A stretch of DNA of 64,000 nucleotides from Elusimicrobia bacterium HGW-Elusimicrobia-1. Its GTDB lineage: Bacteria > Elusimicrobiota > Endomicrobiia > PHAN01. Where the stretch lies: positions 90,807 to 154,806 of the forward strand of contig PHAN01000002.1 in NCBI GenBank assembly GCA_002841695.1, in the 5' to 3' direction. Positions 1 through 64,000 of the stretch are shown here, one piece after another. Position numbers and translations under genes: made by a program. Below the pieces are notes generated by a model. It did no database searches. It had not been told where the DNA came from and saw only the letters and a list, made by a program, of their open reading frames with translations. Every line of letters begins with the position of its first letter. The stretch's first letter is position 1.

Positions 1-4
1 GGCG

Positions 5-3000
5 GTGATAAATTCAGTGACGGTTTCAGCCGGCGACGCCTTGTGGCGCGATGCGATTTCCGACCAGAGATCCGATAATCACAGCTCCACGCAACTTGAT
101 ATTTCTTCCGTCGGAATATCCTGTGACGAGTACAATTTATACATGTTTGTCGCTTTCGCGTCAACCGTGGCGGCGAATTTTGACGGCAGAAATTTTATCC
201 AGATAATGCTCGACAACGGCCTCACTTCCACGGAAAGAGTGTTCAGGGGAAGAGGCGTCGGCTCGGAGGACAGTTATGTCTCCGGCGATACCGCGTGGGA
301 GTATCTGTGCGAAATCGTAACGGACAACGATGTTTTCCGTGTCGAAGACAGCCAATTCTCAAACAGAAATTTCGGCGGATACTCGGAGCACAACGACAAT
401 TATTTTTATGAAGTGGCGATGCCTCTTTCAAATCTCGGCGGTAAAGAAAGATTTCTCGGCAAAACCGTTAATTTTACCGTCGCGACATTCTGGAATGATA
501 ACGGAGTAGTAGGCCAGTGGGGCGCAGGTAGTTCAAATATAGTTGATGTCGTCACATCTTCGGGAACCAACACCTGGAACGAGGTTTCCGACAGGGTAGT
601 GGATTATTACATGGCCATAACGCTCTCGACGTCAGGCGCCATAACCGCGGTAAGCGGCGCGACGGCGAACAGTGTTCCTCCGATGACGGAGCCGCAGCCG
701 GACGCCTCGGCCCCTCCGTCGGCGTTGGATTATATGCTTTACAATATTTTCGTTGATGCCTGGCGCGACGGCGACCCCGCGAACAATAATCCCACGGACA
801 CAAACAGTTACGGCGGCGACTTTCAGGGCGTAATGGACAGCGCGGACTACTTTAACGAGATGGGAATAAATATGCTGTGGTTTGCCCCCGTGCATCAGTT
901 CGGCGGAGGAATCTGGGGTTACAACCTTGACGACGCCTATCAGTTTATGAGCAGGTTCGGCGGGAGAGATAAATATATTGAGATGGCGAAGAAGGTTAAA
1001 AATCGCAACTTAAAAACGATGCTCGACTGGGTTCCGGGACAGGTTGGCGGCAAGGATTCTCCGACGGGCAAAAAATATCCTAATTATTTCCAGGACGAAA
1101 TCTTCGGCTACGGATTAAGGCAGGAGTTCGCCGAGCCGAGGGCGTATATGGTCAATAACGCGGTCTGGTGGTCGTCATTTACCGACGGATTCAGATTCGA
1201 TAATCCAAAATTCTGGGACAATGGCGACGGCCCCGGCAGATACGAATTCTGCCGCGTTCTGCGGTTTGCCGTAGACAGATGGAACCCCGAACTCTACATG
1301 ATGGGCGAGATACCTGGCACCGTCGGTAATTTCAACGAATACACCGGCTCTCTGGGACCGATGATTCACGGGGCTATTGATATGGCGAGCGGCGGTTATA
1401 AAGACGCGTGGGACCACCATATATGCGCGTGGGCAAGGCCGGGAGACGCCCAATCGCGAACGACCATCGGCGTGCGTTCGGGTCTCGACGAGCAGCAAGT
1501 GACATGGAAAAATGACCTCTCGATAAATCCGGTGATGATGGAAAACCACGACGAAACCCGGCTTATTTCAAGATACAGGCCCGGCGGAGCAAATGGCGAG
1601 TGGCAGCAGCGGGTGGCTTATATGACGGCTTTTCTCGTCGGCGGGCCCGCGAAGATTTTCTACGGCGGCGAAGTCGGGCTTGAAGGCCCTTACGGCGGCG
1701 GCTCGTCGGAGAAGATGGACAGAAACGGCAACGTCCGCCAGATGCTGTTCAACCGCGCCAATGAGTGGCCGTGGATAGCCGTCAGAGACAGCATAAGAAG
1801 AACACTTCAGGCGAAAGCGAACTTCCCCGAACTCAGGGGCGACCCCAAAAAAGGCGGCCGCGGCTGGTATACGGGCGGACAGTATGACGACAACGTTCTT
1901 GTCGTTGCCCGCACATGGGCCAACCCCGACAGAAAATCAATCGTTATGATAAACCGCTCGGCGGGGAACGTCCAGATGAGCAGTGTGGGCACAGGCGATA
2001 ACAATACTGTCTATAAAGATTGGTTGACCGATAAAAATTTTACTACAAATGCAAGCGGCATTCTTCAGGATAATGATAATACGGACGGAGATGGTAACCT
2101 TAATACTTTTAATGTGGATTCGCATAACGGCAGAATTTTAATCAGGGGCGGATACGACTGGGTGAATATAACCGGTTCCGTCAAAGACGGGGCGGGAAAT
2201 CCTGTCCCGGGCGCGGTCGTTGATATTGACAGAAAAAGTCACTGGACGACGACTACCGACGCCGGCGGTAACTACTCGCTGTCGGGGGATTTAAGAAAAG
2301 TCCTGACGGGCAATCGCACAATACGCGTATGGGCAAACGGTTTCGGCATCGTAGATATCTCGACCAACATTGTGATAGCGGGCGGTGTAAACAGGACGCA
2401 AAATTTCACTCTGACTGCCGACAACGCGCCGCCCCAGCCGCCTACGAACCTGAGCGGTCGGCCCAGAAAAAATGCCGCTATGATTTTCTGGCAGCCGAAC
2501 ACGGAGGGGGACATCCAGTCGTATATCGTTTATAGAAGCACGGTTTCCATTGCCGCCGGCTCATTCCCCGCGCCGTTAGTCGAGATTTTTTCTCCGTATT
2601 ATTATGACAACAATTTTGACGGTCGGATAAATTCCGACGGAAAACACGTGGATCTTCTTGAAAACGGCGCCACATACTATTACCGTGTCCGCGCTGTTGA
2701 CAGGAGCGGGAACAAATCCGCGCTTTCAAATCAAATAGCGATCGTTCCAAGACCGATAAAAGCCACCTTCTGGGTTGATACTAGAGATAGCGGGCAGTCG
2801 GTCGCATCCGTGGATGTGGAGGGAGACGCTCTGGCATTCGGCGATACCAAACCTGAAAGGAACGTCCGGGGATGGACACAATTGTTTTCCAACGGCGATG
2901 GGACATTCCAGAGAACTTTTGATATGGATGATTCCGACTTTATAGAATACAAATACGTGATTACGACCTCCGGCGGAGGAAGGATAGGGGAGGGCGACGC

Positions 3001-6000
3001 GGGGCATTTGTTCAATGACCCCGCAGGGACCAATGGGGCGGAAAATCGCGGCGAGATTTATCTTGACGCCATACCCAATGTGGAAATCAGGGACGAAGGC
3101 GACGGAACGATGCTTTTGCCGAACGTTTGGCGGTGGTATCAGGACAGAGCGCCGAGAGCGCCGTCGGGGGTTGGGATTTCAGCCGGTCCAAACATTTTAA
3201 CAACCGGCTGGACAAAAAACGCCGAGCCGGATTTACAATATTATACCGTTCAACGTTCGACATGGAATTCGGGATTTTCGGGCGCGGTCGCATCGGTTAA
3301 CATCGGCAAGGACCAGATTAGTTATGTCGACACGAATCTGCTCAATGGCAACACTTATTACTACAGGATCAGGGCGATAGACAGAAGGGCGAATATCGGC
3401 GATTGGTCTTCAACCATTTGGGCATATCCTCGGGCGGCGGATACAACCGCGCCTGTATCGCCATCGGGGTTGGCCGCGTATGGTTCGGGAACAAATGGGC
3501 TTGGATCGGTTGAAGTAAGATGGAATGCAAATTATGAAGGCGATTTGGCGGGATATAATATTCACCGCTCGACGGAAAGCGAGTTTGCGCCCGTCGCCGC
3601 CAATAAGTTAAACATCGTTTTGATTTCGCCGTCGCAGGAACCGCTTTACACCGACAAAAACACAACAACCGGCACGCAGTACTATTACAAGATTGTTGCA
3701 ATTGACGACAGCGGCAACACCTCAAACCCTTCCGTTCAACTTTCCGTAAAAATCATTCCGGTGACATTTAATGTCGATATGGGAAATATCAATCCTTCAA
3801 ACGTTCAAATACTCGGGAACACAAAACCGCTCGATTGGAGCGGAACAAATAGTTTGACGTGTCCGGCGGCCAGTACCTACACGATTACACTCGGCTTTGT
3901 TTCGGGAACTACGCTCTGGTATCGCTACGCCTATAACTCGGCTTCCGTCGAGGAACAGCCGTTTGCGACGTCTTCCTCGCAATACCGCGAGTATGTAATC
4001 GGGTATTCCACCGCCGTCGTCAGTAATGACTGGGAGCAAAACCCCGATATGGTTTCAGGCGTCAAGGTTTACGGCGGCGTCAACAAAGCATATCTTTACT
4101 GGGACGCGAACACGACCGCAGAGGATATCGCTGGATATAACATCTATCGCTCCGAGCCGCCCTCGACTACGCCCACACTTAAATTAAATGCGGGGCCCAC
4201 GAGTTATATTCAACCCTATACCGTCACAGGACTGGACACCGGCTCTACATATTACTTTTCGGTAAAAGCGGTTGATTCGGGGAGTCAGGTTTTGGAAAGC
4301 ACCGCCGCCTCGGTCGTTCCTGTTTTCATATCTTCGAGAGTTTACGTCCATTTCGGAATCCCGTTTTCAGTCGGACAATCAAGCGCGCCGTGGGGCGATG
4401 CCGACAAAATAAAGATGTATCTGGCCGTGCACAACTCGACGGATACGGATCTTTCCGTCTGGAACACTTCCGAAAGAGCAAATGTTACTGACGGAAAAAT
4501 GGTGATGACGGCCTCCGGCGACGGAACATATCGCGCTATGGTTCCTTTGGCTGTCGGAAATCGCTACAATTTTACATTCTTCGCGCAGACGACAAACAAT
4601 CCTCCGTCGGGCTTGAACGGCAACACCGAATATTACGATACAGTCCCGGATACGGGGAGTTTTATAGTTTCCAATTCATCAACGGGTATTTCTCCTCCGG
4701 CGGGCGTATCGGCTGTTTTTGCGCCGTTCGGGATAACCCGCGACGCCAGGCGTGTTCTGGTTTTGCCCTCTGATATTGCGGCCGGCTCCACGATGTACGT
4801 CTTTGCGAACTTCGGCTCCTCACCCACCGCGCCGACTTATATACAGGCCGTCGGCGGAAATAATAAAGTTACCCTTTACTGGTCGGCGCCGTACGGTTCG
4901 CCGTGGACGTATCCGTCTCCTGAAAAAACCGGCAATGTCCCTCTGGGCGGCGGCGAGTCGATGAAAGCGGCCGATGTCGTTGCCGGCGGAGTGTACCACA
5001 TTTTCGTCACCACATATAACCACGGCTCGTTTAATTCTTATACCGCAACAGTCACGCTTTCGGGCGGAACGATGAACTATACGTTTACGGGGCTTCAAAA
5101 TGGCGTAACTTATTACTATCTTATGCGTTCATCCGATACTTTCAAGGGACTTGTGGGAAATAATTTCAGCGTTTTGTCGGCGACCGTAAGCGCTCAGCCC
5201 ACGTCGGCGGCGGTTCCCGTAAGTGTCAGAGTAAACCGCGGGGCGCATCCATTGTGGAAAGCGGTGAGAAAAACAATCGCTTTTCAGGAAGGCACAAGCG
5301 TTCCCGCATGGGACGCCGACGGGAAGTCAAATATCACGCTGACAGGTAAAGCGGTAAATATGGTCGCCCCCGCCGATGATGCAACCGAGCAGGAATTCTC
5401 GGCGAACCTCATTCCGGGCACCTCGTATAATTTCATACTTTTCGCATACTCCACTTTTTCTATTGCGGGGCTTGAAACAAACACCACTTATTTTGATACC
5501 GTGCCGAACTTCGGCGCCGGCGGAATGATAACATCGACCTCGACCATTTCTATAACAGGGCACGGCAAAGCGCTTTGCGGGCCGGCGGGGCCGGCTTCCG
5601 ACGCAAGACGGATTTTGTATGTTCCGACCGATTTACCGTCGGGCTCCACACTTTACGTCTACTGCAACTTCGCCTCCAGCCCGAGCGCGGTTTATCTAAG
5701 TGCGTCCGTCGTGAGCACGTTTTCCGTCCAACTCGAATGGACGCCTTACGGCGCATGGGGAACGAGCGGCGAAAGTTTGAAAGCCGCCGACGTCATAGCC
5801 GGCGGACATTATTATGTATGGCGTTCAAGCGTCAGTTCGGCGGGGCCGTGGAATCTCTGGGTTTCGACGTCGGCGAGAAACTGGATTGACGCGGATCTCA
5901 ACGCGCCGGGCGACGGGCTGGGGCTTGAAGCAGGGCGGACTTATTTTTATGTCGTCGTGTCGTCGGACTCATATAGCGGAAACTTTATACCCAATATGTA

Positions 6001-6298
6001 CCGCGCCGGCGCGCCGGAGTTTTCCTCGTCGGACGCATCCGTCACGCCGCGCGAAAAAGCGCCGGTCTATTTCAAAGTCGAAAATAATTTCTTCGACGAA
6101 AGATACGTCCGCGCGATAGAAATCGCCATACTGCGCCCTCACCCCGCCCCTCTCCCATCGAGGGAGAGGGAGTTTTTGCCGCATAGTTTCCTCTCCCCTT
6201 ATCAAAAGGGGGATGGCTGCAAATACCCCGTCAAACCTTCGGTTTGCCACCCCTTTAATAAAGGGGAATACAGCCGGGGTATTATTCCCCTCTTTTAG
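5..6298 (+). CDS. Giant secreted GH13-family alpha-amylase-like protein with long FN3 domain array (5' end lies upstream of window; last ~60 codons run into palindromic repeats)
   Basis: Uninterrupted 2097-codon ORF from window edge. GH13-like motifs: GGDFQGV...MGINMLWFAPV, GFRFD (region II), GEIPG (region III), MMENHDETR (region IV). Repeated FN3-type signatures YYYRVRAVDRSGNKS, YYYRIRAIDRRANIG, YYYKIVAIDDSGNTS. Confidence 0.8.
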   Translation: MINSVTVSAGDALWRDAISDQRSDNHSSTQLDISSVGISCDEYNLYMFVAFASTVAANFDGRNFIQIMLDNGLTSTERVFRGRGVGSEDSYVSGDTAWEYLCEIVTDNDVFRVEDSQFSNRNFGGYSEHNDNYFYEVAMPLSNLGGKERFLGKTVNFTVATFWNDNGVVGQWGAGSSNIVDVVTSSGTNTWNEVSDRVVDYYMAITLSTSGAITAVSGATANSVPPMTEPQPDASAPPSALDYMLYNIFVDAWRDGDPANNNPTDTNSYGGDFQGVMDSADYFNEMGINMLWFAPVHQFGGGIWGYNLDDAYQFMSRFGGRDKYIEMAKKVKNRNLKTMLDWVPGQVGGKDSPTGKKYPNYFQDEIFGYGLRQEFAEPRAYMVNNAVWWSSFTDGFRFDNPKFWDNGDGPGRYEFCRVLRFAVDRWNPELYMMGEIPGTVGNFNEYTGSLGPMIHGAIDMASGGYKDAWDHHICAWARPGDAQSRTTIGVRSGLDEQQVTWKNDLSINPVMMENHDETRLISRYRPGGANGEWQQRVAYMTAFLVGGPAKIFYGGEVGLEGPYGGGSSEKMDRNGNVRQMLFNRANEWPWIAVRDSIRRTLQAKANFPELRGDPKKGGRGWYTGGQYDDNVLVVARTWANPDRKSIVMINRSAGNVQMSSVGTGDNNTVYKDWLTDKNFTTNASGILQDNDNTDGDGNLNTFNVDSHNGRILIRGGYDWVNITGSVKDGAGNPVPGAVVDIDRKSHWTTTTDAGGNYSLSGDLRKVLTGNRTIRVWANGFGIVDISTNIVIAGGVNRTQNFTLTADNAPPQPPTNLSGRPRKNAAMIFWQPNTEGDIQSYIVYRSTVSIAAGSFPAPLVEIFSPYYYDNNFDGRINSDGKHVDLLENGATYYYRVRAVDRSGNKSALSNQIAIVPRPIKATFWVDTRDSGQSVASVDVEGDALAFGDTKPERNVRGWTQLFSNGDGTFQRTFDMDDSDFIEYKYVITTSGGGRIGEGDAGHLFNDPAGTNGAENRGEIYLDAIPNVEIRDEGDGTMLLPNVWRWYQDRAPRAPSGVGISAGPNILTTGWTKNAEPDLQYYTVQRSTWNSGFSGAVASVNIGKDQISYVDTNLLNGNTYYYRIRAIDRRANIGDWSSTIWAYPRAADTTAPVSPSGLAAYGSGTNGLGSVEVRWNANYEGDLAGYNIHRSTESEFAPVAANKLNIVLISPSQEPLYTDKNTTTGTQYYYKIVAIDDSGNTSNPSVQLSVKIIPVTFNVDMGNINPSNVQILGNTKPLDWSGTNSLTCPAASTYTITLGFVSGTTLWYRYAYNSASVEEQPFATSSSQYREYVIGYSTAVVSNDWEQNPDMVSGVKVYGGVNKAYLYWDANTTAEDIAGYNIYRSEPPSTTPTLKLNAGPTSYIQPYTVTGLDTGSTYYFSVKAVDSGSQVLESTAASVVPVFISSRVYVHFGIPFSVGQSSAPWGDADKIKMYLAVHNSTDTDLSVWNTSERANVTDGKMVMTASGDGTYRAMVPLAVGNRYNFTFFAQTTNNPPSGLNGNTEYYDTVPDTGSFIVSNSSTGISPPAGVSAVFAPFGITRDARRVLVLPSDIAAGSTMYVFANFGSSPTAPTYIQAVGGNNKVTLYWSAPYGSPWTYPSPEKTGNVPLGGGESMKAADVVAGGVYHIFVTTYNHGSFNSYTATVTLSGGTMNYTFTGLQNGVTYYYLMRSSDTFKGLVGNNFSVLSATVSAQPTSAAVPVSVRVNRGAHPLWKAVRKTIAFQEGTSVPAWDADGKSNITLTGKAVNMVAPADDATEQEFSANLIPGTSYNFILFAYSTFSIAGLETNTTYFDTVPNFGAGGMITSTSTISITGHGKALCGPAGPASDARRILYVPTDLPSGSTLYVYCNFASSPSAVYLSASVVSTFSVQLEWTPYGAWGTSGESLKAADVIAGGHYYVWRSSVSSAGPWNLWVSTSARNWIDADLNAPGDGLGLEAGRTYFYVVVSSDSYSGNFIPNMYRAGAPEFSSSDASVTPREKAPVYFKVENNFFDERYVRAIEIAILRPHPAPLPSREREFLPHSFLSPYQKGDGCKYPVKPSVCHPFNKGEYSRGIIPLF

Positions 6299-6370
6299 AG
6301 GGGTGTCCGAAGGACGAGGTGTTATTCCCCTTTTACAAAAGGGGTGTCCCGAAGGGACGGGGTATTTGAG
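6137..6370. repeat. Cluster of short CCCCTTT-N-AAAGGGG type hairpins (P1-related) overlapping the 3' end of the giant gene
   Basis: Successive inverted repeats: ccctctcccatcgagggagaggg, cacccctttaataaaggggaa, ttcccctcttttagaggggtg, ttccccttttacaaaaggggtg. Confidence 0.6.
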
Positions 6371-6447
6371 GGGTAAAATGATGGCGCGATTTTAACAGGA
6401 TATGTGATAAAAAAAGTCAAGGGTAAACCCTTGACTGGGAGGTAGTT

Positions 6448-7584
6448 ATGATGTACAGATTGTTTAGGTTGTTGTTGTGCGCCGCAATGGCCGCGTTAGT
6501 GGGCGCTTCGGCGCTTTTTGCGGCATCGGCCAACGCCCCTTGGGGCGACGCAGCGCAGATACAGGTCGGGGTGGTGATTCATCCGGGTGTCAGCGTCCCG
6601 GCGTGGCCGGAAGTCAACAAAAACGATATAACCGGAGACGCCACATCGTTCATCGTTGCGGGGAAAAGCGCGATGGAAGCCGTCGGAGACGGCACTTACC
6701 AGTTCAGAACCGACCTGGTACCCGGTGGCGTCTATAACTATATCTTTGGCGCCAGGATAATGCAGGGCGCATGGGGGTTCGATGCCGAAAAAGATTACGC
6801 CGAACCTATCCCCGACGGTTCCCAGCAGGACGACTCGGGCAATTACGCGACGAGCGATCCCGGCACTTTCGTATCGCTATCCTCGACGGCGTACTCGTCG
6901 ACGGGCGATGGCGGGGTGTCGTACGTCAATATCGTCGTCGACAACAATGGAAATTCAAGAAGAAAGTTAGATATGCCCACGGTTGATCCGGGCACGACCA
7001 TTTACGTCTTCAACAACTTCGGCTCGCTTCCGCGCGGAGTCGCGAATTACTCTGTGAAGATATCGTCCGGACGGGTGGATCTCAACTGGCAAGGCGCGCT
7101 GGGAACGTGGGGGTCGGGTATGCCTTCCGTCGACGCCCTCGGCGGGAGAAATCTGCTCTACGTCAGCACGTCCAACTCCGCGGGGCCTTACTCGCTTCTG
7201 GCGGATCTCGCCGGAACGGCCACGCATTACGCTCACTCGGGACTTGCCAACGGTACGTCGTATTATTTCATATTCGTCTCATCCGATCCCTACGGAGGTG
7301 TAACGCTGTCCACATACACTGCGTCGAAATCGCTTTGGGCGAATCTTTCGCGCGGCATACCGCCGACCGGCACGATGTGGAACTCCGGCGAATACGCGCA
7401 TAATGATAAATACGGCAAGCCGTCGGGCCCCGTTCCGGTCTATTTCAAAGTCGAAAATATCGACGAGAACTACGTCAGGGAGCACGGCGATCTCGTTTAT
7501 CTGACTCCGTGGCACGAGGACGGCAGATTATACCGACACAAGATTCAGGGCGTGTTTCTTTCCGCTTATCTGCCGAAGGGATGA
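6448..7584 (+). CDS. Secreted protein, paralogous to the C-terminal modules of the giant GH13 protein (unknown function)
   Basis: SD GGGAGG upstream of ATG; signal-peptide-like N-terminus MMYRLFRLLLCAAMAALVGASALFAASA; shared motifs GDGTYQF..YNYIFGA, TIYVFNNFGS, PVYFKVEN with gene 5..6298. Confidence 0.7.
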   Translation: MMYRLFRLLLCAAMAALVGASALFAASANAPWGDAAQIQVGVVIHPGVSVPAWPEVNKNDITGDATSFIVAGKSAMEAVGDGTYQFRTDLVPGGVYNYIFGARIMQGAWGFDAEKDYAEPIPDGSQQDDSGNYATSDPGTFVSLSSTAYSSTGDGGVSYVNIVVDNNGNSRRKLDMPTVDPGTTIYVFNNFGSLPRGVANYSVKISSGRVDLNWQGALGTWGSGMPSVDALGGRNLLYVSTSNSAGPYSLLADLAGTATHYAHSGLANGTSYYFIFVSSDPYGGVTLSTYTASKSLWANLSRGIPPTGTMWNSGEYAHNDKYGKPSGPVPVYFKVENIDENYVREHGDLVYLTPWHEDGRLYRHKIQGVFLSAYLPKG

Positions 7585-7635
7585 GGATAAAATATAGAAT
7601 TAAGTAACCGATACAAACGCGTTGGCACATTACGT

Positions 7636-7720
7636 AAAATCTCCCCTAACCCCTCTTTTTCAAAGAGGGGGAATAAGGGAACAATCCCCCTTTATTAAAG
7701 GGGGATAAAGGGGGATTTTT
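7636..7720. repeat. P1 palindromic element (AAATCCCCCT...CCCCCTTTnAAAGGGGG...AGGGGGATTT)
   Basis: Terminal inverted repeat aaaatctcccct / agggggatttt enclosing two internal hairpins; same family at 39948, 40383, 50775, 58173. Confidence 0.7.
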
Positions 7721-7751
7721 GAAATCGTCTCGTTTGTATTAAATTGCTGAT

Positions 7752-8849
7752 ATGAAAAAATCGAAGACGTTTCTATCGGTGGCTCTTTTAGTCGTCGCGT
7801 TTGCGTCGGCGGGTAGGATTTGCGCCCAACTCCCCGCCGGCGCGGGCGCGTTCGCGCAGTGGGGGAATTTCCAGAAAAAAATAGCCCTCCAGCGCGGCGT
7901 CGGCGTAAGCGCATGGGAAGACCGAGGCGACATAAGCTACGAGCAGTACGGGATGTATGCCGCGACGATGTCTCCCGTCGGAGACGGCACGTATCAGATA
8001 AAATTTGATTTGTATCCGGGCGCGGAATATAATTTCGCGTTCTTCGCCGTTTCGACGACGCCTTTGGCCGGCGTCACGACAGGTCTCACTTATTTCGACG
8101 CCGTTCCGAATCACGGCTCGGACGCGGCTTTCATCGCCTCGACCTCGCCCGCGGCGCCGCTTGCTTCCGATACGCGCTCGGCGGAATACAGGTCCATAGG
8201 CGGCGACGCCCGTCGATACGTCGCAATACCGGATCTCGCGCAGGGCACGACGTTTTACGTTTTCAGCAATTGGGCTTCGACCCCATCCGCCCCGACGGAC
8301 CTTCGCGCCCGGCCCGGCGACTCCAAGGTTCATCTTACATGGGGCGCGCCCTACGGCTGGTGGGGCACGGGCTCCCAACAATACAAAGCCATTGATGTAA
8401 TCGCGGGGGGAGCGTATGTTATTTACCGCTCGTCGGTGGCGGCGGGCGGCCCATACGAAATAGTGGCCTCGACTCCCGGACATTGTTTCTCATGGACGGA
8501 TACGAACGTTCAGAACGGAGTGCGATATTATTACGCCGTCTCGTCGAGCGACGCTTACAAAGGCGACGCCGAGGGGGTTCTCGGCGATGTCAATTTATGC
8601 TCGGACGCGGCGTCGTCACAGACGCCGGGAGCATCTCCGGGTCAGGCGGTTCCGATAAGATTCAGAGTCGAAGGCATCGACTGGAAGGTGATAAAAGAGA
8701 AGGGTTATCTCGCGTGGCTCACGCCGAACGCGGCTTCGGATGGGGCGCCGCCGTGCCCGCCCGCAAGAATCCCCGCGCGGCTCGTCGAAGTAAAACTTTC
8801 GAAAACATTGAAAGACAGAATAAGTGATGCGATTAGATGGTTGTTGTAG
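7752..8849 (+). CDS. Secreted protein of the same module family (unknown function)
   Basis: Signal peptide MKKSKTFLSVALLVVAFASAGRICAQ; motifs GDGTYQIKFDLYPGAEYNFAFFA, TYFDAVPNHG, TTFYVFSNWAS, PIRFRVEG shared with 6448..7584 and C-terminus of 5..6298. Confidence 0.7.
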   Translation: MKKSKTFLSVALLVVAFASAGRICAQLPAGAGAFAQWGNFQKKIALQRGVGVSAWEDRGDISYEQYGMYAATMSPVGDGTYQIKFDLYPGAEYNFAFFAVSTTPLAGVTTGLTYFDAVPNHGSDAAFIASTSPAAPLASDTRSAEYRSIGGDARRYVAIPDLAQGTTFYVFSNWASTPSAPTDLRARPGDSKVHLTWGAPYGWWGTGSQQYKAIDVIAGGAYVIYRSSVAAGGPYEIVASTPGHCFSWTDTNVQNGVRYYYAVSSSDAYKGDAEGVLGDVNLCSDAASSQTPGASPGQAVPIRFRVEGIDWKVIKEKGYLAWLTPNAASDGAPPCPPARIPARLVEVKLSKTLKDRISDAIRWLL

Positions 8850-8906
8850 TGTAGGGGGCTTTATGTTCGTAACAAATTTACGTATTTACGCCCTGTAGTG
8901 TAGGGG

Positions 8907-9080
8907 CTTGTCCCCGTAGGCAAAAGGACTTGTCCCCGTAGGCAAAAGGACTTGTCTCCGTAGGCAAAAGGACTTGTCTCCGTAGGCAAAAGGGCTTGTC
9001 CCCGTAGGCAAAAGGGCTTGTCCCCGTAGGCAAAAGGACTTGTCTCCGTAGACAAAAGGGCTTGTCCCCGTAGACAAAAA
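8907..9080. repeat. Tandem repeat, 8 copies of a 22-bp unit (cttgtccccgtaggcaaaagga), ending at the RAYT start codon
   Basis: Eight head-to-tail units with few substitutions, no spacers; first unit overlaps REP-like gtagtgtaggggcttgtcccc. Confidence 0.85.
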
Positions 9081-9538
9081 TGGAACCACCAAAAAAAATC
9101 CGGCTGGAAAAAGAACTATATTCACAACCCGGAAGAATATATTTTGTTACTGTTAATACAAATTTTAAAAAAGGTTTTTTTATAGAGGACAACTTTAATC
9201 GCGAAATTATACAGTGTTTATTGACGGAGAGAAATAACAGATATAGTATTTTCGTATATTGTTTGATGCCTGACCATATTCATTTTTTAATTTCAACAAA
9301 TGCTGAAAATTATTCAATTACTGATTTTGTGAATAGATTTAAAGGATTGACAACAAGAATTGGTTGGAAATACGGTGTTGAAAAAGTTCTATGGCAAAGA
9401 AGATTTTACGATCATATATTAAGAAAGCAAGAAGATGCTAAAAAAATTGCGGAGTATATAGTTAGCAATCCTGTAAGAAAAGGTTTGGTTAAAAATTGGA
9501 AAGAATATCCATATTGTGGGTATATAGATGAATTTTAA
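9080..9538 (+). CDS. REP-associated tyrosine transposase (IS200/IS605 TnpA-like, HUH Y1 family)
   Basis: 152 aa; HUH motif in CLMPDHIHFLIS; conserved C-terminal tyrosine region AEYIVSNPVRKGLV; codon usage AT-rich relative to neighbours. Confidence 0.8.
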   Translation: MEPPKKIRLEKELYSQPGRIYFVTVNTNFKKGFFIEDNFNREIIQCLLTERNNRYSIFVYCLMPDHIHFLISTNAENYSITDFVNRFKGLTTRIGWKYGVEKVLWQRRFYDHILRKQEDAKKIAEYIVSNPVRKGLVKNWKEYPYCGYIDEF

Positions 9539-12215
9539 ATTACGCCCGTGTAGTGTAGGGATTTATGCCCGTAACAAATTTGCGTATTTACGCCCACAAG
9601 GGGCTACATTGCATACGTATTTACGCCCGCAAGGGGCTACACTACTGTTATTATTTATTTGCAATTTGCTTTATGCTCTTGAAATCGGAACTCCTGCGGG
9701 TGAGACGGGCGGCTTTGCGACGCAGCAGAAACATTTTTACGGCGACTATCTTTCGTCGGGCTCGCCTTCGGACTCCGTTTGGAGTTCGTCGGCGGCGATG
9801 ACACGCGAGGCGCTCGCCGACGGCACGACGATATACTTCGCGGACATTCCGGTAACGGCGGGCAACACCTTTTACTACTATTTTAAAACTCAATCGTCGG
9901 GCGAGCAAAAAACGCCGGTATACAGAACTATCTACGTCAGCAGTTCGAATCCCGGCGAAATTATCGTCGACGGAACGGCGTATCCGGCGGCGGGTCTCGT
10001 TGCGGCGGCTACGGTCTGGCACAACTTCTCGGACGCTCCGCCGCCTCCGGCCAATCTCACTTCTTTCTGGTCAGCCGCCAACGACTTCGTATCTCTTGAA
10101 TGGGACAACCCGCTTTTCGACGGAACCGCTGTTTTCGATCTTACGGGCGGAGGCGGTTATGAGATATGGCGCTCAAGCGTATCGTTTTCCGACGGTATGG
10201 CCGTGATATCTTCCGTCACGGCGATTTTAAGCCGCATGAGTTTTCCTGATTCGTCCGTCGAGGCGGGCGCGACTTATTATTACCGCGTCCGCGCCTACGA
10301 CGCGTATCTTCCGCCAATGCTTTCGTCTCCCGCGCAAACTTCGCCCGCATCGAAAAGAAATTACGTCACGGTTGCCCTCGAGGTCGACGTATTCGCGCTA
10401 TCGGGAGTAACCGGGGTTTCCGTTATCGGAGATTTCACCTCGCCGCCGTTTTACAAAGGCCGTCTGAGTATGGATTACGCCGGCGGCGGCAAATGGCGGC
10501 TCGAACACGCCGACGCTTCGCTTTACTCCGGAGCGCTCATCAAATACAAATATCTCGTCAACGGCGAACTTTATGAACCCGATCTGCCGCCTGCGCTCGG
10601 AGGGCCGTACAGAAATGTCGCGATAAAGGATGAGGGTTCGCGCAGAATGACTATTAAAGACGTCTGGTCGGTCTGGACTCCGACGGGAACGCCGTCGAAC
10701 CTGCCGCGGTTTATGACGGCTTTTTCCGCCGAGCCGTCCGCCGGCGCCGTCAAAATCACATGGGACTGCGACCCCTTTTCGACGGGCACTCTTCTGGGTT
10801 ACGCACTTGAGCGCTCGTCGTTCGCCGCCGGCGGTTATTCCGTAATATCTTCGCCGGATATCCTGGGCCCCGCGACATTCTACTACTCGGACGTCCTCGC
10901 CGACGGCTCGACGGCTTTCTACAGGATCGCCGCCGTATCCTCGTCGGGACAATGGTCGGAGTTCTCCGATGCCGTAAAGGCCAATCCTCCGTCCGTCGGG
11001 GAATCTCTGCCGCGATACAATCCCGCCGCCCAAGAGGTTTTCGCGGCGGGCGATTTTATTTGCGATATCGGTAATCTGACGGGTGAAGTCATACTTGCGT
11101 GGAATGCCGCGTCTCATGACGCGGCCTACGGCGCGGCGAGCGCATACATTGTCAAATACGCGACATTCCCGATAATCGGCGCCGATTCTTTTCATCGCGC
11201 AAAGACCGCCGGCGCGGCGCGCGGTTTGCCGTTGGGCGCGACGGGGCGTCTGACGACTTTGAACCTCGGCGGGGACTGCCCGGGTTTTTACTTTGCGGTC
11301 TGCGCGGTCTACGGCTCGTGGCACGTCGTGGGATTTTCAACTTCCGTCGTGGCGGTAGCCCCCAAGGCCTTCGACGCCAAGGATGGCGGCCTCGTCGTCA
11401 AAACGTTGCGTTTCGCGGGATCCTCGCCGGAGGCGCCGAGCGTGGCGGCGATGGAGTTTCCGCCGGGTGCGCTTCAACAGGGCGAATATCTCGGAGTCAT
11501 AAAAAATCTCGGGGAATTACGGCTCGACGGATCGGTCGCGGCCAAGATAGACGCGGCCAATTCACTCGCCTCGCGTGATGCCAGATTCGGCTATGTCGCG
11601 GATAACGAGAACCTTGCGTCGTCGAGCGTTTTCGCTTTCGATCTTTACGATTCGGCGAAAAACGATTACTTTAATCCCGTCGCCGGCAGAAGAGCGCGCA
11701 AAGACATAGTCGTCTCGCTGTCTTACGCAGGGCTGTCCATTGTGCCGGAGGAGTTGAAAGTCGCGCGCCTCAACGAAAAAAACGATTTCTGGCGGATACT
11801 GAAAGATATCAAACCCGATATAGACCGCGACGCCAAGCTCATAAAGTTCAAAACTAAGGAACTCTCGGTCTACGCACTCTTTCGCGCGCCGGCTCCCGCC
11901 GCCGATCTTTCGAACGTAGCGGTTTATCCGAACCCCTTCAAGCCGCACGACGGCTTACGCGAAACGGGCGACTATTCGACGGGAATCAGATTCACCAACC
12001 TCACACGGAACGCGGATATCAGGATTTATAATATAGCCGGCGAATTGGTCAGATACAAAGGGCTTGAAGCCGACGAGATCGGAGAGTGCCGCTGGGACGC
12101 CATGAACGACGACGGTGAACGCGTCGCAAGCGGCGTTTACATTTTCATTGCGAAAGATGAAAGCGTCAAGGTCGGCAAAAACCATTTCACAGGAAAAGTG
12201 GGAATTGTAAGATAA
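9528..12215 (+). CDS. Large FN3-containing surface protein with C-terminal FlgD-Ig/T9SS-like sorting domain (start codon uncertain; N-terminus encoded by REP sequence)
   Basis: 895-aa ORF; FN3 signature ATYYYRVRAYD; C-terminus AVYPNPFKP...IRIYNIAGELVRY...WDAMNDDGERVASGVYIFIAKD...GKVGIVR. Confidence 0.7.
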   Translation: MNFKLRPCSVGIYARNKFAYLRPQGATLHTYLRPQGATLLLLFICNLLYALEIGTPAGETGGFATQQKHFYGDYLSSGSPSDSVWSSSAAMTREALADGTTIYFADIPVTAGNTFYYYFKTQSSGEQKTPVYRTIYVSSSNPGEIIVDGTAYPAAGLVAAATVWHNFSDAPPPPANLTSFWSAANDFVSLEWDNPLFDGTAVFDLTGGGGYEIWRSSVSFSDGMAVISSVTAILSRMSFPDSSVEAGATYYYRVRAYDAYLPPMLSSPAQTSPASKRNYVTVALEVDVFALSGVTGVSVIGDFTSPPFYKGRLSMDYAGGGKWRLEHADASLYSGALIKYKYLVNGELYEPDLPPALGGPYRNVAIKDEGSRRMTIKDVWSVWTPTGTPSNLPRFMTAFSAEPSAGAVKITWDCDPFSTGTLLGYALERSSFAAGGYSVISSPDILGPATFYYSDVLADGSTAFYRIAAVSSSGQWSEFSDAVKANPPSVGESLPRYNPAAQEVFAAGDFICDIGNLTGEVILAWNAASHDAAYGAASAYIVKYATFPIIGADSFHRAKTAGAARGLPLGATGRLTTLNLGGDCPGFYFAVCAVYGSWHVVGFSTSVVAVAPKAFDAKDGGLVVKTLRFAGSSPEAPSVAAMEFPPGALQQGEYLGVIKNLGELRLDGSVAAKIDAANSLASRDARFGYVADNENLASSSVFAFDLYDSAKNDYFNPVAGRRARKDIVVSLSYAGLSIVPEELKVARLNEKNDFWRILKDIKPDIDRDAKLIKFKTKELSVYALFRAPAPAADLSNVAVYPNPFKPHDGLRETGDYSTGIRFTNLTRNADIRIYNIAGELVRYKGLEADEIGECRWDAMNDDGERVASGVYIFIAKDESVKVGKNHFTGKVGIVR

Positions 12216-12257
12216 AGTGGTCAGTGGATAGTGGTTAGTAAATAAAACGGATAATAT

Positions 12258-13250
12258 ATGAGAAAATTGTGTCTTTCGACTAGTGTTTCGACGGCAACTC
12301 GCGGACGAGGACGGCCCCTGCGACGGATTGCCCTTGTCCTTGCCTTTACTATCCACTATACACTGACCACTAACCACTCTCTACACGCCGCCGGCACGAC
12401 ATCCGCGACTTTTCTTAAACTCGGTGTCGGGGCGAGACCGGTGGGGATGGCCTCGGCGTTCGCAGGCGTGGCCGACGACGTCAACTCCGTCGCATGGAAC
12501 CCTGCGGGGCTCGCCTCAGTCGACGCGAAAGAATTTTCGTTTATGCATCTTGAACATTTTCAGGACGTGCGCTACGATTCGCTGTGCTATGCTCATCCTA
12601 TGAAAAAAACGGTCGTCGCATTCGGCTTTGGCTATCTGTATACCGACGAGATAACAAGGACTTTCATAGACGACGATGTTTATGCGGGTTTTCGCGCGCA
12701 GGGAGATTACCGGCTCCAGGATAGGACGTTTTTTGTTGCGGCGGCAAGACGAATCTCCGATGATAAGGCCGTCGGAGCGCTCGTCAGGTGGCTTTCGGAG
12801 AGGATAGAAGATAATGAAGCGACGGGGCTCGCCGCCGACGTCGGATATCTTCATCTCGTGACGGACCGTCTCGCGTTCGGTTTGTCCGTCCAGAATATCG
12901 GCGGGACGATAAGATTCATCGCGGCCGACGAAATGCTGCCGCTGACTTTTCGCGCGGGCTTCGGATATGACGTTGTCGCCGGAAAACTCAAACTCGCGCT
13001 CGACTTCGTCAAGCCCGTCGACTATCAACTTTCGATCAATCTCGGCGCCGAGTACAGGGCGTTTGACGCGCTCGCCGTCAGAGGCGGATGGAGCTTCAAA
13101 GATTTGTTCTACGACGACCGGCTTAACGGAACATCCGGCGCGGCTCTGGGGATGGGGTTTTCTTTTCACAATTATTCTCTTGACTACGCTTTCGCGCCTT
13201 ATGGAGAGCTCGGTTATTCTCACAGAATATCGTTCGGGGGAAAGTTTTGA
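12258..13250 (+). CDS. Beta-barrel outer-membrane protein, PorV/PorQ- or PorP/SprF-like
   Basis: N-terminal motif LKLGVGARPVGMASAFAGVADDVNSVAWNPAGLA; alternating beta-strand-like pattern; C-terminal ...ISFGGKF (terminal Phe). Confidence 0.6.
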   Translation: MRKLCLSTSVSTATRGRGRPLRRIALVLAFTIHYTLTTNHSLHAAGTTSATFLKLGVGARPVGMASAFAGVADDVNSVAWNPAGLASVDAKEFSFMHLEHFQDVRYDSLCYAHPMKKTVVAFGFGYLYTDEITRTFIDDDVYAGFRAQGDYRLQDRTFFVAAARRISDDKAVGALVRWLSERIEDNEATGLAADVGYLHLVTDRLAFGLSVQNIGGTIRFIAADEMLPLTFRAGFGYDVVAGKLKLALDFVKPVDYQLSINLGAEYRAFDALAVRGGWSFKDLFYDDRLNGTSGAALGMGFSFHNYSLDYAFAPYGELGYSHRISFGGKF

Positions 13251-13254
13251 AAAA

Positions 13255-13425
13255 GCAGGGTTTAGAAAGACAGGGTTTAGGGCATAGGGTCTAGGGTTTA
13301 GTAAAATGAATAAAAAACAGAGTATAAAAAAGACAGGGTTTAGGGTTCAGGGTTTAGGGGTTAGGTTTTTTTTCTTTTTTCTTTTTTCTATTTTCTATCC
13401 CCTAACCCATAGACCCTATACCCTG
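13255..13425. repeat. Leader palindrome P3 built from GGGTTTAGGG-type units; contains start codon and signal-peptide coding region of 13306..15414
   Basis: cagggtttagggcatagggtctagggtttag ... cagggtttagggttcagggtttaggggttagg ... ctatcccctaacccatagaccctataccctg; near-identical copy at 22629-22772. Confidence 0.75.
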
Positions 13426-15414
13426 CTTTATGCTACAACCCCCCACACAATTGCTATCGACGGCAACATCGCCGAATGGCGCAAAGACGAGTTGATTTAC
13501 GACGACTCCTGGAACGACTCTCCGTGGGGCGCGCAAAATGAAATCCACCGATTGTACGCCACATGGGACGACTCGGCTTTGTACCTTGGAGTATCGGGCG
13601 TTCAGAAGGACGGCAACAACCTTATCGTCTACATAGACACATCCCCGCTCGACGGAATCGCGGACGCCTCCCTTCTGAAAGATCCGGGTAATCCCTCGGG
13701 GATGTGGTGGTGGCGCAGAGGGAATAAATTCGCCCACGGCTTCAGACCGGATTTTCAGTGGCATCTTTACGAGATGAAACTGGATCCCGCGGATGGCCAC
13801 GGATTTTTCCGGCTCTATCCCGACGATACGACCGCGAATCTCAACGGCTCCGTCGCGCAGAAGGCCTCCGGCGGGGGCGCGGGCAATATCGGTTACGCCG
13901 AGATAAAGATACCGTGGCAGATTTTATTCGGCGCGGCATCTTTCCCGTCGGGAGAGGAAATCAGAATCGCGGCGGCTGTCACGGGCGGTATGGATACGCG
14001 AGGCACGCTCGATTCTTCCGACGATCTTTTCGGCTCGGCGCGCGACACGATACCCGACCAAAAGGCGGTTTTCCCCGAAGTATGGCACGATTCTTCTACG
14101 ATAGACACGTGGCTCGCTCTGAATCTTTCGGGAACCTCCGGCGACCGGTCGCCGGTGCCGCGCTCGCTCGTCTTAACTCCGCAAAGTCCGTTCGATGCGA
14201 AGGTTTCCTGGCAGACGCGCGGGATCATCGAAAGCAATCTCGACGAATACCGGCTGTATTACGCCCAAGACGGAACCGACGGGCGTTACGTCCGCGCGGC
14301 ATCGACGGAGACGTCCGCCGCGATAGAAGGCCTCGTCGCGGGTGCGACCTATCATTTTTTTCTGAGGGCGGTATATTCGGGCGAGGGGGAAGGCGGTTGT
14401 TCTGAAACGTTGGTTTCGCGGCTGCTGCGCCCTTCGCTCGCGCATTCGGCGCAAAGTGTATTTTGCTTTCCCGGTAAAATCCTCGATATTGAAGTCGAAT
14501 CCTCCGCCGCGCCGTCGGCGGTTGCGTTGCGCTATTTGTTTGACTCTGAAAATGTCTGGCGCACGTCGGCGATGAACATCGCCGGATCCAAGGCCTCATA
14601 CGCTCTTTGGCTGCCTTCAATCCCGGCCACACTGAAATATTATTTCGAAATAACGGACTCGGCCGGCACTCATCTTCTGCCCGCCTCGGCGCCGGCCTTC
14701 TCGTATGCCGTAAAGATAGAGTCGCGCGGTTCGGCGTACGCGCCGCTCTCGACGCAAACTTCGACGCTCGATTTCGGGGGAGGAGTCCTGATGGAAATAC
14801 CGCCGGACGGGCTCTCGACCGCGACGACCATCTATTTCGAATATTCATCGTCGAACGGCGATCTTTACGGCGACGGCGGACTCAGAGCGCTCGCGTATTA
14901 CGATTTTTACGCGCTTGATAGAAGCGGCAGCCGCGTCGGAGTGGTTTTCGAAAAGCCCGCGTTGATTAAGCTCAGATATTTCGACGACGACATCGCCGGC
15001 GTATCCGAATATGAGCTTTCCGTCGGGCGCATAGCCGGCGCAAGAAACGTGGCGCTCAAAGGAACGGTTTCCGCGGCCGAAAATAAAATATCTTTCGAGA
15101 CGTCCCATTTTTCCCGCTTTGCGATTTTTTCAGGAGAGACGGCCGTCTCGCCGATTGCCGGGCCGCTTAAAAAAGTCGTGCGGCCCACATTTAATCCGTC
15201 TCTGGGCGAAGTCGTGGAGTTCGACTGCGAGACGCCGTCGAAGATAGAAATATTCGATATGCGCGGTCGCCTAATCCGGACTTTTGACGGGAACTTCTGG
15301 GACGGCCGCGATTCGCTCGGCTCCAAAACTGCGCCCGGCGTATATCTTTATCGTCTCAGTACGCCCGAGCCGGGAAGAAAGAATATTTACGGCAGTTGTG
15401 TGGTAATCAGGTAA
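13306..15414 (+). CDS. Secreted surface protein with N-terminal CBM9/DOMON-like domain and C-terminal FlgD-Ig/T9SS-like domain
   Basis: 702 aa; N-terminal TIAIDGNIAEW...LYATWDDSALYLGVSGV; C-terminus RPTFNPSLGEVVEF...IEIFDMRGRLIRTF...WDGRDSLGSKTAPGVYLYRL...CVVIR. Confidence 0.7.
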   Translation: MNKKQSIKKTGFRVQGLGVRFFFFFLFSIFYPLTHRPYTLLYATTPHTIAIDGNIAEWRKDELIYDDSWNDSPWGAQNEIHRLYATWDDSALYLGVSGVQKDGNNLIVYIDTSPLDGIADASLLKDPGNPSGMWWWRRGNKFAHGFRPDFQWHLYEMKLDPADGHGFFRLYPDDTTANLNGSVAQKASGGGAGNIGYAEIKIPWQILFGAASFPSGEEIRIAAAVTGGMDTRGTLDSSDDLFGSARDTIPDQKAVFPEVWHDSSTIDTWLALNLSGTSGDRSPVPRSLVLTPQSPFDAKVSWQTRGIIESNLDEYRLYYAQDGTDGRYVRAASTETSAAIEGLVAGATYHFFLRAVYSGEGEGGCSETLVSRLLRPSLAHSAQSVFCFPGKILDIEVESSAAPSAVALRYLFDSENVWRTSAMNIAGSKASYALWLPSIPATLKYYFEITDSAGTHLLPASAPAFSYAVKIESRGSAYAPLSTQTSTLDFGGGVLMEIPPDGLSTATTIYFEYSSSNGDLYGDGGLRALAYYDFYALDRSGSRVGVVFEKPALIKLRYFDDDIAGVSEYELSVGRIAGARNVALKGTVSAAENKISFETSHFSRFAIFSGETAVSPIAGPLKKVVRPTFNPSLGEVVEFDCETPSKIEIFDMRGRLIRTFDGNFWDGRDSLGSKTAPGVYLYRLSTPEPGRKNIYGSCVVIR

Positions 15415-15437
15415 CCGTGTGTTAATCGGATAACAAA

Positions 15438-15620
15438 TTGAGTCAATTGAAAAACCCTTATCACGTCATTCCCGCGAAAGCGGGAATCCAGAGTTTCAGT
15501 CGTAGTATGGATTCGTCCCCGAATGTCTTTATCGGGGATAACAACATTCGGGAATGACCCCCGATAAAAACGTTCGAGGGCAGGCATACGGGAAAAAGGT
15601 TGGTTTTTCAATTGACTCAA
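15438..15620. mobile_element. MITE-like element with terminal inverted repeats and nested internal palindrome
   Basis: TIRs ttgagtcaattgaaaaacc / ggtttttcaattgactcaa; internal gtcattcccgcgaaagcgggaatcc ... cgggaatgac. Confidence 0.7.
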
Positions 15621-15660
15621 ATTAAAAGGTGAAAATATTTACGGTGGCTGGCTCGATAAA

Positions 15661-16623
15661 ATGATGATGACGAAACATTCGTTTGCGCGTCTTCGCGCGG
15701 CGGCATTGGCGGCAGCGGTGCTATGTGTTTGCGCCGCGGCGTCGAGATCCTACGAGCCGGGCGCAAACGCGGCTATTTTATCGTCGGCGGGAGGCGGCGC
15801 CGCCGCGATGTCGGCGCATTATGTCTGGCTCAATCCCGCCGCCGCGGCCTTCGCCGCCGACGGATTTGCGTCGAGCGTCGGCTATAAAAAGTTTTTCGCC
15901 GGGGTTGACACTTCCGCCGCAGAAGGAGTGCCGGGATATATCAGGCCGGACATCTCCGAGACGACGCTCGAAGTTCTCTGTCCGTTCGGCGACGGTCTGA
16001 CGGCCGGCGCGGGATTCTATTCGCTCGGGCTCAAGGATTATTTTTCGCGTCAGAACCTGGTTCTTTACGCCGCATATCCGGTCGGGGGCTCGACCTATTC
16101 CTCGCAGGGCGATCATCTGTCGTCGGATGACCGTATCGTCATAGGCGCCGCGCTCAAACAGGTTTCGATTTCTTATGTCGCGGACGAATATACCTCCGAT
16201 TTTTTCTCCGTGTACTCAGGGCGTAAAAGCGCGCTGACTCTGGACGTCGGGGCGATATATACCGCCGGTCGTCTGCGATTGGGAGTCGTCGGGCGCAATC
16301 TCATTCCAGCGAATCTCGGCATCTATGAAAACGCGCCTGAGGATGTCTCCTTCCTCATCGGCGCGGCGGCGGTCTTCCGGCCATACGAGTTGCGGCTCGA
16401 CTTCGCCGCATCAGGATACAAGGGTTTCACCGAAGCGATACCTTCGGTCGAGATAAAAGCCGGCGCGGCGGATTTTCGTCTGGGCGTCAATTCGTCGCAG
16501 GCGGCCGCCGGCGCGACCCTGCGTTCCGGCGATATTGCCCTGACGGCGGCTTTCATATATCCCTACGTGATATCCGGCGGCTTCGGCGATTTCGCGGCCG
16601 AGTTTTCTTACAGGATAAAATAA
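15661..16623 (+). CDS. Outer-membrane beta-barrel-like protein (divergent member of the same partner family)
   Basis: Signal peptide MMMTKHSFARLRAAALAAAVLCVCAAA; motif MSAHYVWLNPAAAAFAADG; stop overlaps start of next gene. Confidence 0.5.
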   Translation: MMMTKHSFARLRAAALAAAVLCVCAAASRSYEPGANAAILSSAGGGAAAMSAHYVWLNPAAAAFAADGFASSVGYKKFFAGVDTSAAEGVPGYIRPDISETTLEVLCPFGDGLTAGAGFYSLGLKDYFSRQNLVLYAAYPVGGSTYSSQGDHLSSDDRIVIGAALKQVSISYVADEYTSDFFSVYSGRKSALTLDVGAIYTAGRLRLGVVGRNLIPANLGIYENAPEDVSFLIGAAAVFRPYELRLDFAASGYKGFTEAIPSVEIKAGAADFRLGVNSSQAAAGATLRSGDIALTAAFIYPYVISGGFGDFAAEFSYRIK

Positions 16624-18014
16624 TGACAATTTCGGCGAAGGACAAAACCCCGCACACCTTTCTCTTCGGCGCGGAACTCGCCGCCCAGACGGCGGTGTTG
16701 CTGTGGATCGCTCTGGCGCTCGCAGTAGTTTTCGTTTCTCTAAGGGCGCCGCAGCACATAATTCTTGTGTATCCGGCTTCCGTCCTCGTAATTTTTTTGA
16801 GTCACATTTTTTCGGGAACGTCCGTCGCGGCGTCATTGCTGGCTTTTTTTACCATAATCTCTCTCGTCGGCGCGATAGCCGCTTCATCGGTGACGAACAG
16901 GGCGACTTTCATCTCGTCTCTGGCGCTCTCATGGGCGGTGTTTTTCGCGGCGCTGAAATACGCGGCTATAATGGATTCCCGTCGGGCGGCATTCGCGGAA
17001 AAATCGGAAGAGTTTGAGATAGCTCTTAACGAGACGCGGCGGTTTGCGGCGGAGCATTCAGAGACCGCCGCTGCCTGTGAACGCAGGATAGAAAACTATT
17101 CTAAAATGGCCGCGTTTCTGCGCGCGGTGTGCGGCCTTCTTGACGCGGAGGATTTTTTTGCGGCATTGAGCGGCAGGTTCGCCGGCTATCTCGGCGAAGG
17201 CGCGATGCTTTCCTTCCGCTCCGCTCCGCCGGATTTTGTGGCGGCCGCCGGCGGAAGCGCGGGCGCGTTCCATGCGACCGGAGCATTTTTCGTCTCCGCC
17301 GATTCGAGGCGCATAGCCGCGACTTTTCTCGACGAAGTCCCCGGGCGCGAATGGGTTTTGGTCGAAAAAACTTCCCGGGCTCTGACCGACGACGATAAGC
17401 GTTTTCTTTCTTTGGCTCTTGATTTTTCAAGGACGGCGGCGGCAAATGCGATGCTTTACGAAAAAACTCAGAAACTATCCATACTCGATGAACTCACGGG
17501 AGCGTATCTGAGGGGTTACCTTATGGAGCGCTTTGATGAGGAATTTACGCTCGCGCGCGGACACGGCGCTCCCCTTTCGGCGCTTATGTTCGACATCGAT
17601 CATTTCAAGAGCATTAACGACGAACACGGACACACCGTCGGAGATGAAGTGCTAAAAGCCATTGCTCATTCGCTCAGGAGGCGACTGCGCGAGACCGACA
17701 TCCTCGGAAGATACGGGGGGGAAGAGTTTGTCGCCGTAATGCCGCATACGGACTGCGCCGCCGCCCTGGCCGTCGCCCAAGAAGTCCGATCGATGATAGA
17801 ACACGAAAGATTCTTCGCCGGACCGGCGTCCGCGGCTCTCCGTGTGACGGTAAGCGTGGGCGCGGCTTCGATGGAATCGTCCGACGAATCCTGGCAACAA
17901 ATTCTCTCTCGCGCCGACAAGATGCTTTATGCGGCCAAAATATCCGGTCGAAATCGCGTGATGCCGTCGCCGGATAGCGGATCGGGAGCAAAACCCGGCC
18001 CTGATAAAAATTAA
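16623..18014 (+). CDS. Membrane-anchored GGDEF diguanylate cyclase
   Basis: N-terminal hydrophobic segments; GGDEF domain LTGAYLRGYL...FDIDHFKSINDEHGHTVGDEVL...RYGGEEFVAV. Confidence 0.85.
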   Translation: MTISAKDKTPHTFLFGAELAAQTAVLLWIALALAVVFVSLRAPQHIILVYPASVLVIFLSHIFSGTSVAASLLAFFTIISLVGAIAASSVTNRATFISSLALSWAVFFAALKYAAIMDSRRAAFAEKSEEFEIALNETRRFAAEHSETAAACERRIENYSKMAAFLRAVCGLLDAEDFFAALSGRFAGYLGEGAMLSFRSAPPDFVAAAGGSAGAFHATGAFFVSADSRRIAATFLDEVPGREWVLVEKTSRALTDDDKRFLSLALDFSRTAAANAMLYEKTQKLSILDELTGAYLRGYLMERFDEEFTLARGHGAPLSALMFDIDHFKSINDEHGHTVGDEVLKAIAHSLRRRLRETDILGRYGGEEFVAVMPHTDCAAALAVAQEVRSMIEHERFFAGPASAALRVTVSVGAASMESSDESWQQILSRADKMLYAAKISGRNRVMPSPDSGSGAKPGPDKN

Positions 18015-18018
18015 GGAT

Positions 18019-19296
18019 ATGAACTTTATCGGATACGTCTACCCTCACATCGGTTACTTCCTGTCGGCGGCTTTTCTGTGGTCACTGACGATGACAGCCG
18101 CCAAACCCCGGGCGATTGCGGCGGCTGTCTCGACCGCAGCGGTTCTGATATGGGTGTTTCCGATACTGTGGCCGACAATCGGGATGGAGTCGCGCGCGAT
18201 CGTCGGGCCGCTTACATTTTTTGCGATATCGGCGATATTCGCCTCGGATTTCTATAAATCACTCGGCCGCGCGGCGAGGGGTTGCGCCGCGAAAATAGAT
18301 GAGATGGGATGCCGGCTCGCCGTCGAAAAAGAGCGACTCGCCGCCGCGACTGCCGGGGCTATTAAGCTTCAGCGAGATCTCGACAAAACGACCGCCGACT
18401 TCGTCGCGGCTAAAGAAACGCTCTCGCAAATGAATAAAGAGGAACTCTGCGAAAATATAACCCGCCTCGTTTCATCGGTCGAGGGAGTGTCGGGCGTCCG
18501 TGTTTTCGACCACAAGGGATCGTGCCTTTCCGCCTTTCCTCGCCTTCCGTCGGAAAGCCACTCGGCCGACGTGCGTGTCTTTTTTGAGAACGGTCCAATG
18601 CCGTCGAACGGAAATTATTTTTTCGGCGCGATATCGGACGGGAACAGGCGGCTCGGCGCGATATTGGCGGAGTTTGTGTCGGCCCCTGCGAGCGACCGCC
18701 TTAGCGCCGTTGAAAATCTATTTTCCGTATTTGCTCTCGGCTATCGCCGCGCGGCGCTCTTTGAAGAGTACGAATCGAAATCGCGCCACGACGCGCTCAC
18801 CGGACTTTTTAACCGGCGTTATTTTTTTCGGAAACTCGACATCGAGATTAAGCGAGCGCACAGATACGGAAGCGGTTTCGCTCTGCTTATGCTCGACGCG
18901 GATAACTTCAAAAAAGTCAACGACACTTACGGACATCCGGCCGGCGATGCGGTGCTCGTCAAAATATCGTCCGTGCTTGCGGCGTTTGAATATCCGGGCG
19001 CTTTCGTCGGAAGGTACGGCGGCGAGGAGTTTGTCGTCTGCCTGCCTTACTGCGATTCCTCAACGGCGCTCGAACAAGCCGAACGCGTGCGACGTTCGAT
19101 AGAGGCCGCGGATTTTTCGGATAATCTTCGGGGAATGATACAATTCCACGTAACGGCGAGCGTCGGCGCGGCCGTATATCCGGATTCAGGCGTTACGGGA
19201 GCGGCTCTATGCGCCGCCGCCGATAATGCTCTCTACGCGGCTAAAGAAAGCGGCAGAAACCGCTCGGTACTCTCAAGTCGCCCGTCCGCGCCATAA
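18019..19296 (+). CDS. Membrane-anchored GGDEF diguanylate cyclase
   Basis: LTGLFNRRYF...MLDADNFKKVNDTYGHPAGDAVL...RYGGEEFVVCLP; N-terminal TM segments. Confidence 0.85.
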   Translation: MNFIGYVYPHIGYFLSAAFLWSLTMTAAKPRAIAAAVSTAAVLIWVFPILWPTIGMESRAIVGPLTFFAISAIFASDFYKSLGRAARGCAAKIDEMGCRLAVEKERLAAATAGAIKLQRDLDKTTADFVAAKETLSQMNKEELCENITRLVSSVEGVSGVRVFDHKGSCLSAFPRLPSESHSADVRVFFENGPMPSNGNYFFGAISDGNRRLGAILAEFVSAPASDRLSAVENLFSVFALGYRRAALFEEYESKSRHDALTGLFNRRYFFRKLDIEIKRAHRYGSGFALLMLDADNFKKVNDTYGHPAGDAVLVKISSVLAAFEYPGAFVGRYGGEEFVVCLPYCDSSTALEQAERVRRSIEAADFSDNLRGMIQFHVTASVGAAVYPDSGVTGAALCAAADNALYAAKESGRNRSVLSSRPSAP

Positions 19297-19325
19297 GCGG
19301 CAAGAATGACTTAACGGAGGAAATT

Positions 19326-20267
19326 ATGCTGGAAAAACTCGTTTCAAGGATGACCCCGAAATGGCGCGACACGACGGTGGCTCTCGTTTTTCTTTCGCCG
19401 TTTCTGGCCGTTTACGCCGTTTTTCTCGTCTATCCGATTTTTTACTCGATGTATCTGAGTTTCAGGACGGTGAGCGTCGATACCGACATGTTCAACGTTT
19501 TTTCAGATATGAGATTTACCGGCCTGAAAAACTATATTGAACTTGCGAAAGATTATCACTTCTGGTGGTCGCTCGCCGTAACTTTTTACTACGCTATCCT
19601 CTATATACCGCTTCTGATTTTCTCCTCGCTCGTTCTGGCAGTGCTTCTTAACAATCATCTCAAAGGGCACTCGTTTTTCCGCAGCGCCTATTTCATGCCG
19701 AATGTCCTGGATATGTTTGTCGTCGGAACCATATGGATGTTCCTCTACGCCCCGCAGGGAGGCGTCATCTCGCAGATTATGAACGCTCTCGGCATAGATT
19801 TTTTTTCGCGCGAGGGAATACTCGGCAGCCCCCGCACCGCAATGCTCGGAGTCGTCGTGGCTTTGGTTCTCAAAAACACCGGTTTCGGAATGATTCTTTT
19901 TCTTGCGGCGATACAAAACATATCACGCTCGGTCTACGAAGCCGCCGACATCGACGGAGCCAGTAACTGGCAGAAGTTCACGAAAATCACGATACCTCTC
20001 GTGAGACCCATAATCCTTTTTATGGTTGTGACGGGTATGATAGGAGCGCTCAACTCCTTCACCGAAATTTACGCGATGACTTCCGGCAAGCCCAACGTCG
20101 TCGTTTTCGGTAAGACGATGGAGGCGACGCGCGTGGCGGGATATTATCTTTTCCGTCAGTGGGACAGGATGAATTACGGTTACGCCGCCGCCATGAGCTA
20201 CGCCCTTCTTTTTATTACGCTGGCGGTCTCTTACGTCAACGCGAAGATTCTTAAGTCGTCGCATTAG
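19326..20267 (+). CDS. ABC sugar transporter permease (MalF/UgpA-like)
   Basis: SD ACGGAGG; multi-TM; EAA-loop-type motif YEAADIDGASNWQKFTKITIPLVRP. Confidence 0.85.
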   Translation: MLEKLVSRMTPKWRDTTVALVFLSPFLAVYAVFLVYPIFYSMYLSFRTVSVDTDMFNVFSDMRFTGLKNYIELAKDYHFWWSLAVTFYYAILYIPLLIFSSLVLAVLLNNHLKGHSFFRSAYFMPNVLDMFVVGTIWMFLYAPQGGVISQIMNALGIDFFSREGILGSPRTAMLGVVVALVLKNTGFGMILFLAAIQNISRSVYEAADIDGASNWQKFTKITIPLVRPIILFMVVTGMIGALNSFTEIYAMTSGKPNVVVFGKTMEATRVAGYYLFRQWDRMNYGYAAAMSYALLFITLAVSYVNAKILKSSH

Positions 20268-20274
20268 AAAAAGG

Positions 20275-20332
20275 ATGTAGCGGTGGGATTGCCATCCCAC
20301 AAATTCGGCGAATAGCAATTCGCCCGCTACAT
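20275..20332. repeat. Palindromic intergenic element P6 (TGTAGCGG...CCGCTACA enclosing two hairpins)
   Basis: gatgtagcggtgggattgccatcccac...ggcgaatagcaattcgcccgctacat; related copies at 21196-21253 and 39231-39288. Confidence 0.7.
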
Positions 20333-20352
20333 TATTTCAACGGAGGAAAAAA

Positions 20353-21195
20353 ATGACATTGATAACAAAAACGCCGGAACTGGCAAAAAAAACATTTCTC
20401 TACGTCGCGCTGGCCGTAGGCGCGGTCTTCGTGCTTTTCCCGTTTTTCTGGATGATACTCGTTGCGCTGAAACCCGACGAACAGGTTTTCGCGCTGAATT
20501 TTATCCTGCAAAAACCGCTTCTTAAAAATTTCGTCGACATCTGGACGAATCCCTCGTATCCTTTCGGAAGATTCTTCGTCAACAGTTTGATAGTGGCGAC
20601 GAGCGGCGGTTTTTTCACGGCGCTGTTCTGCTCGCTGGGCGGTTACGTTTTCGCGAAGAAAGATTTTTATTTCAAAGAGCAGATATTCTGGATTCTTCTG
20701 GCTACGATGATGATACCGGGGATGATGTTTTTGGTGCCGCAGTTCGCCATCGTCACGAAACTCGGGTGGATAAACACCTACTCGGGAATGGTTGTTCCGC
20801 ATCTGGCCAATGTCTTCGGGATATTCCTGATGAGGCAGTACATGGAGACGATTCCGACGAGCATCATAGAATCCGCCAAGATAGACGGCGCGGGCGAATG
20901 GCAGATATTCTGGCGGCTGATAGTGCCGCTTTCCATGACAATAATAACGATGGTTTTTCTTTTGAGCTTTCTTTTTCACTGGTCGAACTTTCTCTGGCAT
21001 CTCGTCGTAAACACGCCCGAGTCGGACAAACTTACTCTGCCCATAGGCCTCGCGCTTTTTAAGGGGCAGTACACCTCCGACTGGGCAAAGATGATGGCGG
21101 CGTCGTGTTTCAGTATAATCCCGATAGCGTTGATATTCGTTGTCGCCCAGAAGTTTTTTATCGAGGGACTGACGTCGGGAGCCGTAAAAGAGTAA
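20353..21195 (+). CDS. ABC sugar transporter permease (MalG/UgpE-like)
   Basis: SD ACGGAGG; multi-TM; EAA motif IESAKIDGAGEWQIFWRLIVPLS. Confidence 0.85.
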   Translation: MTLITKTPELAKKTFLYVALAVGAVFVLFPFFWMILVALKPDEQVFALNFILQKPLLKNFVDIWTNPSYPFGRFFVNSLIVATSGGFFTALFCSLGGYVFAKKDFYFKEQIFWILLATMMIPGMMFLVPQFAIVTKLGWINTYSGMVVPHLANVFGIFLMRQYMETIPTSIIESAKIDGAGEWQIFWRLIVPLSMTIITMVFLLSFLFHWSNFLWHLVVNTPESDKLTLPIGLALFKGQYTSDWAKMMAASCFSIIPIALIFVVAQKFFIEGLTSGAVKE

Positions 21196-21253
21196 ATGTA
21201 GCGCGAGGATTTATCCTCGCTAATAAAAAAGCGAACTTAAAAGTTCGCGCTAC
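21196..21253. repeat. Palindromic intergenic element P6-related
   Basis: atgtagcgcgaggatttatcctcgc...gcgaacttaaaagttcgcgctaca. Confidence 0.6.
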
Positions 21254-21277
21254 AAATCGTAAAAGACCGGAGGGAAA

Positions 21278-22627
21278 ATGAAAAAAATAAGATTAATGCG
21301 ACCGTTAGGGCGAATAGCAATCCCTCGTTTCACTCGGGACAAGTTTCGCCTGCTACTTGTTTCCTTACTTTTTGCTGTCTTTGTCGGTGGTTGCGTCCGG
21401 AAGGCAAAAGAGCCGATTGCCGATGGCGTCAAATTTCTCACCATCTGGCAGACGTACAATAACGAGGAACACGATGTGTTTCTCAAGGTCGTCTCCGAAT
21501 ACGAAAAGAATAATCAGGGCGTGAAGATAAAAGTTCAGCGCATACCGTGGGATCAGCACGTCACGAAAATAAAAGTAGCGATGATAACGCATACGGTGCC
21601 CGACATCGCGCGGGTTGACCCTGCTTTCCTGCCGCGGCTCGTGAGGTCGCGCTCGGTCATCGACTTGAGTGATTACGGCGCGGACAGAATCATCGGAGAT
21701 CTCGTACCCGCTGCGGCGCAGGCGAACGTCTTCCCCGAGTCGTTCTTCGTCCACGGCTCGACGTCGTCGCGCAAAAGGATATTCGGCCTTCCCGATCAGA
21801 CGACCGGCGTGGCGCTTTTTTATAACAAAAAACTCTTCGCCGATGCCGGGTTCGCGCGCGGGCCTGCGACGTGGGAAGAATTCGTCAAATACGCCAAAGC
21901 CCTCACGCGCGACCTCGACGGCGACGGTCGCGCCGACCAGTTCGGCTTTGCGGCGGACCTTTCGCTGTGGTTCACATTTCCGTTTTTTAACACATACGGT
22001 GTGAAATTCATCAGCGACGACGGAAAAACCTGTCTGCTGGACTCTTTGGCGGCGCGCGAGGCGCTTCAACTTAAAGTGGATCTCTACGCCAGGCACAAGG
22101 TCGAGGCGGGCGCCTGGCAGGCGGGCGCGATAAGCCCCGACACCGGATTCATTAACCGCAAATACGCGATGATATTTACCGGCCCGTGGAACCTCAAAAG
22201 ATTCAAGGACGCGGGCATTCCGTTCGGCGTTTCGCTGATACCGCGCGGACCCGCCGGTTCGTCGACAAACGTCGGCGGATCGAGTATGGTGGTATTCAGA
22301 ACATCCCGCCATCCCGACGAAGCGTATAAGTTTCTCATGTATCTTGTCTCGCCGGCGACGCAGAAAAAGTGGGCGGAGGCGCTGAGTCAGATTCCCGTCA
22401 ATATCAAGGCATATCCGATGGTGAACGTTTCCGCGCTGCCGGAACTGAAAATATTCATGGAGCAGATGAAGACGGCCGTGCCGCGCCCGAAGGTTCTCGA
22501 CTATGACGAACTCGAAAGCATAATGAATGCCGAGATGTACACCGCGCTTTCGGGACAGAAAACCGTCGAGCGGTCGCTCAAGGACGCCGTCGAGGAAATC
22601 AACAAGAGGGTGTTGAATCTGGAATAA
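21278..22627 (+). CDS. Extracellular solute-binding lipoprotein of sugar ABC transporter (family 1, MalE-like)
   Basis: SD CCGGAGGG; lipobox-like LLFAVFVGGC; 449 aa, typical size and composition of SBP_bac_1. Confidence 0.75.
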   Translation: MKKIRLMRPLGRIAIPRFTRDKFRLLLVSLLFAVFVGGCVRKAKEPIADGVKFLTIWQTYNNEEHDVFLKVVSEYEKNNQGVKIKVQRIPWDQHVTKIKVAMITHTVPDIARVDPAFLPRLVRSRSVIDLSDYGADRIIGDLVPAAAQANVFPESFFVHGSTSSRKRIFGLPDQTTGVALFYNKKLFADAGFARGPATWEEFVKYAKALTRDLDGDGRADQFGFAADLSLWFTFPFFNTYGVKFISDDGKTCLLDSLAAREALQLKVDLYARHKVEAGAWQAGAISPDTGFINRKYAMIFTGPWNLKRFKDAGIPFGVSLIPRGPAGSSTNVGGSSMVVFRTSRHPDEAYKFLMYLVSPATQKKWAEALSQIPVNIKAYPMVNVSALPELKIFMEQMKTAVPRPKVLDYDELESIMNAEMYTALSGQKTVERSLKDAVEEINKRVLNLE

Positions 22628-22628
22628 G

Positions 22629-22772
22629 TTAGGGTCTAGGGTTTAGTAAAATGAATAAAAATATAGAAAAGACAGGGTTTAGAAAGGCAGGGTTTAGGGT
22701 TCAGGGTTTAGGGGTTAGGATTTTTGTTTTAATTTTTTTCTATACCCTAACCCCTAAACCCCATGCCCTGCT
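22629..22772. repeat. Leader palindrome P3 (second copy), overlapping start of 22651..23760
   Basis: gttagggtctagggtttagtaaaATG...cagggtttagggttcagggtttaggggttagg...ctataccctaacccctaaaccccatgccctg. Confidence 0.75.
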
Positions 22773-23760
22773 TTTCTCCGCGCCGCGTCACACCATTACC
22801 GTCGACGGCGATTTATCCGAGTGGGCGTCCGACGAAACAAGAGTCGCCGATTCCGCCGACTCCGTATGGGACCCGGGCGCCGGCAAAAACGAGATAAAAA
22901 ATCTCCGCGTCACGTGGGATGCCGAGGCGCTTTACGTGGGCGTCGAGGGAATGGCGACGGACAAAGGTATCCTGTTATATCTCGACAGCGGGCGCGGAGC
23001 GGGTTATTCCGATTTGCGCGAAATAAAAACGTGGAACCGCCGCGTGAGCTTCGAAAACTTTGCGCCCGATTTCTTCTACGGCGCGTGGGACGGCTCCGAC
23101 GGCAATTTTTACAGGTTGAGTTCTTCGTGGAGCGCCGAGAACGTAAGTTCAAAGTGTTCGCTGAAAAACTCTAAAACTTCGGCCGCGGCGGGGTGGGAGA
23201 TGAAGATTCCTTTCGACCTTCTTTATTCGCGCGGGAACGCCGTCGATACCGGGGCGCGCATAAAGATATTCGCCTCCCTTGCCACCGGCGACATAGGTTC
23301 GGCCGCGTCCGGAGATTACGGCTATCTCGGCGGTGACTGCGCGCCGGACAACGAATTGACCGGACTCGGCGACGCCCTGATATCAAATTACGCGCAAGTC
23401 GTCGTCGATTCCGACGGCGACGGCCTGCCCGACGACGCTTTTGCGCGCGCTGCGCTTTCCTTCAGAGAGGTGTCTCTTTCGGAGGTTAAGTTTGCGCCCG
23501 CGCTTCACTCCTTGACGATTTTGCGCGTCGAGGTCACAAAAGAATCTTCGGTCTCGGCGGAAATCTACGGCCTCGACGGAAAAAAAATCAGGACGCTTTC
23601 GGCACAGACCTCCGCCCAAAATTTTGTCCTGAGTTTTTCGTGGGACGGCCGGGACGATTCGGGCGCCGATGTCGCCGGCGGCGTTTACATAATCAATCTG
23701 CGCGCGTCTTCGCTCGACGAAAGCGCGCGTCTTAATAAGGCCGTCGTTGTCATAAGGTGA
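22651..23760 (+). CDS. Secreted protein with CBM9/DOMON-like N-terminal domain and C-terminal FlgD-Ig/T9SS-like domain
   Basis: N-terminal HTITVDGDLSEW...LRVTWDAEALYVGVEG (homologous to 13306 and 40565 N-termini); C-terminus SAEIYGLDGKKIRTL...WDGRDDSGADVAGGVYIINL...VVVIR. Confidence 0.7.
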   Translation: MNKNIEKTGFRKAGFRVQGLGVRIFVLIFFYTLTPKPHALLFSAPRHTITVDGDLSEWASDETRVADSADSVWDPGAGKNEIKNLRVTWDAEALYVGVEGMATDKGILLYLDSGRGAGYSDLREIKTWNRRVSFENFAPDFFYGAWDGSDGNFYRLSSSWSAENVSSKCSLKNSKTSAAAGWEMKIPFDLLYSRGNAVDTGARIKIFASLATGDIGSAASGDYGYLGGDCAPDNELTGLGDALISNYAQVVVDSDGDGLPDDAFARAALSFREVSLSEVKFAPALHSLTILRVEVTKESSVSAEIYGLDGKKIRTLSAQTSAQNFVLSFSWDGRDDSGADVAGGVYIINLRASSLDESARLNKAVVVIR

Positions 23761-23784
23761 TTAAAGGCAGAGGACAGAAACCAG

Positions 23785-23870
23785 AAGGCAGAGATTAAGA
23801 GATTGGGAAATTAGGGAACTACTTTTTAGCGCAATAATCCTCTAATCTCACAATCACCTAATCTCATCTT
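23785..23870. repeat. Hairpin with 7-nt periodic arms (gattaag/agattgg family)
   Basis: gagattaagagattgggaaattaggg ... cctctaatctcacaatcacctaatctc; related arm at 28797-28825. Confidence 0.6.
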
Positions 23871-23876
23871 TTCCGC

Positions 23877-24752
23877 TTGCCGAACTGTGAACTTTTAACT
23901 ATGGACTTTTTCTCTCTTTTCTCGTCGGTGCAGAAATTCCCTGTCTTTGTCTGTGCCGCAATATTCCTCGTTTTATGCCCGACGGACGCGCTGGCCGCTT
24001 TCATCCGTTTCCCGTCCTCAGCGAGGGTGTTGTCGCTGGGCGGCGCCTCGGCGGCGCTTGCCGACGACGCATCGGCCGTGCGCTCCAATCCCGCGGGGAT
24101 GGTTCAATCGGATGGAATCGCTCTCGCCTGCGGCTACGCCGATATCTATGCCGCCGATGGATTGTACCGCGCCGAGACGGCTGCGGTTTATGCGCGCGGC
24201 GCCTCGGCGTGGGGCATCTCGTGGGAGAAACTCGGACTTCAGGGGACTTATGACGAGGACGTCGCGGCTATCGCCTTCGCAAGGCAAATCTCCGACAGTA
24301 CGAGCGTCGGGGCGGCGGTTTCTTCTTACAAAAGTGAAGTCAAGAATTTTACGACGCCGTTTTATAAAGGCCCACGCTCGGCCGCGGGCTTCGCCCTCGG
24401 CGTTTTATGGCAGATTTCCGACGACATACTTGCCGCCGCCGTCGCCGACAACATCAACGAACCGCAGCTTGCCGACGGCGAAAAACTAGCTCAATCGGCG
24501 CGGCTGGGCTTAAGATACCATCCATTTGCGAGCGGTCTTGTAACAGCGGAACACGAAACGGCCGGCAATGTTTTGCGCTGCGGATTTGAGGTCGTCATCG
24601 GCGGAATGCTGCCGGTGCGCGTCGGCGTCGAGCGTGGCCGCCCGACCTTCGGATTCGGCATAGAAACAGGTTTTATCTCGATTGATTTCGCCCTGCTTTC
24701 CGACCATAATCTGGGTCAACTCTACCAGACGGGTGTCAGGATGAAATTATGA
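23877..24752 (+). CDS. Beta-barrel outer-membrane protein, PorV/PorQ- or PorP/SprF-like (start may be ATG 23901)
   Basis: Motif SLGGASAALADDASAVRSNPAGMV near N-terminus, same family signature as 12258..13250. Confidence 0.6.
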   Translation: MPNCELLTMDFFSLFSSVQKFPVFVCAAIFLVLCPTDALAAFIRFPSSARVLSLGGASAALADDASAVRSNPAGMVQSDGIALACGYADIYAADGLYRAETAAVYARGASAWGISWEKLGLQGTYDEDVAAIAFARQISDSTSVGAAVSSYKSEVKNFTTPFYKGPRSAAGFALGVLWQISDDILAAAVADNINEPQLADGEKLAQSARLGLRYHPFASGLVTAEHETAGNVLRCGFEVVIGGMLPVRVGVERGRPTFGFGIETGFISIDFALLSDHNLGQLYQTGVRMKL

Positions 24753-26314
24753 AAAAACCGCTTGCGCGCCTCATTCTGGCGGTTATGGCGCTCGGCTTTG
24801 TCGATGCCGCGGCTTGGGCTTCGTCTGTCGGAATCGGCGGTTATTACGAAACCGAATTTTCTTGGCGTAAGGAATCGGATTTCGAATGGAATCTCGCCTC
24901 GCCAAAGCATTACCTGCAGACAAAGTTTTGGGCGAATCCGCGACAAGGTGTGGAAGTATATTCGCAGTTTTCGGCGCGCACGAACGAAAGTTGGAACGAA
25001 AAATATTTTTTCGAACTTGAGCGCGGGTGGGGAAAATGGCGGTTTGGTTCGGGCGAGACATTTTTTCTGCTTAAAGAAGAAAGACACTGGATCGACTCGC
25101 CGCTCTTACGAATATCCGAACAATCGAAGGCCTCATACTTCAACGACGGCTCCGGCGCGCGGATCAACTTTTTCGGCGCGGGGACACCCTTGAGGGCAAG
25201 CGTTGTTTTAACAAAGTCCCTGCCTAAAGCGCGGCAGGAGTGGTACGGCTCTTATTTTGACGAAAACGCGCATAATTTCGTCGCACGCCTTGGCGCGGAT
25301 TTCAGGACACCTATCGAGGCGCTCGACAGAATATCCGTCGGAGGATCTTATCTGAATTCGGCGCTGATACAGCAAAAGTACGATTCCGCCGGCAATTTTC
25401 TCAATGAGCACGCGATGATAAACGACGTCATTTCGCTCGACGCCAAACTTTCGGTTTTCGACGCGACATTGACGGGCGAATGGTCGGGTTCCCAAAAAAA
25501 AGGATCGGCGAACGACCCGCTTCCGTCGGAAAATCAGACGGCGTTCGCCGCCGAGTTGCGCGACTTAAACTTAAGGCCGCTGCGCCTGCAAACGCGTTTC
25601 TACGACTATGGGCCGGGCTATCGTTCGGAGCTGTCGCGCGCCTTCGGGCGGCTCTCCCGCGACGGAAACGACGCCGACAAAGAGTTCGGCCGCCGGGGAT
25701 ATTACTTTGAAACCGGCTATCTGTGGCCGAAAAAAATGATAACCTTCACGTACAAACGAAAATATAGAATGTCTGACTTCGATTACCTGACCAACAATCA
25801 GAATATCCGCGAGGATTATATTATTTACCGGGCCACAGAGACGTATACCGGTTCCTACGACGCTATCGAATCGCGGATAGATTTCGCCAACGGCATAAAA
25901 AACATCTCCGCCGTCGAGCTTTCCGGCGATAGACAAGGATCGTGGCCGGGGTTTCTCTTTGAAATTTCGGGCGATACGCGCGATGTTTATTCGCGCGTCC
26001 AGTTCAGGGTAAAGGACGCCGGCTCCGAAACGGGTCTTGGCGAAAGACACATCATCGGCGCCGAAGTCAGATACAACCTTTCCGATCATCTGCAGCTTTA
26101 TGCGCGCACGGTCTCGGTGAACGCGGCTAAACGCGGCAGAAACTGGTCGAGCGCTTTCTATCAACTTAGATATTTTATGGGATGGGACATCGAGGGTTAT
26201 GTTGAATACGGCGACGGCTGGCACACCGATTCGCTGTCGCACGACTCCGACATAACCGATTACGATCGCTCGCTCGTCGACGTGGTCAGGATACTTTTCA
26301 AGATTAACTTTTGA
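24749..26314 (+). CDS. Outer-membrane beta-barrel protein (unknown family; candidate glycan channel)
   Basis: ATGA start/stop overlap with upstream gene; signal peptide MKKPLARLILAVMALGFVDAAAWA; C-terminal ...RILFKINF. Confidence 0.55.
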   Translation: MKKPLARLILAVMALGFVDAAAWASSVGIGGYYETEFSWRKESDFEWNLASPKHYLQTKFWANPRQGVEVYSQFSARTNESWNEKYFFELERGWGKWRFGSGETFFLLKEERHWIDSPLLRISEQSKASYFNDGSGARINFFGAGTPLRASVVLTKSLPKARQEWYGSYFDENAHNFVARLGADFRTPIEALDRISVGGSYLNSALIQQKYDSAGNFLNEHAMINDVISLDAKLSVFDATLTGEWSGSQKKGSANDPLPSENQTAFAAELRDLNLRPLRLQTRFYDYGPGYRSELSRAFGRLSRDGNDADKEFGRRGYYFETGYLWPKKMITFTYKRKYRMSDFDYLTNNQNIREDYIIYRATETYTGSYDAIESRIDFANGIKNISAVELSGDRQGSWPGFLFEISGDTRDVYSRVQFRVKDAGSETGLGERHIIGAEVRYNLSDHLQLYARTVSVNAAKRGRNWSSAFYQLRYFMGWDIEGYVEYGDGWHTDSLSHDSDITDYDRSLVDVVRILFKINF

Positions 26315-26338
26315 TTTTGTCGTCGAACGGAGACAAAT

Positions 26339-28363
26339 ATGAAAAAGAAAAAAAATATCGCGTTCGCGAACAAGAATCATATGATCATCGCCTCGGCGGT
26401 TTTTGTAGCGCTTCTTGCGGTTTCTTCCGCCGCCGGTCCTTTGGCGCCGAAAGCCGTTCAGGGCGGCGTGGAATTCGCTTACGAAGCCGCCCGCGACGCC
26501 AAAAAGATTGCCGTGGCCGGTGAGTTTAATTCATGGAACCATGAAAAAAAATTTCTAAAGTACGACCCCGTCCGCGGACTCTGGACGACGGTTGTTGAGC
26601 TTGGCGAGGGAAGACACGAATATAAATTTGTCGTCGACGGAACGTGGCAGGAGGGCGCCAATCTCGTCGCCGAAGTGAAAAAGAAAGACGGACGGCTTGT
26701 TGTTGAGGAGCCCGCCTCCGCGCCCAATACGCCCTACTCGGCAAAGATAAATTTCTCGGGCAAGTTCGTCGCCGAACTCGGAGCGCAGTCCCGCCAACAG
26801 CGGGACGACTTCTCTTCCATGCCGCCCGTCAATCACGCGGACTTCGACTGGAATATAACCGCCTCGAAAGACGCCTCGGGCTTCGCGCGGCTTGAATATG
26901 ACGGCGACAAAACCTCGGGCAAACTCCTATTTAAACAGGGCCGGATAAGTTTCGCGCCGACGGGTTTCGAGACGTCGATGTATTACAAGCAGAAAGCGAT
27001 TCAGTTCGACGACCCTCTGCGCGCGACAGACAGGGCCGTGACGCTGAAATACGACGCCGTCGAGTTCTTCGATGAAACCAATCCGCATAAGGCGTTCGGT
27101 CTCTGGGAGCAGGCCGTCGCCGTAAAAACGGATTTTCTCGGCGGGGCCTTTTCCGCGTTTTATTCGGACATGCTCCGTCCGGCGACGTACTTTCACACTC
27201 TTGAAGACAACAGCGGACTTCGTTATGCGCGGAGTTTCAAATCCATCCCGTTGAAAATCGCTTTTACGACGAGGCGCACTCGCGGCGGATGGTGGCCGTG
27301 GGCGAACAGCGACAACAACTGGTTTCCCGATCCCGAAAAGCCGAACGGCTACTCATGGGACGCCGCGGCCAGAGGAAGCGTTGCGACCTGGTATAACGGA
27401 TATCTCAACGAAGATTTCATAGGCGTTGACGGAAAATTCGACTTTCTGCCCGGTGTCGCCCTGTTCGGTGAAACGGCGTCGGTAAAGAAAGAATTGAAAT
27501 CGCAAAAGATATCGGGGGGCAGCGCGCACGAAAAGACGTGGACCATCGAAAACGGCGCCGAGAGTATTTACGGCGTAAAATACTCGCGCGGAAAGATACT
27601 CTCGCTTCAGGCCTCGGCGTCAAGCCGGAACACAACTTTCACCCCGCCGCTTTATGCGGGCGAAACCTTCGCCGCCACCGGCTCCGGTTTTTCTTTGGCC
27701 GCGCGTCTGCGCGCCGGATCTTTCACTTTAGCGGCGGCGGGCTCGTCGCGAAAAAACTCGCGGATAGAAAAAATACTCCCGCTCGACATACATCCCTACG
27801 CGCGGCCTCTCGTCTATCAAGGTCTATTTCCGATGGAAGCCGCGTCCGTCGGATTTCTCGTCCATGCCGTCGAAGAGGAAAATGCCGTTATAAGCGCCGC
27901 GGAATATTCCGCTCCCGCGTTTTCCGTCGGAGCGAAAAGCAGAATATCTTCGCTTAAACTCTTGCCGCGATCCTACGCCGGCGGAATCTGGAATGTCAAT
28001 CCGTTCATCGCCGCGCCCGACGAAATCACGCTTTCCGAGTCGGCGCTCGATGCCGCCGTCAAAATTTGGCCGGATATTACGGTCGAGTCCGCGCTCAGAT
28101 TGTTCGCGTGGGACGATAAAAACGAAGGCGGCTTGAAAGCATACTCGGCGCTTTTTCTGGCGCTCAAATACGACTTCTCGAAAAATTCATACGTGCGGCT
28201 CGGTTGGGGGCTCGACCCCGAGGACACCGACGACGATATTCTCGCGGGATTTGACGCGCGGGAAAGCTTTTTATATAATCTGCGCGAAGCGTCGATTCTT
28301 GAAGCCGCGCGGACGCTTGAGTCGCTTCGGAGAATTTCCGTGCGTATGTTCGTGAGATTTTAA
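26339..28363 (+). CDS. Fusion of N-terminal CBM48 (AMPK-beta glycogen-binding type) domain to a predicted outer-membrane beta-barrel
   Basis: SD ACGGAG; signal peptide; CBM48 motif KKIAVAGEFNSWNHE...GRHEYKFVVDGTWQEGANLVA; 500-aa C-terminal region ending ...RMFVRF. Confidence 0.6.
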   Translation: MKKKKNIAFANKNHMIIASAVFVALLAVSSAAGPLAPKAVQGGVEFAYEAARDAKKIAVAGEFNSWNHEKKFLKYDPVRGLWTTVVELGEGRHEYKFVVDGTWQEGANLVAEVKKKDGRLVVEEPASAPNTPYSAKINFSGKFVAELGAQSRQQRDDFSSMPPVNHADFDWNITASKDASGFARLEYDGDKTSGKLLFKQGRISFAPTGFETSMYYKQKAIQFDDPLRATDRAVTLKYDAVEFFDETNPHKAFGLWEQAVAVKTDFLGGAFSAFYSDMLRPATYFHTLEDNSGLRYARSFKSIPLKIAFTTRRTRGGWWPWANSDNNWFPDPEKPNGYSWDAAARGSVATWYNGYLNEDFIGVDGKFDFLPGVALFGETASVKKELKSQKISGGSAHEKTWTIENGAESIYGVKYSRGKILSLQASASSRNTTFTPPLYAGETFAATGSGFSLAARLRAGSFTLAAAGSSRKNSRIEKILPLDIHPYARPLVYQGLFPMEAASVGFLVHAVEEENAVISAAEYSAPAFSVGAKSRISSLKLLPRSYAGGIWNVNPFIAAPDEITLSESALDAAVKIWPDITVESALRLFAWDDKNEGGLKAYSALFLALKYDFSKNSYVRLGWGLDPEDTDDDILAGFDARESFLYNLREASILEAARTLESLRRISVRMFVRF

Positions 28364-28367
28364 CGAT

Positions 28368-28796
28368 ATGGAAAAATATTCTGCGACAGACCGGATACAA
28401 TCGCGTCGGGCCGGCATAATTCCGGTCGCGGCGACGTTCTTCCTTGCACTCGCCGTATTTTCCGGCTGCGCCACGTTCAACATTATCCGCGACCGTATAG
28501 AGTCGCCCGTAATTGACGGCGCTAAGGTTGTTTTTTATTACGACTCCGATTCCGCTAAGAGCGTCTCGGTGGCCGGTGAGTTCAATGGATGGGAATATCG
28601 TCCCGAACAGCCGCGCGCGATAGTGATGAAAAGAAACGAAAAGGGGGGCGTCTGGCAGGCGTCGTCCGAGATATCTCCGGGCCGATATCAATATAAAATA
28701 GTGATAGATTATCAAACGTGGATTACCGATCCATATAACACCAACACAGTCGATGACGGAACCGGCAATCTCAACTCGCTTCTCGTCGTAAAATAG
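28368..28796 (+). CDS. Small lipoprotein with single CBM48-like domain
   Basis: Lipobox-like LALAVFSGC; SVSVAGEFNGWEY...GRYQYKIVIDYQTWITDPYNTNTVDDGTGNLNS. Confidence 0.65.
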   Translation: MEKYSATDRIQSRRAGIIPVAATFFLALAVFSGCATFNIIRDRIESPVIDGAKVVFYYDSDSAKSVSVAGEFNGWEYRPEQPRAIVMKRNEKGGVWQASSEISPGRYQYKIVIDYQTWITDPYNTNTVDDGTGNLNSLLVVK

Positions 28797-28842
28797 GAAA
28801 TTAGGAGATTGGGAGATTAGGGGGGATAACGGAGGTATTAAG

Positions 28843-29859
28843 ATGAAACGCAGATTTGTGGTTGCGCTGGTTTGCGCTCTGACGGCGGCATTCGCCGTTT
28901 CTTCAGCCGGAGCGAAACTGAGGAAAGTCGGTTCGGCCGAGAGCGGCAAATCCGTCGAATGCGCTACGCGCGTTACCGGCGCGGGCGTCGAGTTCGTTTA
29001 CGAAAACCCCTCGGCGAAAAACGTCTTCGTGGCCGGTTCTTTCAACGACTGGAACTCTTCGCGCGACGCTCTTTCGAAAGATAAAAAGGGTGTTTGGCGC
29101 GCGACGCTGCCGTTGAAAACGGGAACGCATCAGTACAAGTTCGTCGTCGACGGCAACTGGATGGCAGATCCTTCCAATCCTCAAACCTCCGACGACGGCT
29201 TAGGCGGGAAAAACTCGGCTGTGGAAATAAAATCTGCGGCAGATGGAAAACCCGCCCCCGCAACCGCGGCGCCCGGCGCAGGCGGGCCGAAAGTTACGGG
29301 CGAGGGCGTTAGATTTGTCTATAAAAACCCCGCGGCGAAAAACGTCTTCGCGGCGGGCGAGTTCAACGCATGGAACGCGCAGGCCGATCCGCTCATAAGG
29401 CAGAAAGACGGAACGTGGCTGCTCGTCAAGAAAATCCCCCCCGGAAGATACAATTATAAGTTCATCGTCGACGGACAGTGGCTCAATGATCCCGTCAATA
29501 CCGCAACCTCCGACGACGGTTACGGCGGAAAGAACTCGGTTCTGGAAGTAGTCGCAGCCGCCGCGCCGTCGCACAAACTGTCGGCCGCGACGAGACAGAC
29601 CAAGACGGGGATAGAGTTCGTTTACGAAAATGCATCCGCCAAAAGCGTCGCAGTTGCGGGCAGTTTCAATAACTGGAGCGCCTCGTCGCACCGTCTCGAA
29701 AAGGATAAGTCGGGCATCTGGAAGACATCGGTTCCTCTGGGTAAAGGCAAATATCAGTATAAGTTTGTCGTCGACGGCGAATGGAAAGAGGATCCGTCGA
29801 ACTCCCAAAACTCCGAAGACGGCCTCGGCGGGAAAAACTCAGTCATCGAGGTTCGCTGA
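28843..29859 (+). CDS. Secreted protein consisting of three tandem CBM48-like glycogen/starch-binding domains
   Basis: Three internal repeats of VEFVYENPSAKNVFVAGSFNDWN...HQYKFVVDGNWMADPSNPQTSDDGLGGKNSAVEI (second and third copies at ~aa 150 and ~aa 250). Confidence 0.75.
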   Translation: MKRRFVVALVCALTAAFAVSSAGAKLRKVGSAESGKSVECATRVTGAGVEFVYENPSAKNVFVAGSFNDWNSSRDALSKDKKGVWRATLPLKTGTHQYKFVVDGNWMADPSNPQTSDDGLGGKNSAVEIKSAADGKPAPATAAPGAGGPKVTGEGVRFVYKNPAAKNVFAAGEFNAWNAQADPLIRQKDGTWLLVKKIPPGRYNYKFIVDGQWLNDPVNTATSDDGYGGKNSVLEVVAAAAPSHKLSAATRQTKTGIEFVYENASAKSVAVAGSFNNWSASSHRLEKDKSGIWKTSVPLGKGKYQYKFVVDGEWKEDPSNSQNSEDGLGGKNSVIEVR

Positions 29860-29901
29860 TATAAAAGAAGGGAGAAGTTTAAGAAGTAAGAGGCAAGAAG
29901 T

Positions 29902-30253
29902 GAGACCGTTGAAAAAGTTCACCGGATGTCACCCTGAACGAAGTGAAGGGTCTCGTTGTCCGTAGGAAGGCGAGATTCTTCCCAAGTTTTCAACTTGGTC
30001 AGAATGACAAAATAGAGGTTTTTCAACGGTCTCAAGTAAGAAACAAGAATTGTCTTTATCTTGTCTCTTACTTCTCGCCTCTTGCTTCTTATTATGAGAC
30101 CGTTAAAAAAGTCCCCTTGGTCGTCATTACGAGGAGGTCGCCGTGGCGACCGACGAAGCAATCTCGTTTTTCAATCAAAATGTGAGATTGCCGCGCCCCG
30201 CCACACAACGGCGGGGCTCGCAATGACAAATTACGGAGTTTTTCAACAATCTC
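29902..30253. mobile_element. Two adjacent MITE-like elements (gagaccgttgaaaaag ... tttttcaacggtctc TIR family)
   Basis: Element A 29902-30033 and element B 30096-30253, each bounded by inverted repeats; flanking agaagtaagaggcaagaag arms also inverted (29881 vs 30058). Confidence 0.65.
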
Positions 30254-30301
30254 GGTATCTTGCTTTTTTTCTCTTTTTTTGGGGGCAAGGGTGGGGAATT
30301 T

Positions 30302-32470
30302 TCAGAAAATGACTTCGACGGAAATTTCGTCGCCGGGCGCGACACGCTCGGCGTTTACCCGCGCGAAGTTAAAGCGGCTTTCAAGCGTTTCGCCGAATAT
30401 CTTGTTTGTCGTCGAGAACTCGGTTTTCTTCCCTTCGACGAGAACTTTCCTGGCTTTGCGCTTCCCTCCAAAAACCAGAAAACTGATTTCCTGCGTTTCA
30501 GGCGCCCCGTCATAAGAGCCGCCCTCCGCCGCCGATAACTTTATCAAGACCCTGCCGCCGCGCGAGCGCGCAATAACGCGTCTTTTAAGATACGCGCCGT
30601 TGTCGCAGGCGTTTGTGACGCCGTCGTCTTCGTAGTAGTCAAAAAACGTTTCGCCGCGCGACGGAAAAACGAGAAATTCAATATTTTTCGGCACGCCGAG
30701 CCGCCCGGCCGGCGCGGTCGACGGAATTATCGAGCCCTCCCGGGCGAAGAGCGCGATTTTGTCGATGGCGACGTCGATATGGCGCGAGCGTTTTCCTTTT
30801 ATTATCTCGCCGTCCTCAAGTGGTATCCACGTGCCTTCGGGGAAATATGTCATTCTCGTGGAAACCCTGCCCGGCGAGTAAGCGGGCGCGGCCATAAGCG
30901 AAGCGCCGATGAGGTACTGCTCCCTGTAATCGTAGCAGTTTGCGTCCCGCGGATACTCGACGTAAAGCCCGCGGAAAGGCGGCACTCCCGTTTCGTGGCA
31001 TTCGCGCGCCAAAGAGTAAAGATAAGGATTCAGCGCGTATCTCGCGCGGACGTATTTTTTGAAGATAGAAACCGCCTCTTCGGAATAATTCCAGGCGTCG
31101 CGGGACGCGCCCGACGAATGTGTGCGCAAAACAGGAGAAAAACATCCGAACTCTACCCATCTGATAAAAAGTTCCTCGTCTATATTTTTTCCCAGAAACC
31201 CGCCGATATCGTGCGACCAGTAAGCCGCGCCTATGTTCCCGCCCTGATGCGTGAATGCAATCTGGCGCTTTATCGTCTCAAAAGTCGAATATGTATCGCC
31301 GGAGAATTGTACCGGATATTTGTGGGAGCCGATACCGCCCCATCGTGAAAGTATCATCGCTCTGCGGCCGTCGCGGGCATTGGCGGCGGCTTCGTAGTAA
31401 AACCTGTTGAGCCACATCTGAGAGTGCAAGTCCATTATCCCGCCTGAAGCGCCCCAGCCGTCCACCCACCAGAAGTCGATTCCTTCGTCGAGAATTTTCG
31501 TGAATATCTTTTCCGACCACGCGCGCACATAGCGGTCGTCGTTCCACTGAACGCGGAAATCGCTTATATCGGGCAGGACTTTTTTTATTTGGGCGCGGCA
31601 GGGGTCGTCAGGGGGAAGCTCGTCCGAAACGCCGTAGCCGGGGTGGTCGTTGAGGCAGCATTTCACTCCGAGTTTTTTTAGATCCGAGATGAACCGCGCG
31701 GGATCGGGAAAGAACTCGGAGTTCCACTCGTAGCCGTTCCATCCGCATTTTCGCCAGTCGGTGTCTATGACGAAGACGTCCAGAGGTATGCCGAGTTCGC
31801 GGAATTTGTCGACGACGCCGAGGATATCATCGTGGCGGAACTTGTGCCAGCGCGAGTACCAGTAGCCGAGCGCCCATCGGGGTATCATCGGGATTTTCCC
31901 GAATAGTCCGATAAAATCGGCGAAGGCCTTTTTGTAGTCGGTTCCGCAGGCGAAGAAATACCAATCCTGAAAGTCGCTCGACGAGCGCTTTTTTATCCAT
32001 CCGGTTTTTTCGTCGCGCAGAAAATCGCAGTGGTTGCGGTAGACGAAGTAGCCGTTTTTCGAGACGAGGCCCGGCGTGAAGCTCTCGTAAATCTTGCCCG
32101 ACGGATATTTGTAAAGGTCGATGTGCGCGCCGCCGAGGTTTTCGGTGTCTTCGCCCCCCGGTTCGAATACACTCTCGCCCGAGAGCGCGCCGAAGACGCG
32201 GATTTTGAGGTTGCCTATGTCGAAGCATTTTCCGTCGGGAAGGAGTTCCAGCGCGAAGCGGCGGGTTTTGAGGGCGAACAGGCCGTTGGTTACAACCGAG
32301 TGGGGGACTTCCCCGCTGAAATTCGGTTCGAGTATCAGCGGATTTTCGTCGTCGAAAACTCCCTCCGCGGTGTATTCAAGCCGCAGCAGCGAGTCGGAGT
32401 AAACTGTGACGCGGTAGTTTTTGTCGACGAGATAAACCACCGGCGCCGAAGATATTTTGTGTATTTTCAT
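30302..32470 (-). CDS. GH31-family alpha-glucosidase-like enzyme, cytoplasmic (no signal peptide)
   Basis: 722 aa; motifs PRWALGYWYSRW, FWWVDGWG, SHDIGGF resembling GH31 signatures. Confidence 0.7.
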   Translation of the reverse strand: MKIHKISSAPVVYLVDKNYRVTVYSDSLLRLEYTAEGVFDDENPLILEPNFSGEVPHSVVTNGLFALKTRRFALELLPDGKCFDIGNLKIRVFGALSGESVFEPGGEDTENLGGAHIDLYKYPSGKIYESFTPGLVSKNGYFVYRNHCDFLRDEKTGWIKKRSSSDFQDWYFFACGTDYKKAFADFIGLFGKIPMIPRWALGYWYSRWHKFRHDDILGVVDKFRELGIPLDVFVIDTDWRKCGWNGYEWNSEFFPDPARFISDLKKLGVKCCLNDHPGYGVSDELPPDDPCRAQIKKVLPDISDFRVQWNDDRYVRAWSEKIFTKILDEGIDFWWVDGWGASGGIMDLHSQMWLNRFYYEAAANARDGRRAMILSRWGGIGSHKYPVQFSGDTYSTFETIKRQIAFTHQGGNIGAAYWSHDIGGFLGKNIDEELFIRWVEFGCFSPVLRTHSSGASRDAWNYSEEAVSIFKKYVRARYALNPYLYSLARECHETGVPPFRGLYVEYPRDANCYDYREQYLIGASLMAAPAYSPGRVSTRMTYFPEGTWIPLEDGEIIKGKRSRHIDVAIDKIALFAREGSIIPSTAPAGRLGVPKNIEFLVFPSRGETFFDYYEDDGVTNACDNGAYLKRRVIARSRGGRVLIKLSAAEGGSYDGAPETQEISFLVFGGKRKARKVLVEGKKTEFSTTNKIFGETLESRFNFARVNAERVAPGDEISVEVIF

Positions 32471-32487
32471 GTGTGTGCCCTTATAAC

Positions 32488-32618
32488 GAGACCGTTGAAA
32501 AAGTATTTTTTACTATTTTGTCATTCCCGAACGTTTTAATCGGGAATCCATTACTGACGGAAACTCTGGATTCCCGCTTTCGCGGGAATGACATAATTAA
32601 GGGTTTTTCAACAATCTC
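32488..32618. mobile_element. MITE-like element, same TIR family, with internal gtcattcccg...cgggaatgac palindrome
   Basis: gagaccgttgaaaaag ... tgtcattcccgaacg...cgcgggaatgacat ... tttttcaacaatctc. Confidence 0.65.
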
Positions 32619-32644
32619 ATTATGCGAATCTCAATAAGTATTTT

Positions 32645-35083
32645 TCAGCGCGCAACGAGTATCATCGCCGATCCTGCCGGGATGTCCACGGACAACTTCG
32701 ATTTTTTTACTTTCATTAAGCGTGAGGGCTTTGCGACCCTGATTTTTTTTACGACGCGTCCGCCGTCGGCGCCGGGGGCGTCGAAGAGTTCGTAGCGCTT
32801 CTCGCCGAGGATGTCGAAGTACTCCGTTCCGTCGGGCGCGCCCGCGTCGAACGTGACGGCGCGGGAGGCGGCGGAATTGTTGACCGCGACAAAAATCCTG
32901 TCCGCGCCTCTTCTCCTGGCAAAGACGATAATTTCATTTTCGTCGTCGGCGAGCACACTCTCGTAAACGCCGGTATGGAGTTCCTCGCGCGTGTTATGTA
33001 TCGCGGAGAGTTTCCTGTAGTGCTCGTAAATATCGCGCATAAATATTTTATCTTTATCGTCGAACGCAAGGTCTTTCCATACCATAGGCTCGCGGCAGAA
33101 CGGGTCGTCCGAACTCCACATCCCGGCTTCGGAGCCGTACCATATCATCGGCGCACCGGGCAGCGCAAACTGCACAGCCGTCACTTTTTTGAGTTTTTCG
33201 TAGACGTCTTTCGACGGCCGCCCCTGCTTGTACGACGGGTTATAGTCGCCGGTGTCCGACGGATTGAGGCGGTTACCCTTGTCGTAGTGGCGCCCCGGAT
33301 TAGAAAGCATCGAGACGGCGCGGTCGGTGTCGTGGCTGTCGAAGAGATTCTGCTGGACGAAGTTGACCTGATAAGGATAAAGCGCCAAAAGCCGTTTTAT
33401 CTCCGAATCAAACTTCGAGGGCTTTATCCAGCCGTTGGAGAGCCAGTTGAGCGTCGTCTTGATAAAAGGATAGTTCATCTGCGCGTGAAAAAGTTCGGGT
33501 TTCAGCCATTCGGGGGATTCGTCCCATAATTCGCCCGAGATATAGGCGTCGGGGTTGATGGACTTGACAAGCCGCGACCACTCGACCCAGAAAGGCATCT
33601 TGACATTCTCGGGAACGTCTAATCGCCAGCCGTCTATACCGTCGGAAGGATCGCCGTCGCCGTTGGGATCCATCCAGCGGCGGGTGATGTCGAAGATGTG
33701 TTTTTTTGGGCCGGCGACGAGACCGTTTTCGTCTTCCCTGAATTCCGGCAGCCCGCCGAATCCCGCCCAACCCTCGTAGCCGCGGCCAGTGTGCGCTTCG
33801 CGCATGAATAATTCCCAGTCGGTGACACTGAACCAGTCGGCGTATTTCGATTTCCTGCCTTTTTTCTTGACGTCGTTAAATGCCCAGAAGTTATCGCCCG
33901 AGTGATTGAATACTCCGTCGATGATGACGCGAAAGCCCATCGCCTTGGCTTTTTTAAGAAAATCCAGAAAGAGCATGTCGGTCTTTGTCCATTTCCACGT
34001 GGCGGGATCATCCGTCTCGCCCCTGAGTTCGGCGATGTCGCCCTTGAATCCGAGATTGTCGTCTATGTGGCGATAATCCGAGGTGTTGTATTTGTGGTGC
34101 GATTCGGCTTTGAATACCGGCGTAAGATACAGCGCGGTCACGCCCATTTCTTTGAGATAATCAAGTTTTTCGACGAGTCCCTGAATGTCTCCGCCGAAGC
34201 GCCGTCCCCAGACGAAATCGTAGAAGCCGCCCTGCTCCGAGGGATGTTTCCTGGAAAAATCCCATGTCCACGGAAGCGAGCCGTCGGGATTGTTCGCGGG
34301 GTCGCCATCGCGGAAGCGCTCGGGCATTACCTGATACCAGACCGCGCCTTTCGCCCAATCGGGCGTCGCGAACTTTATTTTTGTCGAGGCAGTGAAAACC
34401 GTCCCGGCGGAGGGGTAAATTATCTTGGTGTTTCCGTCGGCCAGGGCAAACGAATATTTGAGATTTTGCGCGTCGCGGGGAATCTCGGCGAAAGCGCTCC
34501 AGTAGTCGAAGCCGAGATAGGTCTTTGTTTTTTCCATCGCAAAACGTTTGCCGCCGCCCGAGACGACTTCGGCGTTTTCGACGTCTCCGGCGAGCGCGCG
34601 AAGTTTTATCTCGGCAAGACCCTTCGTTATTACGTTAAAATATTCTATCTTGCGAGGATCGTGGCGCAGCGCCGCCACCGCGATGTTGTTGAGAATAGGC
34701 GCCCCGTATGACGTTCCCGTCTCACCGACGGCAATGCCCGAATTGAAACCTCCGAAGCCGTCTTCCTTTTTTAGGGCCGCGTCGGCCTTGGGGTCCTCCA
34801 TCCAGCGGTCGCCGTTGACGACGAGTTTGTATAAGTGGAGGCCTTCTTTGAGTTCGAGCTTCGCCTCGAATTTCCCGTCGGGCCGCCGGCGCATCAGGTC
34901 TTTTGAGGAATTCCATTGGTTAAACGATCCGACTACCGCCACGGAATTTACCGCCTCTCCGGGCCGGGGTTCATATAGAAAAGAGATTTTCTGCGTCGGC
35001 GCAATCACCGCCGACAGAGCCGTCGTCATCAACAGCGCGACGGAGAAAACCGCCGCGAAGAAACATTTTTTCGATGAAAACAT
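32645..35083 (-). CDS. Secreted GH13 alpha-amylase/neopullulanase-like enzyme with N-terminal CBM48-like domain
   Basis: Signal peptide MFSSKKCFFAAVFSVALLMTTALSA; CBM48 VAVVGSFNQWNSS...LHLYKLVVNGDRW; GH13 regions VIIDGVFNHSGD, GWRLDVPENV, YISGELWD, FDSHDTDR. Confidence 0.85.
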   Translation of the reverse strand: MFSSKKCFFAAVFSVALLMTTALSAVIAPTQKISFLYEPRPGEAVNSVAVVGSFNQWNSSKDLMRRRPDGKFEAKLELKEGLHLYKLVVNGDRWMEDPKADAALKKEDGFGGFNSGIAVGETGTSYGAPILNNIAVAALRHDPRKIEYFNVITKGLAEIKLRALAGDVENAEVVSGGGKRFAMEKTKTYLGFDYWSAFAEIPRDAQNLKYSFALADGNTKIIYPSAGTVFTASTKIKFATPDWAKGAVWYQVMPERFRDGDPANNPDGSLPWTWDFSRKHPSEQGGFYDFVWGRRFGGDIQGLVEKLDYLKEMGVTALYLTPVFKAESHHKYNTSDYRHIDDNLGFKGDIAELRGETDDPATWKWTKTDMLFLDFLKKAKAMGFRVIIDGVFNHSGDNFWAFNDVKKKGRKSKYADWFSVTDWELFMREAHTGRGYEGWAGFGGLPEFREDENGLVAGPKKHIFDITRRWMDPNGDGDPSDGIDGWRLDVPENVKMPFWVEWSRLVKSINPDAYISGELWDESPEWLKPELFHAQMNYPFIKTTLNWLSNGWIKPSKFDSEIKRLLALYPYQVNFVQQNLFDSHDTDRAVSMLSNPGRHYDKGNRLNPSDTGDYNPSYKQGRPSKDVYEKLKKVTAVQFALPGAPMIWYGSEAGMWSSDDPFCREPMVWKDLAFDDKDKIFMRDIYEHYRKLSAIHNTREELHTGVYESVLADDENEIIVFARRRGADRIFVAVNNSAASRAVTFDAGAPDGTEYFDILGEKRYELFDAPGADGGRVVKKIRVAKPSRLMKVKKSKLSVDIPAGSAMILVAR

Positions 35084-35226
35084 TGTGCCTCCATTACGTC
35101 ACAGAGAGATGGATGAAAAGGCGGCATCGTTCAATTCCGCCGCGAAGCCATTATACAAAAATGACCCTCGCAGGCAAAAATCGGTAAAACGTTTTAACAC
35201 AGGCGGTATCCGCCGTCCGCGCAATT

Positions 35227-35255
35227 TTTGGAAAGCGCCTTTTCATTATGTATAA
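35227..35255 (+). promoter_or_regulatory. Near-consensus sigma70-type promoter (TTGGAA-N17-TATAAT) upstream of the ABC ATPase gene
   Basis: ttggaa at 35227-35232, tataat at 35250-35255, 17-nt spacer, ~34 nt upstream of ATG 35289. Confidence 0.45.
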
Positions 35256-35288
35256 TTCGGCTGACAACCTTGGATAACCGGAGGAAAT

Positions 35289-36392
35289 ATGGCTCAAGTC
35301 ATCATCAAAAATGTCTGGAAAAAATACGGGGACGCCGAAATCGTAAAAAATTTCAATCTTACGATAGCGGACAAGGAATTCTGCATTCTCGTGGGCCCGT
35401 CGGGCTGCGGCAAAACGACCACGCTTCGCATGATAGCCGGACTCGAAGATATTTCATCCGGAGAGATCCTCATCGGGGACGTTGTCGTCAACGGTGTGCC
35501 TCCGAAGGACAGAGACATCGCCATGGTCTTCCAGAACTACGCGCTCTATCCGCATATGAATGTGCGCGACAACATGGCCTTCGGACTGAAGCTGCGGGGT
35601 TATTCAAAAAAACTCATCGACGAGCGTGTCAACGAAGCCGCCGACATTCTCAACATAAAACATCTCCTGGCCAGAAAACCCAAGGATCTCTCGGGCGGTC
35701 AGCGTCAGCGCGTTGCAGTGGGACGGGCCATCGTCAGAAAACCTAAGGTCTTTCTTTTCGACGAACCGCTCTCCAACCTTGACGCCAAACTCCGCGCCCA
35801 GATGCGCGCGGAACTCAAAAAACTCCACCAGCGACTTCAGGCGACGATGATATACGTCACGCACGACCAGATCGAGGCCATGACGATGGGCGATAAAATC
35901 TGCGTGATGAAAGACGGCGTGATACTGCAGGTCGACGAGCCGATTAAACTTTATTCGGATCCGGTCGACAAGTTCGTGGCCGGCTTTATCGGCTCCCCGC
36001 CGATGAACTTTTTCGATTGCAAGGTGGCCGCGAAGGATGACGCGGTGTGGATATCCGAGGGTAGTTTCGATATTAAACTCTCCGCTAAATTCACCGCCGC
36101 GCTTAAAAATCTCGACGGTAAAATGGTTACGGCCGGCATCCGCCCCGAAGATATTCACGACAAACTCTTCTATCGCATAGGCCCCATGGACGGCAATATC
36201 TTCACCGCTACGGTGGACGTCATAGAGCCGCTCGGCGCCGAGATTTATCTGCATATGAACACCGGGAAAAACTCTTTCGTCGCAAAGGTTGATTCGCACA
36301 ACACCGCTAAGCCCAACCAGATTCTCGAACTCGTCGTCAATGTCGATAAAATAAAGATTTTCGACAAGGAAACCGAAACGGCGCTGGCTTGA
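35289..36392 (+). CDS. Sugar ABC transporter ATP-binding protein (MalK/MsmX/UgpC type with C-terminal regulatory domain)
   Basis: Walker A GPSGCGKTT, ABC signature LSGGQRQRVAVGRA, Walker B VFLFDEPLSNLD, H-loop YVTHDQ. Confidence 0.9.
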   Translation: MAQVIIKNVWKKYGDAEIVKNFNLTIADKEFCILVGPSGCGKTTTLRMIAGLEDISSGEILIGDVVVNGVPPKDRDIAMVFQNYALYPHMNVRDNMAFGLKLRGYSKKLIDERVNEAADILNIKHLLARKPKDLSGGQRQRVAVGRAIVRKPKVFLFDEPLSNLDAKLRAQMRAELKKLHQRLQATMIYVTHDQIEAMTMGDKICVMKDGVILQVDEPIKLYSDPVDKFVAGFIGSPPMNFFDCKVAAKDDAVWISEGSFDIKLSAKFTAALKNLDGKMVTAGIRPEDIHDKLFYRIGPMDGNIFTATVDVIEPLGAEIYLHMNTGKNSFVAKVDSHNTAKPNQILELVVNVDKIKIFDKETETALA

Positions 36393-36465
36393 AAGCGGAG
36401 GTAAATGATAAATGGTGAATGGTGAAAAGGATAATGTCTCACTAAATAATGTGCGCTCCGTAAAG

Positions 36466-36545
36466 GTAGTGTAGCCCTTTATGGGCGTTTCTTTATGGGC
36501 GTTTCTTTATGGGCGTTTATTGACGGGGACAAGCCCCTACACTAC
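36466..36545. repeat. REP-family palindrome plus 3 tandem copies of ctttatgggcgttt
   Basis: gtagtgtagccctttatgggcgtttctttatgggcgtttctttatgggcgtttattgacggggacaagcccctacactac. Confidence 0.7.
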
Positions 36546-36572
36546 ACCAAAATAGGAAGTAAGAGGCAAAAT

Positions 36573-38960
36573 ATGAACCCAAAAACAAAAACATTTTTGG
36601 CGGCTGCTTTTTTTTGTGTATCGACGATATCCGGTTTATTCCCGCCGCCCGCGCACGCGCGAGGGCTTGAAACGCCCGTCATCGACGTCGAGGCGGGTTC
36701 CGTCGTCGAGATGCCGCTTGATTTGTTCGTCGGCGCGCCCGTCGCGTCGGGGCCGGCGGTTACCAATATATCCGGCGCGAAGTCCGTCCGCGTTTCCGTC
36801 GCGCCAAAAAGATCCGCCCTCGTCATTTCGGCGCCGGCGGGTTTTTCGGGCTTCGACGCTTTCGTCGTCTCGGCTTCCTCCGACGGCAAAACGACTTTTT
36901 CGCGCGCCGTGGCGGTGAGGGTGACAGCGCCGCGCCGGACTGTTTTGCGCTATAAACCGGCAAAATCCGTCAAATCCGTCGCCGCGGCGGGGGACTTTAA
37001 TTCGTGGAATCCTTCCGCCTCGCCCATGACGGGGCCCGACAAGAAAGGTTTCTACTCCATTGAGCTTAAACTCGCCGCCGGAGAGTACAATTATAAGTTC
37101 GTCGTCGACGGACAATGGCTCGCCGACACGGCCAACCCCGCATCCGTCCCCGACGGCTTCGGCGGAACGAACTCCGTTGTTTTCGTAGGCGCGCCGCCTA
37201 AGTCCGGCCGATGGCACAGCGTTGTCGTCGACGATACAACCGCGCGCGTCGCGTATATCGCCGGCAAAGCCGCGCCGTCTTTCGACGCCGCATCGCTGTT
37301 GCTCGTCTCCGGCGATAAAATCCTCGCCCGCGGAGGCGACTATTCCGTTGATGAAACGCGCGGCGAAATAGCGATTAAACTCGCATCCCTCGGTTCGCCG
37401 CCCGCCGACGTCATGATATTGGCCCGCGATAAATCGGGTGCGATACTGAGCGGCTTCGTCGCCCGCTTTCCGTCGGACGACGGATGGAACGGGCGGCTGA
37501 TGTACTTCGCCTTCACCGACAGATTTCACAGCGGCTCGGCCGCCAATGACCGGCCATCCGGCGACCCTGACGTTGCGCCGGCGGCGGATTTTCGCGGTGG
37601 CGATTTTGCCGGCATCACAGAAAAACTCCGCGACGGCTATTTTGAGCGGCTCGGCGTGGGAGCGCTGTGGATATCGCCTCACTTTAAGAATCCCGACCGG
37701 CCATATATCGACGCTCTTCCTCCGCATAGAAAGTTTACCGGCTATCACGGCTACTGGCCGGTTTCTTTCGACGAGACCGACCCGAGATTCGGGACTATTG
37801 AAGAACTCCGCGAACTCGTGGCCGCGGCCCATAAGCGCGGCATCAAAGTCATTCTCGATATGGTGTTAAACCACGCCCACGAGGAAAATCCCGTCTACAA
37901 GAAAAATCCCGGATGGTTTTCAAAAATTACTCTGGCCGACGGCCGCAAAAATATCCGTCTTTTCGACGAGCGTCCGCTCGACACGTGGTTCGACGACTTC
38001 CTGCCCGACTTTGCCTACGAAGGTAATCCCGCCGCCGTCGAATATATGGTCTCAAACTGCCTCGATTGGATCAAGAAAACAAACTGCGACGGCTTCCGCC
38101 TCGACGCCGTCAAGCACGTGCCTATGGTATTCTGGACGGAACTCCGCCGCCGCATCCGCCGCGACATCGAAATCCCGCGCGGAGAAATGTTTTACCTCGT
38201 AGGAGAAACCATCTCCGGACGCGAAAAAATAATGGAATACGTCGGCTTTGATAAACTCGACGGACAGTTTGATTTTCCGATATACTGGGCGATAAAAGAC
38301 GTCTTCGCCTGGCAAACTAAAGGTCTCGACTATCTCGAACGCGAGAGCGGGAAATCAGCTTTGCAGTACGTCGGATCCATTCCGAGCCCGCTTTTGGGCA
38401 ATCACGACTTTGCCCGTTTCAGCGCTTTCGCCGACGGCGCGATACCTCCCGGTTCCAACGAAAAAGCGCGCTCGTGGGACAATCGCCCCGAAGTCAAAAA
38501 CCGCTCTACCTATCAAAAACTCCGTATGGCTTTCGCTTTTCTTCTCTCTGAGCCGGGCGTTCCCATGATTTATTACGGCGACGAAATAGGCCTCTCGGGC
38601 GCGGGCGACCCCGACAACCGCCGAATGATGAAGTTCGACAAACTCTCAGGCGACGAGCGCGAAACCCTCCAATATGTCGGCGCGCTGGCCGCGTTCCGCC
38701 GTGCCTCCAAGGCGCTCCGTTTTGGCGAGCGCCACACGCTTGTGTCGTCGGAAAACACCCTCGTTTACCTCAAAAATTATTTCGGCGAAACTGCCGTCGT
38801 TGCAATCAACCGTTCGCCCCGCCCCGCCGAAGTCAGCGTTGAACTTCCGCCGTTTTTCAAAAACCCCGCGTCCTTTGAAGACGTAGTAAGCGGCAAAAAA
38901 ATCCAACTCAAAAAGTTGCGCATCCCCCCGATGAGCGCCGTCGTCCTTCGCGGCATCTGA
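36573..38960 (+). CDS. Secreted GH13 alpha-amylase-family enzyme with CBM48-like domain
   Basis: Start at ATG 36573 (after SD aggaagtaagagg) preferred over track start 36495; signal peptide MNPKTKTFLAAAFFCVSTISG; CBM48 AAAGDFNSWNP...GEYNYKFVVDGQW; GH13 regions VILDMVLNHAHE, GFRLDAVKHVP, FYLVGETISG, LGNHDFARF. Confidence 0.85.
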   Translation: MNPKTKTFLAAAFFCVSTISGLFPPPAHARGLETPVIDVEAGSVVEMPLDLFVGAPVASGPAVTNISGAKSVRVSVAPKRSALVISAPAGFSGFDAFVVSASSDGKTTFSRAVAVRVTAPRRTVLRYKPAKSVKSVAAAGDFNSWNPSASPMTGPDKKGFYSIELKLAAGEYNYKFVVDGQWLADTANPASVPDGFGGTNSVVFVGAPPKSGRWHSVVVDDTTARVAYIAGKAAPSFDAASLLLVSGDKILARGGDYSVDETRGEIAIKLASLGSPPADVMILARDKSGAILSGFVARFPSDDGWNGRLMYFAFTDRFHSGSAANDRPSGDPDVAPAADFRGGDFAGITEKLRDGYFERLGVGALWISPHFKNPDRPYIDALPPHRKFTGYHGYWPVSFDETDPRFGTIEELRELVAAAHKRGIKVILDMVLNHAHEENPVYKKNPGWFSKITLADGRKNIRLFDERPLDTWFDDFLPDFAYEGNPAAVEYMVSNCLDWIKKTNCDGFRLDAVKHVPMVFWTELRRRIRRDIEIPRGEMFYLVGETISGREKIMEYVGFDKLDGQFDFPIYWAIKDVFAWQTKGLDYLERESGKSALQYVGSIPSPLLGNHDFARFSAFADGAIPPGSNEKARSWDNRPEVKNRSTYQKLRMAFAFLLSEPGVPMIYYGDEIGLSGAGDPDNRRMMKFDKLSGDERETLQYVGALAAFRRASKALRFGERHTLVSSENTLVYLKNYFGETAVVAINRSPRPAEVSVELPPFFKNPASFEDVVSGKKIQLKKLRIPPMSAVVLRGI

Positions 38961-38984
38961 AACCTCGCGCATCCAATCTCACCC

Positions 38985-39092
38985 ATTGTTATTGCGAGCC
39001 CCGAAGGGGCGTGGCAATCTCCCTATACGCGAGATTGTTTTGTCAGTAGGGACAGGTCGCGACCTGTCCCTACAAAATCCTCGCAATGACAA
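38985..39092. terminator. Nested palindromic structure downstream of GH13 gene, including a perfect 28-bp palindrome
   Basis: cattgttattgcgag ... gtagggacaggtcgcgacctgtccctac ... ctcgcaatgacaacaatg. Confidence 0.45.
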
Positions 39093-39230
39093 CAATGCTC
39101 TCGCCCGCCGTTTTTCGTCGCCCCCTATCCCACAAAAACCTTGACTTTTCGCCGCGAATCTGCTATAAATACCGTATTAAACGCGAAGTGTGATGTTCGA
39201 TTGATGTTTTGCTGCGATATGTGTAGCGGC

Positions 39231-39288
39231 GGGATTGCTATCCCGCAATTATGGCGCATAGCAATGCGCCCGCTACATAATCATACAT
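39231..39288. repeat. Palindromic intergenic element P6
   Basis: tgtagcggcgggattgctatcccgcaa...ggcgcatagcaatgcgcccgctaca. Confidence 0.7.
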
Positions 39289-39321
39289 GAAAGCAATCTC
39301 ATATAAAGCGAGGATATGTAA

Positions 39322-39924
39322 ATGTCAAGAAAACTCCTTAAAATTTCCGAAGCCGCCAAACTTGTAGGCGTCCTTCCATCCACAATCCGTTACTACACCG
39401 ATATCGGACTTTTGAAGTCAAGCGACGAAACCAAAGGGGGGCACCGCCTCTACGACCCCGACGACGTCGCCGCGATCGTAAACAAGATAAAGTTTCTCTC
39501 GGCCCGCGGACTCACTATGGATGCCATAAAAAAAGAACTCGCCGCCGGCAGAAAATCCAAAAAAATACTGGTGATAGACGACGAACCGGAGGTGGGAAAT
39601 CTCGTCAGGGATGTCGCCGCCGAGAAGTTCCCCGACGCCGAAGTCAAAATCGTCTACGACGGGTTCACCGCCGGCCGCGCGCTGTCGGATTATCTGCCGG
39701 ATTTAATAGTGCTCGACTTGATGCTTCCGGGGATAAACGGTTTTGAGGTCTGCAAGCAGATTCGCGCAAGCAAGTTTATGAACGGCGTAAAGATTCTGGC
39801 CGTAACGGGTTATGATACGACGGAAAACAAAGAACGCATAATGAAATCGGGCGCCGACGATTATCTGGCCAAACCTCTTGAGGTGGCGGCTCTGGCGGCC
39901 AAGATTAAGAAGATGATATTGTGA
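39322..39924 (+). CDS. Response regulator with N-terminal MerR-type HTH domain fused to a CheY-like receiver domain
   Basis: LLKISEAAKLVGVLPSTIRYYTDIGLL (MerR HTH); receiver KILVIDDEPEV...DLIVLDLMLPGINGFEV...KILAVTGYD...GADDYLAKP. Confidence 0.8.
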   Translation: MSRKLLKISEAAKLVGVLPSTIRYYTDIGLLKSSDETKGGHRLYDPDDVAAIVNKIKFLSARGLTMDAIKKELAAGRKSKKILVIDDEPEVGNLVRDVAAEKFPDAEVKIVYDGFTAGRALSDYLPDLIVLDLMLPGINGFEVCKQIRASKFMNGVKILAVTGYDTTENKERIMKSGADDYLAKPLEVAALAAKIKKMIL

Positions 39925-39947
39925 TTTTTTTAAGACGTATCCGTAAG

Positions 39948-40027
39948 AAATACCTCCCCCTTTGGAAAAGGAGGATTGAGGGGGAAATCGGCCTCCCCCT
40001 TTTTAAAGGGGGAAAGAGGGGGATTTT
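39948..40027. repeat. P1 palindromic element
   Basis: aaatacctcccccttttggaaaaggaggattgagggggaaatcggcctccccctttttaaagggggaaagagggggatttt. Confidence 0.7.
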
Positions 40028-40033
40028 AATTTT

Positions 40034-40383
40034 ATGATTTTGCCATACAGTCCCAAGTTAAAATCATATTCAAGAGAATTAAGAAAGAATATGACGGATG
40101 CCGAGAAAAAAATATGGGGAAAACTCCGACGGAAGCAATTAAAGAAATGTCAATTTTACAGACAAAGAGTGATAGGTGAATATATAGTGGATTTTTTTGT
40201 TCCTCCGCCAAATTGGTCATCGAAATCGATGGCGGCCAACACTATACGAAAGATGGTATGGGCAGAGATAAGATCCGTGATGATTACATTAAAAATCTCG
40301 GTGTCAAGATATTAAGATTTACGGACAGAGAAGTTTTACAAAATATTGATTTAGTGGTTGGGCAAATATATGAAAATTTGTAA
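40034..40383 (+). pseudogene. DUF559-family endonuclease-like gene disrupted by a frameshift in a T7 homopolymer (or a homopolymer sequencing error)
   Basis: N-terminal LRKNMTDAEKKIWGKLRRKQL...FYRQRVIGEYIVDFF in frame 1; shifting +1 after the T run gives CSSAKLVIEIDGGQHY...GVKILRFTDREVLQNIDLVVGQIYENL ending at 40383; AT-rich. Confidence 0.7.
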
Positions 40384-40462
40384 AAATCCCCCTGTGTCCC
40401 CCTTTAAAAAAGGGGGATTAAGACATTTCGTCGAGCTCCCCTTTTAAAAAGGGGGAATAGAA
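40383..40462. repeat. P1 palindromic element
   Basis: aaaaatccccctgtgtccccctttaaaaaagggggattaag...gctccccttttaaaaagggggaat. Confidence 0.7.
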
Positions 40463-40564
40463 AGCCGCACCCCAAAGATTCTTGTGATTAACGACGAGAC
40501 GGAAGCACGGAAGATTAAGAAGATATTATTCTGATAGGAACGAACAGTCGGTAACTTTGGGTTA

Positions 40565-43500
40565 ATGATGGTTAAACGGATTTTTGCCGCTATCGGAGTT
40601 TGGTTTTTTTTGACGCTTTGCGTTCTGCGCCCCGCCTTTGCCACAACCAATAATACGATAACCATAGACGCCGCCCTCGCCGACTGGCAAAGCAATGAGG
40701 CGCTCGGCACTTCTTTCGGGCAATTTTATTTCACATGGGATGCGAGCAATTTTTATTTTGCTTATAATCGCGGCGGAACTTTTACCGCTGACCCGGATGT
40801 TGTCTGGATTTATATCAGCACAGTAGCGCCAACATCTACCGCCGGAACTTTTACTTCGGTTGATTGGACTGGCACCCATACACTTCCCTTCCGTGCAGGA
40901 TACGTCTATTTATTCAGGCCCAATGCCGAGTATAAAACCTACAGAAATTGGACCGGCTCGGCTTGGTCGGGAGATTGGGCGGGGAGCGCAACTACAAGCC
41001 AGAATTATGGCAGTGGTATAGTAGAGATAAAAATACCCAGAGCAGATATCGGCAACCCTTCTTCAATCAGGGTTACCATGTATATCACTAACGGGTCAAA
41101 TAACTATGTTTTTGGAACTACCCCGAGGGAAAATCCCAATGGCGCGACGGGAAGGTTGATGGGTTTGTCTTGGTATTATCCTAATTGCTCATCCACGGGA
41201 GTGTTCCCGAATTTAATTAGGTACAGATATCCGGGGGTTGTTATTGCTGATGTGTCGCCAAATGCAGGCGCGGCCGGGAATGATTATGTCACACTGTATA
41301 ATCCAAATGACGAGGCATTATATTTAAGTAACCTGCAATCGCATCATGGTTTGCCGACCGGATTAGTGTTGCGCTTTAGAACATATAACGGAGCAACGGG
41401 AACAAATAAAACACTGACTGTGGTTTCTACAAATACGATCTCCTCGCGAGGATTTTCGTTACTCGCATCCGGGACACCGCCGAAAACCGCCGATATAACT
41501 TTTGCTGCTGGGCTGGATACCTCAGATGACGGGGTGGTGATAGCGTATTCCAATACGACAACATTTGGCACCGACACATGGACATTGACCGATCTTTTTG
41601 GATGGGGGGGGCAAACAGTCGCCCTTGAAGGTAGCGCTCCCGCCAATCCTGGCACCGCCGATAGTTTTCAAAGAAAAGCATGGTCAACAACCGCAAGTTC
41701 CGCATCCATGCGTCTTGATGGCGAGGACACATACGCGGGGCATTTCATGGATACACACAACAACTCAAGCGATTTTGTGACCCTGATAAGTTCGTACATT
41801 TCAAATAATAGTTCGGATCCCCGCGAAGGATTCCTCGGCCAGTGCTGGCACATACCGGACAACACCTCCGATTTGGGCGGCATATCAATGCGCAACCCCC
41901 TGACGTATATTTATTTAAACACGCCCACAACTTTTTATGTAGGCAATTATTTTCAAGGAACCGGAAACCCGGGCGATATGTCGGGCGGGACGCTTTATTA
42001 TAAGGCAAAAACGGAACCATCATGGAGTTCCGTTTCTTTTGCCTATGATTCAACATCCGGCAACAATAAATACTGGCGTGCTCTCCTGAATAATTCTTAT
42101 ACAGCGGGGACAACCGTTCAATATTATATCAGCGTAGCATACGCGGACAGCCACGACACCACTCTTCTGTATTACAGCGGCGGACAAAGCAGAAGATGTT
42201 ACGAAACATACATTGCCACGAATACGCCTTCCGAGTTTATTGTTCAGGCGGACGCCGCGCCGGATCCCATAACGCCTACGCTGTCGCGGGCAGATGAGAT
42301 GGGAGCGAAAATTTACGTTACATGGGCAGCCCAGGGCGGGATGGACGGCTACAAAATCTATCGCTCATCCGTATCCGCGATAACGAACGGCAATAGGGGC
42401 GACGCAAGCCACCCCCTCGACGGAACGGCTACGCCGAGCGCCGCGGAATCGTACACTACGTCCGCCCTATTGCCCAATACCACTTACTGGTTCGCCGTAT
42501 GCGCCTATAAAGACGCCGTCGAGGGCGACGTCGGTTCGGCGGTTGCCATACGCACCGCCAGAATCTCGATAGACGGTTCCGCCTCCGACTGGGCGACCTC
42601 CGTGGAGTCGCCGTGGGTCAATGAATCAACGACCACGCTTGCATCCGGCTCCGGCACAGTTCCTTATTACGAATGGTCGTGGCGCGACAAGGCGTGGGAG
42701 CAAAGAACCGATTCCGCTCAGGACGACCGCAATTTCGACCTCAGGAATTTCCGCGTAGCCGCCGACGAGGAATACATTTATTTTTATACGAAATACGACA
42801 ACATCACCGATAAGGATTTTTATCATTTTGCGGTCGCCATAGACACGGGCGGCGCGACGGGATTAAATTGGCTCGGCGACGATTCCAACTCCGACACGAA
42901 CGGCGGCACCGCTATGGGCCTCGGCGGCGAATACGTCGGGGCGCTCAAAGCGGCGGCCATACTGGCTTTCCGCTACATTTCCACAGCCGGCACGGATTTC
43001 AGGATACATATGTACAAAAACGGCGGTTCCGGATGGGACACGCCCGCGCTCACCGGAGCCGGAAACACTGCCTGCTGGCTTACCACCGGCGACGGCGGAT
43101 GGATGGAAGCCAAAGTCCGCCGCTCCGACATAGGCGCCGCCGGAATCAAAACCCTGAAATTCTCCGCCGCGGTTTTCGAGAATCTGTTGGGACTCATAGG
43201 CGACGTGGACTCGACCAAATACTACGCCCCCGACGCACTCGACGCGATGTCCATAGCGCGTATTTCCGCCGCTTCGACCTACAACGATTCGCAGTGGGGT
43301 ATGAACTCCTGGGACGAGGACATATCCGATTCCGACGCGGATTTCTGGGCGCAGGCGCAGATAGACGCCTCGGGCCTCAAAATTAACCAACCTCCATCCG
43401 CGCCGTCTCTTTCGCTTCCCGCCGATGGCGCGGGTGTCGATATATCCACGCCGGCTTTTTCGTGGAGCGACAACGGCGACCCCGATTCTGGCGACGCAGT

Positions 43501-46500
43501 GACTTCGTATATGATAGAGATTTCCACCTCGGCGAATTTTCCGACGCTGGTGCAATGTCGGGTCAACGTCGCGGGGACTTCGTGGACGGTGCCGCAGGGG
43601 GTTTTGGATCAGGGGCAGTACTACTGGCGCGTCAAAGCGCGCGACCGTGGCGGGGCGGCTTCCGTGTCGTCGGCGTCGCGCTCTTTCATCGTGGACACCT
43701 CTCCGCCGGACAAAATCACGAATCTCTCCGCGCTGCCGGGCGATTCCTCCAGTCGGATAAACCTTTCATGGACCGCGCCAGGCGACGACGGCTCCGTCGG
43801 CAATATCACCGGCGGCAAATACCGCGTCAAATGGTCTACATCCGCGGTTTCCGACTGGGACTCGGGGACTTGGACGGACTACGTCAACAAATATTCTCTT
43901 GAGTTCTCCACCGACGCGACTCCGTCGCACACCCACGGGCTGACAATTACCGGCCTGACGGCGGGCGCGTCGTGCCTGCCGTCAGGCGCGACGTATTATT
44001 TCAGAATGTGGACGCGTGACGAAAACGCCAACAACTGGTCGGATATTTCCGTCGGCGCGACGCAGTACTCTCCCGGGTCCCCCGTCGGGCACGCCCACGG
44101 CGACAGAGAAACATTCACGGCGCTGACTTCCGGAGGCGCATACGGCTCGGGAACAAATATCGTCTATGCCAAGACGACCGCCTGCGGCAGATTGTTTTTG
44201 ATACGCGGCGCGTCAAATTTATTTTATGAATACGACATACCCAACGACTTATGGAATTCCAAGGCGACACTTCCTGCCGCGGCCGGCACCGGTTCGGCTA
44301 TGGTCTGGGTCTCCACGGGCACGGAGGCCGGACAGTCGTGGCTTTACGCCATTCGCGGCGGCGCTCAAGACCATTTTTACCGTTATAACATAGCGGAGGA
44401 TTATTGGCAGACGATGGCCAATTTGCCCGATGCCGTCGCGGGCGGCGCGGCGATGGTGTGGACCGGCGGCGCCGATATATTCGTGTCCAGTCCCGCAGCC
44501 GGCGGGCCGTTCTGGCGATACAACATACCCAACAACAGGTGGAACAACGTTGCCGACGGAGGCGACCCCGCCGATTACGGCGTGGCCTTCGGATTGGGCG
44601 GCGGGCTTACATGGGACGGAACATACGTTTACGGCCTGCGCGGCGGCACTCTGAAGACGTTCAAAAGATATTCTCCGTCGGGAGACGCCTGGACCGACCT
44701 GACCGGCGCTCCGGAGAACGTCGGCGCGGGCGGCTCGCTGCTTTACACCGGCGGCAACTCTATTTACGCCATAAGAGGCGGAGGTAACACCGACCTTTGG
44801 CATTACGACATCGAGACGAGTTCTTGGGTAGTCCTTCCCAATCTTCCCTCCCCGGTAGGCACTAATACCGGCAATCGTCTGGCGTATCATTCCGACAACG
44901 GCGCTCTGGACCATCTTTATATCTGGCGCGGTGCGACGGCCAATGACTTGTGGTGTTTTCGGCGGGACATAACCGCCCCGTCGGCGATAGGCGATCTTAC
45001 GGCTTCCGTGGTGGACGGCTCCTGTGTCGCAATTCGTCTTGAATGGACGGCACCCTACGGCGACGGCACCGAAAACGGCCTCACGGAGACGTCGCAGTTC
45101 TGGATACAGTATTCGGATATGGACGTCGGCTGGAGCCGCGCAAACGCCCAGGTAAAAGTAACGGCCGGCCCAGTCGCCGCCGGCGCGCCCTGCGTTTACG
45201 ATATTAGCGTGCCGCATTGGGGGGTAAGTTACTATTTCAAAATATGGACGGGCGACAAGGTCAAAAACTGGTCTTCGTCATCAAACTCCGGCGGTCCCAT
45301 ATCGGTCACAACTACAAAAACGCTCTCCGGAAAAATCACTAACTCCGAAACAGGACAGCCCATTCAGGGAGTGGGCGTGGGACTGTCCGGTTTCAGGAAC
45401 GGCCGTACGTTTACCGACGCGGGGGGAAATTACTCGTTCACCGTGCCGGTCTGCCGACAGTACATCGTGATGCCGTCGAGCGCGGCTCTGCATTTTACCA
45501 CGGCCACGGCAAGCGGCATAGACTCTTCCTATCCCGACCGCTACGAGTTTTCCTCGTTCCCCAACGACCGCAGCGACCTCGACTTCGTGGGGCATCCGAC
45601 TTACGGCAACCTTTATTATTCCACGGACACCCTTACGACCACCGACATCGTCGGAACCACAAAGAAAATGTCGATAAGATTCACCGCGAACGACACCCGC
45701 CCGTACAACCGCGTCTACACCTATAATTCGACCGCCGCCGGCAATGATTCTTACGTGTTCGAGTTGCGCGGCGACGATGGCGATGGCTATCCCGGCATTC
45801 TTTTGTCTTCATCCACCGCGAATATATACAAAAACGACGGCTGGCATTACGCCACCGGCGCGTGGTCTCTCACAAAAGGAACCACATATCATATGGTGAT
45901 ATACTCCACTTACACCGCGGCAACCAACTATAGAATAAGAAAATCCGCGCCGCTTTCGTTCAACCGCCCCACAGACGCCGAGCCCGACTTCGCGGCAAAT
46001 GTTCTGGATTACGGCTTTGACGACAACCCTGATTTCTGGATGGTCAGGAACTTCACGCCCATCTACTACTTCCACTACGCCGCTCCGCCTTATTACCAGG
46101 AAGGCAATCCCTTCGGCGTAATCTCGTCGGGCGCGTACTATCAGGTGAAGGGTTCGACATGCATAGGCCAGATATTCACCATGGAAAAGTCGTCGGTATC
46201 GGCCAAGGCATTCCACTTCTGGGTAAAACGTTCCGCGGTACAGCCGGAAGACGGCCTTTACTGGTTTCTTCTGGGCCCGAATGACTCGTCCAATGTTTTG
46301 TCATCGGGACTTCTGGCCTCTCCTGAGGCCGTCGCCACCGAATTCAACTGGCACATTTCGGAGCAGATGGTGGAATGCCCGGCGCCGCTTTTGAAAGGAA
46401 GCACATACTGGATAATTCTTAAATCCACCGGCTCAACGTCGGGCTACTACGAGTTCGCCACCCTCAATCATGGAGCCACCGAAACTTACAGGGACGCCAT

Positions 46501-47803
46501 TACCTATCGCGGGGCTGACAGTACCCTTGTCGTCAACTACGGAACGACGTTTGACCCGCGTACCTCCCGCGATGCCATATTCCGCGTGCGTCACTCCACG
46601 GTGGTGACCGGCGGACCAAAAACAATTACGGATTTGGCCGCCGCGACTTCACAGGACGCCGAAGGCGCGGTAGACCTTGACTGGACGTACCCCGGAATTT
46701 GCGGTCACGTGGATTTGCCCATAGGCAGCCGCTACTACATACAGCATTCCACGCATCTGGACGCGCCGTTTAACTGGAATGTGGACAATGCTCAGACGGT
46801 AATCTCCACCGGACCGGTTCTTGTGGGGGAACATCAGTTCTACACCAAGATGTCCTTGGACGAAGGCAACACTTATTATTTCACCGTCTGGTACTGGCAT
46901 TCTGATTTTAACGTCACATCTCTTGCCTCCAACGTCGCGACGTCGTGGGCGTCTCTTATAGCGCCCGCGGCCGTAACGAACCTCACCGCGCTTCCCGCTT
47001 TGCGCGGACGTTCCATCGATCTGGCCTGGACGGCTCCCGGCGACAACGTAATGACCGGCGACATAACAGGCGGCGCGTACCGTCTGAAATATTCCACTTA
47101 TGTCGACGGAGGCGATTCGTTCTGGAACGGCGGCGACTGGACCGACCGCACTTATAAGTATGAGATGATATGGTCGACGGATACCTCGCCCGGTCAGGAT
47201 GAGGCGCTCAACATAACCGCGCTTTCGCCCGGCACGACTTATTATTTCCGGCTTTGGACCCGCGACCGCTTCGAAGACAACTGGTCGAACATTTCAAACG
47301 GGGCCACATCGTGGGCGCAGGTGGTAAATCTTTCCGTCTACGTTCTTGATTCGTCCACTTACAATTTCGGAGCCGTGCCCACTCAAATATCGACCGTGTC
47401 GCTGAACGGAATAATCGTCCGCAACGACGGCAACGTAAATGCGTCCTATTTGTTGCGCATCGCCACCGGCACAGTGCCTCCGGCCAACACTATCTGGGAT
47501 ACATCCACGACTATCGGCGCCAACAGATTCGTGTTAAAAACAATGTTCAAAAACGCCCAGCCGCTCGACGGAGATTTCGGCGCGGCCGCGGGAGACGACG
47601 TGCTCACGCTTGAAGATATTTACGCCACCGGTGTCAACTTTTCCGACGGCACTCACGAAGGCCGCTACATAGAGCCGTTTTTGGCGGCTCCGCTTTTGTC
47701 CGACACGACTTTATGGTTCCGTCTCTCCACGCCGCTTTCCACATCGACCACCGAATATCAGACCATACCGGTGGTAATTACAAGCGAGGAGACGTACCCG
47801 TAA
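40565..47803 (+). CDS. Giant (2412 aa) secreted multidomain surface protein: CBM9/DOMON-like N-terminal domain, FN3 domains, probable beta-propeller repeats
   Basis: Signal peptide MMVKRIFAAIGVWFFLTLCVLRPAFA; N-terminal TITIDAALADWQSNE...FYFTWDASNFYFAY; FN3 signatures TTYWFAVCAYKD, GQYYWRVKARDRGG, TYYFRMWTRDEN, TYYFRLWTRDRF; repeated LYAIRGG / YAIRGGG segments. Confidence 0.8.
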   Translation: MMVKRIFAAIGVWFFLTLCVLRPAFATTNNTITIDAALADWQSNEALGTSFGQFYFTWDASNFYFAYNRGGTFTADPDVVWIYISTVAPTSTAGTFTSVDWTGTHTLPFRAGYVYLFRPNAEYKTYRNWTGSAWSGDWAGSATTSQNYGSGIVEIKIPRADIGNPSSIRVTMYITNGSNNYVFGTTPRENPNGATGRLMGLSWYYPNCSSTGVFPNLIRYRYPGVVIADVSPNAGAAGNDYVTLYNPNDEALYLSNLQSHHGLPTGLVLRFRTYNGATGTNKTLTVVSTNTISSRGFSLLASGTPPKTADITFAAGLDTSDDGVVIAYSNTTTFGTDTWTLTDLFGWGGQTVALEGSAPANPGTADSFQRKAWSTTASSASMRLDGEDTYAGHFMDTHNNSSDFVTLISSYISNNSSDPREGFLGQCWHIPDNTSDLGGISMRNPLTYIYLNTPTTFYVGNYFQGTGNPGDMSGGTLYYKAKTEPSWSSVSFAYDSTSGNNKYWRALLNNSYTAGTTVQYYISVAYADSHDTTLLYYSGGQSRRCYETYIATNTPSEFIVQADAAPDPITPTLSRADEMGAKIYVTWAAQGGMDGYKIYRSSVSAITNGNRGDASHPLDGTATPSAAESYTTSALLPNTTYWFAVCAYKDAVEGDVGSAVAIRTARISIDGSASDWATSVESPWVNESTTTLASGSGTVPYYEWSWRDKAWEQRTDSAQDDRNFDLRNFRVAADEEYIYFYTKYDNITDKDFYHFAVAIDTGGATGLNWLGDDSNSDTNGGTAMGLGGEYVGALKAAAILAFRYISTAGTDFRIHMYKNGGSGWDTPALTGAGNTACWLTTGDGGWMEAKVRRSDIGAAGIKTLKFSAAVFENLLGLIGDVDSTKYYAPDALDAMSIARISAASTYNDSQWGMNSWDEDISDSDADFWAQAQIDASGLKINQPPSAPSLSLPADGAGVDISTPAFSWSDNGDPDSGDAVTSYMIEISTSANFPTLVQCRVNVAGTSWTVPQGVLDQGQYYWRVKARDRGGAASVSSASRSFIVDTSPPDKITNLSALPGDSSSRINLSWTAPGDDGSVGNITGGKYRVKWSTSAVSDWDSGTWTDYVNKYSLEFSTDATPSHTHGLTITGLTAGASCLPSGATYYFRMWTRDENANNWSDISVGATQYSPGSPVGHAHGDRETFTALTSGGAYGSGTNIVYAKTTACGRLFLIRGASNLFYEYDIPNDLWNSKATLPAAAGTGSAMVWVSTGTEAGQSWLYAIRGGAQDHFYRYNIAEDYWQTMANLPDAVAGGAAMVWTGGADIFVSSPAAGGPFWRYNIPNNRWNNVADGGDPADYGVAFGLGGGLTWDGTYVYGLRGGTLKTFKRYSPSGDAWTDLTGAPENVGAGGSLLYTGGNSIYAIRGGGNTDLWHYDIETSSWVVLPNLPSPVGTNTGNRLAYHSDNGALDHLYIWRGATANDLWCFRRDITAPSAIGDLTASVVDGSCVAIRLEWTAPYGDGTENGLTETSQFWIQYSDMDVGWSRANAQVKVTAGPVAAGAPCVYDISVPHWGVSYYFKIWTGDKVKNWSSSSNSGGPISVTTTKTLSGKITNSETGQPIQGVGVGLSGFRNGRTFTDAGGNYSFTVPVCRQYIVMPSSAALHFTTATASGIDSSYPDRYEFSSFPNDRSDLDFVGHPTYGNLYYSTDTLTTTDIVGTTKKMSIRFTANDTRPYNRVYTYNSTAAGNDSYVFELRGDDGDGYPGILLSSSTANIYKNDGWHYATGAWSLTKGTTYHMVIYSTYTAATNYRIRKSAPLSFNRPTDAEPDFAANVLDYGFDDNPDFWMVRNFTPIYYFHYAAPPYYQEGNPFGVISSGAYYQVKGSTCIGQIFTMEKSSVSAKAFHFWVKRSAVQPEDGLYWFLLGPNDSSNVLSSGLLASPEAVATEFNWHISEQMVECPAPLLKGSTYWIILKSTGSTSGYYEFATLNHGATETYRDAITYRGADSTLVVNYGTTFDPRTSRDAIFRVRHSTVVTGGPKTITDLAAATSQDAEGAVDLDWTYPGICGHVDLPIGSRYYIQHSTHLDAPFNWNVDNAQTVISTGPVLVGEHQFYTKMSLDEGNTYYFTVWYWHSDFNVTSLASNVATSWASLIAPAAVTNLTALPALRGRSIDLAWTAPGDNVMTGDITGGAYRLKYSTYVDGGDSFWNGGDWTDRTYKYEMIWSTDTSPGQDEALNITALSPGTTYYFRLWTRDRFEDNWSNISNGATSWAQVVNLSVYVLDSSTYNFGAVPTQISTVSLNGIIVRNDGNVNASYLLRIATGTVPPANTIWDTSTTIGANRFVLKTMFKNAQPLDGDFGAAAGDDVLTLEDIYATGVNFSDGTHEGRYIEPFLAAPLLSDTTLWFRLSTPLSTSTTEYQTIPVVITSEETYP

Positions 47804-47912
47804 AGGGCAGTGGTTAGTGGCGAGTGGTTAGTGGATAGAAAGGGCAGTGGTTAGTTTTTTGTTTTTACTATCCACTATTCACTAACCACTCGCCACTATA
47901 CACTAGCCACTT
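47804..47912. repeat. P2 hairpin (agtggttagtggatag arms around T-rich loop), terminator-like, downstream of giant gene
   Basis: gggcagtggttagtggcgagtggttagtggatagaaagggcagtggttagttttttgtttttactatccactattcactaaccactcgccactata. Confidence 0.7.
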
Positions 47913-47932
47913 ACTTTTGATTGGAGGAAAAA

Positions 47933-48883
47933 ATGAAAAAATTCTCATCGACAGGGTCATTGTTTATTCTCTTGTTTATCGTTTTTACTATCCACTACCC
48001 ACTAACCACTAACCACTGTCTTTACGCCGCCGGTCTCTCGTCTCCCAACGCCTCGATGTATCTGGGTAACCTTAAAATCGGCCAGACGTATTCACTCAGA
48101 CAACTGCTGGGCTACCCATTCAAAGCCACCTACAAAGGACGCTCAATGGCCGACCTGTCCATAAGCGTGATCGCGCTGTCCACCGCGACATCCGACGGAT
48201 ACGAACCCATCCCGTCCAACGACTGGATAGAAATCGAACGCTCGCATTTCTCTCTCGATCCGGGCCAGACCGCCGAAACCGACATCCTCATAAAAATCCC
48301 CGACGACACCGCGCATCTTGACAAAAAATATATCGTCATAATACAGCCACAGTCGGGCGCGCCGCGCGCCAGCGGAGCGGGCATTGTTTTCGGCACGGCG
48401 CTCAGGTGCCAGTTGCGCCTCGACATAGCCGCGCTTCCTCCCACGCCGGACGAAATCCGGCAGTTACGGCGCCTTCGGCACGGACAGTCGGTCGGTGTGG
48501 TTGTGTCTCCGGAAAGAATTTTCGTAAACGAAATCGAGGCGGGAAAAAAGATAGACGTCAAAAAAACTTTCGGCGATGTTATAAAAATAGTGAACTCGTC
48601 GGATTTCGACGTAGAGGCCGTCATAGAGTCCGCCGACCCCGCCAAGTTCGGGATGTTCGCCCCGTCGGGTTATGAAACCGCCCCCGATCACAAATGGCTT
48701 GTGCCCGCAAAAAGAAAAATCAAGATTCAGAAAAACCGCATAGCCGAGGCGCCGGTTACCATAAACATTCCTTCCGGCCCGGAACACGAGGGGAAAAGCT
48801 ACTATTTCGCCATTGCCGTAACCGTCAAATCGCCCATAAGAGAAGTCAATCATCTGGTCAGATTCTTTGTGGATATGAAGTAG
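47933..48883 (+). CDS. Secreted protein A1 of duplicated two-gene cassette (unknown function)
   Basis: ATG 47933 with GGAGGA 5 nt upstream (track start 47921 is TTG); leader SLFILLFIVFTIHYPLTTNHCLYAA; paralogous to 51140..52039 (NLKIG, GYEPxP, HLxKKY, ISAPSGY shared). Confidence 0.7.
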   Translation: MKKFSSTGSLFILLFIVFTIHYPLTTNHCLYAAGLSSPNASMYLGNLKIGQTYSLRQLLGYPFKATYKGRSMADLSISVIALSTATSDGYEPIPSNDWIEIERSHFSLDPGQTAETDILIKIPDDTAHLDKKYIVIIQPQSGAPRASGAGIVFGTALRCQLRLDIAALPPTPDEIRQLRRLRHGQSVGVVVSPERIFVNEIEAGKKIDVKKTFGDVIKIVNSSDFDVEAVIESADPAKFGMFAPSGYETAPDHKWLVPAKRKIKIQKNRIAEAPVTINIPSGPEHEGKSYYFAIAVTVKSPIREVNHLVRFFVDMK

Positions 48884-48925
48884 CAGTGGTTAGTGAAATA
48901 AAAAAAAGTGGTTAGTGGATAGTAA
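48884..48925. repeat. P2 arm copy
   Basis: gcagtggttagtgaaataaaaaaaagtggttagtggatagt. Confidence 0.6.
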
Positions 48926-48948
48926 AAATGAAAAAGGGGGGGAATAGT

Positions 48949-49326
48949 ATGATAGGAGTTAGGAGTTATAAAGATTTAATAATCTGGCGAAAAAGTATGG
49001 AACTTGTAAAAATTGTGTACAAAGCGACCAGTAGTTTCCCGCAAAAAGAATTATTCGGATTGACAAATCAGATGAGAAGGGCAGCCGTATCGATACCTTC
49101 AAATATAGCGGAAGGGCAGGCCAGAAACCATACGAAAGAATTTGTGCAGTTTCTGTATCAGGCGTTGGGCTCCCTGGCGGAACTTGATACACAGGCAATA
49201 ATAGCCAAGGAACTGGGTTATCTAAAAGCAGTGGATAGTGGTGAGTGGATAGAAAGACAAACTGCCGAACTTCAAAAGATGACACACGGCCTACTCAAAA
49301 AACTAACCGCTATAGACAGTGGATAG
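48949..49326 (+). CDS. Four-helix-bundle protein (family formerly called 23S rRNA intervening-sequence protein)
   Basis: SYKDLIIWRKSMELVKIVYK...FGLTNQMRRAAVSIPSNIAEGQAR...ELDTQAIIAKELGYL; AT-rich; start at ATG 48949 after GGGGGG SD preferred over 48928. Confidence 0.8.
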   Translation: MIGVRSYKDLIIWRKSMELVKIVYKATSSFPQKELFGLTNQMRRAAVSIPSNIAEGQARNHTKEFVQFLYQALGSLAELDTQAIIAKELGYLKAVDSGEWIERQTAELQKMTHGLLKKLTAIDSG

Positions 49327-49410
49327 TGGCGAGTGGTTAGTGGATAGAAAGGGCAGTGGTTAGTTTTTTGTTTTTACTATCCACTATTCACTAACCACTA
49401 ACCACTGCCC
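49318..49410. repeat. P2 hairpin, terminator-like
   Basis: gggcagtggttagttttttgtttttactatccactattcactaaccactaaccactgccc (13-bp perfect outer stem). Confidence 0.7.
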
Positions 49411-49668
49411 CTAAAAAACCCTTGACTTTATATAATTATTTTGCTATATACTGTATATCAAACAGGAAGCATACTTCTTAATTTAACATCTTGAATAAAA
49501 TGAGACGTGGGTTGGCCCGCCGAAGAAGGGCAGGAGGTGAAAAAAGGTCGTATGATTCAATCTTTAAAAAGCAATAGAGAAAAAGAGCTCGCGGCGTCGG
49601 TGGTGACGGAGTGCGCACCGTCATCCGTGACAGGCGCGGGCAAAAATCAAAAGGAAGAGGGAGGATTT

Positions 49669-50349
49669 ATGAAGAAGCTATTTTTTATGCTTCTGGCCGC
49701 CTCCGTCGTGGGGCTTTTTGCCTCGACGGTAAAGGCAGCCGACTGGGACAACGCCTACGTCGTAGTGCGTTGCACGGTTAACGTGTCGGTTGATGTCGCC
49801 CCCACAGGCACAGACAACGCCTGGGTGCCATACATCAACGACGCGCCGGGTACCGGACCGTACAACGGCGGTGTCAATCAGATATATGTGTCGACGGGTG
49901 TGGCCGTGAGGAACACAAGTTCTGGTGCCATAACCAACTGGACGCTCCATTTGGTATCGACGCAGACCTATTCGGCTACGCCTGATATAGCCGATTTCGC
50001 CAACACGACGACCGCATATCCGGACTGGACGTACGGCAACAATCTTACGGCCAATGGCCCAAACAAGATTGTAATCGCCGCTGTTTTCAAGAGTAATCCC
50101 GCCGTCTTGGGCGATTACAACGACCTGGACGTGCTCTTCTCCACGGGCACGGTCTATAAGACAGGTTCGGCAGATTTAGGCCCCGCTGCCGACGAATATT
50201 TCGGCGCTGTAGCCAGCGGTAACAACCTGAATATGGTCGCGCCGACAGACACAAGGAACCTGTACTTCAGGGTTCTGACGCCCTCGGCCGTTACGGACAG
50301 TATGTATCGTAAGTTCGAGGTATTGGTCAAGGCCGGTTTAGGTCTATAA
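49669..50349 (+). CDS. Secreted protein B1 of duplicated cassette (beta-sandwich-like, unknown function)
   Basis: ATG 49669 after aaggaagagggagg; signal peptide MKKLFFMLLAASVVGLFASTVKA; paralog of 52272..52955 (AYVVVRCTVNV vs AYITLRCTATV; VRNTSSGAITNWTL vs VRNSGVGSIANWTL). Confidence 0.7.
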   Translation: MKKLFFMLLAASVVGLFASTVKAADWDNAYVVVRCTVNVSVDVAPTGTDNAWVPYINDAPGTGPYNGGVNQIYVSTGVAVRNTSSGAITNWTLHLVSTQTYSATPDIADFANTTTAYPDWTYGNNLTANGPNKIVIAAVFKSNPAVLGDYNDLDVLFSTGTVYKTGSADLGPAADEYFGAVASGNNLNMVAPTDTRNLYFRVLTPSAVTDSMYRKFEVLVKAGLGL

Positions 50350-50630
50350 AGATTAGTCACAGCAGTTTAAGGTCAGCGTAAGTTGGTCTTTGGTATCCCG
50401 CCGTAGTCCGGCGGGACTCCATAGGTTAACAAAATTACTCCCCGTAGAGGTAGACTTCCGTGTCCGCCATCATGGACGCGAATGTTTTCGGGTGTCATTT
50501 TCCCGAGACGTTTGCGACCCCGGAATTATCGGTGGCGCCGATGAAGTCGGCGCCCCATCTGTTTAAAGATTATTTTGCCGTCGCGGCTATGCGCCCGACG
50601 GCTTTTGTTTTTTATAGCCGAATAAACGAT

Positions 50631-51000
50631 TTTGCCGGCGGATGCGGTTGTCTATTCTCTACGGGGAGAAAAAACATCACCCATTCGCCGGCCTTCTTTT
50701 TTGCGGAGCGGAGGTCTATCTCTACGGGGAGAAACGCCTGCCGCTCCGCTTACTATTTTGCAGAAACGCGTCGGGAAAATCCCCCTGTATCCCCCTTTAA
50801 AAAGGGGGAATATCGCACCTCCCCCTTTGGAAAAGGGGGACTGAGGGGGATTTCAAAAAACCATTTTGCCGGCGGACCGGAAGTTTGCCTCTACGGGGAG
50901 TGCATCACTACCGGTCCCGCCGGCTTACTTTTTTTTGCGGACGGACACGAACGTCGAACCTCTACGGGGAGGCAGTACGCATCGCCCGTCCGCATCTTTT
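50631..51000 (+). repeat. Array of four ~70-bp hairpin units with conserved loop motif CTCTACGGGGAG and covarying stems, interrupted by a P1 element (50775-50853)
   Basis: Loops at 50657, 50721, 50890, 50961; stems gccggcg/cgccggc, gcggagcgg/ccgctccgc, gccggcggaccgg/ccggtcccgccggc, gcggacgg/ccgtccgc; each unit followed by a T run; reverse-complement motif ctccccgtagag at 50438. Confidence 0.7.
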
Positions 51001-51056
51001 TCGGGGGGCGTACGAGCCGCCCCTTCAACTATCGGGGGCGGACACGGTTGTCTATT

Positions 51057-51090
51057 ATCGGAGTTTATCCCCGCGAAGGCGGGGAGGGAG
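51057..51090 (+). promoter_or_regulatory. Conserved leader motif TCGGAGTTTATCC-hairpin-GGGAGGGAG, ~50 nt upstream of start codon
   Basis: tcggagtttatccccgcgaaggcggggagggag; copies at 56353-56384 and 58101-58136 with compensatory stem changes. Confidence 0.5.
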
Positions 51091-51139
51091 AAAAACACCG
51101 CCGCGTACCGCCCCCATATTTTCTTATCGGAGAAATATT

Positions 51140-52039
51140 ATGACTAAAAATGTTTTCACCCCGCTTGCTCTGCTGATTTTATCGGCATTTATTGCGCCGC
51201 GCGGTTTGGCGGCGGCCTCGATTGCCACCAATTACTCCGACGTTTACGTGGACAATCTTAAAATCGGCGGCTCCTACAATCTTACGGCCACCGCCAATTA
51301 TCCTATGTGGATATTGTGGAAAGGCGGCGACAGGGCGCTGATAAAAGTGACGCCGAAACTGCCTTTCAAGGAAGTTATGCGCGCGGGATACGAACCCGTG
51401 CCCGATATTTCGTGGATAACGGTTTCAAAAAAAGAGTTTGAACTGATGAGCGACGAAACGGCCAATATCGACGTAACGGTAAACGTGCCAAACGACCCGA
51501 AACATCTGGGCAAAAAATATCAGGCGCTCGTCGAGGTTTCGGCAAATCCGCCCAAGGGTTCGCCCGGCGTCTCGATTGCCCTTGCCGTAAACGGGAAGAT
51601 ACTTATGAGCGTGGCCGGCAAGCCGCCGACCGAAGAGGAATTGTCCGAATTAAGGCGCGAACGAATACGCGCAAGGCGGGGGGTGATCATTGAGCCGGAG
51701 CGGCTTGAGGCATCGGTAAAAGCGGGGGGCATCAACGCCGAATTAACGGCCGACGAACCGCTTAAAATTATCAATTCGTCGAGGGAAAAAGTGTCCGTGA
51801 CGATAGAATCCGTCGCGCCCGAAGTCGCCGGGATATCGGCGCCGTCGGGATATGCCAAGGGCGCGGCCAAGGACATAAGTTTTTCAAAGACGTCGGCGTC
51901 TCTTGAGCCGGACAAGATTGAAAATATCGGAGTGTTTCTCAGGAAAGTGCCGTCGGACAAGTCGTTTTATATTGTCAGAATAACCATAAAGTCGCAGACG
52001 CTTGAAGTCGCAAAATTCGTGAGGGTTTATGTCAACTGA
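51140..52039 (+). CDS. Secreted protein A2 of duplicated cassette (paralog of 47933..48883)
   Basis: ATG 51140 preferred over track start 50885, which lies in the repeat array; signal peptide MTKNVFTPLALLILSAFIAPRGLAAA. Confidence 0.7.
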   Translation: MTKNVFTPLALLILSAFIAPRGLAAASIATNYSDVYVDNLKIGGSYNLTATANYPMWILWKGGDRALIKVTPKLPFKEVMRAGYEPVPDISWITVSKKEFELMSDETANIDVTVNVPNDPKHLGKKYQALVEVSANPPKGSPGVSIALAVNGKILMSVAGKPPTEEELSELRRERIRARRGVIIEPERLEASVKAGGINAELTADEPLKIINSSREKVSVTIESVAPEVAGISAPSGYAKGAAKDISFSKTSASLEPDKIENIGVFLRKVPSDKSFYIVRITIKSQTLEVAKFVRVYVN

Positions 52040-52042
52040 GAA

Positions 52043-52162
52043 AAAGTGGGTAGTGGATAGTGACGAGTGGTTATGGGTAGTGGATAGTGGCGAGTGGTTA
52101 GTGGATAGAAAGGGCAGTGGTTAGTTTTTTGTTTTTACTATCCACTAATCACTATCCACTCT
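52043..52162. repeat. P2 hairpin cluster, terminator-like
   Basis: agtgggtagtggatagtgacgagtggttatgggtagtggatagtggcgagtggttagtggatagaaagggcagtggttagttttttgtttttactatccactaatcactatccact. Confidence 0.7.
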
Positions 52163-52271
52163 CTTTAAAGGAGGCAGTATGAACGGTTTAAGTCGTTTCA
52201 AAGATGTCCCGCAAACGGTGCGGGAAACAAAATCAAGTCCCCCGACGGAAACGCGGGGACAGGGAGGCAGT

Positions 52272-52955
52272 ATGTTTTACAAAGTGAAATCCCGCATAGC
52301 GGGATTCGGAAAGTTGTTGTTGTTATCGGCGGCAGCCGTTGGTCTGGGCGCCATTTCGGCGTCTCAGGCGCAAGCGGCCACGACCGCATCGGCGTATATC
52401 ACGCTGAGATGCACGGCCACCGTCGCCATAGAATTGTTCAGCGGCGGGTCACTTCCGACCTCCGCGACCTTCTATGATTTCGGCGAAGTCGGGGCCGCGG
52501 GCGTTTACGTCTCGGCTAATCCCGTGGGCGTAAGAAACAGCGGAGTGGGTTCCATAGCCAATTGGACGCTCGACATCACGGAAATTACGCAGGACGGCGG
52601 AGCCAGCGCGTGGGTCATAGGAAACACGCCGGGGCTTAACAGAATGACGCTTCACGCAAAGTTCTCGACGAACACGCTTACGTCAGGCGACTTTGATGTG
52701 GCGCTGGATACTGTTTCCACGACGGCTCAGGGCGCCAAGGCCTATCGCCTCGACGTGGTGAACGGCAGCCATTTCTATGACCAGATAGCATCTTATGTCG
52801 AGTCGTCATTCAGTCCCAACGCGTCCAAGGTGCTTCCGGCCAGCTATAGCGCGACGAAGTCCGAGCGTCATATGTGGCTCAAGCTCCAGACGCCTACGGC
52901 ATTTGAAAACGCCAACGCCCTTACAGCCATAACGCTGAGGGTCAGCGCTTACTAA
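52272..52955 (+). CDS. Secreted protein B2 of duplicated cassette (paralog of 49669..50349); alternative start ATG 52179
   Basis: GGGAGG before ATG 52272; signal peptide MFYKVKSRIAGFGKLLLLSAAAVGLGAISASQAQA. Confidence 0.65.
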   Translation: MFYKVKSRIAGFGKLLLLSAAAVGLGAISASQAQAATTASAYITLRCTATVAIELFSGGSLPTSATFYDFGEVGAAGVYVSANPVGVRNSGVGSIANWTLDITEITQDGGASAWVIGNTPGLNRMTLHAKFSTNTLTSGDFDVALDTVSTTAQGAKAYRLDVVNGSHFYDQIASYVESSFSPNASKVLPASYSATKSERHMWLKLQTPTAFENANALTAITLRVSAY

Positions 52956-53077
52956 AAGAAGGCGGAGCGGCAAATCGTCCGCGCCGCGCGCAAAGTCCGT
53001 TTTATCATATTGCGCGCCAAGCGAGACAGGATTTCCGTTTTCCGTCGATGTCTCCTTTGTAACAGGGAGTCGCATCG

Positions 53078-56000
53078 GTGAAAAGGAATAAATCTCTTTC
53101 CACTATCTTCTTAAGAGCGCTGCTGACAGGGATTATAGCGGCTCACGGGGCTCCTATGCCCTCGATGCTGTACGCCGCCCCCGTTACGCTTCGCGGCTCA
53201 CCGCCTTACGCGGGACCGCCGAACAGAGTCACGTCCATCATCGCCGCTCCCGATTTTTCAGCGCCGGAAGCGGAGGGGAAAATAAAGTTGAACTGGACGG
53301 CTCCGTCGGACGCCGGAGGTCTGGACGTTTTCTCCTACATAGTCAAGTACGCGACTTTTTCCGTCGCGGATATGGGAGGGGACAAAGACGCCTGGTGGGA
53401 TCATCCGCAATGTATAACCGCCTTTGATCCGGAACTAAACGTTCGCTGGGGCAAAAAATCTCTCGTGTCGTCGCAAGGAAACGAAATAATATCGGTATCC
53501 GGCCTTGAATCCGGAACGTATTATTATTTCGCGGTCAAGTCCGTCGACAGATACCACAGATTCTCCGTCTGGGACATACCTTACGACGGTGTATCCTCGC
53601 AAAGCAACGCTTACGCCACCACTCCGCCGTGGCAGCCCTACATAGTCACAACGCTTGCGGCAGAACCTATGGCGGCAATAAGAGCGGCGGCAATGCTTGA
53701 ATGGTTCGCGCCTTTGTTTGTGGAGAATAATCCGCCTTACGAAATTCTTCCCGGTCACATAAAACAACTCGGACAGTACTGCATCCAGTATTCTACGGCG
53801 CCTCCGCCCGAGCCCGTCAACAGACCCAACCAGCCGAACAACTGGGCGGCTTCTCAAAGAATCATAGTATCCACACGCAACGTCCAATCGGGCGACCTGC
53901 AAAACTACGTCCTTACGGGACTCTCGCACAATACCACCTATTACGTCCATCTTTTCACCAAAAACGAATGGCCTAACAAGTGGTCTTATGCGTCATACCC
54001 AGTCACTACGGTGCGGCCTTACATAGACCTCTCGCCCGTGGACGATCTCGTCGCTACCGCGTCGGCGTCCGCCGACAACGATATAGCCAGTTTCGTCACG
54101 CTTTCGTGGGAAAATCCCGAAAACGAGCAGTTCTTCGCCGGCGCGCGCGTGGGATATTCCACGTCGTCGTATCCGTCATCGCCCGATTCCGGAAATTATT
54201 TTGATGTAGAACCTCTTGCGTCCGGCACATCCACCGACTACGCGCATATCCGTTTGCTGCCGCGGCATAATTATTATTACTCCGTTTGGGCGTACGACTC
54301 CAACCACTTCTACTCCTCGCCGCGCAATGCGCAAACGTTCACATCGTTCGATATAAATCCGCCCGCCGGCGTCAAAAATATAACGTCCTTCGTCGATGTT
54401 TCTACCGACGGAGACGAAGACGCCTATGCCATACGCCTGGCGTGGAGCGCGCCGGACGCATCGGCCGCTATGCTTTACAGGAATATCGACTTTGACAGAG
54501 TCAGGGTCTATGTCAGCACGACCTCGGCCGACCCCGCCGACCACGTGTATCTCTCGACGGCCTCCGCCTCCGAGACGGCGTTTATTCATTCAGGCGCGGC
54601 GCCCTACACGACATACTATTACTCGTTTGCGAGTGTAGACGCAATCTCAAACGAGCAGACGGCCGTAGAGCGCTCGACTCACTCGGTCTATATCTGCGAA
54701 GATCACGTGCCGCCGTCGGCTCCGACTATTGTAACCCATCTCTATACCGCTTCGCGCGAATACGCCGACGGCTGCAAAGTCGCGCTCACGTGGCGAGCTC
54801 CGCCGGAATCGCATTTTGCGCGTATAGTCGCCAGAATATCGCTCGACGGCTTCCCGCTGTCCGTTTCCGACGGCGACGCGCTTACGGAATGGACCGGACT
54901 GCCCGACGCGACCGGCTCCGCGGAATTTAAGCGGCTTGTATCGCTTACCACCAATTACATATCGCTGTTTGCCGTCGCCGAGCGCGGCGCGGCGTCGCGG
55001 CCGGCTAAGGTCGCGGTCTACACTGATATTCCGTGGACGGATACCGTCTCGCCGCACGTGCCGCGCGACGTCAGGATTTCGTCATCGCGCAGGGTTACGT
55101 GGAGCCCCGTGAAATACGACGCTAACCTGGCGGCCATACCCAACTATGCGACGCCGCGCACTGACCAGATTTACTTCTACGAAATCCTCAAATCTACGTC
55201 GATGAAAGGCCCCTGGATCGTCGGAGACAGAATGAATCCGTCGCTGACTTTCTGCGACATCGCCGCGGCGGCGACCGGATATTACAAGATACGGGCCGTC
55301 GACGCGGGACGCAACTGCGCCGACTCATACGCCTTCGACCTCGACGGCAACATATACGTCGCCGCGGGCGATTCAAGCTACGTGAAAGTGCCGGCGGACA
55401 TCGTTTCGTCCTTGCGCACGCCGTCGAATCCGGCCAAGGATTCGCATCTGCTTTCGCTTTCGCGCGTTCCCGCCGACGAGAAAGGCATAATCTATAAGTC
55501 CGTGGAGTTCCGCTCGTCGGCCATATCCGAGACGTCCGACGCTATGCGGCTCCAAGACGTCCCCGGGTTCTCTCTGGGCGCGCCCGGAGCGAAACTGGCG
55601 TTCAGCTATGATACGGACAGAGATTCCGTCGCCGTCGCCGCGCCCTCGCGCAAAGCGCCGTCGCGCCCGGAGATACAGTCGCAGCTCGGAGTGTTCTATT
55701 ACAACGGGGTCGAGTGGCAGAGGATAAATCTCTCGGCTGCCGCGCCCGACGGCTATGTTATCTCGTCCGTGCGGTTCGCGGGCAAATATCAACTCCGCCG
55801 CGCCGCCTCTACGGGCGAGTTCGCTTTCTACGATGCCGTCCCGCGAATCATCACGCCCAATAACGACGGTATCAACGACAGGGCGATGTTCCGCTTTGCC
55901 AATCCGCAGGGACGCTCGATTACGCTTAAAATTTACGACATCAATTCCGTTCTTGTAAGAGACATAGGCGAGACAACGGCCGCGTCGGACACGCCCGGCG

Positions 56001-56119
56001 AGCATATATTCTGGGACGGTCTCGACGACAACAATCGCATCGTCGCGCCCGGCGTCTATGTTTATCAGTTGGAACTTGAAGAAAAAATTATCAACGGCAC
56101 CATAGTGGTGGCCAGGTAA
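53078..56119 (+). CDS. Large FN3-containing surface protein with C-terminal FlgD-Ig/T9SS type-B-like domain (GTG start)
   Basis: 1013 aa; FN3 signatures GTYYYFAVKSVDRYHRFS, TTYYVHLFTKNEW; C-terminus RIITPNNDGINDRAMFRF...ITLKIYDINSVLVRDI...WDGLDDNNRIVAPGVYVYQL...TIVVAR. Confidence 0.75.
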   Translation: MKRNKSLSTIFLRALLTGIIAAHGAPMPSMLYAAPVTLRGSPPYAGPPNRVTSIIAAPDFSAPEAEGKIKLNWTAPSDAGGLDVFSYIVKYATFSVADMGGDKDAWWDHPQCITAFDPELNVRWGKKSLVSSQGNEIISVSGLESGTYYYFAVKSVDRYHRFSVWDIPYDGVSSQSNAYATTPPWQPYIVTTLAAEPMAAIRAAAMLEWFAPLFVENNPPYEILPGHIKQLGQYCIQYSTAPPPEPVNRPNQPNNWAASQRIIVSTRNVQSGDLQNYVLTGLSHNTTYYVHLFTKNEWPNKWSYASYPVTTVRPYIDLSPVDDLVATASASADNDIASFVTLSWENPENEQFFAGARVGYSTSSYPSSPDSGNYFDVEPLASGTSTDYAHIRLLPRHNYYYSVWAYDSNHFYSSPRNAQTFTSFDINPPAGVKNITSFVDVSTDGDEDAYAIRLAWSAPDASAAMLYRNIDFDRVRVYVSTTSADPADHVYLSTASASETAFIHSGAAPYTTYYYSFASVDAISNEQTAVERSTHSVYICEDHVPPSAPTIVTHLYTASREYADGCKVALTWRAPPESHFARIVARISLDGFPLSVSDGDALTEWTGLPDATGSAEFKRLVSLTTNYISLFAVAERGAASRPAKVAVYTDIPWTDTVSPHVPRDVRISSSRRVTWSPVKYDANLAAIPNYATPRTDQIYFYEILKSTSMKGPWIVGDRMNPSLTFCDIAAAATGYYKIRAVDAGRNCADSYAFDLDGNIYVAAGDSSYVKVPADIVSSLRTPSNPAKDSHLLSLSRVPADEKGIIYKSVEFRSSAISETSDAMRLQDVPGFSLGAPGAKLAFSYDTDRDSVAVAAPSRKAPSRPEIQSQLGVFYYNGVEWQRINLSAAAPDGYVISSVRFAGKYQLRRAASTGEFAFYDAVPRIITPNNDGINDRAMFRFANPQGRSITLKIYDINSVLVRDIGETTAASDTPGEHIFWDGLDDNNRIVAPGVYVYQLELEEKIINGTIVVAR

Positions 56120-56162
56120 AGATAAAGAAGTGAATAGTGATTAGTGGATAGTAAAAGAAAAA

Positions 56163-56274
56163 ACAAGAAGCAAGATAAACCGTCATTCTGAGCGAAGCGA
56201 AGAATCCTCGTCATCTTCCGGCGAAGAATCCTCGCCATACTCTAACAAGATCCTTCGCTTCGCTCAGGATGACA
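56163..56274. repeat. Palindromic element (gtcattctgagcgaagcgaag ... cttcgcttcgctcaggatgac)
   Basis: Near-identical copy at 58838-58957. Confidence 0.7.
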
Positions 56275-56352
56275 GATAACAAGAATTTTATGGACAATAA
56301 CAAATATATTTATCGGCGCGTCGCTTCATCGGCGGGCAAACCCAAGTCAATC

Positions 56353-56384
56353 TCGGAGTTTATCCCGCCACAGGCGGGAGGGAG
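56353..56384 (+). promoter_or_regulatory. Conserved leader motif (second copy)
   Basis: tcggagtttatcccgccacaggcgggagggag, 53 nt upstream of ATG 56437. Confidence 0.5.
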
Positions 56385-56436
56385 ATTCTCTGTTTTGTCC
56401 GCCGACGAGGCGATGCCGTCTTCAAAGGAGCATTTT

Positions 56437-58074
56437 ATGAATACACTTATTAAAATCATCAAAAAATTTCCGCCGCCGTCGTCATTGTTTATTCTCTTGT
56501 TTATCGTTTTTACTATTCACTATTCACTATCCACTATTCACCCTCTTTACGCCGCATTCGAGGATATTTCCGTCGGCGGACGTCCCGCGGCTTTTTCCGG
56601 CGCGTATACAGCGGTCGAAGGCGACGCGTATTCCATCTACTACAATCCCGCGGCGCTTGCGGGTATGGCAAGGGCCGAGTTCGGCGCGCAATATTCCAAA
56701 CTTCATACGGGGCTTACGGACGGTTCGGAACTCTCCAACGCTTTTTTCGGCGTGGCGCAGCCGCTTAAATTCGGCTCGGCCGATTACGGCACAATCGGCG
56801 CGGGATGGATAAGATTCGACCTTGCGGAACTTTATCAGGAAAATACTATAATCTTGTCCTGGGCGCGTGACATTGTAAAGAACAAACTTTCCTTCGGATT
56901 CGGCGCCAAAATGCTCTCTATTACCTACGGCGAAAACGACTACACCAAAAACGCCTTCGACAACGAGGGCAACACGACCGGCGCGGCGGACCCGCTTTTC
57001 AACTATGGCTATATCAAATCCGCCGCCGACTTCGACGCCGGAATAAGATACGCTTTCGCCAAAAATTACGCCGTGGCCGCCGTCGCGCAGAATCTGGCGG
57101 GCGCAAATATATCGCTCGTCAACGACCCCAATGTCGCGCTGCCGCGTCGTTACCGTTTCGGCCTTGCTCACACCGGCAAGGCCTACGCGCTTTCGGCCGA
57201 TGTCGCGGGCGCTTCGGACTCTTCGGTAGTGCGCGGAATGGTCGGCGTCGAAAAAAGTTTCGACTTCGGTGGCGCCCTGAGGGCCGGGCTGGGAATGGGC
57301 ACCGACGGATGGGCCAATATCGCCGGCGGTTTCGGATTCAAAGCCGACGCCCTCAGCTTCGATTACGGCCTCGCATGGCCGTTGTCGGGCATAAAGAACA
57401 CTTCAGGCAGTCACAGGGTCTCGGTGAATTTCAAATTCGGGCCCGTTATGCGCCACCCCGAATCCGACTCGGAAACGCAGGTGCGCCTGGCGCAGGAAAT
57501 TACCGCCCGCAAAGAGTACGAGCAGAAATACAGGGTGTCCGAGATAGAACTCGCCCGCGCTAGAGAAGAGATAAGACAGCTCAAAAATCAGATAGAGGAA
57601 TTGCTCAAGCGTCCGTCGGCTCCCATACCGGCGCCAAGAGAAATCGCGTCGCCCAAGCCGACGGTTACGGAGACGCCCGCGGCCGTCAAACCCGGCGTAA
57701 CGCCGGCCGCGCCCGCTATGCCCACCGATATCGACGCTTTGAGAGCCGCTTATGCCAAAGAATTCAACCAGTATCAGCGCGACGCTTCCAAAATGGATAT
57801 TAAGCAGCGCATCGCGGCGGTTGACGTCATAGTCGCGCGTTATCAGGGCAAGATAAAGATAACCGAAGCCGTCGACGAACAGATGATACTCAGGAATGAA
57901 TTCGCCGCGCAGACCAAGTTCTATAACGACGCGCTTACTTACTACAAACGTCTCGTACGGCAGGGTATATCCGTCGAGGAGCGCAAGGACATACTCAATC
58001 GCATGATAACCAAGTACCAGGTGCTCGGCGTCGATGTAACTGTCGCCAAAGAGGAGCTTAAGACGGTAAAATAA
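56437..58074 (+). CDS. Beta-barrel OMP (PorV/PorQ- or PorP/SprF-like) with C-terminal coiled-coil/Pro-rich extension
   Basis: ATG 56437 after aaaggag (track start 56269 lies in repeat); leader SLFILLFIVFTIHYSLSTIHPLYAA; motif GRPAAFSGAYTAVEGDAYSIYYNPAALAG; C-terminal EIELARAREEIRQLKNQIEELLKRPSAPIPAP. Confidence 0.6.
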   Translation: MNTLIKIIKKFPPPSSLFILLFIVFTIHYSLSTIHPLYAAFEDISVGGRPAAFSGAYTAVEGDAYSIYYNPAALAGMARAEFGAQYSKLHTGLTDGSELSNAFFGVAQPLKFGSADYGTIGAGWIRFDLAELYQENTIILSWARDIVKNKLSFGFGAKMLSITYGENDYTKNAFDNEGNTTGAADPLFNYGYIKSAADFDAGIRYAFAKNYAVAAVAQNLAGANISLVNDPNVALPRRYRFGLAHTGKAYALSADVAGASDSSVVRGMVGVEKSFDFGGALRAGLGMGTDGWANIAGGFGFKADALSFDYGLAWPLSGIKNTSGSHRVSVNFKFGPVMRHPESDSETQVRLAQEITARKEYEQKYRVSEIELARAREEIRQLKNQIEELLKRPSAPIPAPREIASPKPTVTETPAAVKPGVTPAAPAMPTDIDALRAAYAKEFNQYQRDASKMDIKQRIAAVDVIVARYQGKIKITEAVDEQMILRNEFAAQTKFYNDALTYYKRLVRQGISVEERKDILNRMITKYQVLGVDVTVAKEELKTVK

Positions 58075-58100
58075 TATATCGGCGGGACACGGGGTCTACA

Positions 58101-58136
58101 TCGGAGTTTATCCCGCCATAGGCGGGTGGGGGGAGG
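58101..58136 (+). promoter_or_regulatory. Conserved leader motif (third copy, diverged)
   Basis: tcggagtttatcccgccataggcgggtggggggagg. Confidence 0.4.
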
Positions 58137-58172
58137 AAAGAACACCCGCTGTCCCGCCGGAAAAGCAAATTA

Positions 58173-58268
58173 GAAATCCCCCTGTATCCCCCTTTTAAAA
58201 GGGGGGTTGAAAGAGATTGTCGGGTGAAGTTCATCCCCCTTTGAAAAAGGGGGAAAGAGGGGGATTTA
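58173..58268. repeat. P1 palindromic element
   Basis: gaaatccccctgtatcccccttttaaaaggggggttgaaag...catccccctttgaaaaagggggaaagagggggattt. Confidence 0.7.
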
Positions 58269-58336
58269 ATGTTGGCGGCTATATTCCGGATTTTTGTCAG
58301 GCGAATAAAGGTAATTTTATGATATGAGGCACAATT

Positions 58337-58702
58337 ATGAAAATAAATAAAACATTCTCAGCCGTAATGGCCGCGCTTGTCGCCTGCGCTTGTCTTGCCG
58401 CGCCGGCGCCGGCCGAGTTCCGTCTCGTCGATGTAAAGCCGCGCGTGCTTACGCCCGGCGGCTCGTCGGGTTTCAACGACCGCGTAATATTTTCTTTCGT
58501 CGAGCCGGACGAAAAGCTCACTTTAAGAATATTCACTCTCGACGGCAGAAAGATAGAGGAAATTGATTACGGCGCGGCCGGAACGGAACGTCTCGTCTGG
58601 AACGCCTGCGCCGCGGGGTCAATGGTGTCGCCCGGCGTTTATATTTATCAGCTTGAAGCCGACGGAAAAGTTTTTTCGGGGACATTGGTGGTGGCAAGAT
58701 AA
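58337..58702 (+). CDS. Small secreted protein consisting essentially of a FlgD-Ig/T9SS-like C-terminal domain
   Basis: Signal peptide MKINKTFSAVMAALVACACLAAPAPA; LTLRIFTLDGRKIEEI...WNACAAGSMVSPGVYIYQLEADGKVFSGTLVVAR. Confidence 0.65.
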   Translation: MKINKTFSAVMAALVACACLAAPAPAEFRLVDVKPRVLTPGGSSGFNDRVIFSFVEPDEKLTLRIFTLDGRKIEEIDYGAAGTERLVWNACAAGSMVSPGVYIYQLEADGKVFSGTLVVAR

Positions 58703-58705
58703 AAT

Positions 58706-58957
58706 AAAGTGATTAGTGGCGAGTGGTTAGTGGTTAGTAAAAGAAAAAGCAAAATGTCATTCCCGCGCCGCGCCGTAGGCGATGCTCCGCAAATGCGGGG
58801 CTGTGGGAACGCGGAAATCCAGAGCAATTAAATAGAGTCAAGAAGCGAGAGTCAAGATAAATCGTCATTCTGAGCGCAGCGAAGAATCCCCGTCATATTC
58901 CGGCGGGGAATCCTCGCCATACTCTAAGAGGATCCTTCGCTTCGCTCAGGATGACAG
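58706..58957. repeat. Composite repeat: P2 arm, gtcattcccgcg palindrome, and gtcattctgagcg...cgctcaggatgaca palindrome
   Basis: agtgattagtggcgagtggttagtggttagt; gtcattcccgcgccg...ggaacgcggaaatccagag; gtcattctgagcgcagcgaagaatcc...ggatccttcgcttcgctcaggatgacag. Confidence 0.7.
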
Positions 58958-59013
58958 CTAAGGTGTTTATGGTTTGTTATTCTCAATGAGAAGCAAGAGG
59001 CGGGAATGATATT

Positions 59014-60459
59014 ATGAGAATACGCACACGACTTACTATTTCATTCGGGTTGTTCGTTGCGCTGGTGTGCTCTATCGCCGCCTTGAATCTTTATATGAGC
59101 GCGATTTTAAGAGACAAGCTGGACTCGAGCATTTCCTACGCCCAGGTACTGTCCTTCTGGCGCGAGACGGATTTTGCTTTTGCAAGGCAGCGCCGGACCA
59201 TAGATTATTACTTGATGTTCGCCACGCCCGCCGAGAAGGAATCGTTCAATACCCAGGGGTTGCTCATCGTAAGGAAAATCGATGAGTTTATAAATCTTAT
59301 AAGATTGTCGTCGGAGGCAAAAGACATAGCCGTCTGGCGCGACGCCTACCGTGATTATGCCGCCGCCGTGAACAGGATGTTCTCATCGCACACTCCGGAG
59401 GAAACTCCGATGAGATACTTTGAACAGCGCGTGGAACCGGCTATGAAAGCGCTCACCGATGATATAACCGGGCGCATAGACGACTACGCCATCCGCATAG
59501 ATTCAATAGAAAAGGATATCGCGGCGCGCACTCGCAAAAGTTTCATATTTTCCGTCATGGGAGGGCTCGCGGCGCTTTTTCTTGCCGCCTATCTGAGTGT
59601 CTCTCTATTCCGCTCGATTTCCGTGCCCATAAAAACTCTGGAAGACGGCGCCCGCTTGATAGGTTCCGGAGACCTTACGCACACCATTATTCTTAAGCGC
59701 GCCCCGCCGGAACTCAAAACCCTCGCGGATAATTTTAATTCTATGGTCTCGAACCTCGCCAAACTTCAGCTGCAAGTAGTGCAAATGGACAGGATGTCGT
59801 CGATAGGTCAATTATCCGGAGGCGTTGCGCACGAAATAAATAACCCGCTTACAGGTGTGCTGGGGCAGGCGCAGCTTTTGCTTGAAAAACTGCCCGAGGA
59901 CTCGCTCTACCGCAGTCACATCGTTAAAATAGAATCGGCGGCGCAGCGGTGCCGCAAGATAGTCCGCTCTCTTCTGGATTTCTCGCGCGACAAGGACTAC
60001 AACTTCGCCCCGACGGACATCAATCAGATAATCGAAGAAACGTTGGACCTTTTGTCCAGCGAATTGCAGTCAAAGAGCATAATCGTCAAAAAAGACCTTA
60101 AGCCGGTGCCCAAAGTCATGGCTTCGCCGTCGCATATGCATCAGGTGGCGCTCAACATAATGACCAACGCCACTCAGGCCATGAAAACCGGAAACGGTAC
60201 GCTTTTCGTATCGACCTATCGCAGCGGACAGGAAGTCGCGATATCGATAAAAGACACGGGAATCGGCATCAAAAAGGAACATATCAATCATATATTCGAC
60301 CCGTTTTTTACGACTAAAGACATAGGCCAGGGAACCGGCCTCGGTCTTACGATTTGTTACGGCATAATTCAAAAGCACAGTGGCTCAATTACGGCGTCAA
60401 GCCCGGGAGAGGGAAAGGGAACGGAGATAATTATTCGTTTGCCGATCGCCAAAATATGA
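59014..60459 (+). CDS. Sensor histidine kinase (TM sensor region, HAMP-like linker, HisKA, HATPase_c)
   Basis: H-box SGGVAHEINNPLTGVLGQAQLL; ATPase motifs NIMTNATQAM, DTGIGI, GTGLGLTICYGII. Confidence 0.85.
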   Translation: MRIRTRLTISFGLFVALVCSIAALNLYMSAILRDKLDSSISYAQVLSFWRETDFAFARQRRTIDYYLMFATPAEKESFNTQGLLIVRKIDEFINLIRLSSEAKDIAVWRDAYRDYAAAVNRMFSSHTPEETPMRYFEQRVEPAMKALTDDITGRIDDYAIRIDSIEKDIAARTRKSFIFSVMGGLAALFLAAYLSVSLFRSISVPIKTLEDGARLIGSGDLTHTIILKRAPPELKTLADNFNSMVSNLAKLQLQVVQMDRMSSIGQLSGGVAHEINNPLTGVLGQAQLLLEKLPEDSLYRSHIVKIESAAQRCRKIVRSLLDFSRDKDYNFAPTDINQIIEETLDLLSSELQSKSIIVKKDLKPVPKVMASPSHMHQVALNIMTNATQAMKTGNGTLFVSTYRSGQEVAISIKDTGIGIKKEHINHIFDPFFTTKDIGQGTGLGLTICYGIIQKHSGSITASSPGEGKGTEIIIRLPIAKI

Positions 60460-60824
60460 AAAGAATAGTGATAGTCGAGGACGATGCCGACGTCGCCGAG
60501 GTTGTAAAAGTCATAGCCGAAAAACTCGGCTTTGAGTACGCGCTTTTCGGCGAGCCCGTTCCGGCCGTGGAGTTCATAAAAAAAACGCTTCCGGATCTCG
60601 TGCTTCTCGACATTATGATGCCCGGAGAAATAAACGGATTTGAAGTGGCCAGAACGCTTCGCGCCGGAGCCCTTACCCGCAAGATTCCCATACTTGCCAT
60701 GTCCGGCTATGATTCCCAGCAAACGCAGTCGCGCATATTTTCCGCCGGCGCCGACGATTATATAGCCAAACCTTTCGACTTGAAGGATTTGGAAAAACGC
60801 ATAAAGTCGCTGACGGGCGCCTGA
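60456..60824 (+). CDS. Single-domain CheY-like response regulator, translationally coupled to the kinase (ATGA overlap)
   Basis: MKRIVIVEDDADVAEV...DLVLLDIMMPGEINGFEV...ILAMSGYD...GADDYIAKPF; track start 60354 rejected in favour of ATG 60456. Confidence 0.8.
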   Translation: MKRIVIVEDDADVAEVVKVIAEKLGFEYALFGEPVPAVEFIKKTLPDLVLLDIMMPGEINGFEVARTLRAGALTRKIPILAMSGYDSQQTQSRIFSAGADDYIAKPFDLKDLEKRIKSLTGA

Positions 60825-60892
60825 TCCGCCGCGAAGACGGATAAAATTATTTTTTGACGCCGAAAAAAATGTATAATTTACGTTCGATAAAA

Positions 60893-63800
60893 ATGCCCTT
60901 GACAAGACCTCAATTATCGAGGTGGGTATTCGCCTCGGCCGCCGTATTTCTGGCGGCCCTCGCGCTCGCCATTCCGTCATATGCCGATTTCTGGACGGAA
61001 AACTCCGCTTCCGATTTCTCCAACGGATATTTCTCCCGCACCACTTCCACCGTAGCGTCGCCGCCGATACGGATCCAAAACGTCGCCGACTGGTACACAG
61101 TTCCCGGCAACACGTGGCAGGAAAGACAGCCCGTTAAAATAACCAACTCCGCCGGAGTACTCACCGAATATCAGCTTCAATTGACGCTGAACACCAAGGG
61201 TTACGTGGATTCGGCCAAATTGCGTTCCGACGGCGCGGATTTAAGAGTAACGGATTCCGACGGCGTAACGCTGTTGCCCTATTGGGTGGACACAAGCACT
61301 CCGATCAACGCCAACACCGCCGCGCCGATATGGGTCAGGATTCCGTCCGTCCCCGTAGGCGAGAAGACCATATATGTTTATTACAATAATTCCAGCACGG
61401 CCTCATCGCTTTCCAACCGTCATAATGTAGACGATTTCTACGAGGACTGGTCGAGCGCGGCCATAGACCCGGGCAAGTGGTCTATGGGCGGGCAGGCGCC
61501 TTTTCAGATTACGACATCATCGAAATACGCCGGCGCTTATTCGGTGCGGTCGGGCACCATAACGCACGGACAGGAATCCTACATACAATTCACGGTGAAT
61601 CCCGCCATGGCTGCCCGCGTCACTTTCTGGTGGGCCACTTCCTGCCAGCCCGAAATAAATTCCGACCGTCTGCGTTTCTATGTGAATAATATGGACTCGC
61701 ATATTTCACTCATAGGCGGTGAAATACCGTGGACGCAAACCACGCAGAACCTTGCCGCGGCGCCGAATACCATCCGGTGGAAATACAACAAGAACACCGA
61801 CGGAATAAGCACAGGGCTTGACCGCGGATGGGTCGATTTCATTTCCGTGCGCAAATATACCGCTTCGCCGCCCACACTCGACTACTCTCAGTCGCCGGAA
61901 ATCGTGGGCTACGAGTATTACTTCGACGGATATTATCTTTCCGAAGTAAAAGATCTCGGCGGCGAGAATACCCACATCAACAGCGCCTCATGGACGGTCA
62001 CGACCCCCGCCGGGACGTCGGCCAATATTCAGTACAGGCGATCCAATTATTCGTTCAGTTTGCAGAGTTCAACGCCCACGCCGTGGACGGCTTTAAGTAA
62101 CGGCGCGCCGCTTACAAATATTCAGGGACGCTACCTTCAATATCGCGCCGACCTCTCGGGACCGGGCACGACTTCGCCGGCTCTTGTGGAAATATCCGTG
62201 GATCACAGCCCTGTGCCGCAGAGGCCTTCGGGCTTCCGCGGGACGGCGGTTTCCTCGACGGTAATTCACTGGGAATGGTCGGATAATTCAAGCAACGAAA
62301 CGGGTTACAGAATATACTCGGGAACGGTTTCCGTGCCCGCCGAGGGTTATGTGTCTTCGCTTACGGGAATGCTCTGCGAACTTGGGGCAGACGCCACTTT
62401 CTACACGGAGCATAACCTGTCGCCCAATATACTCTATAACAGGTACGCAGTGGCATATAGCGCCAACGGCGGCAACGCGTCGAGCCGCTCGTCGGACTCT
62501 CGGCTGCTTCCGGCGGGCGTAACGACCTATTCGCACGCGCCGGTTCCCGTGGCCGAGGAATTCGCTTTTCTGCCGGGTGCGGGCGTTCAGTATAACACTG
62601 TTCCGACGGAAACGGCGATTTATCAGTCGACGTTTATGTTCACGTCGGATATGTCGACTACATCCGTGGAGTACTACCGTTTTGTGTTCAGCACACAGCC
62701 CTCGCACTCGTGGGTTAATACCGAGACGGTGTGGATTCCGAATGTTTCCACGGTAACCCATCCCGACTCCGGCGATCTCCACATTAAAAAGGCAATGATA
62801 ATTCCGCAGGCGGGTTTCAACTCCGAGTCGTGGTATTTCCACGCGCGGACATACAACAAGGGCAATATCCCGTCGGGCATAAGCACGCTCGGACCGTTTT
62901 ACTACCGCGGCTCGCCTTCCGCCATAACGGACCTGACGGCCGTGCCGTCGCCCACGGACGAAGGCCGTGTGGTGCTCTCCTGGACGGCTCCGTCGGACAA
63001 CGCCGGAACGGCGCAACTGACAAACGGCCGTTTTGTAATCAAGCGTCGCGCCGACTTCCTCATAAACACCACAACGCAATTCGACGCGGCGGTTACAGTC
63101 GCCAATATTTCGACCACCGCTGCGGCGGGGCAGCTGCAGACCTATGTGGTTACGGGTTTGACCCCGGGCAGTATATGGGGCTTCTCCATAAGATCCGTCG
63201 ACTATCAGGGAAATTACTCGGATGTTTCCACGCATATTCTGGATTCCGCAAACACCAGAACCGCCGCCGCCAAAGTGGCAAAACTCGTATATGTCACGCC
63301 CGCCCGAACCGGCGAAGTGGGCAGCCCGATAGGTCCTATTACCGTCGAGGCCCGCGACGCTTCGGACAGAGTTTTGCGTCTGGACACCGCTCAAAACATC
63401 TCGCTTGTGACCGACTCTCCCGACGGAGAATTCTCGCTGTCGGGCGACGAAGGCAGCTTCGGAATAACATTCGTAAATATCGCGGCAGGTTCTTCGCAAC
63501 AGTCGTTCTTCTACAGGGACTTGCAGTCCGGCAACCCCACTATTACCGCAGACGAGTCCCCGTCCGCCGATTGGGCTTCGGCTCAGCAGCAGCAGACCAT
63601 CCTTCCGGCCAAGGCCATAAGGTATATGGTAACGCACGACGGCGCCGGAACCATAGGTATCGACGAGAATCTGACGATATACGCCAACGACGGTTACAAC
63701 GCCGGCAACATATCGGTGGAATACGAAGGCGGAATGATATCCACAACCACCTTCTCCGGAATGCAGGTCATTCCGTCCACGCATATGTACGCCTCCGCCG

Positions 63801-64000
63801 ACGCCGGCACAAAAAATTACACATTAAGAAATCTCTTCTACGCCGGTCCCGGCGTCGTGAACGTTTATGAGGCGATAGCACAGAATTACGTCGATGTATG
63901 GGCAGGCGCCGGCGGCCGCGCGTGGGCCGCTGCCGACGAAGGCATCATAAAGAAAACGGCCAACTCCGGCGGCGACTGGTTCGCGCAGCGGTACGCGGTG
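60893..64000 (+). CDS. Large secreted protein with DUF2341-like N-terminal domain (3' end beyond window)
   Basis: Manual translation from ATG 60893 in the frame that continues to the window end; no stop met in the ~1.2 kb translated by hand, remainder unchecked. Signal peptide MPLTRPQLSRWVFASAAVFLAALALAIPSYA; DUF2341-like TEYQLQLTLNT...LRVTDSDGVTLLPYWVD...IWVRIPSVPVGEKTIYVYYNN. Not in ORF track because no stop codon is reached. Confidence 0.55.
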   Translation, partial: MPLTRPQLSRWVFASAAVFLAALALAIPSYADFWTENSASDFSNGYFSRTTSTVASPPIRIQNVADWYTVPGNTWQERQPVKITNSAGVLTEYQLQLTLNTKGYVDSAKLRSDGADLRVTDSDGVTLLPYWVDTSTPINANTAAPIWVRIPSVPVGEKTIYVYYNNSSTASSLSNRHNVDDFYEDWSSAAIDPGKWSMGGQAPFQITTSSKYAGAYSVRSGTITHGQESYIQFTVNPAMAARVTFWWATSCQPEINSDRLRFYVNNMDSHISLIGGEIPWTQTTQNLAAAPNTIRWKYNKNTDGISTGLDRGWVDFISVRKYTASPPTLDYSQSPEIVGYEYYFDGYYLSEVKDLGGENTHINSASWTVTTPAGTSANIQYRRSNYSFSLQSSTPTPWTALSNGAPLTNIQGRYLQYRADLSGPGTTSPALVEISVDHSPVPQRPSGFRGTAVSSTVIHWEWSDNSSNETGYRIYSGTVSVPAEGYVSSLTGMLCELGADATFYTEHNLSPNILYNRYAVAYSANGGNASSRSSDSRLLPAGVTTYSHAPVPVAEEFAFLPGAGVQYNTVPTETAIYQSTFMFTSDMSTTSVEYYRFVFSTQPSHSWVNTETVWIPNVSTVTHPDSGDLHIKKAMIIPQAGFNSESWYFHARTYNKGNIPSGISTLGPFYYRGSPSAITDLTAVPSPTDEGRVVLSWTAPSDNAGTAQLTNGRFVIKRRADFLINTTTQFDAAVTVANISTTAAAGQLQTYVVTGLTPGSIWGFSIRSVDYQGNYSDVSTHILDSANTRTAAAKVAKLVYVTPARTGEVGSPIGPITVEARDASDRVLRLDTAQNISLVTDSPDGEFSLSGDEGSFGITFVNIAAGSSQQSFFYRDLQSGNPTITADESPSADWASAQQQQTILPAKAIRYMVTHDGAGTIGIDENLTIYANDGYNAGNISVEYEGGMISTTTFSGMQVIPSTHMYASADAGTKNYTLRNLFYAGPGVVNVYEAIAQNYVDVWAGAGGRAWAAADEGIIKKTANSGGDWFAQRYAV

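Follow-up and report, generated by a model that had tools for sequence, protein, structure and literature searches.

We found that a starch-utilization locus in a member of the Elusimicrobiota contains a set of gene pairs. In each pair, a gene for a secreted protein (cargo) with a C-terminal domain (CTD) is followed directly by a gene for an outer membrane (OM) barrel of the PorV/PorQ/PorP superfamily. Four complete pairs are in the 64,000-nucleotide stretch of DNA that we analyzed (the window), part of the MAG "Elusimicrobia bacterium HGW-Elusimicrobia-1". They had been proposed from the sequence as cognate cargo/partner pairs with T9SS-like CTDs and barrels in a non-canonical lineage, and our results agree with each of these points. 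The explanation that we favor, and consider reasonably likely, is that each barrel serves specifically to carry and anchor the retained CTD of its neighbor, following the logic of PorZ and PorQ. [quoted passage not shown] Here it would be used by surface-protein/barrel gene pairs in a phylum with no reported T9SS.

Gene pairs in the window

All eight predicted open reading frames were found at the expected positions, and all are on the + strand. The cargos all have signal peptides. Cargo 1 (9609-12215) is an 868-aa secreted multi-domain protein with fn3/Ig-like domains and a PorZ-type CTD (~11907-12212). Its longest open reading frame starts at 9528, and the first ~27 codons are a REP-like tandem repeat in translation; gene callers place the start at 9609. 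Barrel 1 (12258-13250; 330 aa), a PorV/PorQ-family FadL-fold OM barrel, begins 42 nt 3' of cargo 1. Cargo 2 (13306-15414; 702 aa, secreted, with fn3; CTD ~15130-15411) has an N-terminal domain in common with cargo 3 and with a 2412-aa giant protein. It is followed by barrel 2 (15661-16623), a divergent member of the superfamily from a rare subfamily, with a start called at 15661 (320 aa) or 15808 (271 aa). The third pair consists of cargo 3 (22651-23760; 369 aa, secreted; CTD ~23491-23757) and the ~285-aa PorV/PorQ-like barrel 3 (23877-24752), for which the ATG at 23901 is a plausible alternative start.

Cargo 4 (53078-56119; 1013 aa, secreted, fn3-rich; CTD ~55829-56116) precedes barrel 4 (56437-58074), a 545-aa PorV/PorQ-like barrel with a C-terminal extension of ~210 aa. 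The gene call supports the predicted start at 56437; a start at 56269 gives merely the longest reading and was rejected. A mini-protein of 121 aa that consists of a signal peptide and a CTD only is encoded 3' of barrel 4 (58337-58702). A fifth pair straddles the right end of the window. Cargo 5, a 2267-aa DUF2341/fn3/BNR protein with a CTD, starts at 60893 and runs past the window end at 64000, and its barrel, PorV-like and 552 aa long with a TPR tail, is just beyond (in our locus L087, cargo 11880-18683 and barrel 18733-20391). When we shuffled five CTD genes and four barrels among 38 genes, at least four CTD-then-barrel adjacencies occurred by chance in 7.5e-5 of shuffles.

CTDs and barrels

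The original suggestion was that the pairs resemble type B CTD cargo with PorP/SprF-like partners, although divergent in both parts. The CTDs were only partly recognized by the models proposed for them. Cargo 1 (29.1 bits) and cargo 3 (28.7 bits) scored above the Pfam cut-off of 27 bits for FlgD_ig. Matches to TIGR04183 (T9SS type A; cut-off 23) were slightly under the cut-off for cargo 2 (21.8), cargo 3 (16.5) and cargo 1 (13.3), and the mini-protein CTD scored 21.6 bits. The type B model TIGR04131 (cut-off 35) matched one cargo only, cargo 4, at 19.8, and this cargo also had a sub-threshold match to CHU_C (25.6). A local CTD HMM identified cargo 2 (1e-28), cargo 4 (3e-35), cargo 5 (2e-16) and the mini-protein (8e-36). 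CTDs from relatives pass TIGR04183, with 25-34 bits.

The CTDs are homologous to those of PorZ and PorU. The CTD of cargo 1 matched the PorZ C-terminus (1.3e-14, NCBIfam; PDB 5m11, 1.9e-4), and those of cargos 3 and 4 matched the PorU C-terminus (7e-7 and 4e-5). A profile made from 50 CTD sequences matched the CTDs of PorZ (5m11, E 4e-13) and PorU (6za2, 6e-7). In contrast, matches of this profile to cleaved type A CTDs were far weaker (8glk_D, 1e-3; 8glj_D, 0.016; RgpB, 0.22). The five window CTDs can be aligned, and the stop codon comes directly after a terminal (V/I)V(I/A)R or GIVR. The consensus end, GKLAVIR-COOH, resembles that of PorZ orthologs (...FAVIR, ...LAIVR, ...IAIIR, ...LAVVR); that is, the family shares the ...A(V/I)(V/I)R C-terminus of PorZ. 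Judged from sequence, these CTDs are type-A-like and specifically PorZ/PorU-like. The cargos themselves are not PorZ or PorU orthologs: the match is limited to the CTD and scores are far under the equivalog cut-offs.

The barrels are homologous to PorV and PorQ. Barrel 1 scored 149.5 bits with the PorV/PorQ family model NF033709 (cut-off 90). Among specific T9SS barrel models its top score was with PorQ (79 bits, compared to 51 bits with PorV). Its AF2 model is a predicted FadL-fold barrel (pLDDT 87), and the best Foldseek match was PorV (8gl6_F, E 5e-17), ahead of FadL and TodX. A profile of the barrel family matched PorV 6h3i_F with E 8.6e-34; the barrels also weakly match Toluene_X. The other three of the four window barrels missed the NF033709 cut-off. 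Matches were significant for barrel 3 (38.8 bits, E 7.8e-10; local family HMM 1e-14) and, over the whole model, for barrel 4 (35.8 bits, E 6.6e-9; local HMM 4e-21). The barrel of pair 5 matched the local barrel HMM at 6e-50.

Barrel 2 is tied to the PorV-like family by profile-profile comparison only (hhalign 96%, E 3e-9). Just 16 representatives among 1.84 billion proteins matched it, and its AF2 model has a pLDDT of 26. Barrels 1, 3 and 4 have an evident N-terminal G.GAR...NPAGLA motif, of which only ...NPA... is left in barrel 2. The ortholog in L083 has PF11751 (PorP_SprF), and distant relatives weakly match PorV_fam or PorP_fam. The PorP/SprF model TIGR03519 (cut-off 90.55) gave 13.4, with barrel 2 only. 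The barrels belong to the PorV/PorQ family, not to PorP/SprF. The extension of barrel 4 comprises a coiled coil, a Pro-rich linker and a helical domain, and is presumably periplasmic. C-terminal extensions, including TPR, that we read as periplasmic are found on many barrels (barrel 4, the pair 5 barrel, P0056, P0081 and P0153).

Conservation of gene order

We surveyed 95 related barrel genes and 1.2 Mb of surrounding sequence. As anticipated, the adjacency is conserved in relatives. A CTD gene is directly upstream on the same strand in 66 of the 95 barrels, and a barrel comes directly after 66 of 80 CTD genes; 16 pairs have an exact 4-nt overlap. The whole block is syntenic in L083 and L084 (~60% identity). 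Pairs recur in Elusimicrobiota, Aerophobetes, Desantisbacteria, FCPU426 and many further MAGs, and occasionally in FCB phyla (Zixibacteria, Marinifilum), so the arrangement extends across several phyla and is not the lineage-specific system first proposed. Pairing is found throughout the Elusimicrobiota (32/39 barrels), compared to 2/10 barrels in FCB phyla. Passenger domains differ between cargos and include NHL and PQQ propellers and fn3 arrays, whereas the CTD-plus-barrel unit is constant. We looked among the surveyed loci for a third conserved gene beside the pair and found none.

A strict one-to-one pairing of cargo and barrel does not hold. Two CTD genes precede some barrels. Of 17 CTD genes not beside a seed barrel, seven have their own adjacent barrel (background barrel density, 1.2%) and 10 do not. 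The CTDs and barrels have diverged in parallel (Mantel r 0.77; 0 of 2000 permutations as high), although common ancestry of orthologous pairs inflates this correlation. In L003 and L018, the similarity between CTDs that use one barrel is no greater than that to CTDs using another.

Models for anchoring and export

We infer that each pair could be a two-gene surface-display module. The cargo would be exported by Sec via its signal peptide. The PorZ/PorU-type C-terminal beta-sandwich domain would not be removed, and would dock without a covalent bond on the product of the barrel gene directly downstream. This barrel would then be both a dedicated carrier and a permanent anchor, as PorQ is for PorZ and PorV is for PorU in Bacteroidota. 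The cargo, presumably surface exposed, might cross the OM through a T9SS-type translocon encoded elsewhere or by another route.

The closest precedent is PorZ-PorQ and PorU-PorV of Porphyromonas gingivalis, in which retained CTDs of PorZ and PorU bind PorQ and PorV (PMC10202324; PMC12365241; PMC8545088). There, as proposed here from sequences and models, a CTD-retaining surface protein is held by a PorV/PorQ-family FadL-fold barrel. Here, however, there are many different cargos, each with its own barrel directly downstream and often translationally overlapped, and PorV is ~100 aa longer than these barrels, some of which have presumably periplasmic TPR or coiled-coil tails. SprB-SprF of Flavobacterium johnsoniae and PG1035-PorP of P. 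gingivalis also have clustered cargo and carrier genes. In such type B systems each carrier is specific to its cargo, which stays on the barrel and is thereby anchored (PMC9143113; PMC12618676). We do not take SprB-SprF as the precedent because both the CTD and barrel families differ: the CTDs here are under the TIGR04131 cut-off, and weak PorP signals are confined to the divergent barrel 2 lineage.

It is possible, but we think unlikely, that SprA/Sov and PorKLMN are encoded elsewhere in the genome, that the barrels are extra PorV-type shuttles from this translocon, and that a PorU-type sortase cleaves the CTD so that the cargo is released or covalently attached. The relatives' scores with TIGR04183, the homology of the barrels to PorV and the pairs in Zixibacteria and Marinifilum are consistent with this model. 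Barrel 1's best structural match, 8gl6, is a T9SS complex including PorV with RemA-CTD substrate bound. However, the CTDs are far more like uncleaved than cleaved ones, none of nine upstream proteins of ~1000-1160 aa tested was a PorU sortase, and barrels in FCB phyla are mostly unpaired. A single PorV serves all type A cargos in Bacteroidota (PMC12618676), whereas at least five barrels are found here in about 75 kb, each adjoining a cargo. Published accounts place T9SS in Bacteroidota or the FCB group only (PMC4793230; PMC11205867), and our literature search for T9SS in Elusimicrobia found no paper linking the two.

Somewhat less likely still is that the barrel, alone or with BAM, moves the cargo across the OM without a T9SS translocon, in analogy only to two-partner secretion or Slam/type 11. 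These systems likewise combine a C-terminal recognition domain on the substrate with a dedicated OM barrel encoded alongside. In Slam, whose substrates are lipoproteins or hemophilins, a 14-stranded barrel is joined to a periplasmic TPR domain. This TPR domain is N-terminal, whereas the TPR tails here are C-terminal. The two-gene pair as the sole conserved unit, the C-terminal extensions and a phylum without known T9SS fit such export, and so, as weak evidence, does our finding no Sov homolog in 1.36 Mb of examined sequence. But the barrel as modelled is small, plugged and of FadL type, with an N-terminal NPA hatch motif, and the folded Ig/propeller domains of cargos can extend over 2000-3300 aa. 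As a plugged FadL-fold protein, the barrel suits the "channel" originally suggested less well than a carrier or anchor.

The window lies in a starch/maltodextrin utilization locus, with three GH13 enzymes (one a giant amylase), GH31, CBM48 proteins and a MalK-type ABC importer. This setting, the FadL/TodX fold and the Toluene_X matches would suit nutrient uptake, with the barrel as a FadL-type import channel, the upstream protein as a SusC/SusD-like surface substrate-binding partner and the CTD as a generic Ig-like domain. We consider this very improbable. The nearest relative of the barrels in sequence and structure is PorV rather than a transporter, the CTDs specifically match PorZ/PorU anchoring CTDs, terminal motif included, and passenger domains and genomic contexts are unrelated in other genomes. 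The substrates of FadL channels are hydrophobic compounds rather than maltodextrins. In the display model that we prefer, the modules in the window probably expose proteins that bind or process glycans on the cell, and may be linked in this way to starch use.

The mini-protein probably shares barrel 4 with cargo 4, because the CTDs of the two, which flank barrel 4, are mutual closest relatives, with an alignment score of 150, compared to at most 99 for all other window CTD pairs. The mini-protein also has a possible lipobox, LVAC.

C-terminal domains and barrels of the pairs

We found that the eight ORFs of the original prediction, in which four genes for secreted proteins were each paired with a gene for an outer-membrane barrel, are all present on the + strand. 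The cargo genes, each encoding a secreted protein with a C-terminal beta-sandwich domain (CTD), are at 9609-12215, 13306-15414, 22651-23760 and 53078-56119; the barrel genes directly downstream are at 12258-13250, 15661-16623, 23877-24752 and 56437-58074 (pairs 1 to 4). A fifth cargo gene starts at 60893 and runs past the end of the window. On longer contigs it encodes a 2267-aa CTD protein and is followed by a gene for a PorV-like, TPR-tailed barrel of 552 aa. In addition, a 121-aa protein (the mini-protein) consisting of a signal peptide and a CTD is encoded at 58337-58702, downstream of barrel 4. The CTD of this mini-protein is by far nearest to that of cargo 4, which suggests that barrel 4 serves both.

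The five window CTDs (cargos 1 to 4 and the mini-protein) could be aligned with one another. Each stands at the very end of a protein that begins with a Sec signal, and each ends in (V/I)V(I/A)R or GIVR immediately before the stop codon. The N-termini, read directly from the sequence, have a charged n-region, a hydrophobic core and a cleavage-type motif, ...LYA or ...AA. An HMM built from the window CTDs and those of related loci has the consensus ...VYPNPFKPN...ITF.NLT...IKIYNIAGELV...WDGKNDSGEKVASGVYIY......GKLAVIR.

We compared these domains to the available family models. On TIGR04183 (T9SS type A, cut-off 23 bits), cargo 2 (21.8 bits), the mini-protein (21.6), cargo 3 (16.5) and cargo 1 (13.3) all scored below the cut-off; 7 of 9 partners tested from related loci scored above it (25.0-34.0 bits). 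Cargos 1 and 3 exceeded the 27-bit cut-off of PF13860 (FlgD_ig), at 29.1 and 28.7 bits. The resemblance to type B cargo drawn in the original prediction was not borne out for the CTDs: TIGR04131 matched cargo 4 only, at 19.8 bits against a cut-off of 35, and cargo 4 also had a sub-threshold CHU_C match.

The closest relatives in structure databases were the CTDs of PorZ and PorU. In a search of PDB sequences, a CTD profile built from 50 sequences matched the PorZ CTD (5m11) over its full length (E 4e-13), the PorU CTD (6za2; E 6e-7), FlgD Ig domains (E ~1e-5) and ordinary cleaved T9SS CTDs (E 1e-3 to 0.2; 8glk_D 1e-3, 8glj_D 0.016, and RgpB). Cargo 1 by itself matched the PorZ C-terminus (1.3e-14; 1.9e-4 against PDB). 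PorZ orthologs of several Bacteroidota end in ...FAVIR, ...LAIVR, ...IAIIR or ...LAVVR, the terminal motif of the CTDs described here. A flagellar FlgD function was ruled out: the domain is C-terminal on large secreted proteins, and Elusimicrobiota are reported to have no flagella at all (PMC11257099).

The barrels were scored against NF033709 (PorV/PorQ family, cut-off 90 bits). Barrel 1 scored 149.5 bits; barrels 3 and 4 had significant E-values at 38.8 and 35.8 bits, below the cut-off, and barrel 2 had no direct match to this model. On the specific T9SS models, barrel 1 reached 79.2 bits for PorQ, 76.2 for PorV2 and 50.8 for PorV, where the equivalog cut-offs are 220, 325 and 250, and the other barrels scored lower. 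By these comparisons, the window barrels are predicted to be family members and orthologs of no named T9SS component. The resemblance to PorP/SprF was not borne out either: TIGR03519 matched barrel 2 only, at 13.4 bits against a cut-off of 90.55 (32.8 bits for its ortholog P0152).

A profile built from barrel 1 and 42 homologs matched F. johnsoniae PorV (6h3i_F) with an E-value of 8.6e-34. The AF2 model of barrel 1 (pLDDT 87) shows a beta-barrel plugged by an N-terminal segment that bears the NPA motif, and its top Foldseek match was PorV of the substrate-bound translocon (8gl6_F; E 5e-17, TM 0.72), followed by FadL, TodX and TbuX. From this model, barrel 1 is predicted to have a FadL-type fold like that of solved PorV. 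Barrels 3 and 4 matched a local barrel HMM (E 1e-14 and 4e-21), and barrel 4 has a C-terminal extension of ~210 aa made up of a coiled coil, a Pro-rich linker and a helical domain.

Barrel 2 is the outlier, with a barrel fold predicted from homology alone. A small alignment of its orthologs matched a PorV-like profile (hhalign 96%, E 3e-9, 243 columns), and its ortholog in L083, a related locus from another genome, bears PF11751 (PorP_SprF). Word-indexed searching for homologs gave just 3 relatives, all near-identical; an exhaustive search found only 16 representatives, of which distant members match PorV_fam or PorP_fam weakly. The AF2 model from the 3-sequence alignment (pLDDT 26) was unusable.

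Conservation of the pairing

The adjacency of cargo and carrier genes in the original prediction held up, both in the four window pairs and the one at the window edge and in related loci. The whole block is kept at ~60% identity in L083 (NCBI GCA_041694835.1) and L084 (JGI), in the order amylase, two paralogs, cargo 1, barrel 1, cargo 2, barrel 2, two GGDEF genes, ABC genes and cargo 3. In these two loci there is a 4-nt overlap between cargo and barrel ORFs.

We ran the barrel profile over GTDB with each species represented by one genome, which gave 80 loci (no more than 37% identical), and counted pairing with the local CTD and barrel HMMs on all ORFs of these loci. A same-strand CTD gene was immediately upstream of 66 of 95 barrel genes. 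Viewed from the CTD gene, a barrel came immediately after in 66 of 80, with 3 more at the +2 position. Intergenic gaps were mostly below 50 nt, and 16 pairs had an overlap of exactly 4 nt. CTD genes that do not adjoin the seed barrel are a less biased sample; 7 of 17 of these were followed by a barrel of their own, and barrels make up 1.2% of genes in the background. The chance of at least 4 such adjacencies within the window is 7.5e-5. By label, barrels were paired in Elusimicrobiota (32/39), Aerophobetes (3/3), FCB phyla (2/10) and Poribacteria (0/3).

CTD and barrel distances were correlated (Mantel r 0.77, reached in none of 2000 permutations), which partly reflects shared descent; for pairs less than 45% identical, r was 0.61. 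The passengers of the upstream proteins vary and include NHL or PQQ propellers, fn3 arrays, 190-aa mini-proteins and 3300-aa giants. Among related loci, no third gene family was conserved with the pair, and the recurrent neighbors were generic signaling and ABC genes.

Adjacency of porU and porV is typical, and for this reason we considered whether the CTD proteins of ~1000-1160 aa upstream of many barrels are PorU sortases. None of the nine tested is one. Their likeness to PorU and PorZ is confined to the CTD, and the passengers are folds such as NHL or PQQ propellers.

Very small CTD proteins (191-194 aa) form a conserved subfamily, with genes immediately preceding those of barrels in several Elusimicrobia MAGs (L027, L037, L050, L051, L056 and L058; ~9336-9920 in each). 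Large unannotated proteins (750-1195 aa) are encoded after them in L027 and L037. The signal peptide of the window mini-protein (58337-58390) ends in a lipobox-like LVAC, and this protein may be a lipoprotein that also bears a CTD.

Proposed anchoring and possible outer-membrane routes

Selection acts on the C-terminal PorZ-type domain and the barrel encoded downstream as one unit. In the simplest mechanism, by homology with PorZ-PorQ and PorU-PorV, the cargo CTD would be retained, the retained domain would bind the extracellular face of its own barrel, and the barrel would carry and anchor its cargo protein. To our knowledge, cognate carriers have been described for type B cargos only, and PorZ-PorQ and PorU-PorV count as exceptions within the machine. 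In published work, the T9SS proteins with uncleaved CTDs are PorZ and PorU, whose CTDs hold them on the PorQ and PorV barrels (PMC10202324; PMC12365241; PMC8545088). [quoted passage not shown] The original prediction had likened the pairs to type B CTDs with PorP/SprF partners. Its observation is confirmed and extended and its interpretation is partly supported: the logic of the analogy stands, and the class membership of both parts does not, given HMM scores below cut-off. What seems new here, from sequence comparison, is that PorZ-PorQ-type anchoring of a CTD on a barrel would serve across Elusimicrobiota as a display system, modular and encoded in operons.

There are two readings of the outer-membrane route. 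These bacteria may have an unnoticed T9SS with expanded, dedicated carriers, or the proteins may leave by a pathway independent of T9SS, with possible help in export from the barrel itself, which sometimes has a periplasmic TPR tail. T9SS has been reported from Bacteroidota or the FCB group only (PMC4793230; PMC11205867), and we found nothing relevant in the literature tying Elusimicrobia to T9SS or PorV. Within the 64-kb window we saw none of SprA/Sov, PorK/L/M/N (GldKLMN), PorU, PorT or PorW. P. gingivalis Sov (query from a PeerJ supplement) had no tblastn or phmmer match at E<=1 in 1.36 Mb comprising the window and related loci, which is less than 1% of each genome. A stronger version of the T9SS-independent reading is that the T9SS translocon and motor are missing from Elusimicrobiota and several other candidate phyla outside FCB, and that the pairs of PorZ-type CTD and PorQ/PorV-type barrel are an autonomous, ancient display pathway, from which the T9SS attachment complex of Bacteroidota (PorQ-PorZ, PorV-PorU) and the carrier principle were later recruited; the barrel, sometimes TPR-tailed, would help move its own cargo to the surface. 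We think it rather unlikely that this version is correct. If the translocon is truly absent, this would point to an outer-membrane export route not yet described, and the importance of the pairs would rise sharply.

The view in the T9SS field is that a single PorV serves all type A cargos (PMC12618676). The pairs would instead make the PorZ-PorQ arrangement a general, modular, operon-encoded display of many unrelated surface proteins, in a phylum without a reported T9SS. They would also provide a genomic rule for predicting the surface proteomes of uncultured phyla (a CTD gene, then a barrel gene) and dozens of natural cognate pairs for dissecting CTD-carrier specificity, and the origin of the T9SS attachment complex becomes testable.

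The surrounding locus and its repeats

The window has ~38 genes in a greedy gene model, almost all on the + strand. Its proteins are PKN02096-PKN02125 of the HGW-Elusimicrobia-1 MAG, and relatives of ~90% identity carry the label Endomicrobiia. The surroundings of the pairs are a starch/maltodextrin utilisation locus, with a giant GH13 amylase (5-6298; 2968 aa on longer contigs), two more GH13 and one GH31 glycoside hydrolases, three CBM48/AMPK1_CBM proteins, a MalK-type ATPase, two ABC permeases, one solute-binding protein, two GGDEF proteins and a two-component system. Judged from synteny alone, the displayed proteins of this locus probably bind or process alpha-glucans.

The amylase shares its C-terminal part, with the motif ...P(V/I)YFKVEN..., with the next two secreted proteins (6448-7584 and 7752-8849; 365-378 aa), and the synteny of all three (5-8849) is kept in relatives of ~60% identity. 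None of the three has a CTD, so any surface attachment would be by another route. The two GGDEF diguanylate cyclase genes lie in tandem at 16623-19296, after pair 2 and ahead of the ABC transporter genes, and the upstream one of the two overlaps the barrel 2 stop codon. Both occupy this position in L083 and L084 as well, a hint that the locus is under c-di-GMP control.

A 521-aa ORF at 24749-26314, which has a 4-nt overlap with the end of barrel 3 at its stop codon, encodes a probable outer-membrane beta-barrel with a signal peptide and the ending ...ILFKINF. It had no Pfam or NCBIfam match and no homolog among ~85 related loci, which ruled it out as a conserved third component of the pairs. 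It may act as the maltodextrin system's porin. The gene of a CTD-less 2412-aa surface protein (40565-47803) has downstream of it, up to 52955, genes for small secreted proteins that are paralogs (47921-48883 resembles 51140-52039, and 49507-50349 resembles 52179-52955), together with one for a 227-aa product (50460-51143). Family signal in this cluster is limited to weak BT_3987-like and choice-of-anchor matches, and the cluster may be a second, different surface-assembly module. Past the right end of the window by ~7.6 kb, on the longer contig L087 (20636-21446), a membrane protein with FliG_M and FliG_C is encoded directly after pair 5.

Long inverted repeats are found at the 5' ends of several secreted-protein genes (12216-12371, 13334-13425, 22690-22761 and 47803-48023). 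They belong to two sequence families, AGTGGTTAGTGG/CCACTAACCACT and the G-rich GGGTTTAGGG/CCCTAAACCC. At barrel 1, the arms flank the ribosome-binding site and start codon. In cargos 2 and 3, both arms are inside the signal-peptide coding region, so the repeat DNA is translated, as ...GFRVQGLGVR...FYPLT... or ...FTIHY.LTTNH.L.AA. These repeats could serve in translational control or could be domesticated REP/MITE sequence. An IS200/Y1-transposase-like ORF (9080-9538; PF01797) resembles a REP-associated tyrosine transposase and is flanked by tandem REP-like repeats (9000-9650), with four copies of gtccccgtaggcaaaagg upstream and two of tacgcccrcaaggggctaca downstream. The repeats downstream of this ORF inflate the long-ORF version of cargo 1.

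Follow-up and report, generated by a model that had tools for sequence, protein, structure and literature searches.

Anatomy of two heptamer hairpins at the start of genes

The window analysed in this work is the whole 64,000-nucleotide (64-kb) stretch of Elusimicrobia DNA, and it contains two genes whose 5' ends lie inside inverted repeats composed of heptamers. These genes encode paralogous secreted proteins of 702 and 369 aa, which are 36% identical and carry fn3 and FlgD_ig/T9SS-type C-terminal domains. At both genes, a G-rich array of AGGGTTT-type heptamers is followed by a T-rich spacer and a complementary C-rich array (13255-13429 and 22629-22775); the folding energy of both hairpins is about -46 to -56 kcal/mol, and both are located within the ORFs. 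The array of copy 1 starts 5 nt past the stop codon of an OMP gene (13248-13250), and that of copy 2 starts 2 nt past the stop codon of a sugar-binding-protein gene (22625-22627). An earlier sequence-only reading had reported a palindromic TTTAGGG-type leader common to two surface-protein genes; both elements were found where it had placed them, and their pairing arms, shared blocks, and folds bear the description out. The components of the two elements are as follows.

13255..13301, + strand: copy 1, upstream purine-rich array (G-arm A) of AGGGTTT-type units, complementary to 13402-13424 (20/23)
13285..13316, + strand: copy 1, start block TAGGGTCTAGGGTTTAGTAAAATGAATAAAAA, with ATG 13306-13308 in an A-rich island
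13306..13434, + strand: copy 1, predicted signal peptide of 43 codons, 702-aa fn3 protein (ORF 13306..15414)
13333..13367, + strand: copy 1, G-arm B within the ORF, made up of five heptamers and including a four-G-tract motif (13336-13360), encoding TGFRVQGLGVR
13366..13398, + strand: copy 1, T-rich spacer, (TTTTTTC) x4.1 at 95% match, encoding FFFFFLFSIFY
13399..13429, + strand: copy 1, C-rich arm CCCTAACCCATAGACCCTATACCCTG, encoding PLTHRPYTLL
22629..22661, + strand: copy 2, short upstream array and identical start block, with ATG at 22651
22651..22782, + strand: copy 2, predicted signal peptide of 44 codons, 369-aa FlgD_ig protein (ORF 22651..23760)
22668..22721, + strand: copy 2, purine-rich arm within the ORF, composed of two 15-nt AAAGNCAGGGTTTAG units and five heptamers, with a four-G-tract motif at 22690-22714
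22722..22739, + strand: copy 2, T-rich spacer, encoding IFVLIFF
22740..22775, + strand: copy 2, C-rich arm CTATACCCTAACCCCTAAACCCCATGCCCTG, closing the hairpin 22683-22775

The motif AGGGTTTAGGG, with at most one mismatch, occurs 13 times in the 64-kb window versus 0.67 matches expected, and 12 of the 13 fall within the two elements. Tandem repeats of period 7 with 4.3-5.0 copies were detected by TRF at 13272-13301, 13335-13369, and 22689-22723. In copy 1, positions 13342-13365 pair with 13401-13424 (20/24), and 13279-13301 pair with 13402-13424 (20/23); in copy 2, 22690-22711 pair with 22740-22761 (19/22), and 22704-22719 are fully complementary to 22746-22761 (16/16). We estimate that chance alone would produce a perfect inverted repeat of 16 nt, with both arms inside 160 nt, about 0.002 times per 64 kb. 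The RNA folds, compared with dinucleotide shuffles, have energies of -51.4 kcal/mol (z = -2.4) for copy 1 and -49.5 kcal/mol (z = -3.2) for copy 2, and the z-scores are modest because the shuffles preserve the G-/C-rich composition. Neither element was flagged as an intrinsic terminator in a consensus scan of 12000-24500, and with loops of 17-35 nt and tails of CUUUAUG and CUUUUCU, both are unlike Rho-independent terminators, which have a short GC-rich stem and a loop of 3-8 nt followed by a U-tract.

The two leaders share 77% DNA identity, with perfect blocks of 32 nt (13285-13316 vs 22630-22661, 100% identity) and 41 nt, while identity is down to 53-59% over the 150-600 nt of coding sequence that follow, the random background being 49.5%. 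Given this difference, the similarity of the leaders is not simply common descent of the 5' ends.

Reading frame and the encoded leader peptide

The sequence-only reading had further claimed that the start codon is placed differently in the two copies, so that most of the first arm lies upstream of the ATG in one copy and inside the ORF in the other. Pairwise alignment contradicts this: the ATG, being part of the identical 32-nt block, occupies the same aligned position in both copies, and in both the ORF includes the pairing partner of the C-rich arm (the arm encoding TGFRVQGLGVR). The copies differ instead by about 30 nt of extra upstream heptamer array in copy 1 and by one extra repeat unit after the ATG in copy 2, and all indels between them are multiples of 3 by a hand count on the pairwise alignment. 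The leader translations quoted earlier, MNKKQSIKKTGFRVQGLGVRFFFFFLFSIFYPLTHRPYTLLYA followed by TTPH... and MNKNIEKTGFRKAGFRVQGLGVRIFVLIFFYTLTPKPHALLFSA followed by PRH..., are correct, and translation agrees with the proposal that the T-rich spacer provides the hydrophobic core of a putative signal peptide (FFFFFLFSIFY and IFVLIFFY). In G-arm B of copy 1, CAG is present in the unit where an in-frame TAG would otherwise fall.

In these leaders, the purine arm encodes a basic n-region, the U-rich spacer a hydrophobic core, and the C-rich arm a Pro/Thr-rich end. Leader peptides of this kind have an n-region net charge of +5 to +8 (+6 and +5 in the two copies), a hydrophobic window with KD > 2.2, and a terminal Ala or Ser; the two leaders end in LYA before T, and in FSA before P or LFS before A. 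For comparison, a Sec-type (SPase I) signal peptide has a basic n-region, a hydrophobic core of 7-15 residues, and small residues at -1 and -3. Here, as many as 12-14 residues lie between the core and the putative cleavage site, with Arg, Lys, and His among them, which is unusual for a signal peptide. The two proteins need export, because both have T9SS-type or FlgD_ig C-terminal domains, and the encoded peptide would direct it. Both ATGs are preceded by a Shine-Dalgarno match that is weak and lies far upstream (AGGG at about -13 to -16). When the leader peptide alone was compared with 5.8 billion proteins, one candidate and zero matches were obtained, short low-complexity queries being poorly served by such a search; as far as sequence comparison tells, the leader peptide is not a shared protein module.

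It is highly improbable that the hairpin is untranslated intergenic DNA that lies in an ORF open by chance, behind a wrongly annotated start. Openness of the ORF is by itself weak evidence, because 48 of the 109 metagenomic GGGTTTA hairpins among the matches listed are open in at least one sense frame. In other genomes (as at L141, L143, and L145), C-rich arrays often lie just before the true ATG and are absorbed by ORF extension, and NCBI places later starts for two OMP genes. However, no in-frame ATG, GTG, or TTG occurs between 13306 or 22651 and the respective mature domain, and the ATG at 13430 is out of frame and opens a short ORF only. The starts are the same in the JGI and NCBI annotations of both genes (PKN02097.1, 702 aa; PKN02104.1, 369 aa). 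Without the leader, the two exported proteins would lack a signal peptide, while every orthologue has one that stops at an equivalent position; the alignment with P0001, L174, L176, and L178 starts at a shared mature N-terminus, ..TPHTI.IDG... Moreover, a comparable ORF geometry was found in just one of the 109 metagenomic hairpins among the matches listed, and that one has no start codon.

Related hairpins in the window and turnover of the junction

The GGGTTTA leader is not private to the two genes, as the window contains four or more other heptamer families that are laid out alike. In this common layout, a purine-rich array starts 0-30 nt past a stop codon and its complement follows downstream, sometimes in the signal-peptide codons of the next gene. 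The heptamer arrays in the window number 14, all with 4-5 units; a looser count by eye gives 13 purine-rich arrays, each starting within about 30 nt past a + strand stop codon, two of which reach into downstream ORFs. The following members of other families are referred to below.

12216..12378, + strand: AGTGGNT-heptamer sister family, with its G-arm (12216-12242) directly after the stop codon of a cargo gene
23764..23876, + strand: hairpin of GAGATTA-type heptamers, located after the 369-aa gene's stop codon and before the next OMP gene
47805..47911, + strand: stand-alone intergenic AGTGG-family hairpin (-64.6 kcal/mol, z = -10.5)
47984..48018, + strand: AGTGG-family C-arm within the signal-peptide codons (FTIHYPLTTNH) of ORF 47933..48883
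56507-56541, + strand: AGTGG-family C-arm in the same arrangement in ORF 56437..58074, with its G-arm at 56128-56155

In the AGTGGNT element at 12216..12378, the two arms enclose the RBS, the ATG (12258), and the n- and h-regions, and the residues FTIHYTLTTNH in the signal peptide of the OMP come from the C-arm (12345-12378). Near-identical copies of the stand-alone AGTGG hairpin occur at 49304-49410 and 52045-52164, and the three are 85-91% identical over 103 nt. Their stem reaches up to 24 uninterrupted pairs, versus interrupted runs over more than 20 positions in the two leaders.

Three other candidate explanations were rejected. A link between the heptamer arrays and the Avd-like (23S rRNA IVS, four-helix-bundle) gene at 48928..49326 was given up after tblastn against all the loci compared yielded one distant homologue, 3 kb from its array. 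An invertible promoter switch, with arms flanking a 360-nt region (56128-56541), was dropped because most spacers are just 17-36 nt, and the idea that the heptamers mimic a sequence complementary to the 16S rRNA 3' end (anti-Shine-Dalgarno) was dropped because the match by eye was unconvincing.

At the junction upstream of the orthologue of the 702-aa protein, a purine array follows the upstream stop codon in six of seven lineages, three of them partly visible because of a contig end. The downstream pyrimidine array is complete in four lineages (the window, L176, L178, and L177); in L179 just its start is visible, and in L173 only a T-rich array precedes the contig end. The repeat units differ lineage by lineage, with hairpins of different heptamers in L173, L176, L178, and L179, while the repeats of L177 are of CACGAA type and are not heptamer arrays. 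L174 has no repeat element and encodes an ordinary 27-aa signal peptide. The fold energy per nt is -0.24 to -0.36 kcal/mol in the repeat leaders and -0.076 in L174, and cognate arms pair far better than non-cognate ones in most lineages. This matching is no proof of a selected RNA structure, because template switching in quasi-palindromes may alone keep the arms complementary. The starts of the repeat leaders in L176 and L178 are uncertain, with a TTG overlapping the upstream stop codon and, in L176, also a later in-frame TTG.

Between the window and the sister strain L173, the flanks are about 90% identical (by eye from alignments), and identity drops off exactly from the upstream stop codon to the cleavage region. 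Within this segment, the GGGTTTA arrays of the window and the GAGATTA arrays of L173 match unit by unit; the replacing unit type is that of the window's hairpin at 23764..23876. Mature OMPs that are at least 89% identical bear three unrelated signal peptides.

Such replacement of the entire segment from stop codon to cleavage site could also result from a transposase-moved palindromic cassette of MITE or REP type, inserted together with its start codon and signal peptide. The similarity of the three stand-alone AGTGG hairpins, and a Y1 (IS200-like, RAYT-type) transposase gene located in the window (9080..9538), are in line with this explanation, which we nevertheless consider very unlikely. 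What flanks the transposase gene is a 22-nt tandem repeat (8907-9079) instead of heptamer arrays, aligning the copies revealed no target-site duplications, and the two GGGTTTA copies have no defined ends. The start block with its ATG has no further copy among 179 loci, and the unit-by-unit alignment of the GGGTTTA and GAGATTA arrays resembles concerted change in place rather than independent insertion.

Another explanation is a contingency switch: with one 7-nt unit more or fewer among the signal-peptide codons, the frame would shift, and the surface protein would be switched off or on. Its precedent is the CTCTT repeat in the leader-peptide codons of Neisseria opa genes, which is likewise a pyrimidine-rich short repeat with a unit not divisible by 3 and encodes the hydrophobic part of the signal peptide of an outer-membrane protein (PMC3960869). 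Here too, the arrays are found early in the coding sequence of surface or secreted proteins, the copy 1 spacer is a nearly perfect array, and every frameshift would, by the sequence, run into a stop codon in the C-arm. The contigs of L173, L177, and L179 end within arrays, which fits length heterogeneity in the population or a mere assembly break. However, opa repeats are direct, long, and perfect, with proven high-frequency slippage, whereas the arrays described here are short, imperfect, and inverted. The G-arm units are imperfect, the spacer of copy 2 has no perfect array, and 4-5 units are short for efficient slippage. Identical full-length proteins are found on 5-8 independent contigs, no leader-length variants occur in the 90% clusters, and the heptamer arrays of the Xanthomonas/Nostoc class are mostly intergenic and lie beside genes of every kind (PMC4692102). 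We hold a phase-variable switch to be improbable.

Finally, the hairpin may be mainly a selected regulatory RNA that controls expression of the surface protein encoded downstream, whether as a long stem cleaved by RNase III or as a G-quadruplex/hairpin switch, and its coding capacity would then be incidental. The long stems (up to the 24 uninterrupted pairs of the stand-alone AGTGG element) and the architecture kept at the same junction despite complete sequence replacement speak for such a role. The two leaders also include five of the eight four-G-tract motifs of the window, each with four or more runs of at least three G: the + strand has those at 13273-13296, 13336-13360, and 22690-22714, and the - strand those at 13399-13423 and 22745-22768; these are sequence motifs, and any quadruplex is putative. 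A tested precedent is the 5'-UTR hairpin of hmw1A in Haemophilus influenzae, in which (ATCTTTC)n repeats pair with a G-rich arm and the RNA is processed by RNase III (PMC12721329). As in that model, a surface-protein gene here has at its 5' end a long hairpin with a heptamer array as one of its arms; unlike in hmw1A, where the pyrimidine repeats form the left arm and the element lies wholly in the untranslated leader, the polarity is reversed and the arms are within ORFs. For hmw1A, processing by RNase III is established, versus a long-stem potential read from the sequence here. Because the 3' arm consists of codons, cutting both arms would part the ORF from its start codon, and a G-quadruplex cannot be the general principle, because the AGTGG, GAGATTA, and AAGAAGT families share the layout without G-tracts. 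Furthermore, L174 manages without a hairpin, and Rfam 15 at the gathering score gave zero matches across the whole window. We regard a primarily regulatory RNA as unlikely.

A known repeat class and a proposed dual use

Heptamers near stop or start codons have been reported for decades in cyanobacteria, Xanthomonas, Beggiatoaceae, and other bacteria, and we know of no accepted function for them. The heptamers of Xanthomonas and Nostoc are related to the cyanobacterial STRR heptamers. Judged by their sequence, the two elements belong to this widespread bacterial class of heptamer repeats at co-directional gene junctions. A pattern scan found GGGTTTA-type hairpins at no fewer than 120 loci in metagenomes, and a genome scan with the AGTGG-family C-arm found (ACTATCC)n arrays at 51 loci in many phyla, the source MAG not being among the matches.

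Rehm et al. (2015) described G-rich heptamer repeats at most 50 bp past stop codons, with four units preferred, and 70-75 convergent heptamer pairs per Xanthomonas genome (PMC4692102). The elements described here resemble the GGGAATC repeats of Xanthomonas and the GGGGAYT repeats of Nostoc in having arrays of about four 7-nt units that carry four G-tracts; in the position of the G-rich array, which lies on the coding strand, between co-directional ORFs, and no more than 50 bp past a stop codon; in having a convergent partner array, and hence stem-loop potential; and in changing fast in length and sequence between close relatives (PMC4692102). Unlike those repeats, which are under-represented in ORFs, the inner G-arm, spacer, and C-arm are included in ORFs 13306..15414 and 22651..23760. 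The unit, AGGGTTT, is also different, and several non-G-tract families of the same layout occur side by side here.

A further comparison is offered by the TAACTGA heptamers of Beggiatoaceae, cyanobacteria, and Bacteroidetes (MacGregor, 2015; PMC4679880). They too lie between a stop codon and the next start codon, place a stop codon in each of the three frames when read forward, have few canonical Shine-Dalgarno sites nearby, and are occasionally translated at extreme protein ends in reverse-orientation copies; in contrast to the elements described here, they are nearly always direct, and no link with signal peptides has been reported for them. The palindrome of copy 2 also resembles REP/BIME sequences, as it directly follows the solute-binding-protein gene of an ABC-transporter operon and is a plausible 3'-end protector. 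The malE-malF intergenic REP is said to stabilise mRNA, a finding attributed to Newbury et al. 1987. REP sequences, however, are 20-40 nt long, with a conserved GTAG head and a link to RAYT transposases, and are not translated, whereas the repeats here are tandem heptamers with predicted translation.

The explanation that we favour, and hold to be reasonably probable, is that a heptamer-repeat inverted repeat at a stop-start junction has a dual use, as a structure in operon mRNA and as codons of a signal peptide. Within a known repeat class, what is unusual is the predicted translation of the whole inverted repeat as a putative signal peptide. The element would consist of a purine- or G-rich array of 4-5 units right past the stop codon, an A/T-rich middle, and a complementary pyrimidine-rich array, and it appears to have spread over the stop-to-start junctions of secreted-protein operons in this Elusimicrobia lineage. 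The palindrome would have two jobs because the downstream ORF begins inside the element and reads through it. In operon mRNA, a long stem-loop starting about 25-32 nt after the AUG would form in vivo and would most likely serve an intercistronic role, as 3'-end protection or as a processing site for a double-strand RNase. As codons, the same sequence would specify a Sec-type signal peptide, since the genetic code puts a purine-first palindrome in n-h-c order: AAA, AAG, AGA, and AGG would give the Lys/Arg-rich n-region, their complements UUU, CUU, and UUC the Phe/Leu core, and the complements of the G-arm, CCC, ACC, and CUA, a Pro/Thr/Leu-rich c-region. The fast turnover probably proceeds via repeat slippage combined with template switching or gene conversion that keeps the arms complementary, and signal peptides can tolerate such turnover because only general physicochemical properties are needed.

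A bolder extension of this dual use, possible but doubtful, is that purine-first heptamer palindromes are a self-renewing source of start codons and signal peptides, with a selected RNA role, such as 3'-end protection or processing by RNase III, kept. As the code makes of such a palindrome an n-region that is basic, a core of Phe/Leu, and a tail of Pro/Thr, non-coding junction hairpins could be recruited repeatedly as export signals and replaced wholesale between strains. If true, this would be a general route by which targeting sequences are born from simple repeats, and a functional clue to bacterial heptamer repeats. The junction provides a natural comparative series at one locus, with an ordinary signal peptide in one lineage, hairpins of different heptamers in five more, and, in sister strains, near-identical proteins with unrelated leaders; in this series, the repeat would have to serve as RNA structure and as protein at once. 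Such a series makes it testable whether arm complementarity is selected or a mutational by-product, and whether a simple palindromic repeat can be a functional signal peptide.

There is also a practical side, as gene callers disagree on starts at heptamer junctions. The start codons given by NCBI and JGI for OMP genes differ, with NCBI picking the later ones for two of these genes.

The two leader hairpins and their genes

The two leaders under study begin a few nucleotides past the stop codon of the preceding gene. They share one layout, in which AGGGTTT-type heptamers are followed by a T-rich spacer and then by the C-rich reverse complement of the heptamers.

Leaders located by sequence reading
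13255 to ~13429: copy 1, starting 5 nt past the stop codon of an outer-membrane protein (OMP) gene
22629 to ~22775: copy 2, starting 2 nt past the stop codon of a sugar-binding-protein gene

The leader arrays have a period of 7 and 4.3-5.0 copies (Tandem Repeats Finder). The pattern AGGGTTTAGGG, with at most one mismatch, is matched 13 times in the window against 0.67 expected, and 12 of these 13 matches fall within the two copies. The arms pair at 20/24 and 20/23 positions in copy 1 and at 19/22 and 16/16 in copy 2. The predicted RNA folds reach -51.4 kcal/mol (z = -2.4) and -49.5 kcal/mol (z = -3.2), respectively; these z-scores are modest because the dinucleotide shuffles used as control retain the G- and C-rich composition. 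The two heptamer-palindrome leaders proposed by the sequence-only reading are thus present, and re-translation returned the leader peptides quoted there. Both hairpins occupy the 5' end of an ORF, 13306..15414 (702 aa) in copy 1 and 22651..23760 (369 aa) in copy 2. The same reading had the start codon placed differently in the two copies, which was not borne out, since the leaders are colinear in pairwise alignment and the ATG lies within a 32-nt block (repeat family D17) identical in both. In each copy, the partner of the C-rich arm lies within the ORF and reads TGFRVQGLGVR. In the alignment, copy 1 has an extra upstream array of ~30 nt and copy 2 one additional repeat unit past the ATG. Within the ORFs, two length differences were counted manually, and the reading frame is kept because each is 9 nt. 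The (TTTTTTC)4 stretch in copy 1 could allow phase variation through slippage of the 7-nt unit, similar to the CTCTT slippage in the leader codons of opa (PMC3960869), but length variants were not seen on 5-8 contigs.

Exact-sequence matches of the window proteins were found in the HGW-Elusimicrobia-1 MAG and in a 398-kb JGI contig, and the two leader genes start at identical ATGs in both annotations. By Pfam, the 702-aa protein has an fn3 domain; the 369-aa protein has an FlgD_ig domain, a C-terminal domain kind found on type IX secretion cargo. The neighbouring genes encode PorV/FadL-like OMPs and a sugar ABC transporter. Judging from these domains and neighbours, both proteins should require an export signal. 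A mis-annotated start codon, which would leave the hairpins untranslated, is therefore unlikely: besides this need for export, ORF reading found no in-frame alternative start ahead of the mature domains of either protein.

The two proteins are paralogues (36% identity over 235 residues), and their leaders might be taken for merely orthologous 5' ends. The leader DNA is 77% identical and includes uninterrupted matches of 32 and 41 nt, whereas identity drops to 53-59% over the following 150-600 nt of coding sequence; random pairs of window segments give 49.5%. Ordinary shared ancestry does not account for such a difference, which points to recent acquisition or homogenisation of the leaders.

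A pair of a T9SS-type cargo gene followed by a PorV/FadL-like OMP gene occurs at least three times in the window (9528-13250, 22651-24752 and 53078-58074), each time with a heptamer hairpin at the junction. In another assembly (P0011/P0012, a 22,340-bp JGI contig), a frameshift near residue 266 splits the 702-aa gene into ORFs of 282 and 419 aa; the leader is unaltered, and the split may be genuine or an artefact of assembly.

The junction in related genomes

Syntenic loci were reached by homology search with the neighbouring OMP as query.

Junction between the OMP gene and the 702-aa gene in related loci (OMP identity to the window in brackets)
L173, a sister strain (89%): GAGATTA units replace the window's GGGTTTA
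L174 (~63%): no repeats; genes overlap; ordinary signal peptide MKKYILTITAYIGFSFLMLLSPALLFS/TTPHTIVIDG
L176 (~60%): CAGAGGA/GCACAAG arrays, then CCTCTCA and CTATTYG arrays
L177 (~63%): CACGAA-type repeats, not heptamer arrays by the array criterion; contig ends inside them
L178 (~58%): AAGAGAC-type arrays, then CTT/TTC-rich arrays
L179 (~57%): AGACAGA/AGTCAGA arrays; contig ends just within a TTACTTC array

The element, an inverted repeat of heptamers located at a gene junction, is read through by the ORF and keeps its architecture even as one sequence gives way to another. Between the window and L173, the flanking genes are ~90% identical by eye, and identity collapses exactly from the upstream stop codon to the cleavage region; the L173 contig ends within the T-rich array, so that no C-rich arm is seen there. 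Three unrelated signal peptides are found on mature OMPs that are at least 89% identical. In L174, an ordinary signal peptide (MKKNFSFSVGRRLLFFCAAIWVSVESFPALFSA/PYHTISVDG) is likewise encoded by the orthologue of the 369-aa gene. Folding energies of the repeat leaders range from -0.24 to -0.36 kcal/mol per nt, compared with -0.076 for L174. In most lineages, pairing is far better between cognate than between non-cognate arms; one exception is the purine arm of the L173 OMP, for which the C-rich arm of the window is a slightly better partner, since G and C runs abound in both. Arm complementarity may persist via template switching alone, so the matching of the arms is no proof of selection.

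The load is extreme in L176 (GCA_041694835.1, JBGFRZ010000077), with 27 heptamer arrays in 21 kb. Nearly all of its exported-protein genes are called with an array-bearing leader, the arrays lying in the first ~200 nt, and its cytoplasmic and permease genes have arrays upstream only. One leader family is again common to both paralogues, whose translated leaders span 83-92 aa, with uncertain start codons in L176 and L178.

Read in frame, the palindrome yields Lys/Arg/Gly codons, then Phe/Leu from the U-rich middle and Pro/Thr/Leu from the C-rich arm. These correspond in turn to the n-, h- and c-regions of a signal peptide, an order that the genetic code gives to a purine-first palindrome. The five repeat leaders all conform to it (n-regions with a net charge between +5 and +8, and a hydrophobic window exceeding KD 2.2), and the encoded peptide would serve as a Sec export signal. 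As part of the operon mRNA, the hairpin would form an intercistronic structure, for which we favour a putative role in 3'-end protection or as a site for a double-strand RNase. REP elements past binding-protein genes are a model for the former. The latter would resemble the heptamer hairpin of Haemophilus influenzae hmw1A, which is processed by RNase III (PMC12721329).

The repeat class beyond the window

G-rich heptamer repeats were described in Xanthomonas and Nostoc by Rehm et al. (2015), with four units preferred, on the coding strand within 50 bp past stop codons, as 70-75 convergent pairs per genome that change fast between relatives and have no known function (PMC4692102). MacGregor (2015) reported TAACTGA repeats, which have a stop in each of the three frames and in occasional cases are translated, at the ends of proteins (PMC4679880). 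A metagenome scan for the GGGTTTA-type hairpin (CAGGGTTTAGGG, a gap of 15-45 nt, then CCCTAACCC) gave at least 120 loci from many environments. Among the matches listed, many are plainly bacterial hairpins running from a stop codon to the next start, 61 of 109 distinct hairpins are closed in all three sense frames, and a single one of the 109 has window-like ORF geometry, with the start codon absent.

The exact 27-nt C-arm pattern of the sister AGTGG family, TTTACTATCCACTANNCACTRWCCACT, occurred at 51 loci (L122-L172) in a genome scan, against ~0.07 expected by our own estimate. The hosts span more than 10 phyla and include Cyanobacteria, Acidobacteriota, Planctomycetota, Bacteroidota, Elusimicrobiota, Chloroflexota, candidate-phyla-radiation groups and Desulfobulbaceae, among others; the same heptamer (ACTATCC/GGATAGT) recurs across them. 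Apparent in-ORF cases mostly reflect ORF extension 5' of the true ATG. An array does lie in an apparently real signal peptide in a Paludibacteraceae MAG (L135, MKHRLFIGLVILLSTIHYPLSTIHA/EE) and in an apparently real lipoprotein signal in Elusimicrobia UBA5214 (L129). The class is therefore already described and widespread, and translation of the whole hairpin is what sets the window leaders apart as unusual. The window feature is real and belongs to a known, functionally unexplained repeat class that is put here to unusual use.

Other repeats in the window

The AGTGGTT/AGTGGAT family (complement ACTAACC/ACTATCC) has the same layout and is larger than the GGGTTTA family.

Stand-alone AGTGG-family hairpins (85-91% identity over 103 nt)
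47795-47897: past a stop codon
49304-49406: past a stop codon
52065-52167: past a stop codon

One of them folds at -64.6 kcal/mol (z = -10.5), and a promoter-like TTGACT...TATAAT (49420-49450) lies 3' of one. In three OMP genes, the signal peptide ends in residues specified by the C-rich arm of this family (FTIHYPLTTNHCLYA, FTIHYTLTTNHSLHA, FTIHYSLSTIHPLYA). Further heptamer families (GAGATTA, AAGAAGT, GGTAAAT, TAGGAGAT) follow other stop codons. By eye, a count looser than a separate listing of 14 heptamer arrays, 13 purine-rich arrays were found, all starting within ~30 nt past a + strand stop codon, and two also reach into ORFs. Arrays occur in 5 of ~20 signal peptides of the window, where no convincing case was found in the coding sequence of a cytoplasmic protein. 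An A-rich module, TAGTAAAAA(TG)AAAAA, lies 3' of the purine arm, and its reverse complement makes up the T-rich spacer, so the palindrome spans these parts too. Five of the eight four-G-tract motifs of the window fall within the two leaders, as a G-quadruplex switch would have it, but sister heptamer families lack G-tracts and such a switch cannot be general. For a mobile cassette carrying the leader, the similarity of the stand-alone AGTGG copies is the single point of support, and a different repeat flanks the window's Y1 transposase gene.

Transposase gene
9080..9538 (region 8860-9538): IS200-like Y1 transposase gene, RAYT type (Pfam Y1_Tnp, E = 6.6e-11)

This gene looks like a recent insertion because none is present at that position in the syntenic L173, L174 and L176. 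Eight tandem 22-nt units (GGACTTGTCCCCGTAGGCAAAA, 8907-9079) precede it, and a perfect inverted copy of their head, TGTAGTGTAGGGGCTTGTCCCCGT, lies at 36523-36546.

A four-helix-bundle gene (23S_rRNA_IVP/Avd-like, 48928..49326; region 48884-49410) has AGTGG arrays on both sides and one in its own 3' end (AVDSGEWIE); a general link between Avd-like genes and heptamer arrays was unsupported by tblastn on the fetched loci. A GGTAAAT/GGTGAAT array past a stop codon (region 36399-36546) had no complementary partner that we could find; 3' of it, three perfect CTTTATGGGCGTTT copies lie in a hairpin (GTAGTGTAGCCC ... GGGGACAAGCCCCTACACTAC) that precedes an alpha-amylase gene.

Further palindromic families
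7636-7720, 39952-40460, 50774-50850, 58171-58267: CCCCCTTTAAAAAGGGGGA-type palindromes, intergenic
15450-15501 / 32556-32607: hairpin repeat GTCATTCCCGCGAAAGCGGGAATCC
56182-56273 / 58865-58955: hairpin repeat GTCATTCTGAGCGAAGCGAAGAATC

The signal peptide of the sugar-binding lipoprotein (MKKIRLMRPLGRIAIPRFTRDKFRLLLVSLLFAVFVGGC, 21278-21400) contains a GCGAATAGCAAT-type palindromic repeat that recurs at 20300-20340 and 39222-39277; its cluster-mates at 90% or more, P0006 and P0007, have a different, ordinary signal peptide. Another case of repeat DNA in signal-peptide codons is the start of an 895-aa cargo protein (region 9528-9680), where a 38-residue n-region is encoded by the palindromic repeat GTAGTGTAGGG ... 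GGGGCTACACTAC and contains YLRPQGATL twice.

Follow-up and report, generated by a model that had tools for sequence, protein, structure and literature searches.

In the stretch of DNA analysed here (64 kb, hereafter the window), two genes for GGDEF-domain proteins, DGC1 and DGC2, form the core of a tightly packed locus, encoded on one strand, for the utilisation of alpha-glucans (starch/glycogen), placed between the gene of a predicted outer-membrane beta-barrel and the permease genes of a sugar ABC importer (Table 1). The locus also encodes a giant alpha-amylase protein, CBM48 proteins, GH31 and GH13 enzymes, and MalK, and the parts of a maltose/maltodextrin-type importer (two BPD_transp_1 permeases, a family-1 binding protein, and a MalK-type ATPase) are all present in the window. 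The substrate of this importer would be of the maltodextrin type, judging solely from the amylase, CBM48, and GH31 neighbours.

Table 1. Features of the cyclase region and associated genes (positions within the window).
Feature	Position	Strand	Description
fn3 protein	13306-15414	+	702 aa; secreted, T9SS-type C-terminal tail; fn3 E=7.9e-8
MITE-like insertion	15435-15623	.	189 nt; 22-nt terminal inverted repeats; between the fn3 and barrel genes
OMP barrel	15661-16623	+	320 aa; 3' end ...AAA TAA
DGC1	16623-18014	+	463 aa; ~4 TM helices, long helix, putative divergent GAF, GGDEF with RxxD I-site
DGC1 I-site RETD	17688-17699	+	residues 356-359; five residues before GGEEF; direct sequence reading
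DGC1 active-site GGEEF	17715-17729	+	direct sequence reading
DGC2	18019-19296	+	425 aa; hydrophobic N-terminal helices, coiled coil, small domain, GGDEF without I-site
DGC2 active-site GGEEF	19018-19032	+	within RYGGEEF
Sugar ABC importer	19326-22627	+	permeases 19326-20267 and 20353-21195 (BPD_transp_1); binding protein 21278-22627 (SBP_bac_1, E=4.2e-42)
MalK-type ATPase	35289-36392		OB_MalK E=1.2e-14; OB/TOBE regulatory domain

The initial annotation of this region held that the barrel gene shares its stop with the start of the first GGDEF gene, and that a second GGDEF gene follows 5 bp later and then the ABC permeases, which the letters confirm. The string ATAATGA (16620-16626) contains both the barrel stop (TAA, 16621-16623) and the DGC1 start (ATG, 16623-16625), giving a 1-nt overlap (TAATG); the spacer between DGC1 and DGC2 is 4 nt, the DGC2 ATG beginning at the fifth base past the DGC1 stop; and the first permease gene begins 29 nt past the DGC2 stop. 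In the window and in two related lineages (L008 and L007), an AGGA Shine-Dalgarno-like motif lies within the last barrel codons (Y-R-I-K, TAC AGG ATA AAA), 4-8 nt 5' of the DGC1 start, and a GGAGG motif stands upstream of the first permease gene in the window. A pattern scan found no terminators at the gene junctions. Stop/start overlaps of 1 or 4 nt are common in bacterial operons and unremarkable alone; the feature of these junctions that goes beyond chance is their conservation across lineages, rather than the overlap itself. Same-strand genes whose stops and starts overlap or are separated by just a few bases fit the translational coupling that had been proposed, and we infer from this spacing that the barrel and the two cyclases are co-transcribed with the maltodextrin-type importer, with their translation coupled.

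The full gene order (fn3/CTD protein, barrel, DGC1, DGC2, permease, permease, and binding protein) is found in four other lineages (L005, L008, L009, and L010; 35-86% identity). It holds through the first permease in a fifth (L007, whose sequence stops within the second permease) and through DGC1 in a sixth; with the window itself counted and L015 as the seventh, the linkage covers about seven lineages in total, all metagenomic. The synteny was found starting from the DGC side (L005, L007, and L008) and independently from the barrel side, where every barrel homologue with a long enough contig is followed by a pair of GGDEF genes and then an ABC permease gene, the order extending through the binding protein in L009 and L010. 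In five lineages the barrel-to-DGC1 spacing is -1, -1, -4, 0, and -8 nt; in L009 and L015 it is +77 and +30 nt, respectively, so the overlap is not universal. Order and tight spacing are kept down to 35-46% protein identity in the seven lineages. The arrangement is real, conserved, and undescribed, its individual parts being ordinary; its recurrence among uncultured relatives makes a link between starch feeding and c-di-GMP signalling probable. The DNA comes from an uncultured member of the Elusimicrobia, and one of the relatives is labelled Endomicrobiia.

Judging from their sequences, both cyclases are anchored in the inner membrane and look catalytically competent, and the multi-TM N-termini and intact GGDEF motifs ascribed to them earlier were recovered by hydropathy and by inspection of the motifs. 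The GGDEF domain (PF00990, cutoff 23.8 bits) is matched with E=1.5e-40 (139.1 bits) in DGC1 and E=7.4e-46 (156.3 bits) in DGC2, and TIGR00254 (cutoff 37.4 bits) scores 175.3 and 156.4 bits, respectively. Both proteins read G-R-Y-G-G-E-E-F at the active site; the remaining catalytic motifs are DIDHFKSINDEHGHTVGD, ADKMLYAAKISGRN, and the AKxxG[RK]N-type LYAAKISGRN in DGC1, and DADNFKKVNDTYGHPAGD and LYAAKESGRN in DGC2. These metal/GTP motifs (DxDxFK..ND..GHxxGD and AKxxG[RK]N) are kept in all six lineages that have both genes. The I-site (RxxD), which the initial annotation had marked for checking, divides the pair: DGC1 carries RETD, whereas DGC2 is without an I-site, because YPGA stands where RxxD would be. 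This split is itself conserved, with RxxD in all DGC1 orthologues (RETD, except for RDVD in L009) before an invariant GGEEF, and Y[PA]Gx, never RxxD, at the DGC2 site in all six lineages with both genes. The domains align end to end with those of I-site-regulated cyclases, a class that includes PleD, WspR, and Leptospira DgcR (E to 4e-51 against PDB 6zxm and 6e-47 against PleD 1w25), with the GGEEF, the metal/GTP residues, and the RxxD of DGC1 in register with the I-site cyclases, the last matching the RKSD of DgcR (PDB 6zxm). The pair differs from these proteins in the input of DGC1, which lacks a receiver domain, and in the missing I-site of DGC2. The guanine-specifying position of GHxxGD, which we take to correspond to D344 of PleD and S348 of GacA, is Asp in both proteins and in all orthologues (GHTVGD, GHPAGD). 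Assignment to the cGAMP-making Hypr GGDEF variants, in which Ser/Thr replaces this Asp (PMC6456294), was rejected on that ground.

The two proteins share an overall plan of TM helices, long helix, small domain, and GGDEF, yet they are 36% identical only across the C-terminal ~240 residues, and their N-terminal halves have no detectable homology to each other. Hydropathy puts several hydrophobic helices within ~120 residues of the DGC1 N-terminus and, together with inspection by eye, two to four within ~80 residues of that of DGC2. The loops between helices measure at most ~12 residues, and neither cyclase has a periplasmic sensor domain, according to hydropathy and a structure model of DGC1 that is itself poor (pLDDT 54.9). 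The middle regions of both proteins gave no Pfam match, GAF (PF01590/PF13185) included, even at E<=10. The small domain of DGC1 may be a divergent GAF, by transitive homology via one remote homologue, the metagenomic TM-GAF-GGDEF protein P0130, with which DGC1 is collinear over residues 40-447 (hhalign probability 100), sharing motifs in the TM region, the coil, the GAF C-terminal helix, and RETD-GGEEF. Identity is only 27-32%, and the GAF of P0130 is recognisable (E=6.6e-12) whereas that of DGC1, at residues 166-282 in the alignment (of low confidence over ~195-250), is too diverged for Pfam.

For the DGC1 sensor (N-terminal 280 aa), 1.84 billion (1.84e9) protein representatives contain only 5 relatives, and those with examined gene context all lie in this same locus except one weak match, P0130 (E=4.3e-4), whose gene follows ExbB-ExbD outside any starch locus. 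This last context would suit the view that the cyclase genes are passengers, an old insertion never lost and without functional tie to starch use, as would the large number and varied contexts of GGDEF genes generally and a non-synonymous rate in OMP, DGC1, and DGC2 about ten times that of the permeases. We consider this very improbable: the catalytic motifs are all intact, purifying selection is evident (dN/dS 0.26-0.31; 0.31 for DGC1 and 0.30 for DGC2, well below 1), order and spacing have outlasted extensive protein divergence, and the other sensor relatives stay in the locus.

Joining two GTP requires dimerisation of GGDEF enzymes, and the tandem order and I-site split, invariant in all lineages, raise the question of whether DGC1 and DGC2 form an obligate heterodimer, made 1:1 by coupled translation, in which DGC1 alone gives the I-site. 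Also in keeping with such a dimer are the DGC1-to-DGC2 spacing (-14 to +20 nt across lineages), the common domain plan, and the start of DGC2 in the window, where a Shine-Dalgarno-like motif is present only badly spaced, as expected for reinitiation. The permeases might further act as co-sensor of transport flux. Bce-type intramembrane-sensing kinases have no periplasmic domain and use a transporter as sensor, a design that the two cyclases resemble by analogy, and in L007 DGC2 overlaps the permease gene by 11 nt. With its complete active site, however, either protein could act as a homodimer, tandem paralogous signalling genes are common, and the N-terminal halves are not recognisably homologous; an obligate heterodimer therefore seems quite unlikely.

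The barrel protein has a signal-peptide-like segment in the hydropathy scan and is modelled as an outer-membrane beta-barrel of the FadL/PorV class with a FadL-like 14-stranded fold. Its only Pfam match is TraF_2 (26.5 bits vs cutoff 25); it has no NCBIfam match and falls below threshold for the PorV/PorQ/PorP-SprF family models. The protein encoded upstream ends in a tail that scores just below the Por_Secre_tail cutoff (21.8 vs 23 bits, residues 636-686), its C-terminus (...GVYLYRL...IYGSCVVIR) is invariant across six orthologues, and three more cargo-like proteins of the window end in the same GVY...[VI]V[VIA]R pattern. This fn3 protein is the probable cargo or partner of the downstream barrel. 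The barrel could alternatively be a maltodextrin outer-membrane channel (a LamB/CymA analogue), which would make 15661-22627 a plain uptake operon plus two signalling genes. We regard this as rather doubtful, given that the window holds four pairs of CTD cargo then barrel, the pair in question among them, and that the neighbouring barrel at 12258 exceeds the PorV_fam threshold (149.5 bits vs 90). A 35% homologue of the 15661 barrel, P0126, has a precomputed PorP_SprF match (PF11751), and in L010 the barrel gene overlaps the fn3 gene (-4 nt), while in L009 it nearly adjoins it (+9 nt). Moreover, PorP-like barrels in T9SS organisms anchor adjacently encoded type B CTD proteins, and in the known pairs (PG1035-PorP and SprB-SprF) the gene of a CTD surface protein likewise precedes that of a FadL/PorV-class barrel (PMC9143113). 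The present pairs differ in belonging to the Elusimicrobia, outside the phyla with established T9SS, and in a barrel at 15661 that matches no Por family model, and none of the known Por pairs has cyclases coupled downstream. No T9SS core gene (SprA/Sov, PorK/L/M/N) occurs within the window.

The initial annotation had further suggested c-di-GMP control over surface display and the use of glucan. As stated, this found no support: Rfam gave zero family matches across the window, and hence no c-di-GMP riboswitch; no PilZ or other known c-di-GMP-binding domain was found in the locus proteins scanned; no c-di-GMP effector or phosphodiesterase is visible in the window; and neither cyclase has a periplasmic domain to contact the barrel. 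Operon membership points to the reverse dependency, in which cyclase production follows from expression of the glucan locus. In the YfiBNR system, the OmpA/Pal-like lipoprotein YfiB acts on the YfiN periplasmic domain by way of YfiR, a repressor in the periplasm. The YfiBNR operon (TpbB; PMC3375315) resembles the present one in joining an outer-membrane protein gene with a membrane diguanylate cyclase gene, but control of that type was rejected, since the partner here is a beta-barrel rather than a lipoprotein, no YfiR-like gene lies between, and a periplasmic domain is missing from both cyclases.

A more specific form of control, in which c-di-GMP acts back on its own locus through the export or anchoring of CTD proteins via the barrels, or through importer activity (for example, the regulatory domain of MalK), appears unlikely to us. 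In every lineage the cyclases do sit exactly between a cargo/barrel pair and the genes of the importer, membrane anchoring would permit a local c-di-GMP pool, and a MalK with an OB/TOBE domain is encoded in the window. There is also precedent for direct c-di-GMP regulation of an alpha-glucan enzyme in Streptomyces GlgX, a glycogen debranching enzyme activated by c-di-GMP, so that direct control of alpha-glucan breakdown is possible (PMC9530166), although GlgX is an effector, not a cyclase, and belongs to a different phylum. Against this stand the missing binding domains and riboswitch, and cyclases without a periplasmic part able to reach the outer membrane. The N-termini of most locus products are hydrophobic and signal-peptide-like, so that these products are probably exported beyond the reach of a cytoplasmic nucleotide, and gene order alone cannot give a direction of control. 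A bolder combination, highly unlikely in our view, would dock an obligate DGC1:DGC2 heterodimer on the MalFG-type permease, where it would read transport flux or a cytoplasmic glucan-derived ligand via degenerate GAFs, local c-di-GMP then gating CTD-protein export or anchoring on the PorV/PorP-like barrels; if true, it would constitute a substrate-driven feed-forward loop from starch uptake to surface display.

The reading that we favour, and hold to be reasonably likely, is that the cyclase pair is co-expressed with the starch-feeding locus and that c-di-GMP signals alpha-glucan feeding to effectors encoded elsewhere. With co-transcription and coupled translation, the pair would be made only while the starch-feeding apparatus is expressed and would probably be inserted beside the transporter, its activity tuned either inside the membrane or from the cytoplasmic side, by the GAF-like domain. 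The output of DGC1 would be self-limiting and that of DGC2 not, and the c-di-GMP formed would report feeding on alpha-glucan to those effectors elsewhere, possible outputs being attachment to the substrate or retention there, or glucan enzymes by analogy with GlgX. A c-di-GMP-metabolising gene also lies beside maltose/alpha-glucan catabolic genes in the amlR-amlE-ACSP50_2473 (GGDEF-EAL) operon of Actinoplanes sp. SE50/110, whose authors concluded that maltose metabolism is tied to c-di-GMP (PMC6828939). That operon differs in having just one GGDEF-EAL protein, in its actinobacterial host without an outer membrane, and in adjoining a cytoplasmic maltase and a LacI repressor; it has neither transporter adjacency nor paired cyclases and is conserved in some relatives only. 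In Fibrobacter, c-di-GMP has been measured in cellulose- versus glucose-grown cells (PMC6851124).

A dedicated cyclase pair is hard-wired here in a polysaccharide-feeding locus, with a sensor module that is almost absent elsewhere. Signalling by c-di-GMP is usually framed as a global switch between motility and attachment; the specificity of single cyclases is a standing question, for which this locus offers a clean, testable case tying second-messenger production to one nutrient-harvesting machine. We know of no experimental signalling data for the Elusimicrobia, an uncultured lineage, nor of any study of c-di-GMP signalling or T9SS-like sorting in it. The conserved division into one enzyme with and one without an I-site makes this pair well suited, as a natural system, to the question of whether heterodimers form among membrane GGDEF enzymes. 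Even if co-expression is all that links the two functions, a starch locus type that carries its own c-di-GMP source would be a useful annotation.

In the window, most of the 246-nt gap between the fn3 gene and the barrel gene is filled by a MITE-like insertion that is missing in the 86%-identical relative L008. Its inverted repeat is 95% complementary, with arms 145 nt apart, and as RNA it is predicted to fold at -74.7 kcal/mol (z = -5.4). Its right arm is overlapped by a sigma-70-like site (15612-15639), and since the hairpin and this promoter-like site precede the barrel, the barrel-cyclase unit may be separate from the upstream fn3 gene. Related MITE-like copies lie at 29901-30034, 30095-30253, and 32483-32623.

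The window represents a locus for alpha-glucan utilisation. In it, two diguanylate cyclase genes, DGC1 and DGC2, hold a fixed position between a cargo/barrel gene pair and a sugar ABC importer (see the table); their products are catalytically intact by motif, are membrane-anchored and lack periplasmic domains. The ORF map and the sequence bear out the initial annotation on the arrangement of the four same-strand ORFs: the stop codon of the outer-membrane beta-barrel gene (TAA, 16621–16623) and the start of DGC1 (ATG, 16623–16625) overlap by one base in ATAATGA at 16620–16626, and DGC2 follows after a 4-nt spacer (GGAT), with the first permease starting 29 nt beyond its stop codon, behind a GGAGG motif. 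Ahead of DGC1, an AGGA motif lies 4–8 nt before the start and is supplied by the final barrel codons TAC AGG ATA AAA, both here and in two related loci (L008 and L007). The sole motif ahead of DGC2 is AAGGA, 1 nt upstream, a spacing that appears too short for a normal Shine-Dalgarno interaction and would fit termination-reinitiation. The multi-helix N-termini and intact GGDEF motifs described for both cyclases were likewise recovered, as several hydrophobic helices in a hydropathy scan and as GRYGGEEF, respectively; the same scan gave a signal-peptide-like segment in the barrel protein.

Coordinates of the cyclase-containing gene block and of other features of the locus
Feature	Position	Strand	Details
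Giant protein	5-6298		>2,000 aa; alpha-amylase domain, fn3, CarboxypepD_reg domains
Cargo/barrel pair	9528-13250		starts 9528 / 12258
Cargo/barrel pair (fn3 protein, 15661 barrel)	13306-16623		starts 13306 / 15661
Barrel (ORF map, sequence)	15661-16623	same as next three ORFs	320 aa
DGC1	16623-18014	same	463 aa; GGDEF, E=1.5e-40 (Pfam)
DGC2	18019-19296	same	425 aa; GGDEF, E=7.4e-46 (Pfam)
First ABC permease	19326-20267	same	313 aa; BPD_transp_1 (Pfam)
Second permease	ORF after 19326-20267		BPD_transp_1 (Pfam)
Binding protein	21278-22627		SBP_bac_1 (Pfam)
Cargo/barrel pair	22651-24752		starts 22651 / 23877
CBM48/AMPK1_CBM protein	26339-28363
CBM48/AMPK1_CBM protein	28843-29859
MITE-like relative	29901-30034		intergenic
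MITE-like relative	30095-30253		intergenic
GH31 enzyme	30302-32470	minus
MITE-like relative	32483-32623		intergenic
GH13 enzyme	32645-35083	minus
MalK-type ATPase	35289-36392
GH13 enzyme	36495-38960
Cargo/barrel pair	53078-58074		starts 53078 / 56269

This gene order is conserved. DGC1 matches a protein of Elusimicrobia bacterium HGW-Elusimicrobia-1 at 100% identity, and very few other full-length relatives were found, in L008 (86% identical, labelled Endomicrobiia), L007 (46%) and L005 (40%); all three share the order fn3 protein, barrel, GGDEF, GGDEF, permease, permease, binding protein, with the L007 contig stopping within the second permease and L005 matching the window across the entire ~20 kb retrieved. 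A second search, which started from the barrel and was hence blind to cyclases, added three homologues with 35–41% identity. On every contig long enough (L009 and L010), two GGDEF genes and then ABC transporter genes come after the barrel; the contig of L011 is broken inside DGC1; in an additional lineage, L015, the fn3 protein, barrel and DGC1 are visible. The split in DGC2 of L010 proved to be an N-run scaffold gap, and a pseudogene was therefore rejected. Barrel-to-DGC1 spacing is −1 nt in the window and L005, −4 nt in L007, 0 nt in L008, −8 nt in L010, +30 nt in L015 and +77 nt in L009, and the gap between DGC1 and DGC2 is between −14 and +20 nt; the permease of L007 overlaps DGC2 by 11 nt. 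Scanning GTDB genomes with the barrel alignment returned a single locus, L012, on the same contig as L009. No cyclase-less version of the locus was found, since the one contig returned by a metagenome scan with the fn3 alignment (4.3 kb) ends short of the cyclase position. Relative to L008, the barrel, DGC1 and DGC2 have dN/dS values of 0.26, 0.31 and 0.30 (0.04 and 0.02 for the permeases); these three genes are thus under selection, yet fast-evolving. Of all copies of the entire locus, L009/L012 (contig JBGFRZ010000077.1) diverges most; its gene order is unchanged, but its MAG is labelled 'Ignavibacteria bacterium', against Elusimicrobia/Endomicrobiia for the window and its close relatives. 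Either the ~20-kb locus was transferred horizontally, the contig was misbinned, or the labels are inconsistent.

In every lineage, both cyclases keep the motifs DxDxFK..ND..GHxxGD, GGEEF and AKxxG[RK]N, and their profile aligns end to end with the solved active cyclases DgcR (6zxm) and PleD (1w25). Hypr/cGAMP activity was rejected, as the guanine-specifying Asp is retained. The two differ at the I-site, the RxxD product-inhibition motif five residues before GGEEF, whose presence the initial annotation had left to be checked: DGC1 has it (RETD; RDVD in L009), in register with RKSD of DgcR, whereas in DGC2 it is replaced by Y[PA]Gx in all lineages. At the level of motifs, this split is clear and conserved. 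DGC1 and DGC2 share 36% identity, limited to the last ~240 residues, with no detectable relationship between their N-terminal halves; recent tandem duplication was rejected, because profile comparison aligns the C-terminal ~220 columns only.

Neither N-terminal half matched a known sensor domain in Pfam or NCBIfam scans, orthologues at E<=10 included. An exhaustive phmmer search of 1.84 billion representatives with DGC1 residues 1–280 found five proteins (three below 1e-30), the most remote of which, P0130, aligns collinearly with all of DGC1 from the TM region onwards (hhalign probability 100) and has a recognisable GAF domain (E=6.6e-12) at the position of DGC1 residues ~166–282. Because of this correspondence, DGC1 is probably best described as about four short-loop TM helices, a long helix, a divergent GAF domain and a GGDEF domain. 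An AlphaFold model of DGC1 built from five sequences (pLDDT 54.9, pTM 0.31) was too poor to be read beyond secondary structure. Among remote relatives of the DGC1 sensor, P0130 (contig Ga0180301_10041906, 648–3062) alone was recovered from outside the starch locus; it starts 1 nt past ExbD in a row of ExbB, ExbD and cyclase genes, and is another TM-GAF-GGDEF type packed against envelope transport genes.

The barrel upstream of DGC1 belongs to one of four pairs in the window in which a cargo gene, encoding a surface protein with a T9SS-like C-terminal domain (CTD), precedes a FadL/PorV-class barrel. The cargo proteins match FlgD_ig, CHU_C or Por_Secre_tail models, and all four end in '...GVY...[VI]V[VIA]R'. 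The 12258 barrel scores above the PorV/PorQ family threshold. The 15661 barrel has a marginal TraF_2 outer-membrane-barrel match (26.5 bits against a Pfam cutoff of 25), and a homologue with 35% identity carries a PorP_SprF match; a profile sequence search against the PDB gave no match for it, and its comparison table reads PorV 21.7, BamG 21.2, FadL 21.0, TodX 20.3, OmpG 19.6 and CymA 18.3. Judged by fold alone, it could possibly be a channel. Its origin as a recent paralogue of the window's two other small barrels was rejected, as profile comparison gave no significant similarity. By their sequence features, the four pairs suggest a cargo-specific anchoring or sorting system in an Elusimicrobia-labelled lineage; to our knowledge, T9SS is not established in Elusimicrobia. 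Type B CTD proteins of T9SS bacteria are bound and anchored by PorP/SprF-like barrels whose genes adjoin theirs (PMC9143113), and by this analogy the initial reading of the barrel as a 'partner gene' seems reasonable, but the partner would be the upstream fn3 protein. Two further products, a 521-aa protein (24749–26314; no Pfam match, ending ...KINF) and the 674-aa CBM48 protein at 26339–28363 (ending ...FVRF), have signal-peptide-like N-termini and, as is typical of outer-membrane barrels, an aromatic residue at the C-terminus; the annotated barrels may thus not be the only outer-membrane components of the locus.

The proposed control of display and uptake by c-di-GMP may still apply but gained no support in the window, where no effector was found: an Rfam scan of its whole length matched no c-di-GMP riboswitch or other RNA family, and no PilZ-like protein was evident by eye among its small unannotated ORFs. 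We propose that the barrel, cyclase and importer genes would be co-transcribed and translationally coupled, that the cyclases would be made solely when the starch apparatus is made, and that feeding state would be relayed through c-di-GMP to effectors outside the window, with DGC1 output self-limiting and DGC2 output non-limited. A hypothetical DGC1:DGC2 heterodimer with the transporter as co-sensor would also be consistent with cyclases that are invariably paired, split at the I-site and devoid of periplasmic domains. YfiBNR (PMC3375315) resembles this system in that an outer-membrane protein and a cyclase share one operon, but it acts through periplasmic parts that are absent here; a YfiBNR-type relay was rejected, given cyclases without a periplasmic domain. 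Precedents linking c-di-GMP to glucan use include the Actinoplanes amlR-amlE-GGDEF/EAL operon (PMC6828939), the activation of GlgX by c-di-GMP (PMC9530166) and c-di-GMP measurements in cellulose- versus glucose-grown Fibrobacter (PMC6851124). The literature searched gave no description of this arrangement, nor of cyclases within an Elusimicrobia polysaccharide locus; the parts are ordinary, and the conserved module and sensor domain are new. Other signalling genes near the starch locus, namely a MerR-HTH and receiver-domain regulator (39322–39924), a HAMP histidine kinase (59014–60459) and a possible small response regulator ORF (60354–60824), are candidate transcriptional controllers.

The fn3 gene overlaps the barrel by 4 nt in L010 and lies 9 nt from it in L009; in the window, the 246-nt spacer contains a 189-nt element (15435–15623), a recent MITE-like insertion with 22-nt terminal inverted repeats. 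As RNA it folds far better than shuffles (−74.7 kcal/mol, z = −5.4); L008 lacks it, and related copies occupy three other intergenic regions. Members of the family (~120–190 nt, only intergenic in the window) carry the terminal inverted repeats TTGAGTCAATTGAAAAACC / TGAGACCGTTGAAAAA around an inner hairpin, GTCATTCCCGCGAAAGCGGGAATCC. A sigma-70-like site overlaps the right end of the 15435–15623 element, and from this candidate promoter the barrel, cyclase and importer genes may be transcribed independently. Flanking the spacer are two identical 11-nt direct copies of AATATTTACGG, one (15382–15392) encoding the conserved N-I-Y-G of the fn3 protein C-terminus and the other (15634–15644) lying 17 nt before the barrel ATG; a simple target-site duplication was rejected because neither copy abuts the inverted repeats. 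Elsewhere, 7.9 copies of a 22-bp unit, CTTGTCCCCGTAGGCAAAAGGA, at 8907–9079 immediately precede an IS200-like Y1 transposase gene (9080–9538; 152 aa, PF01797 E=6.6e-11), which is not present at the corresponding position in L005, L007 and L009 and therefore looks like an insertion into a conserved locus.
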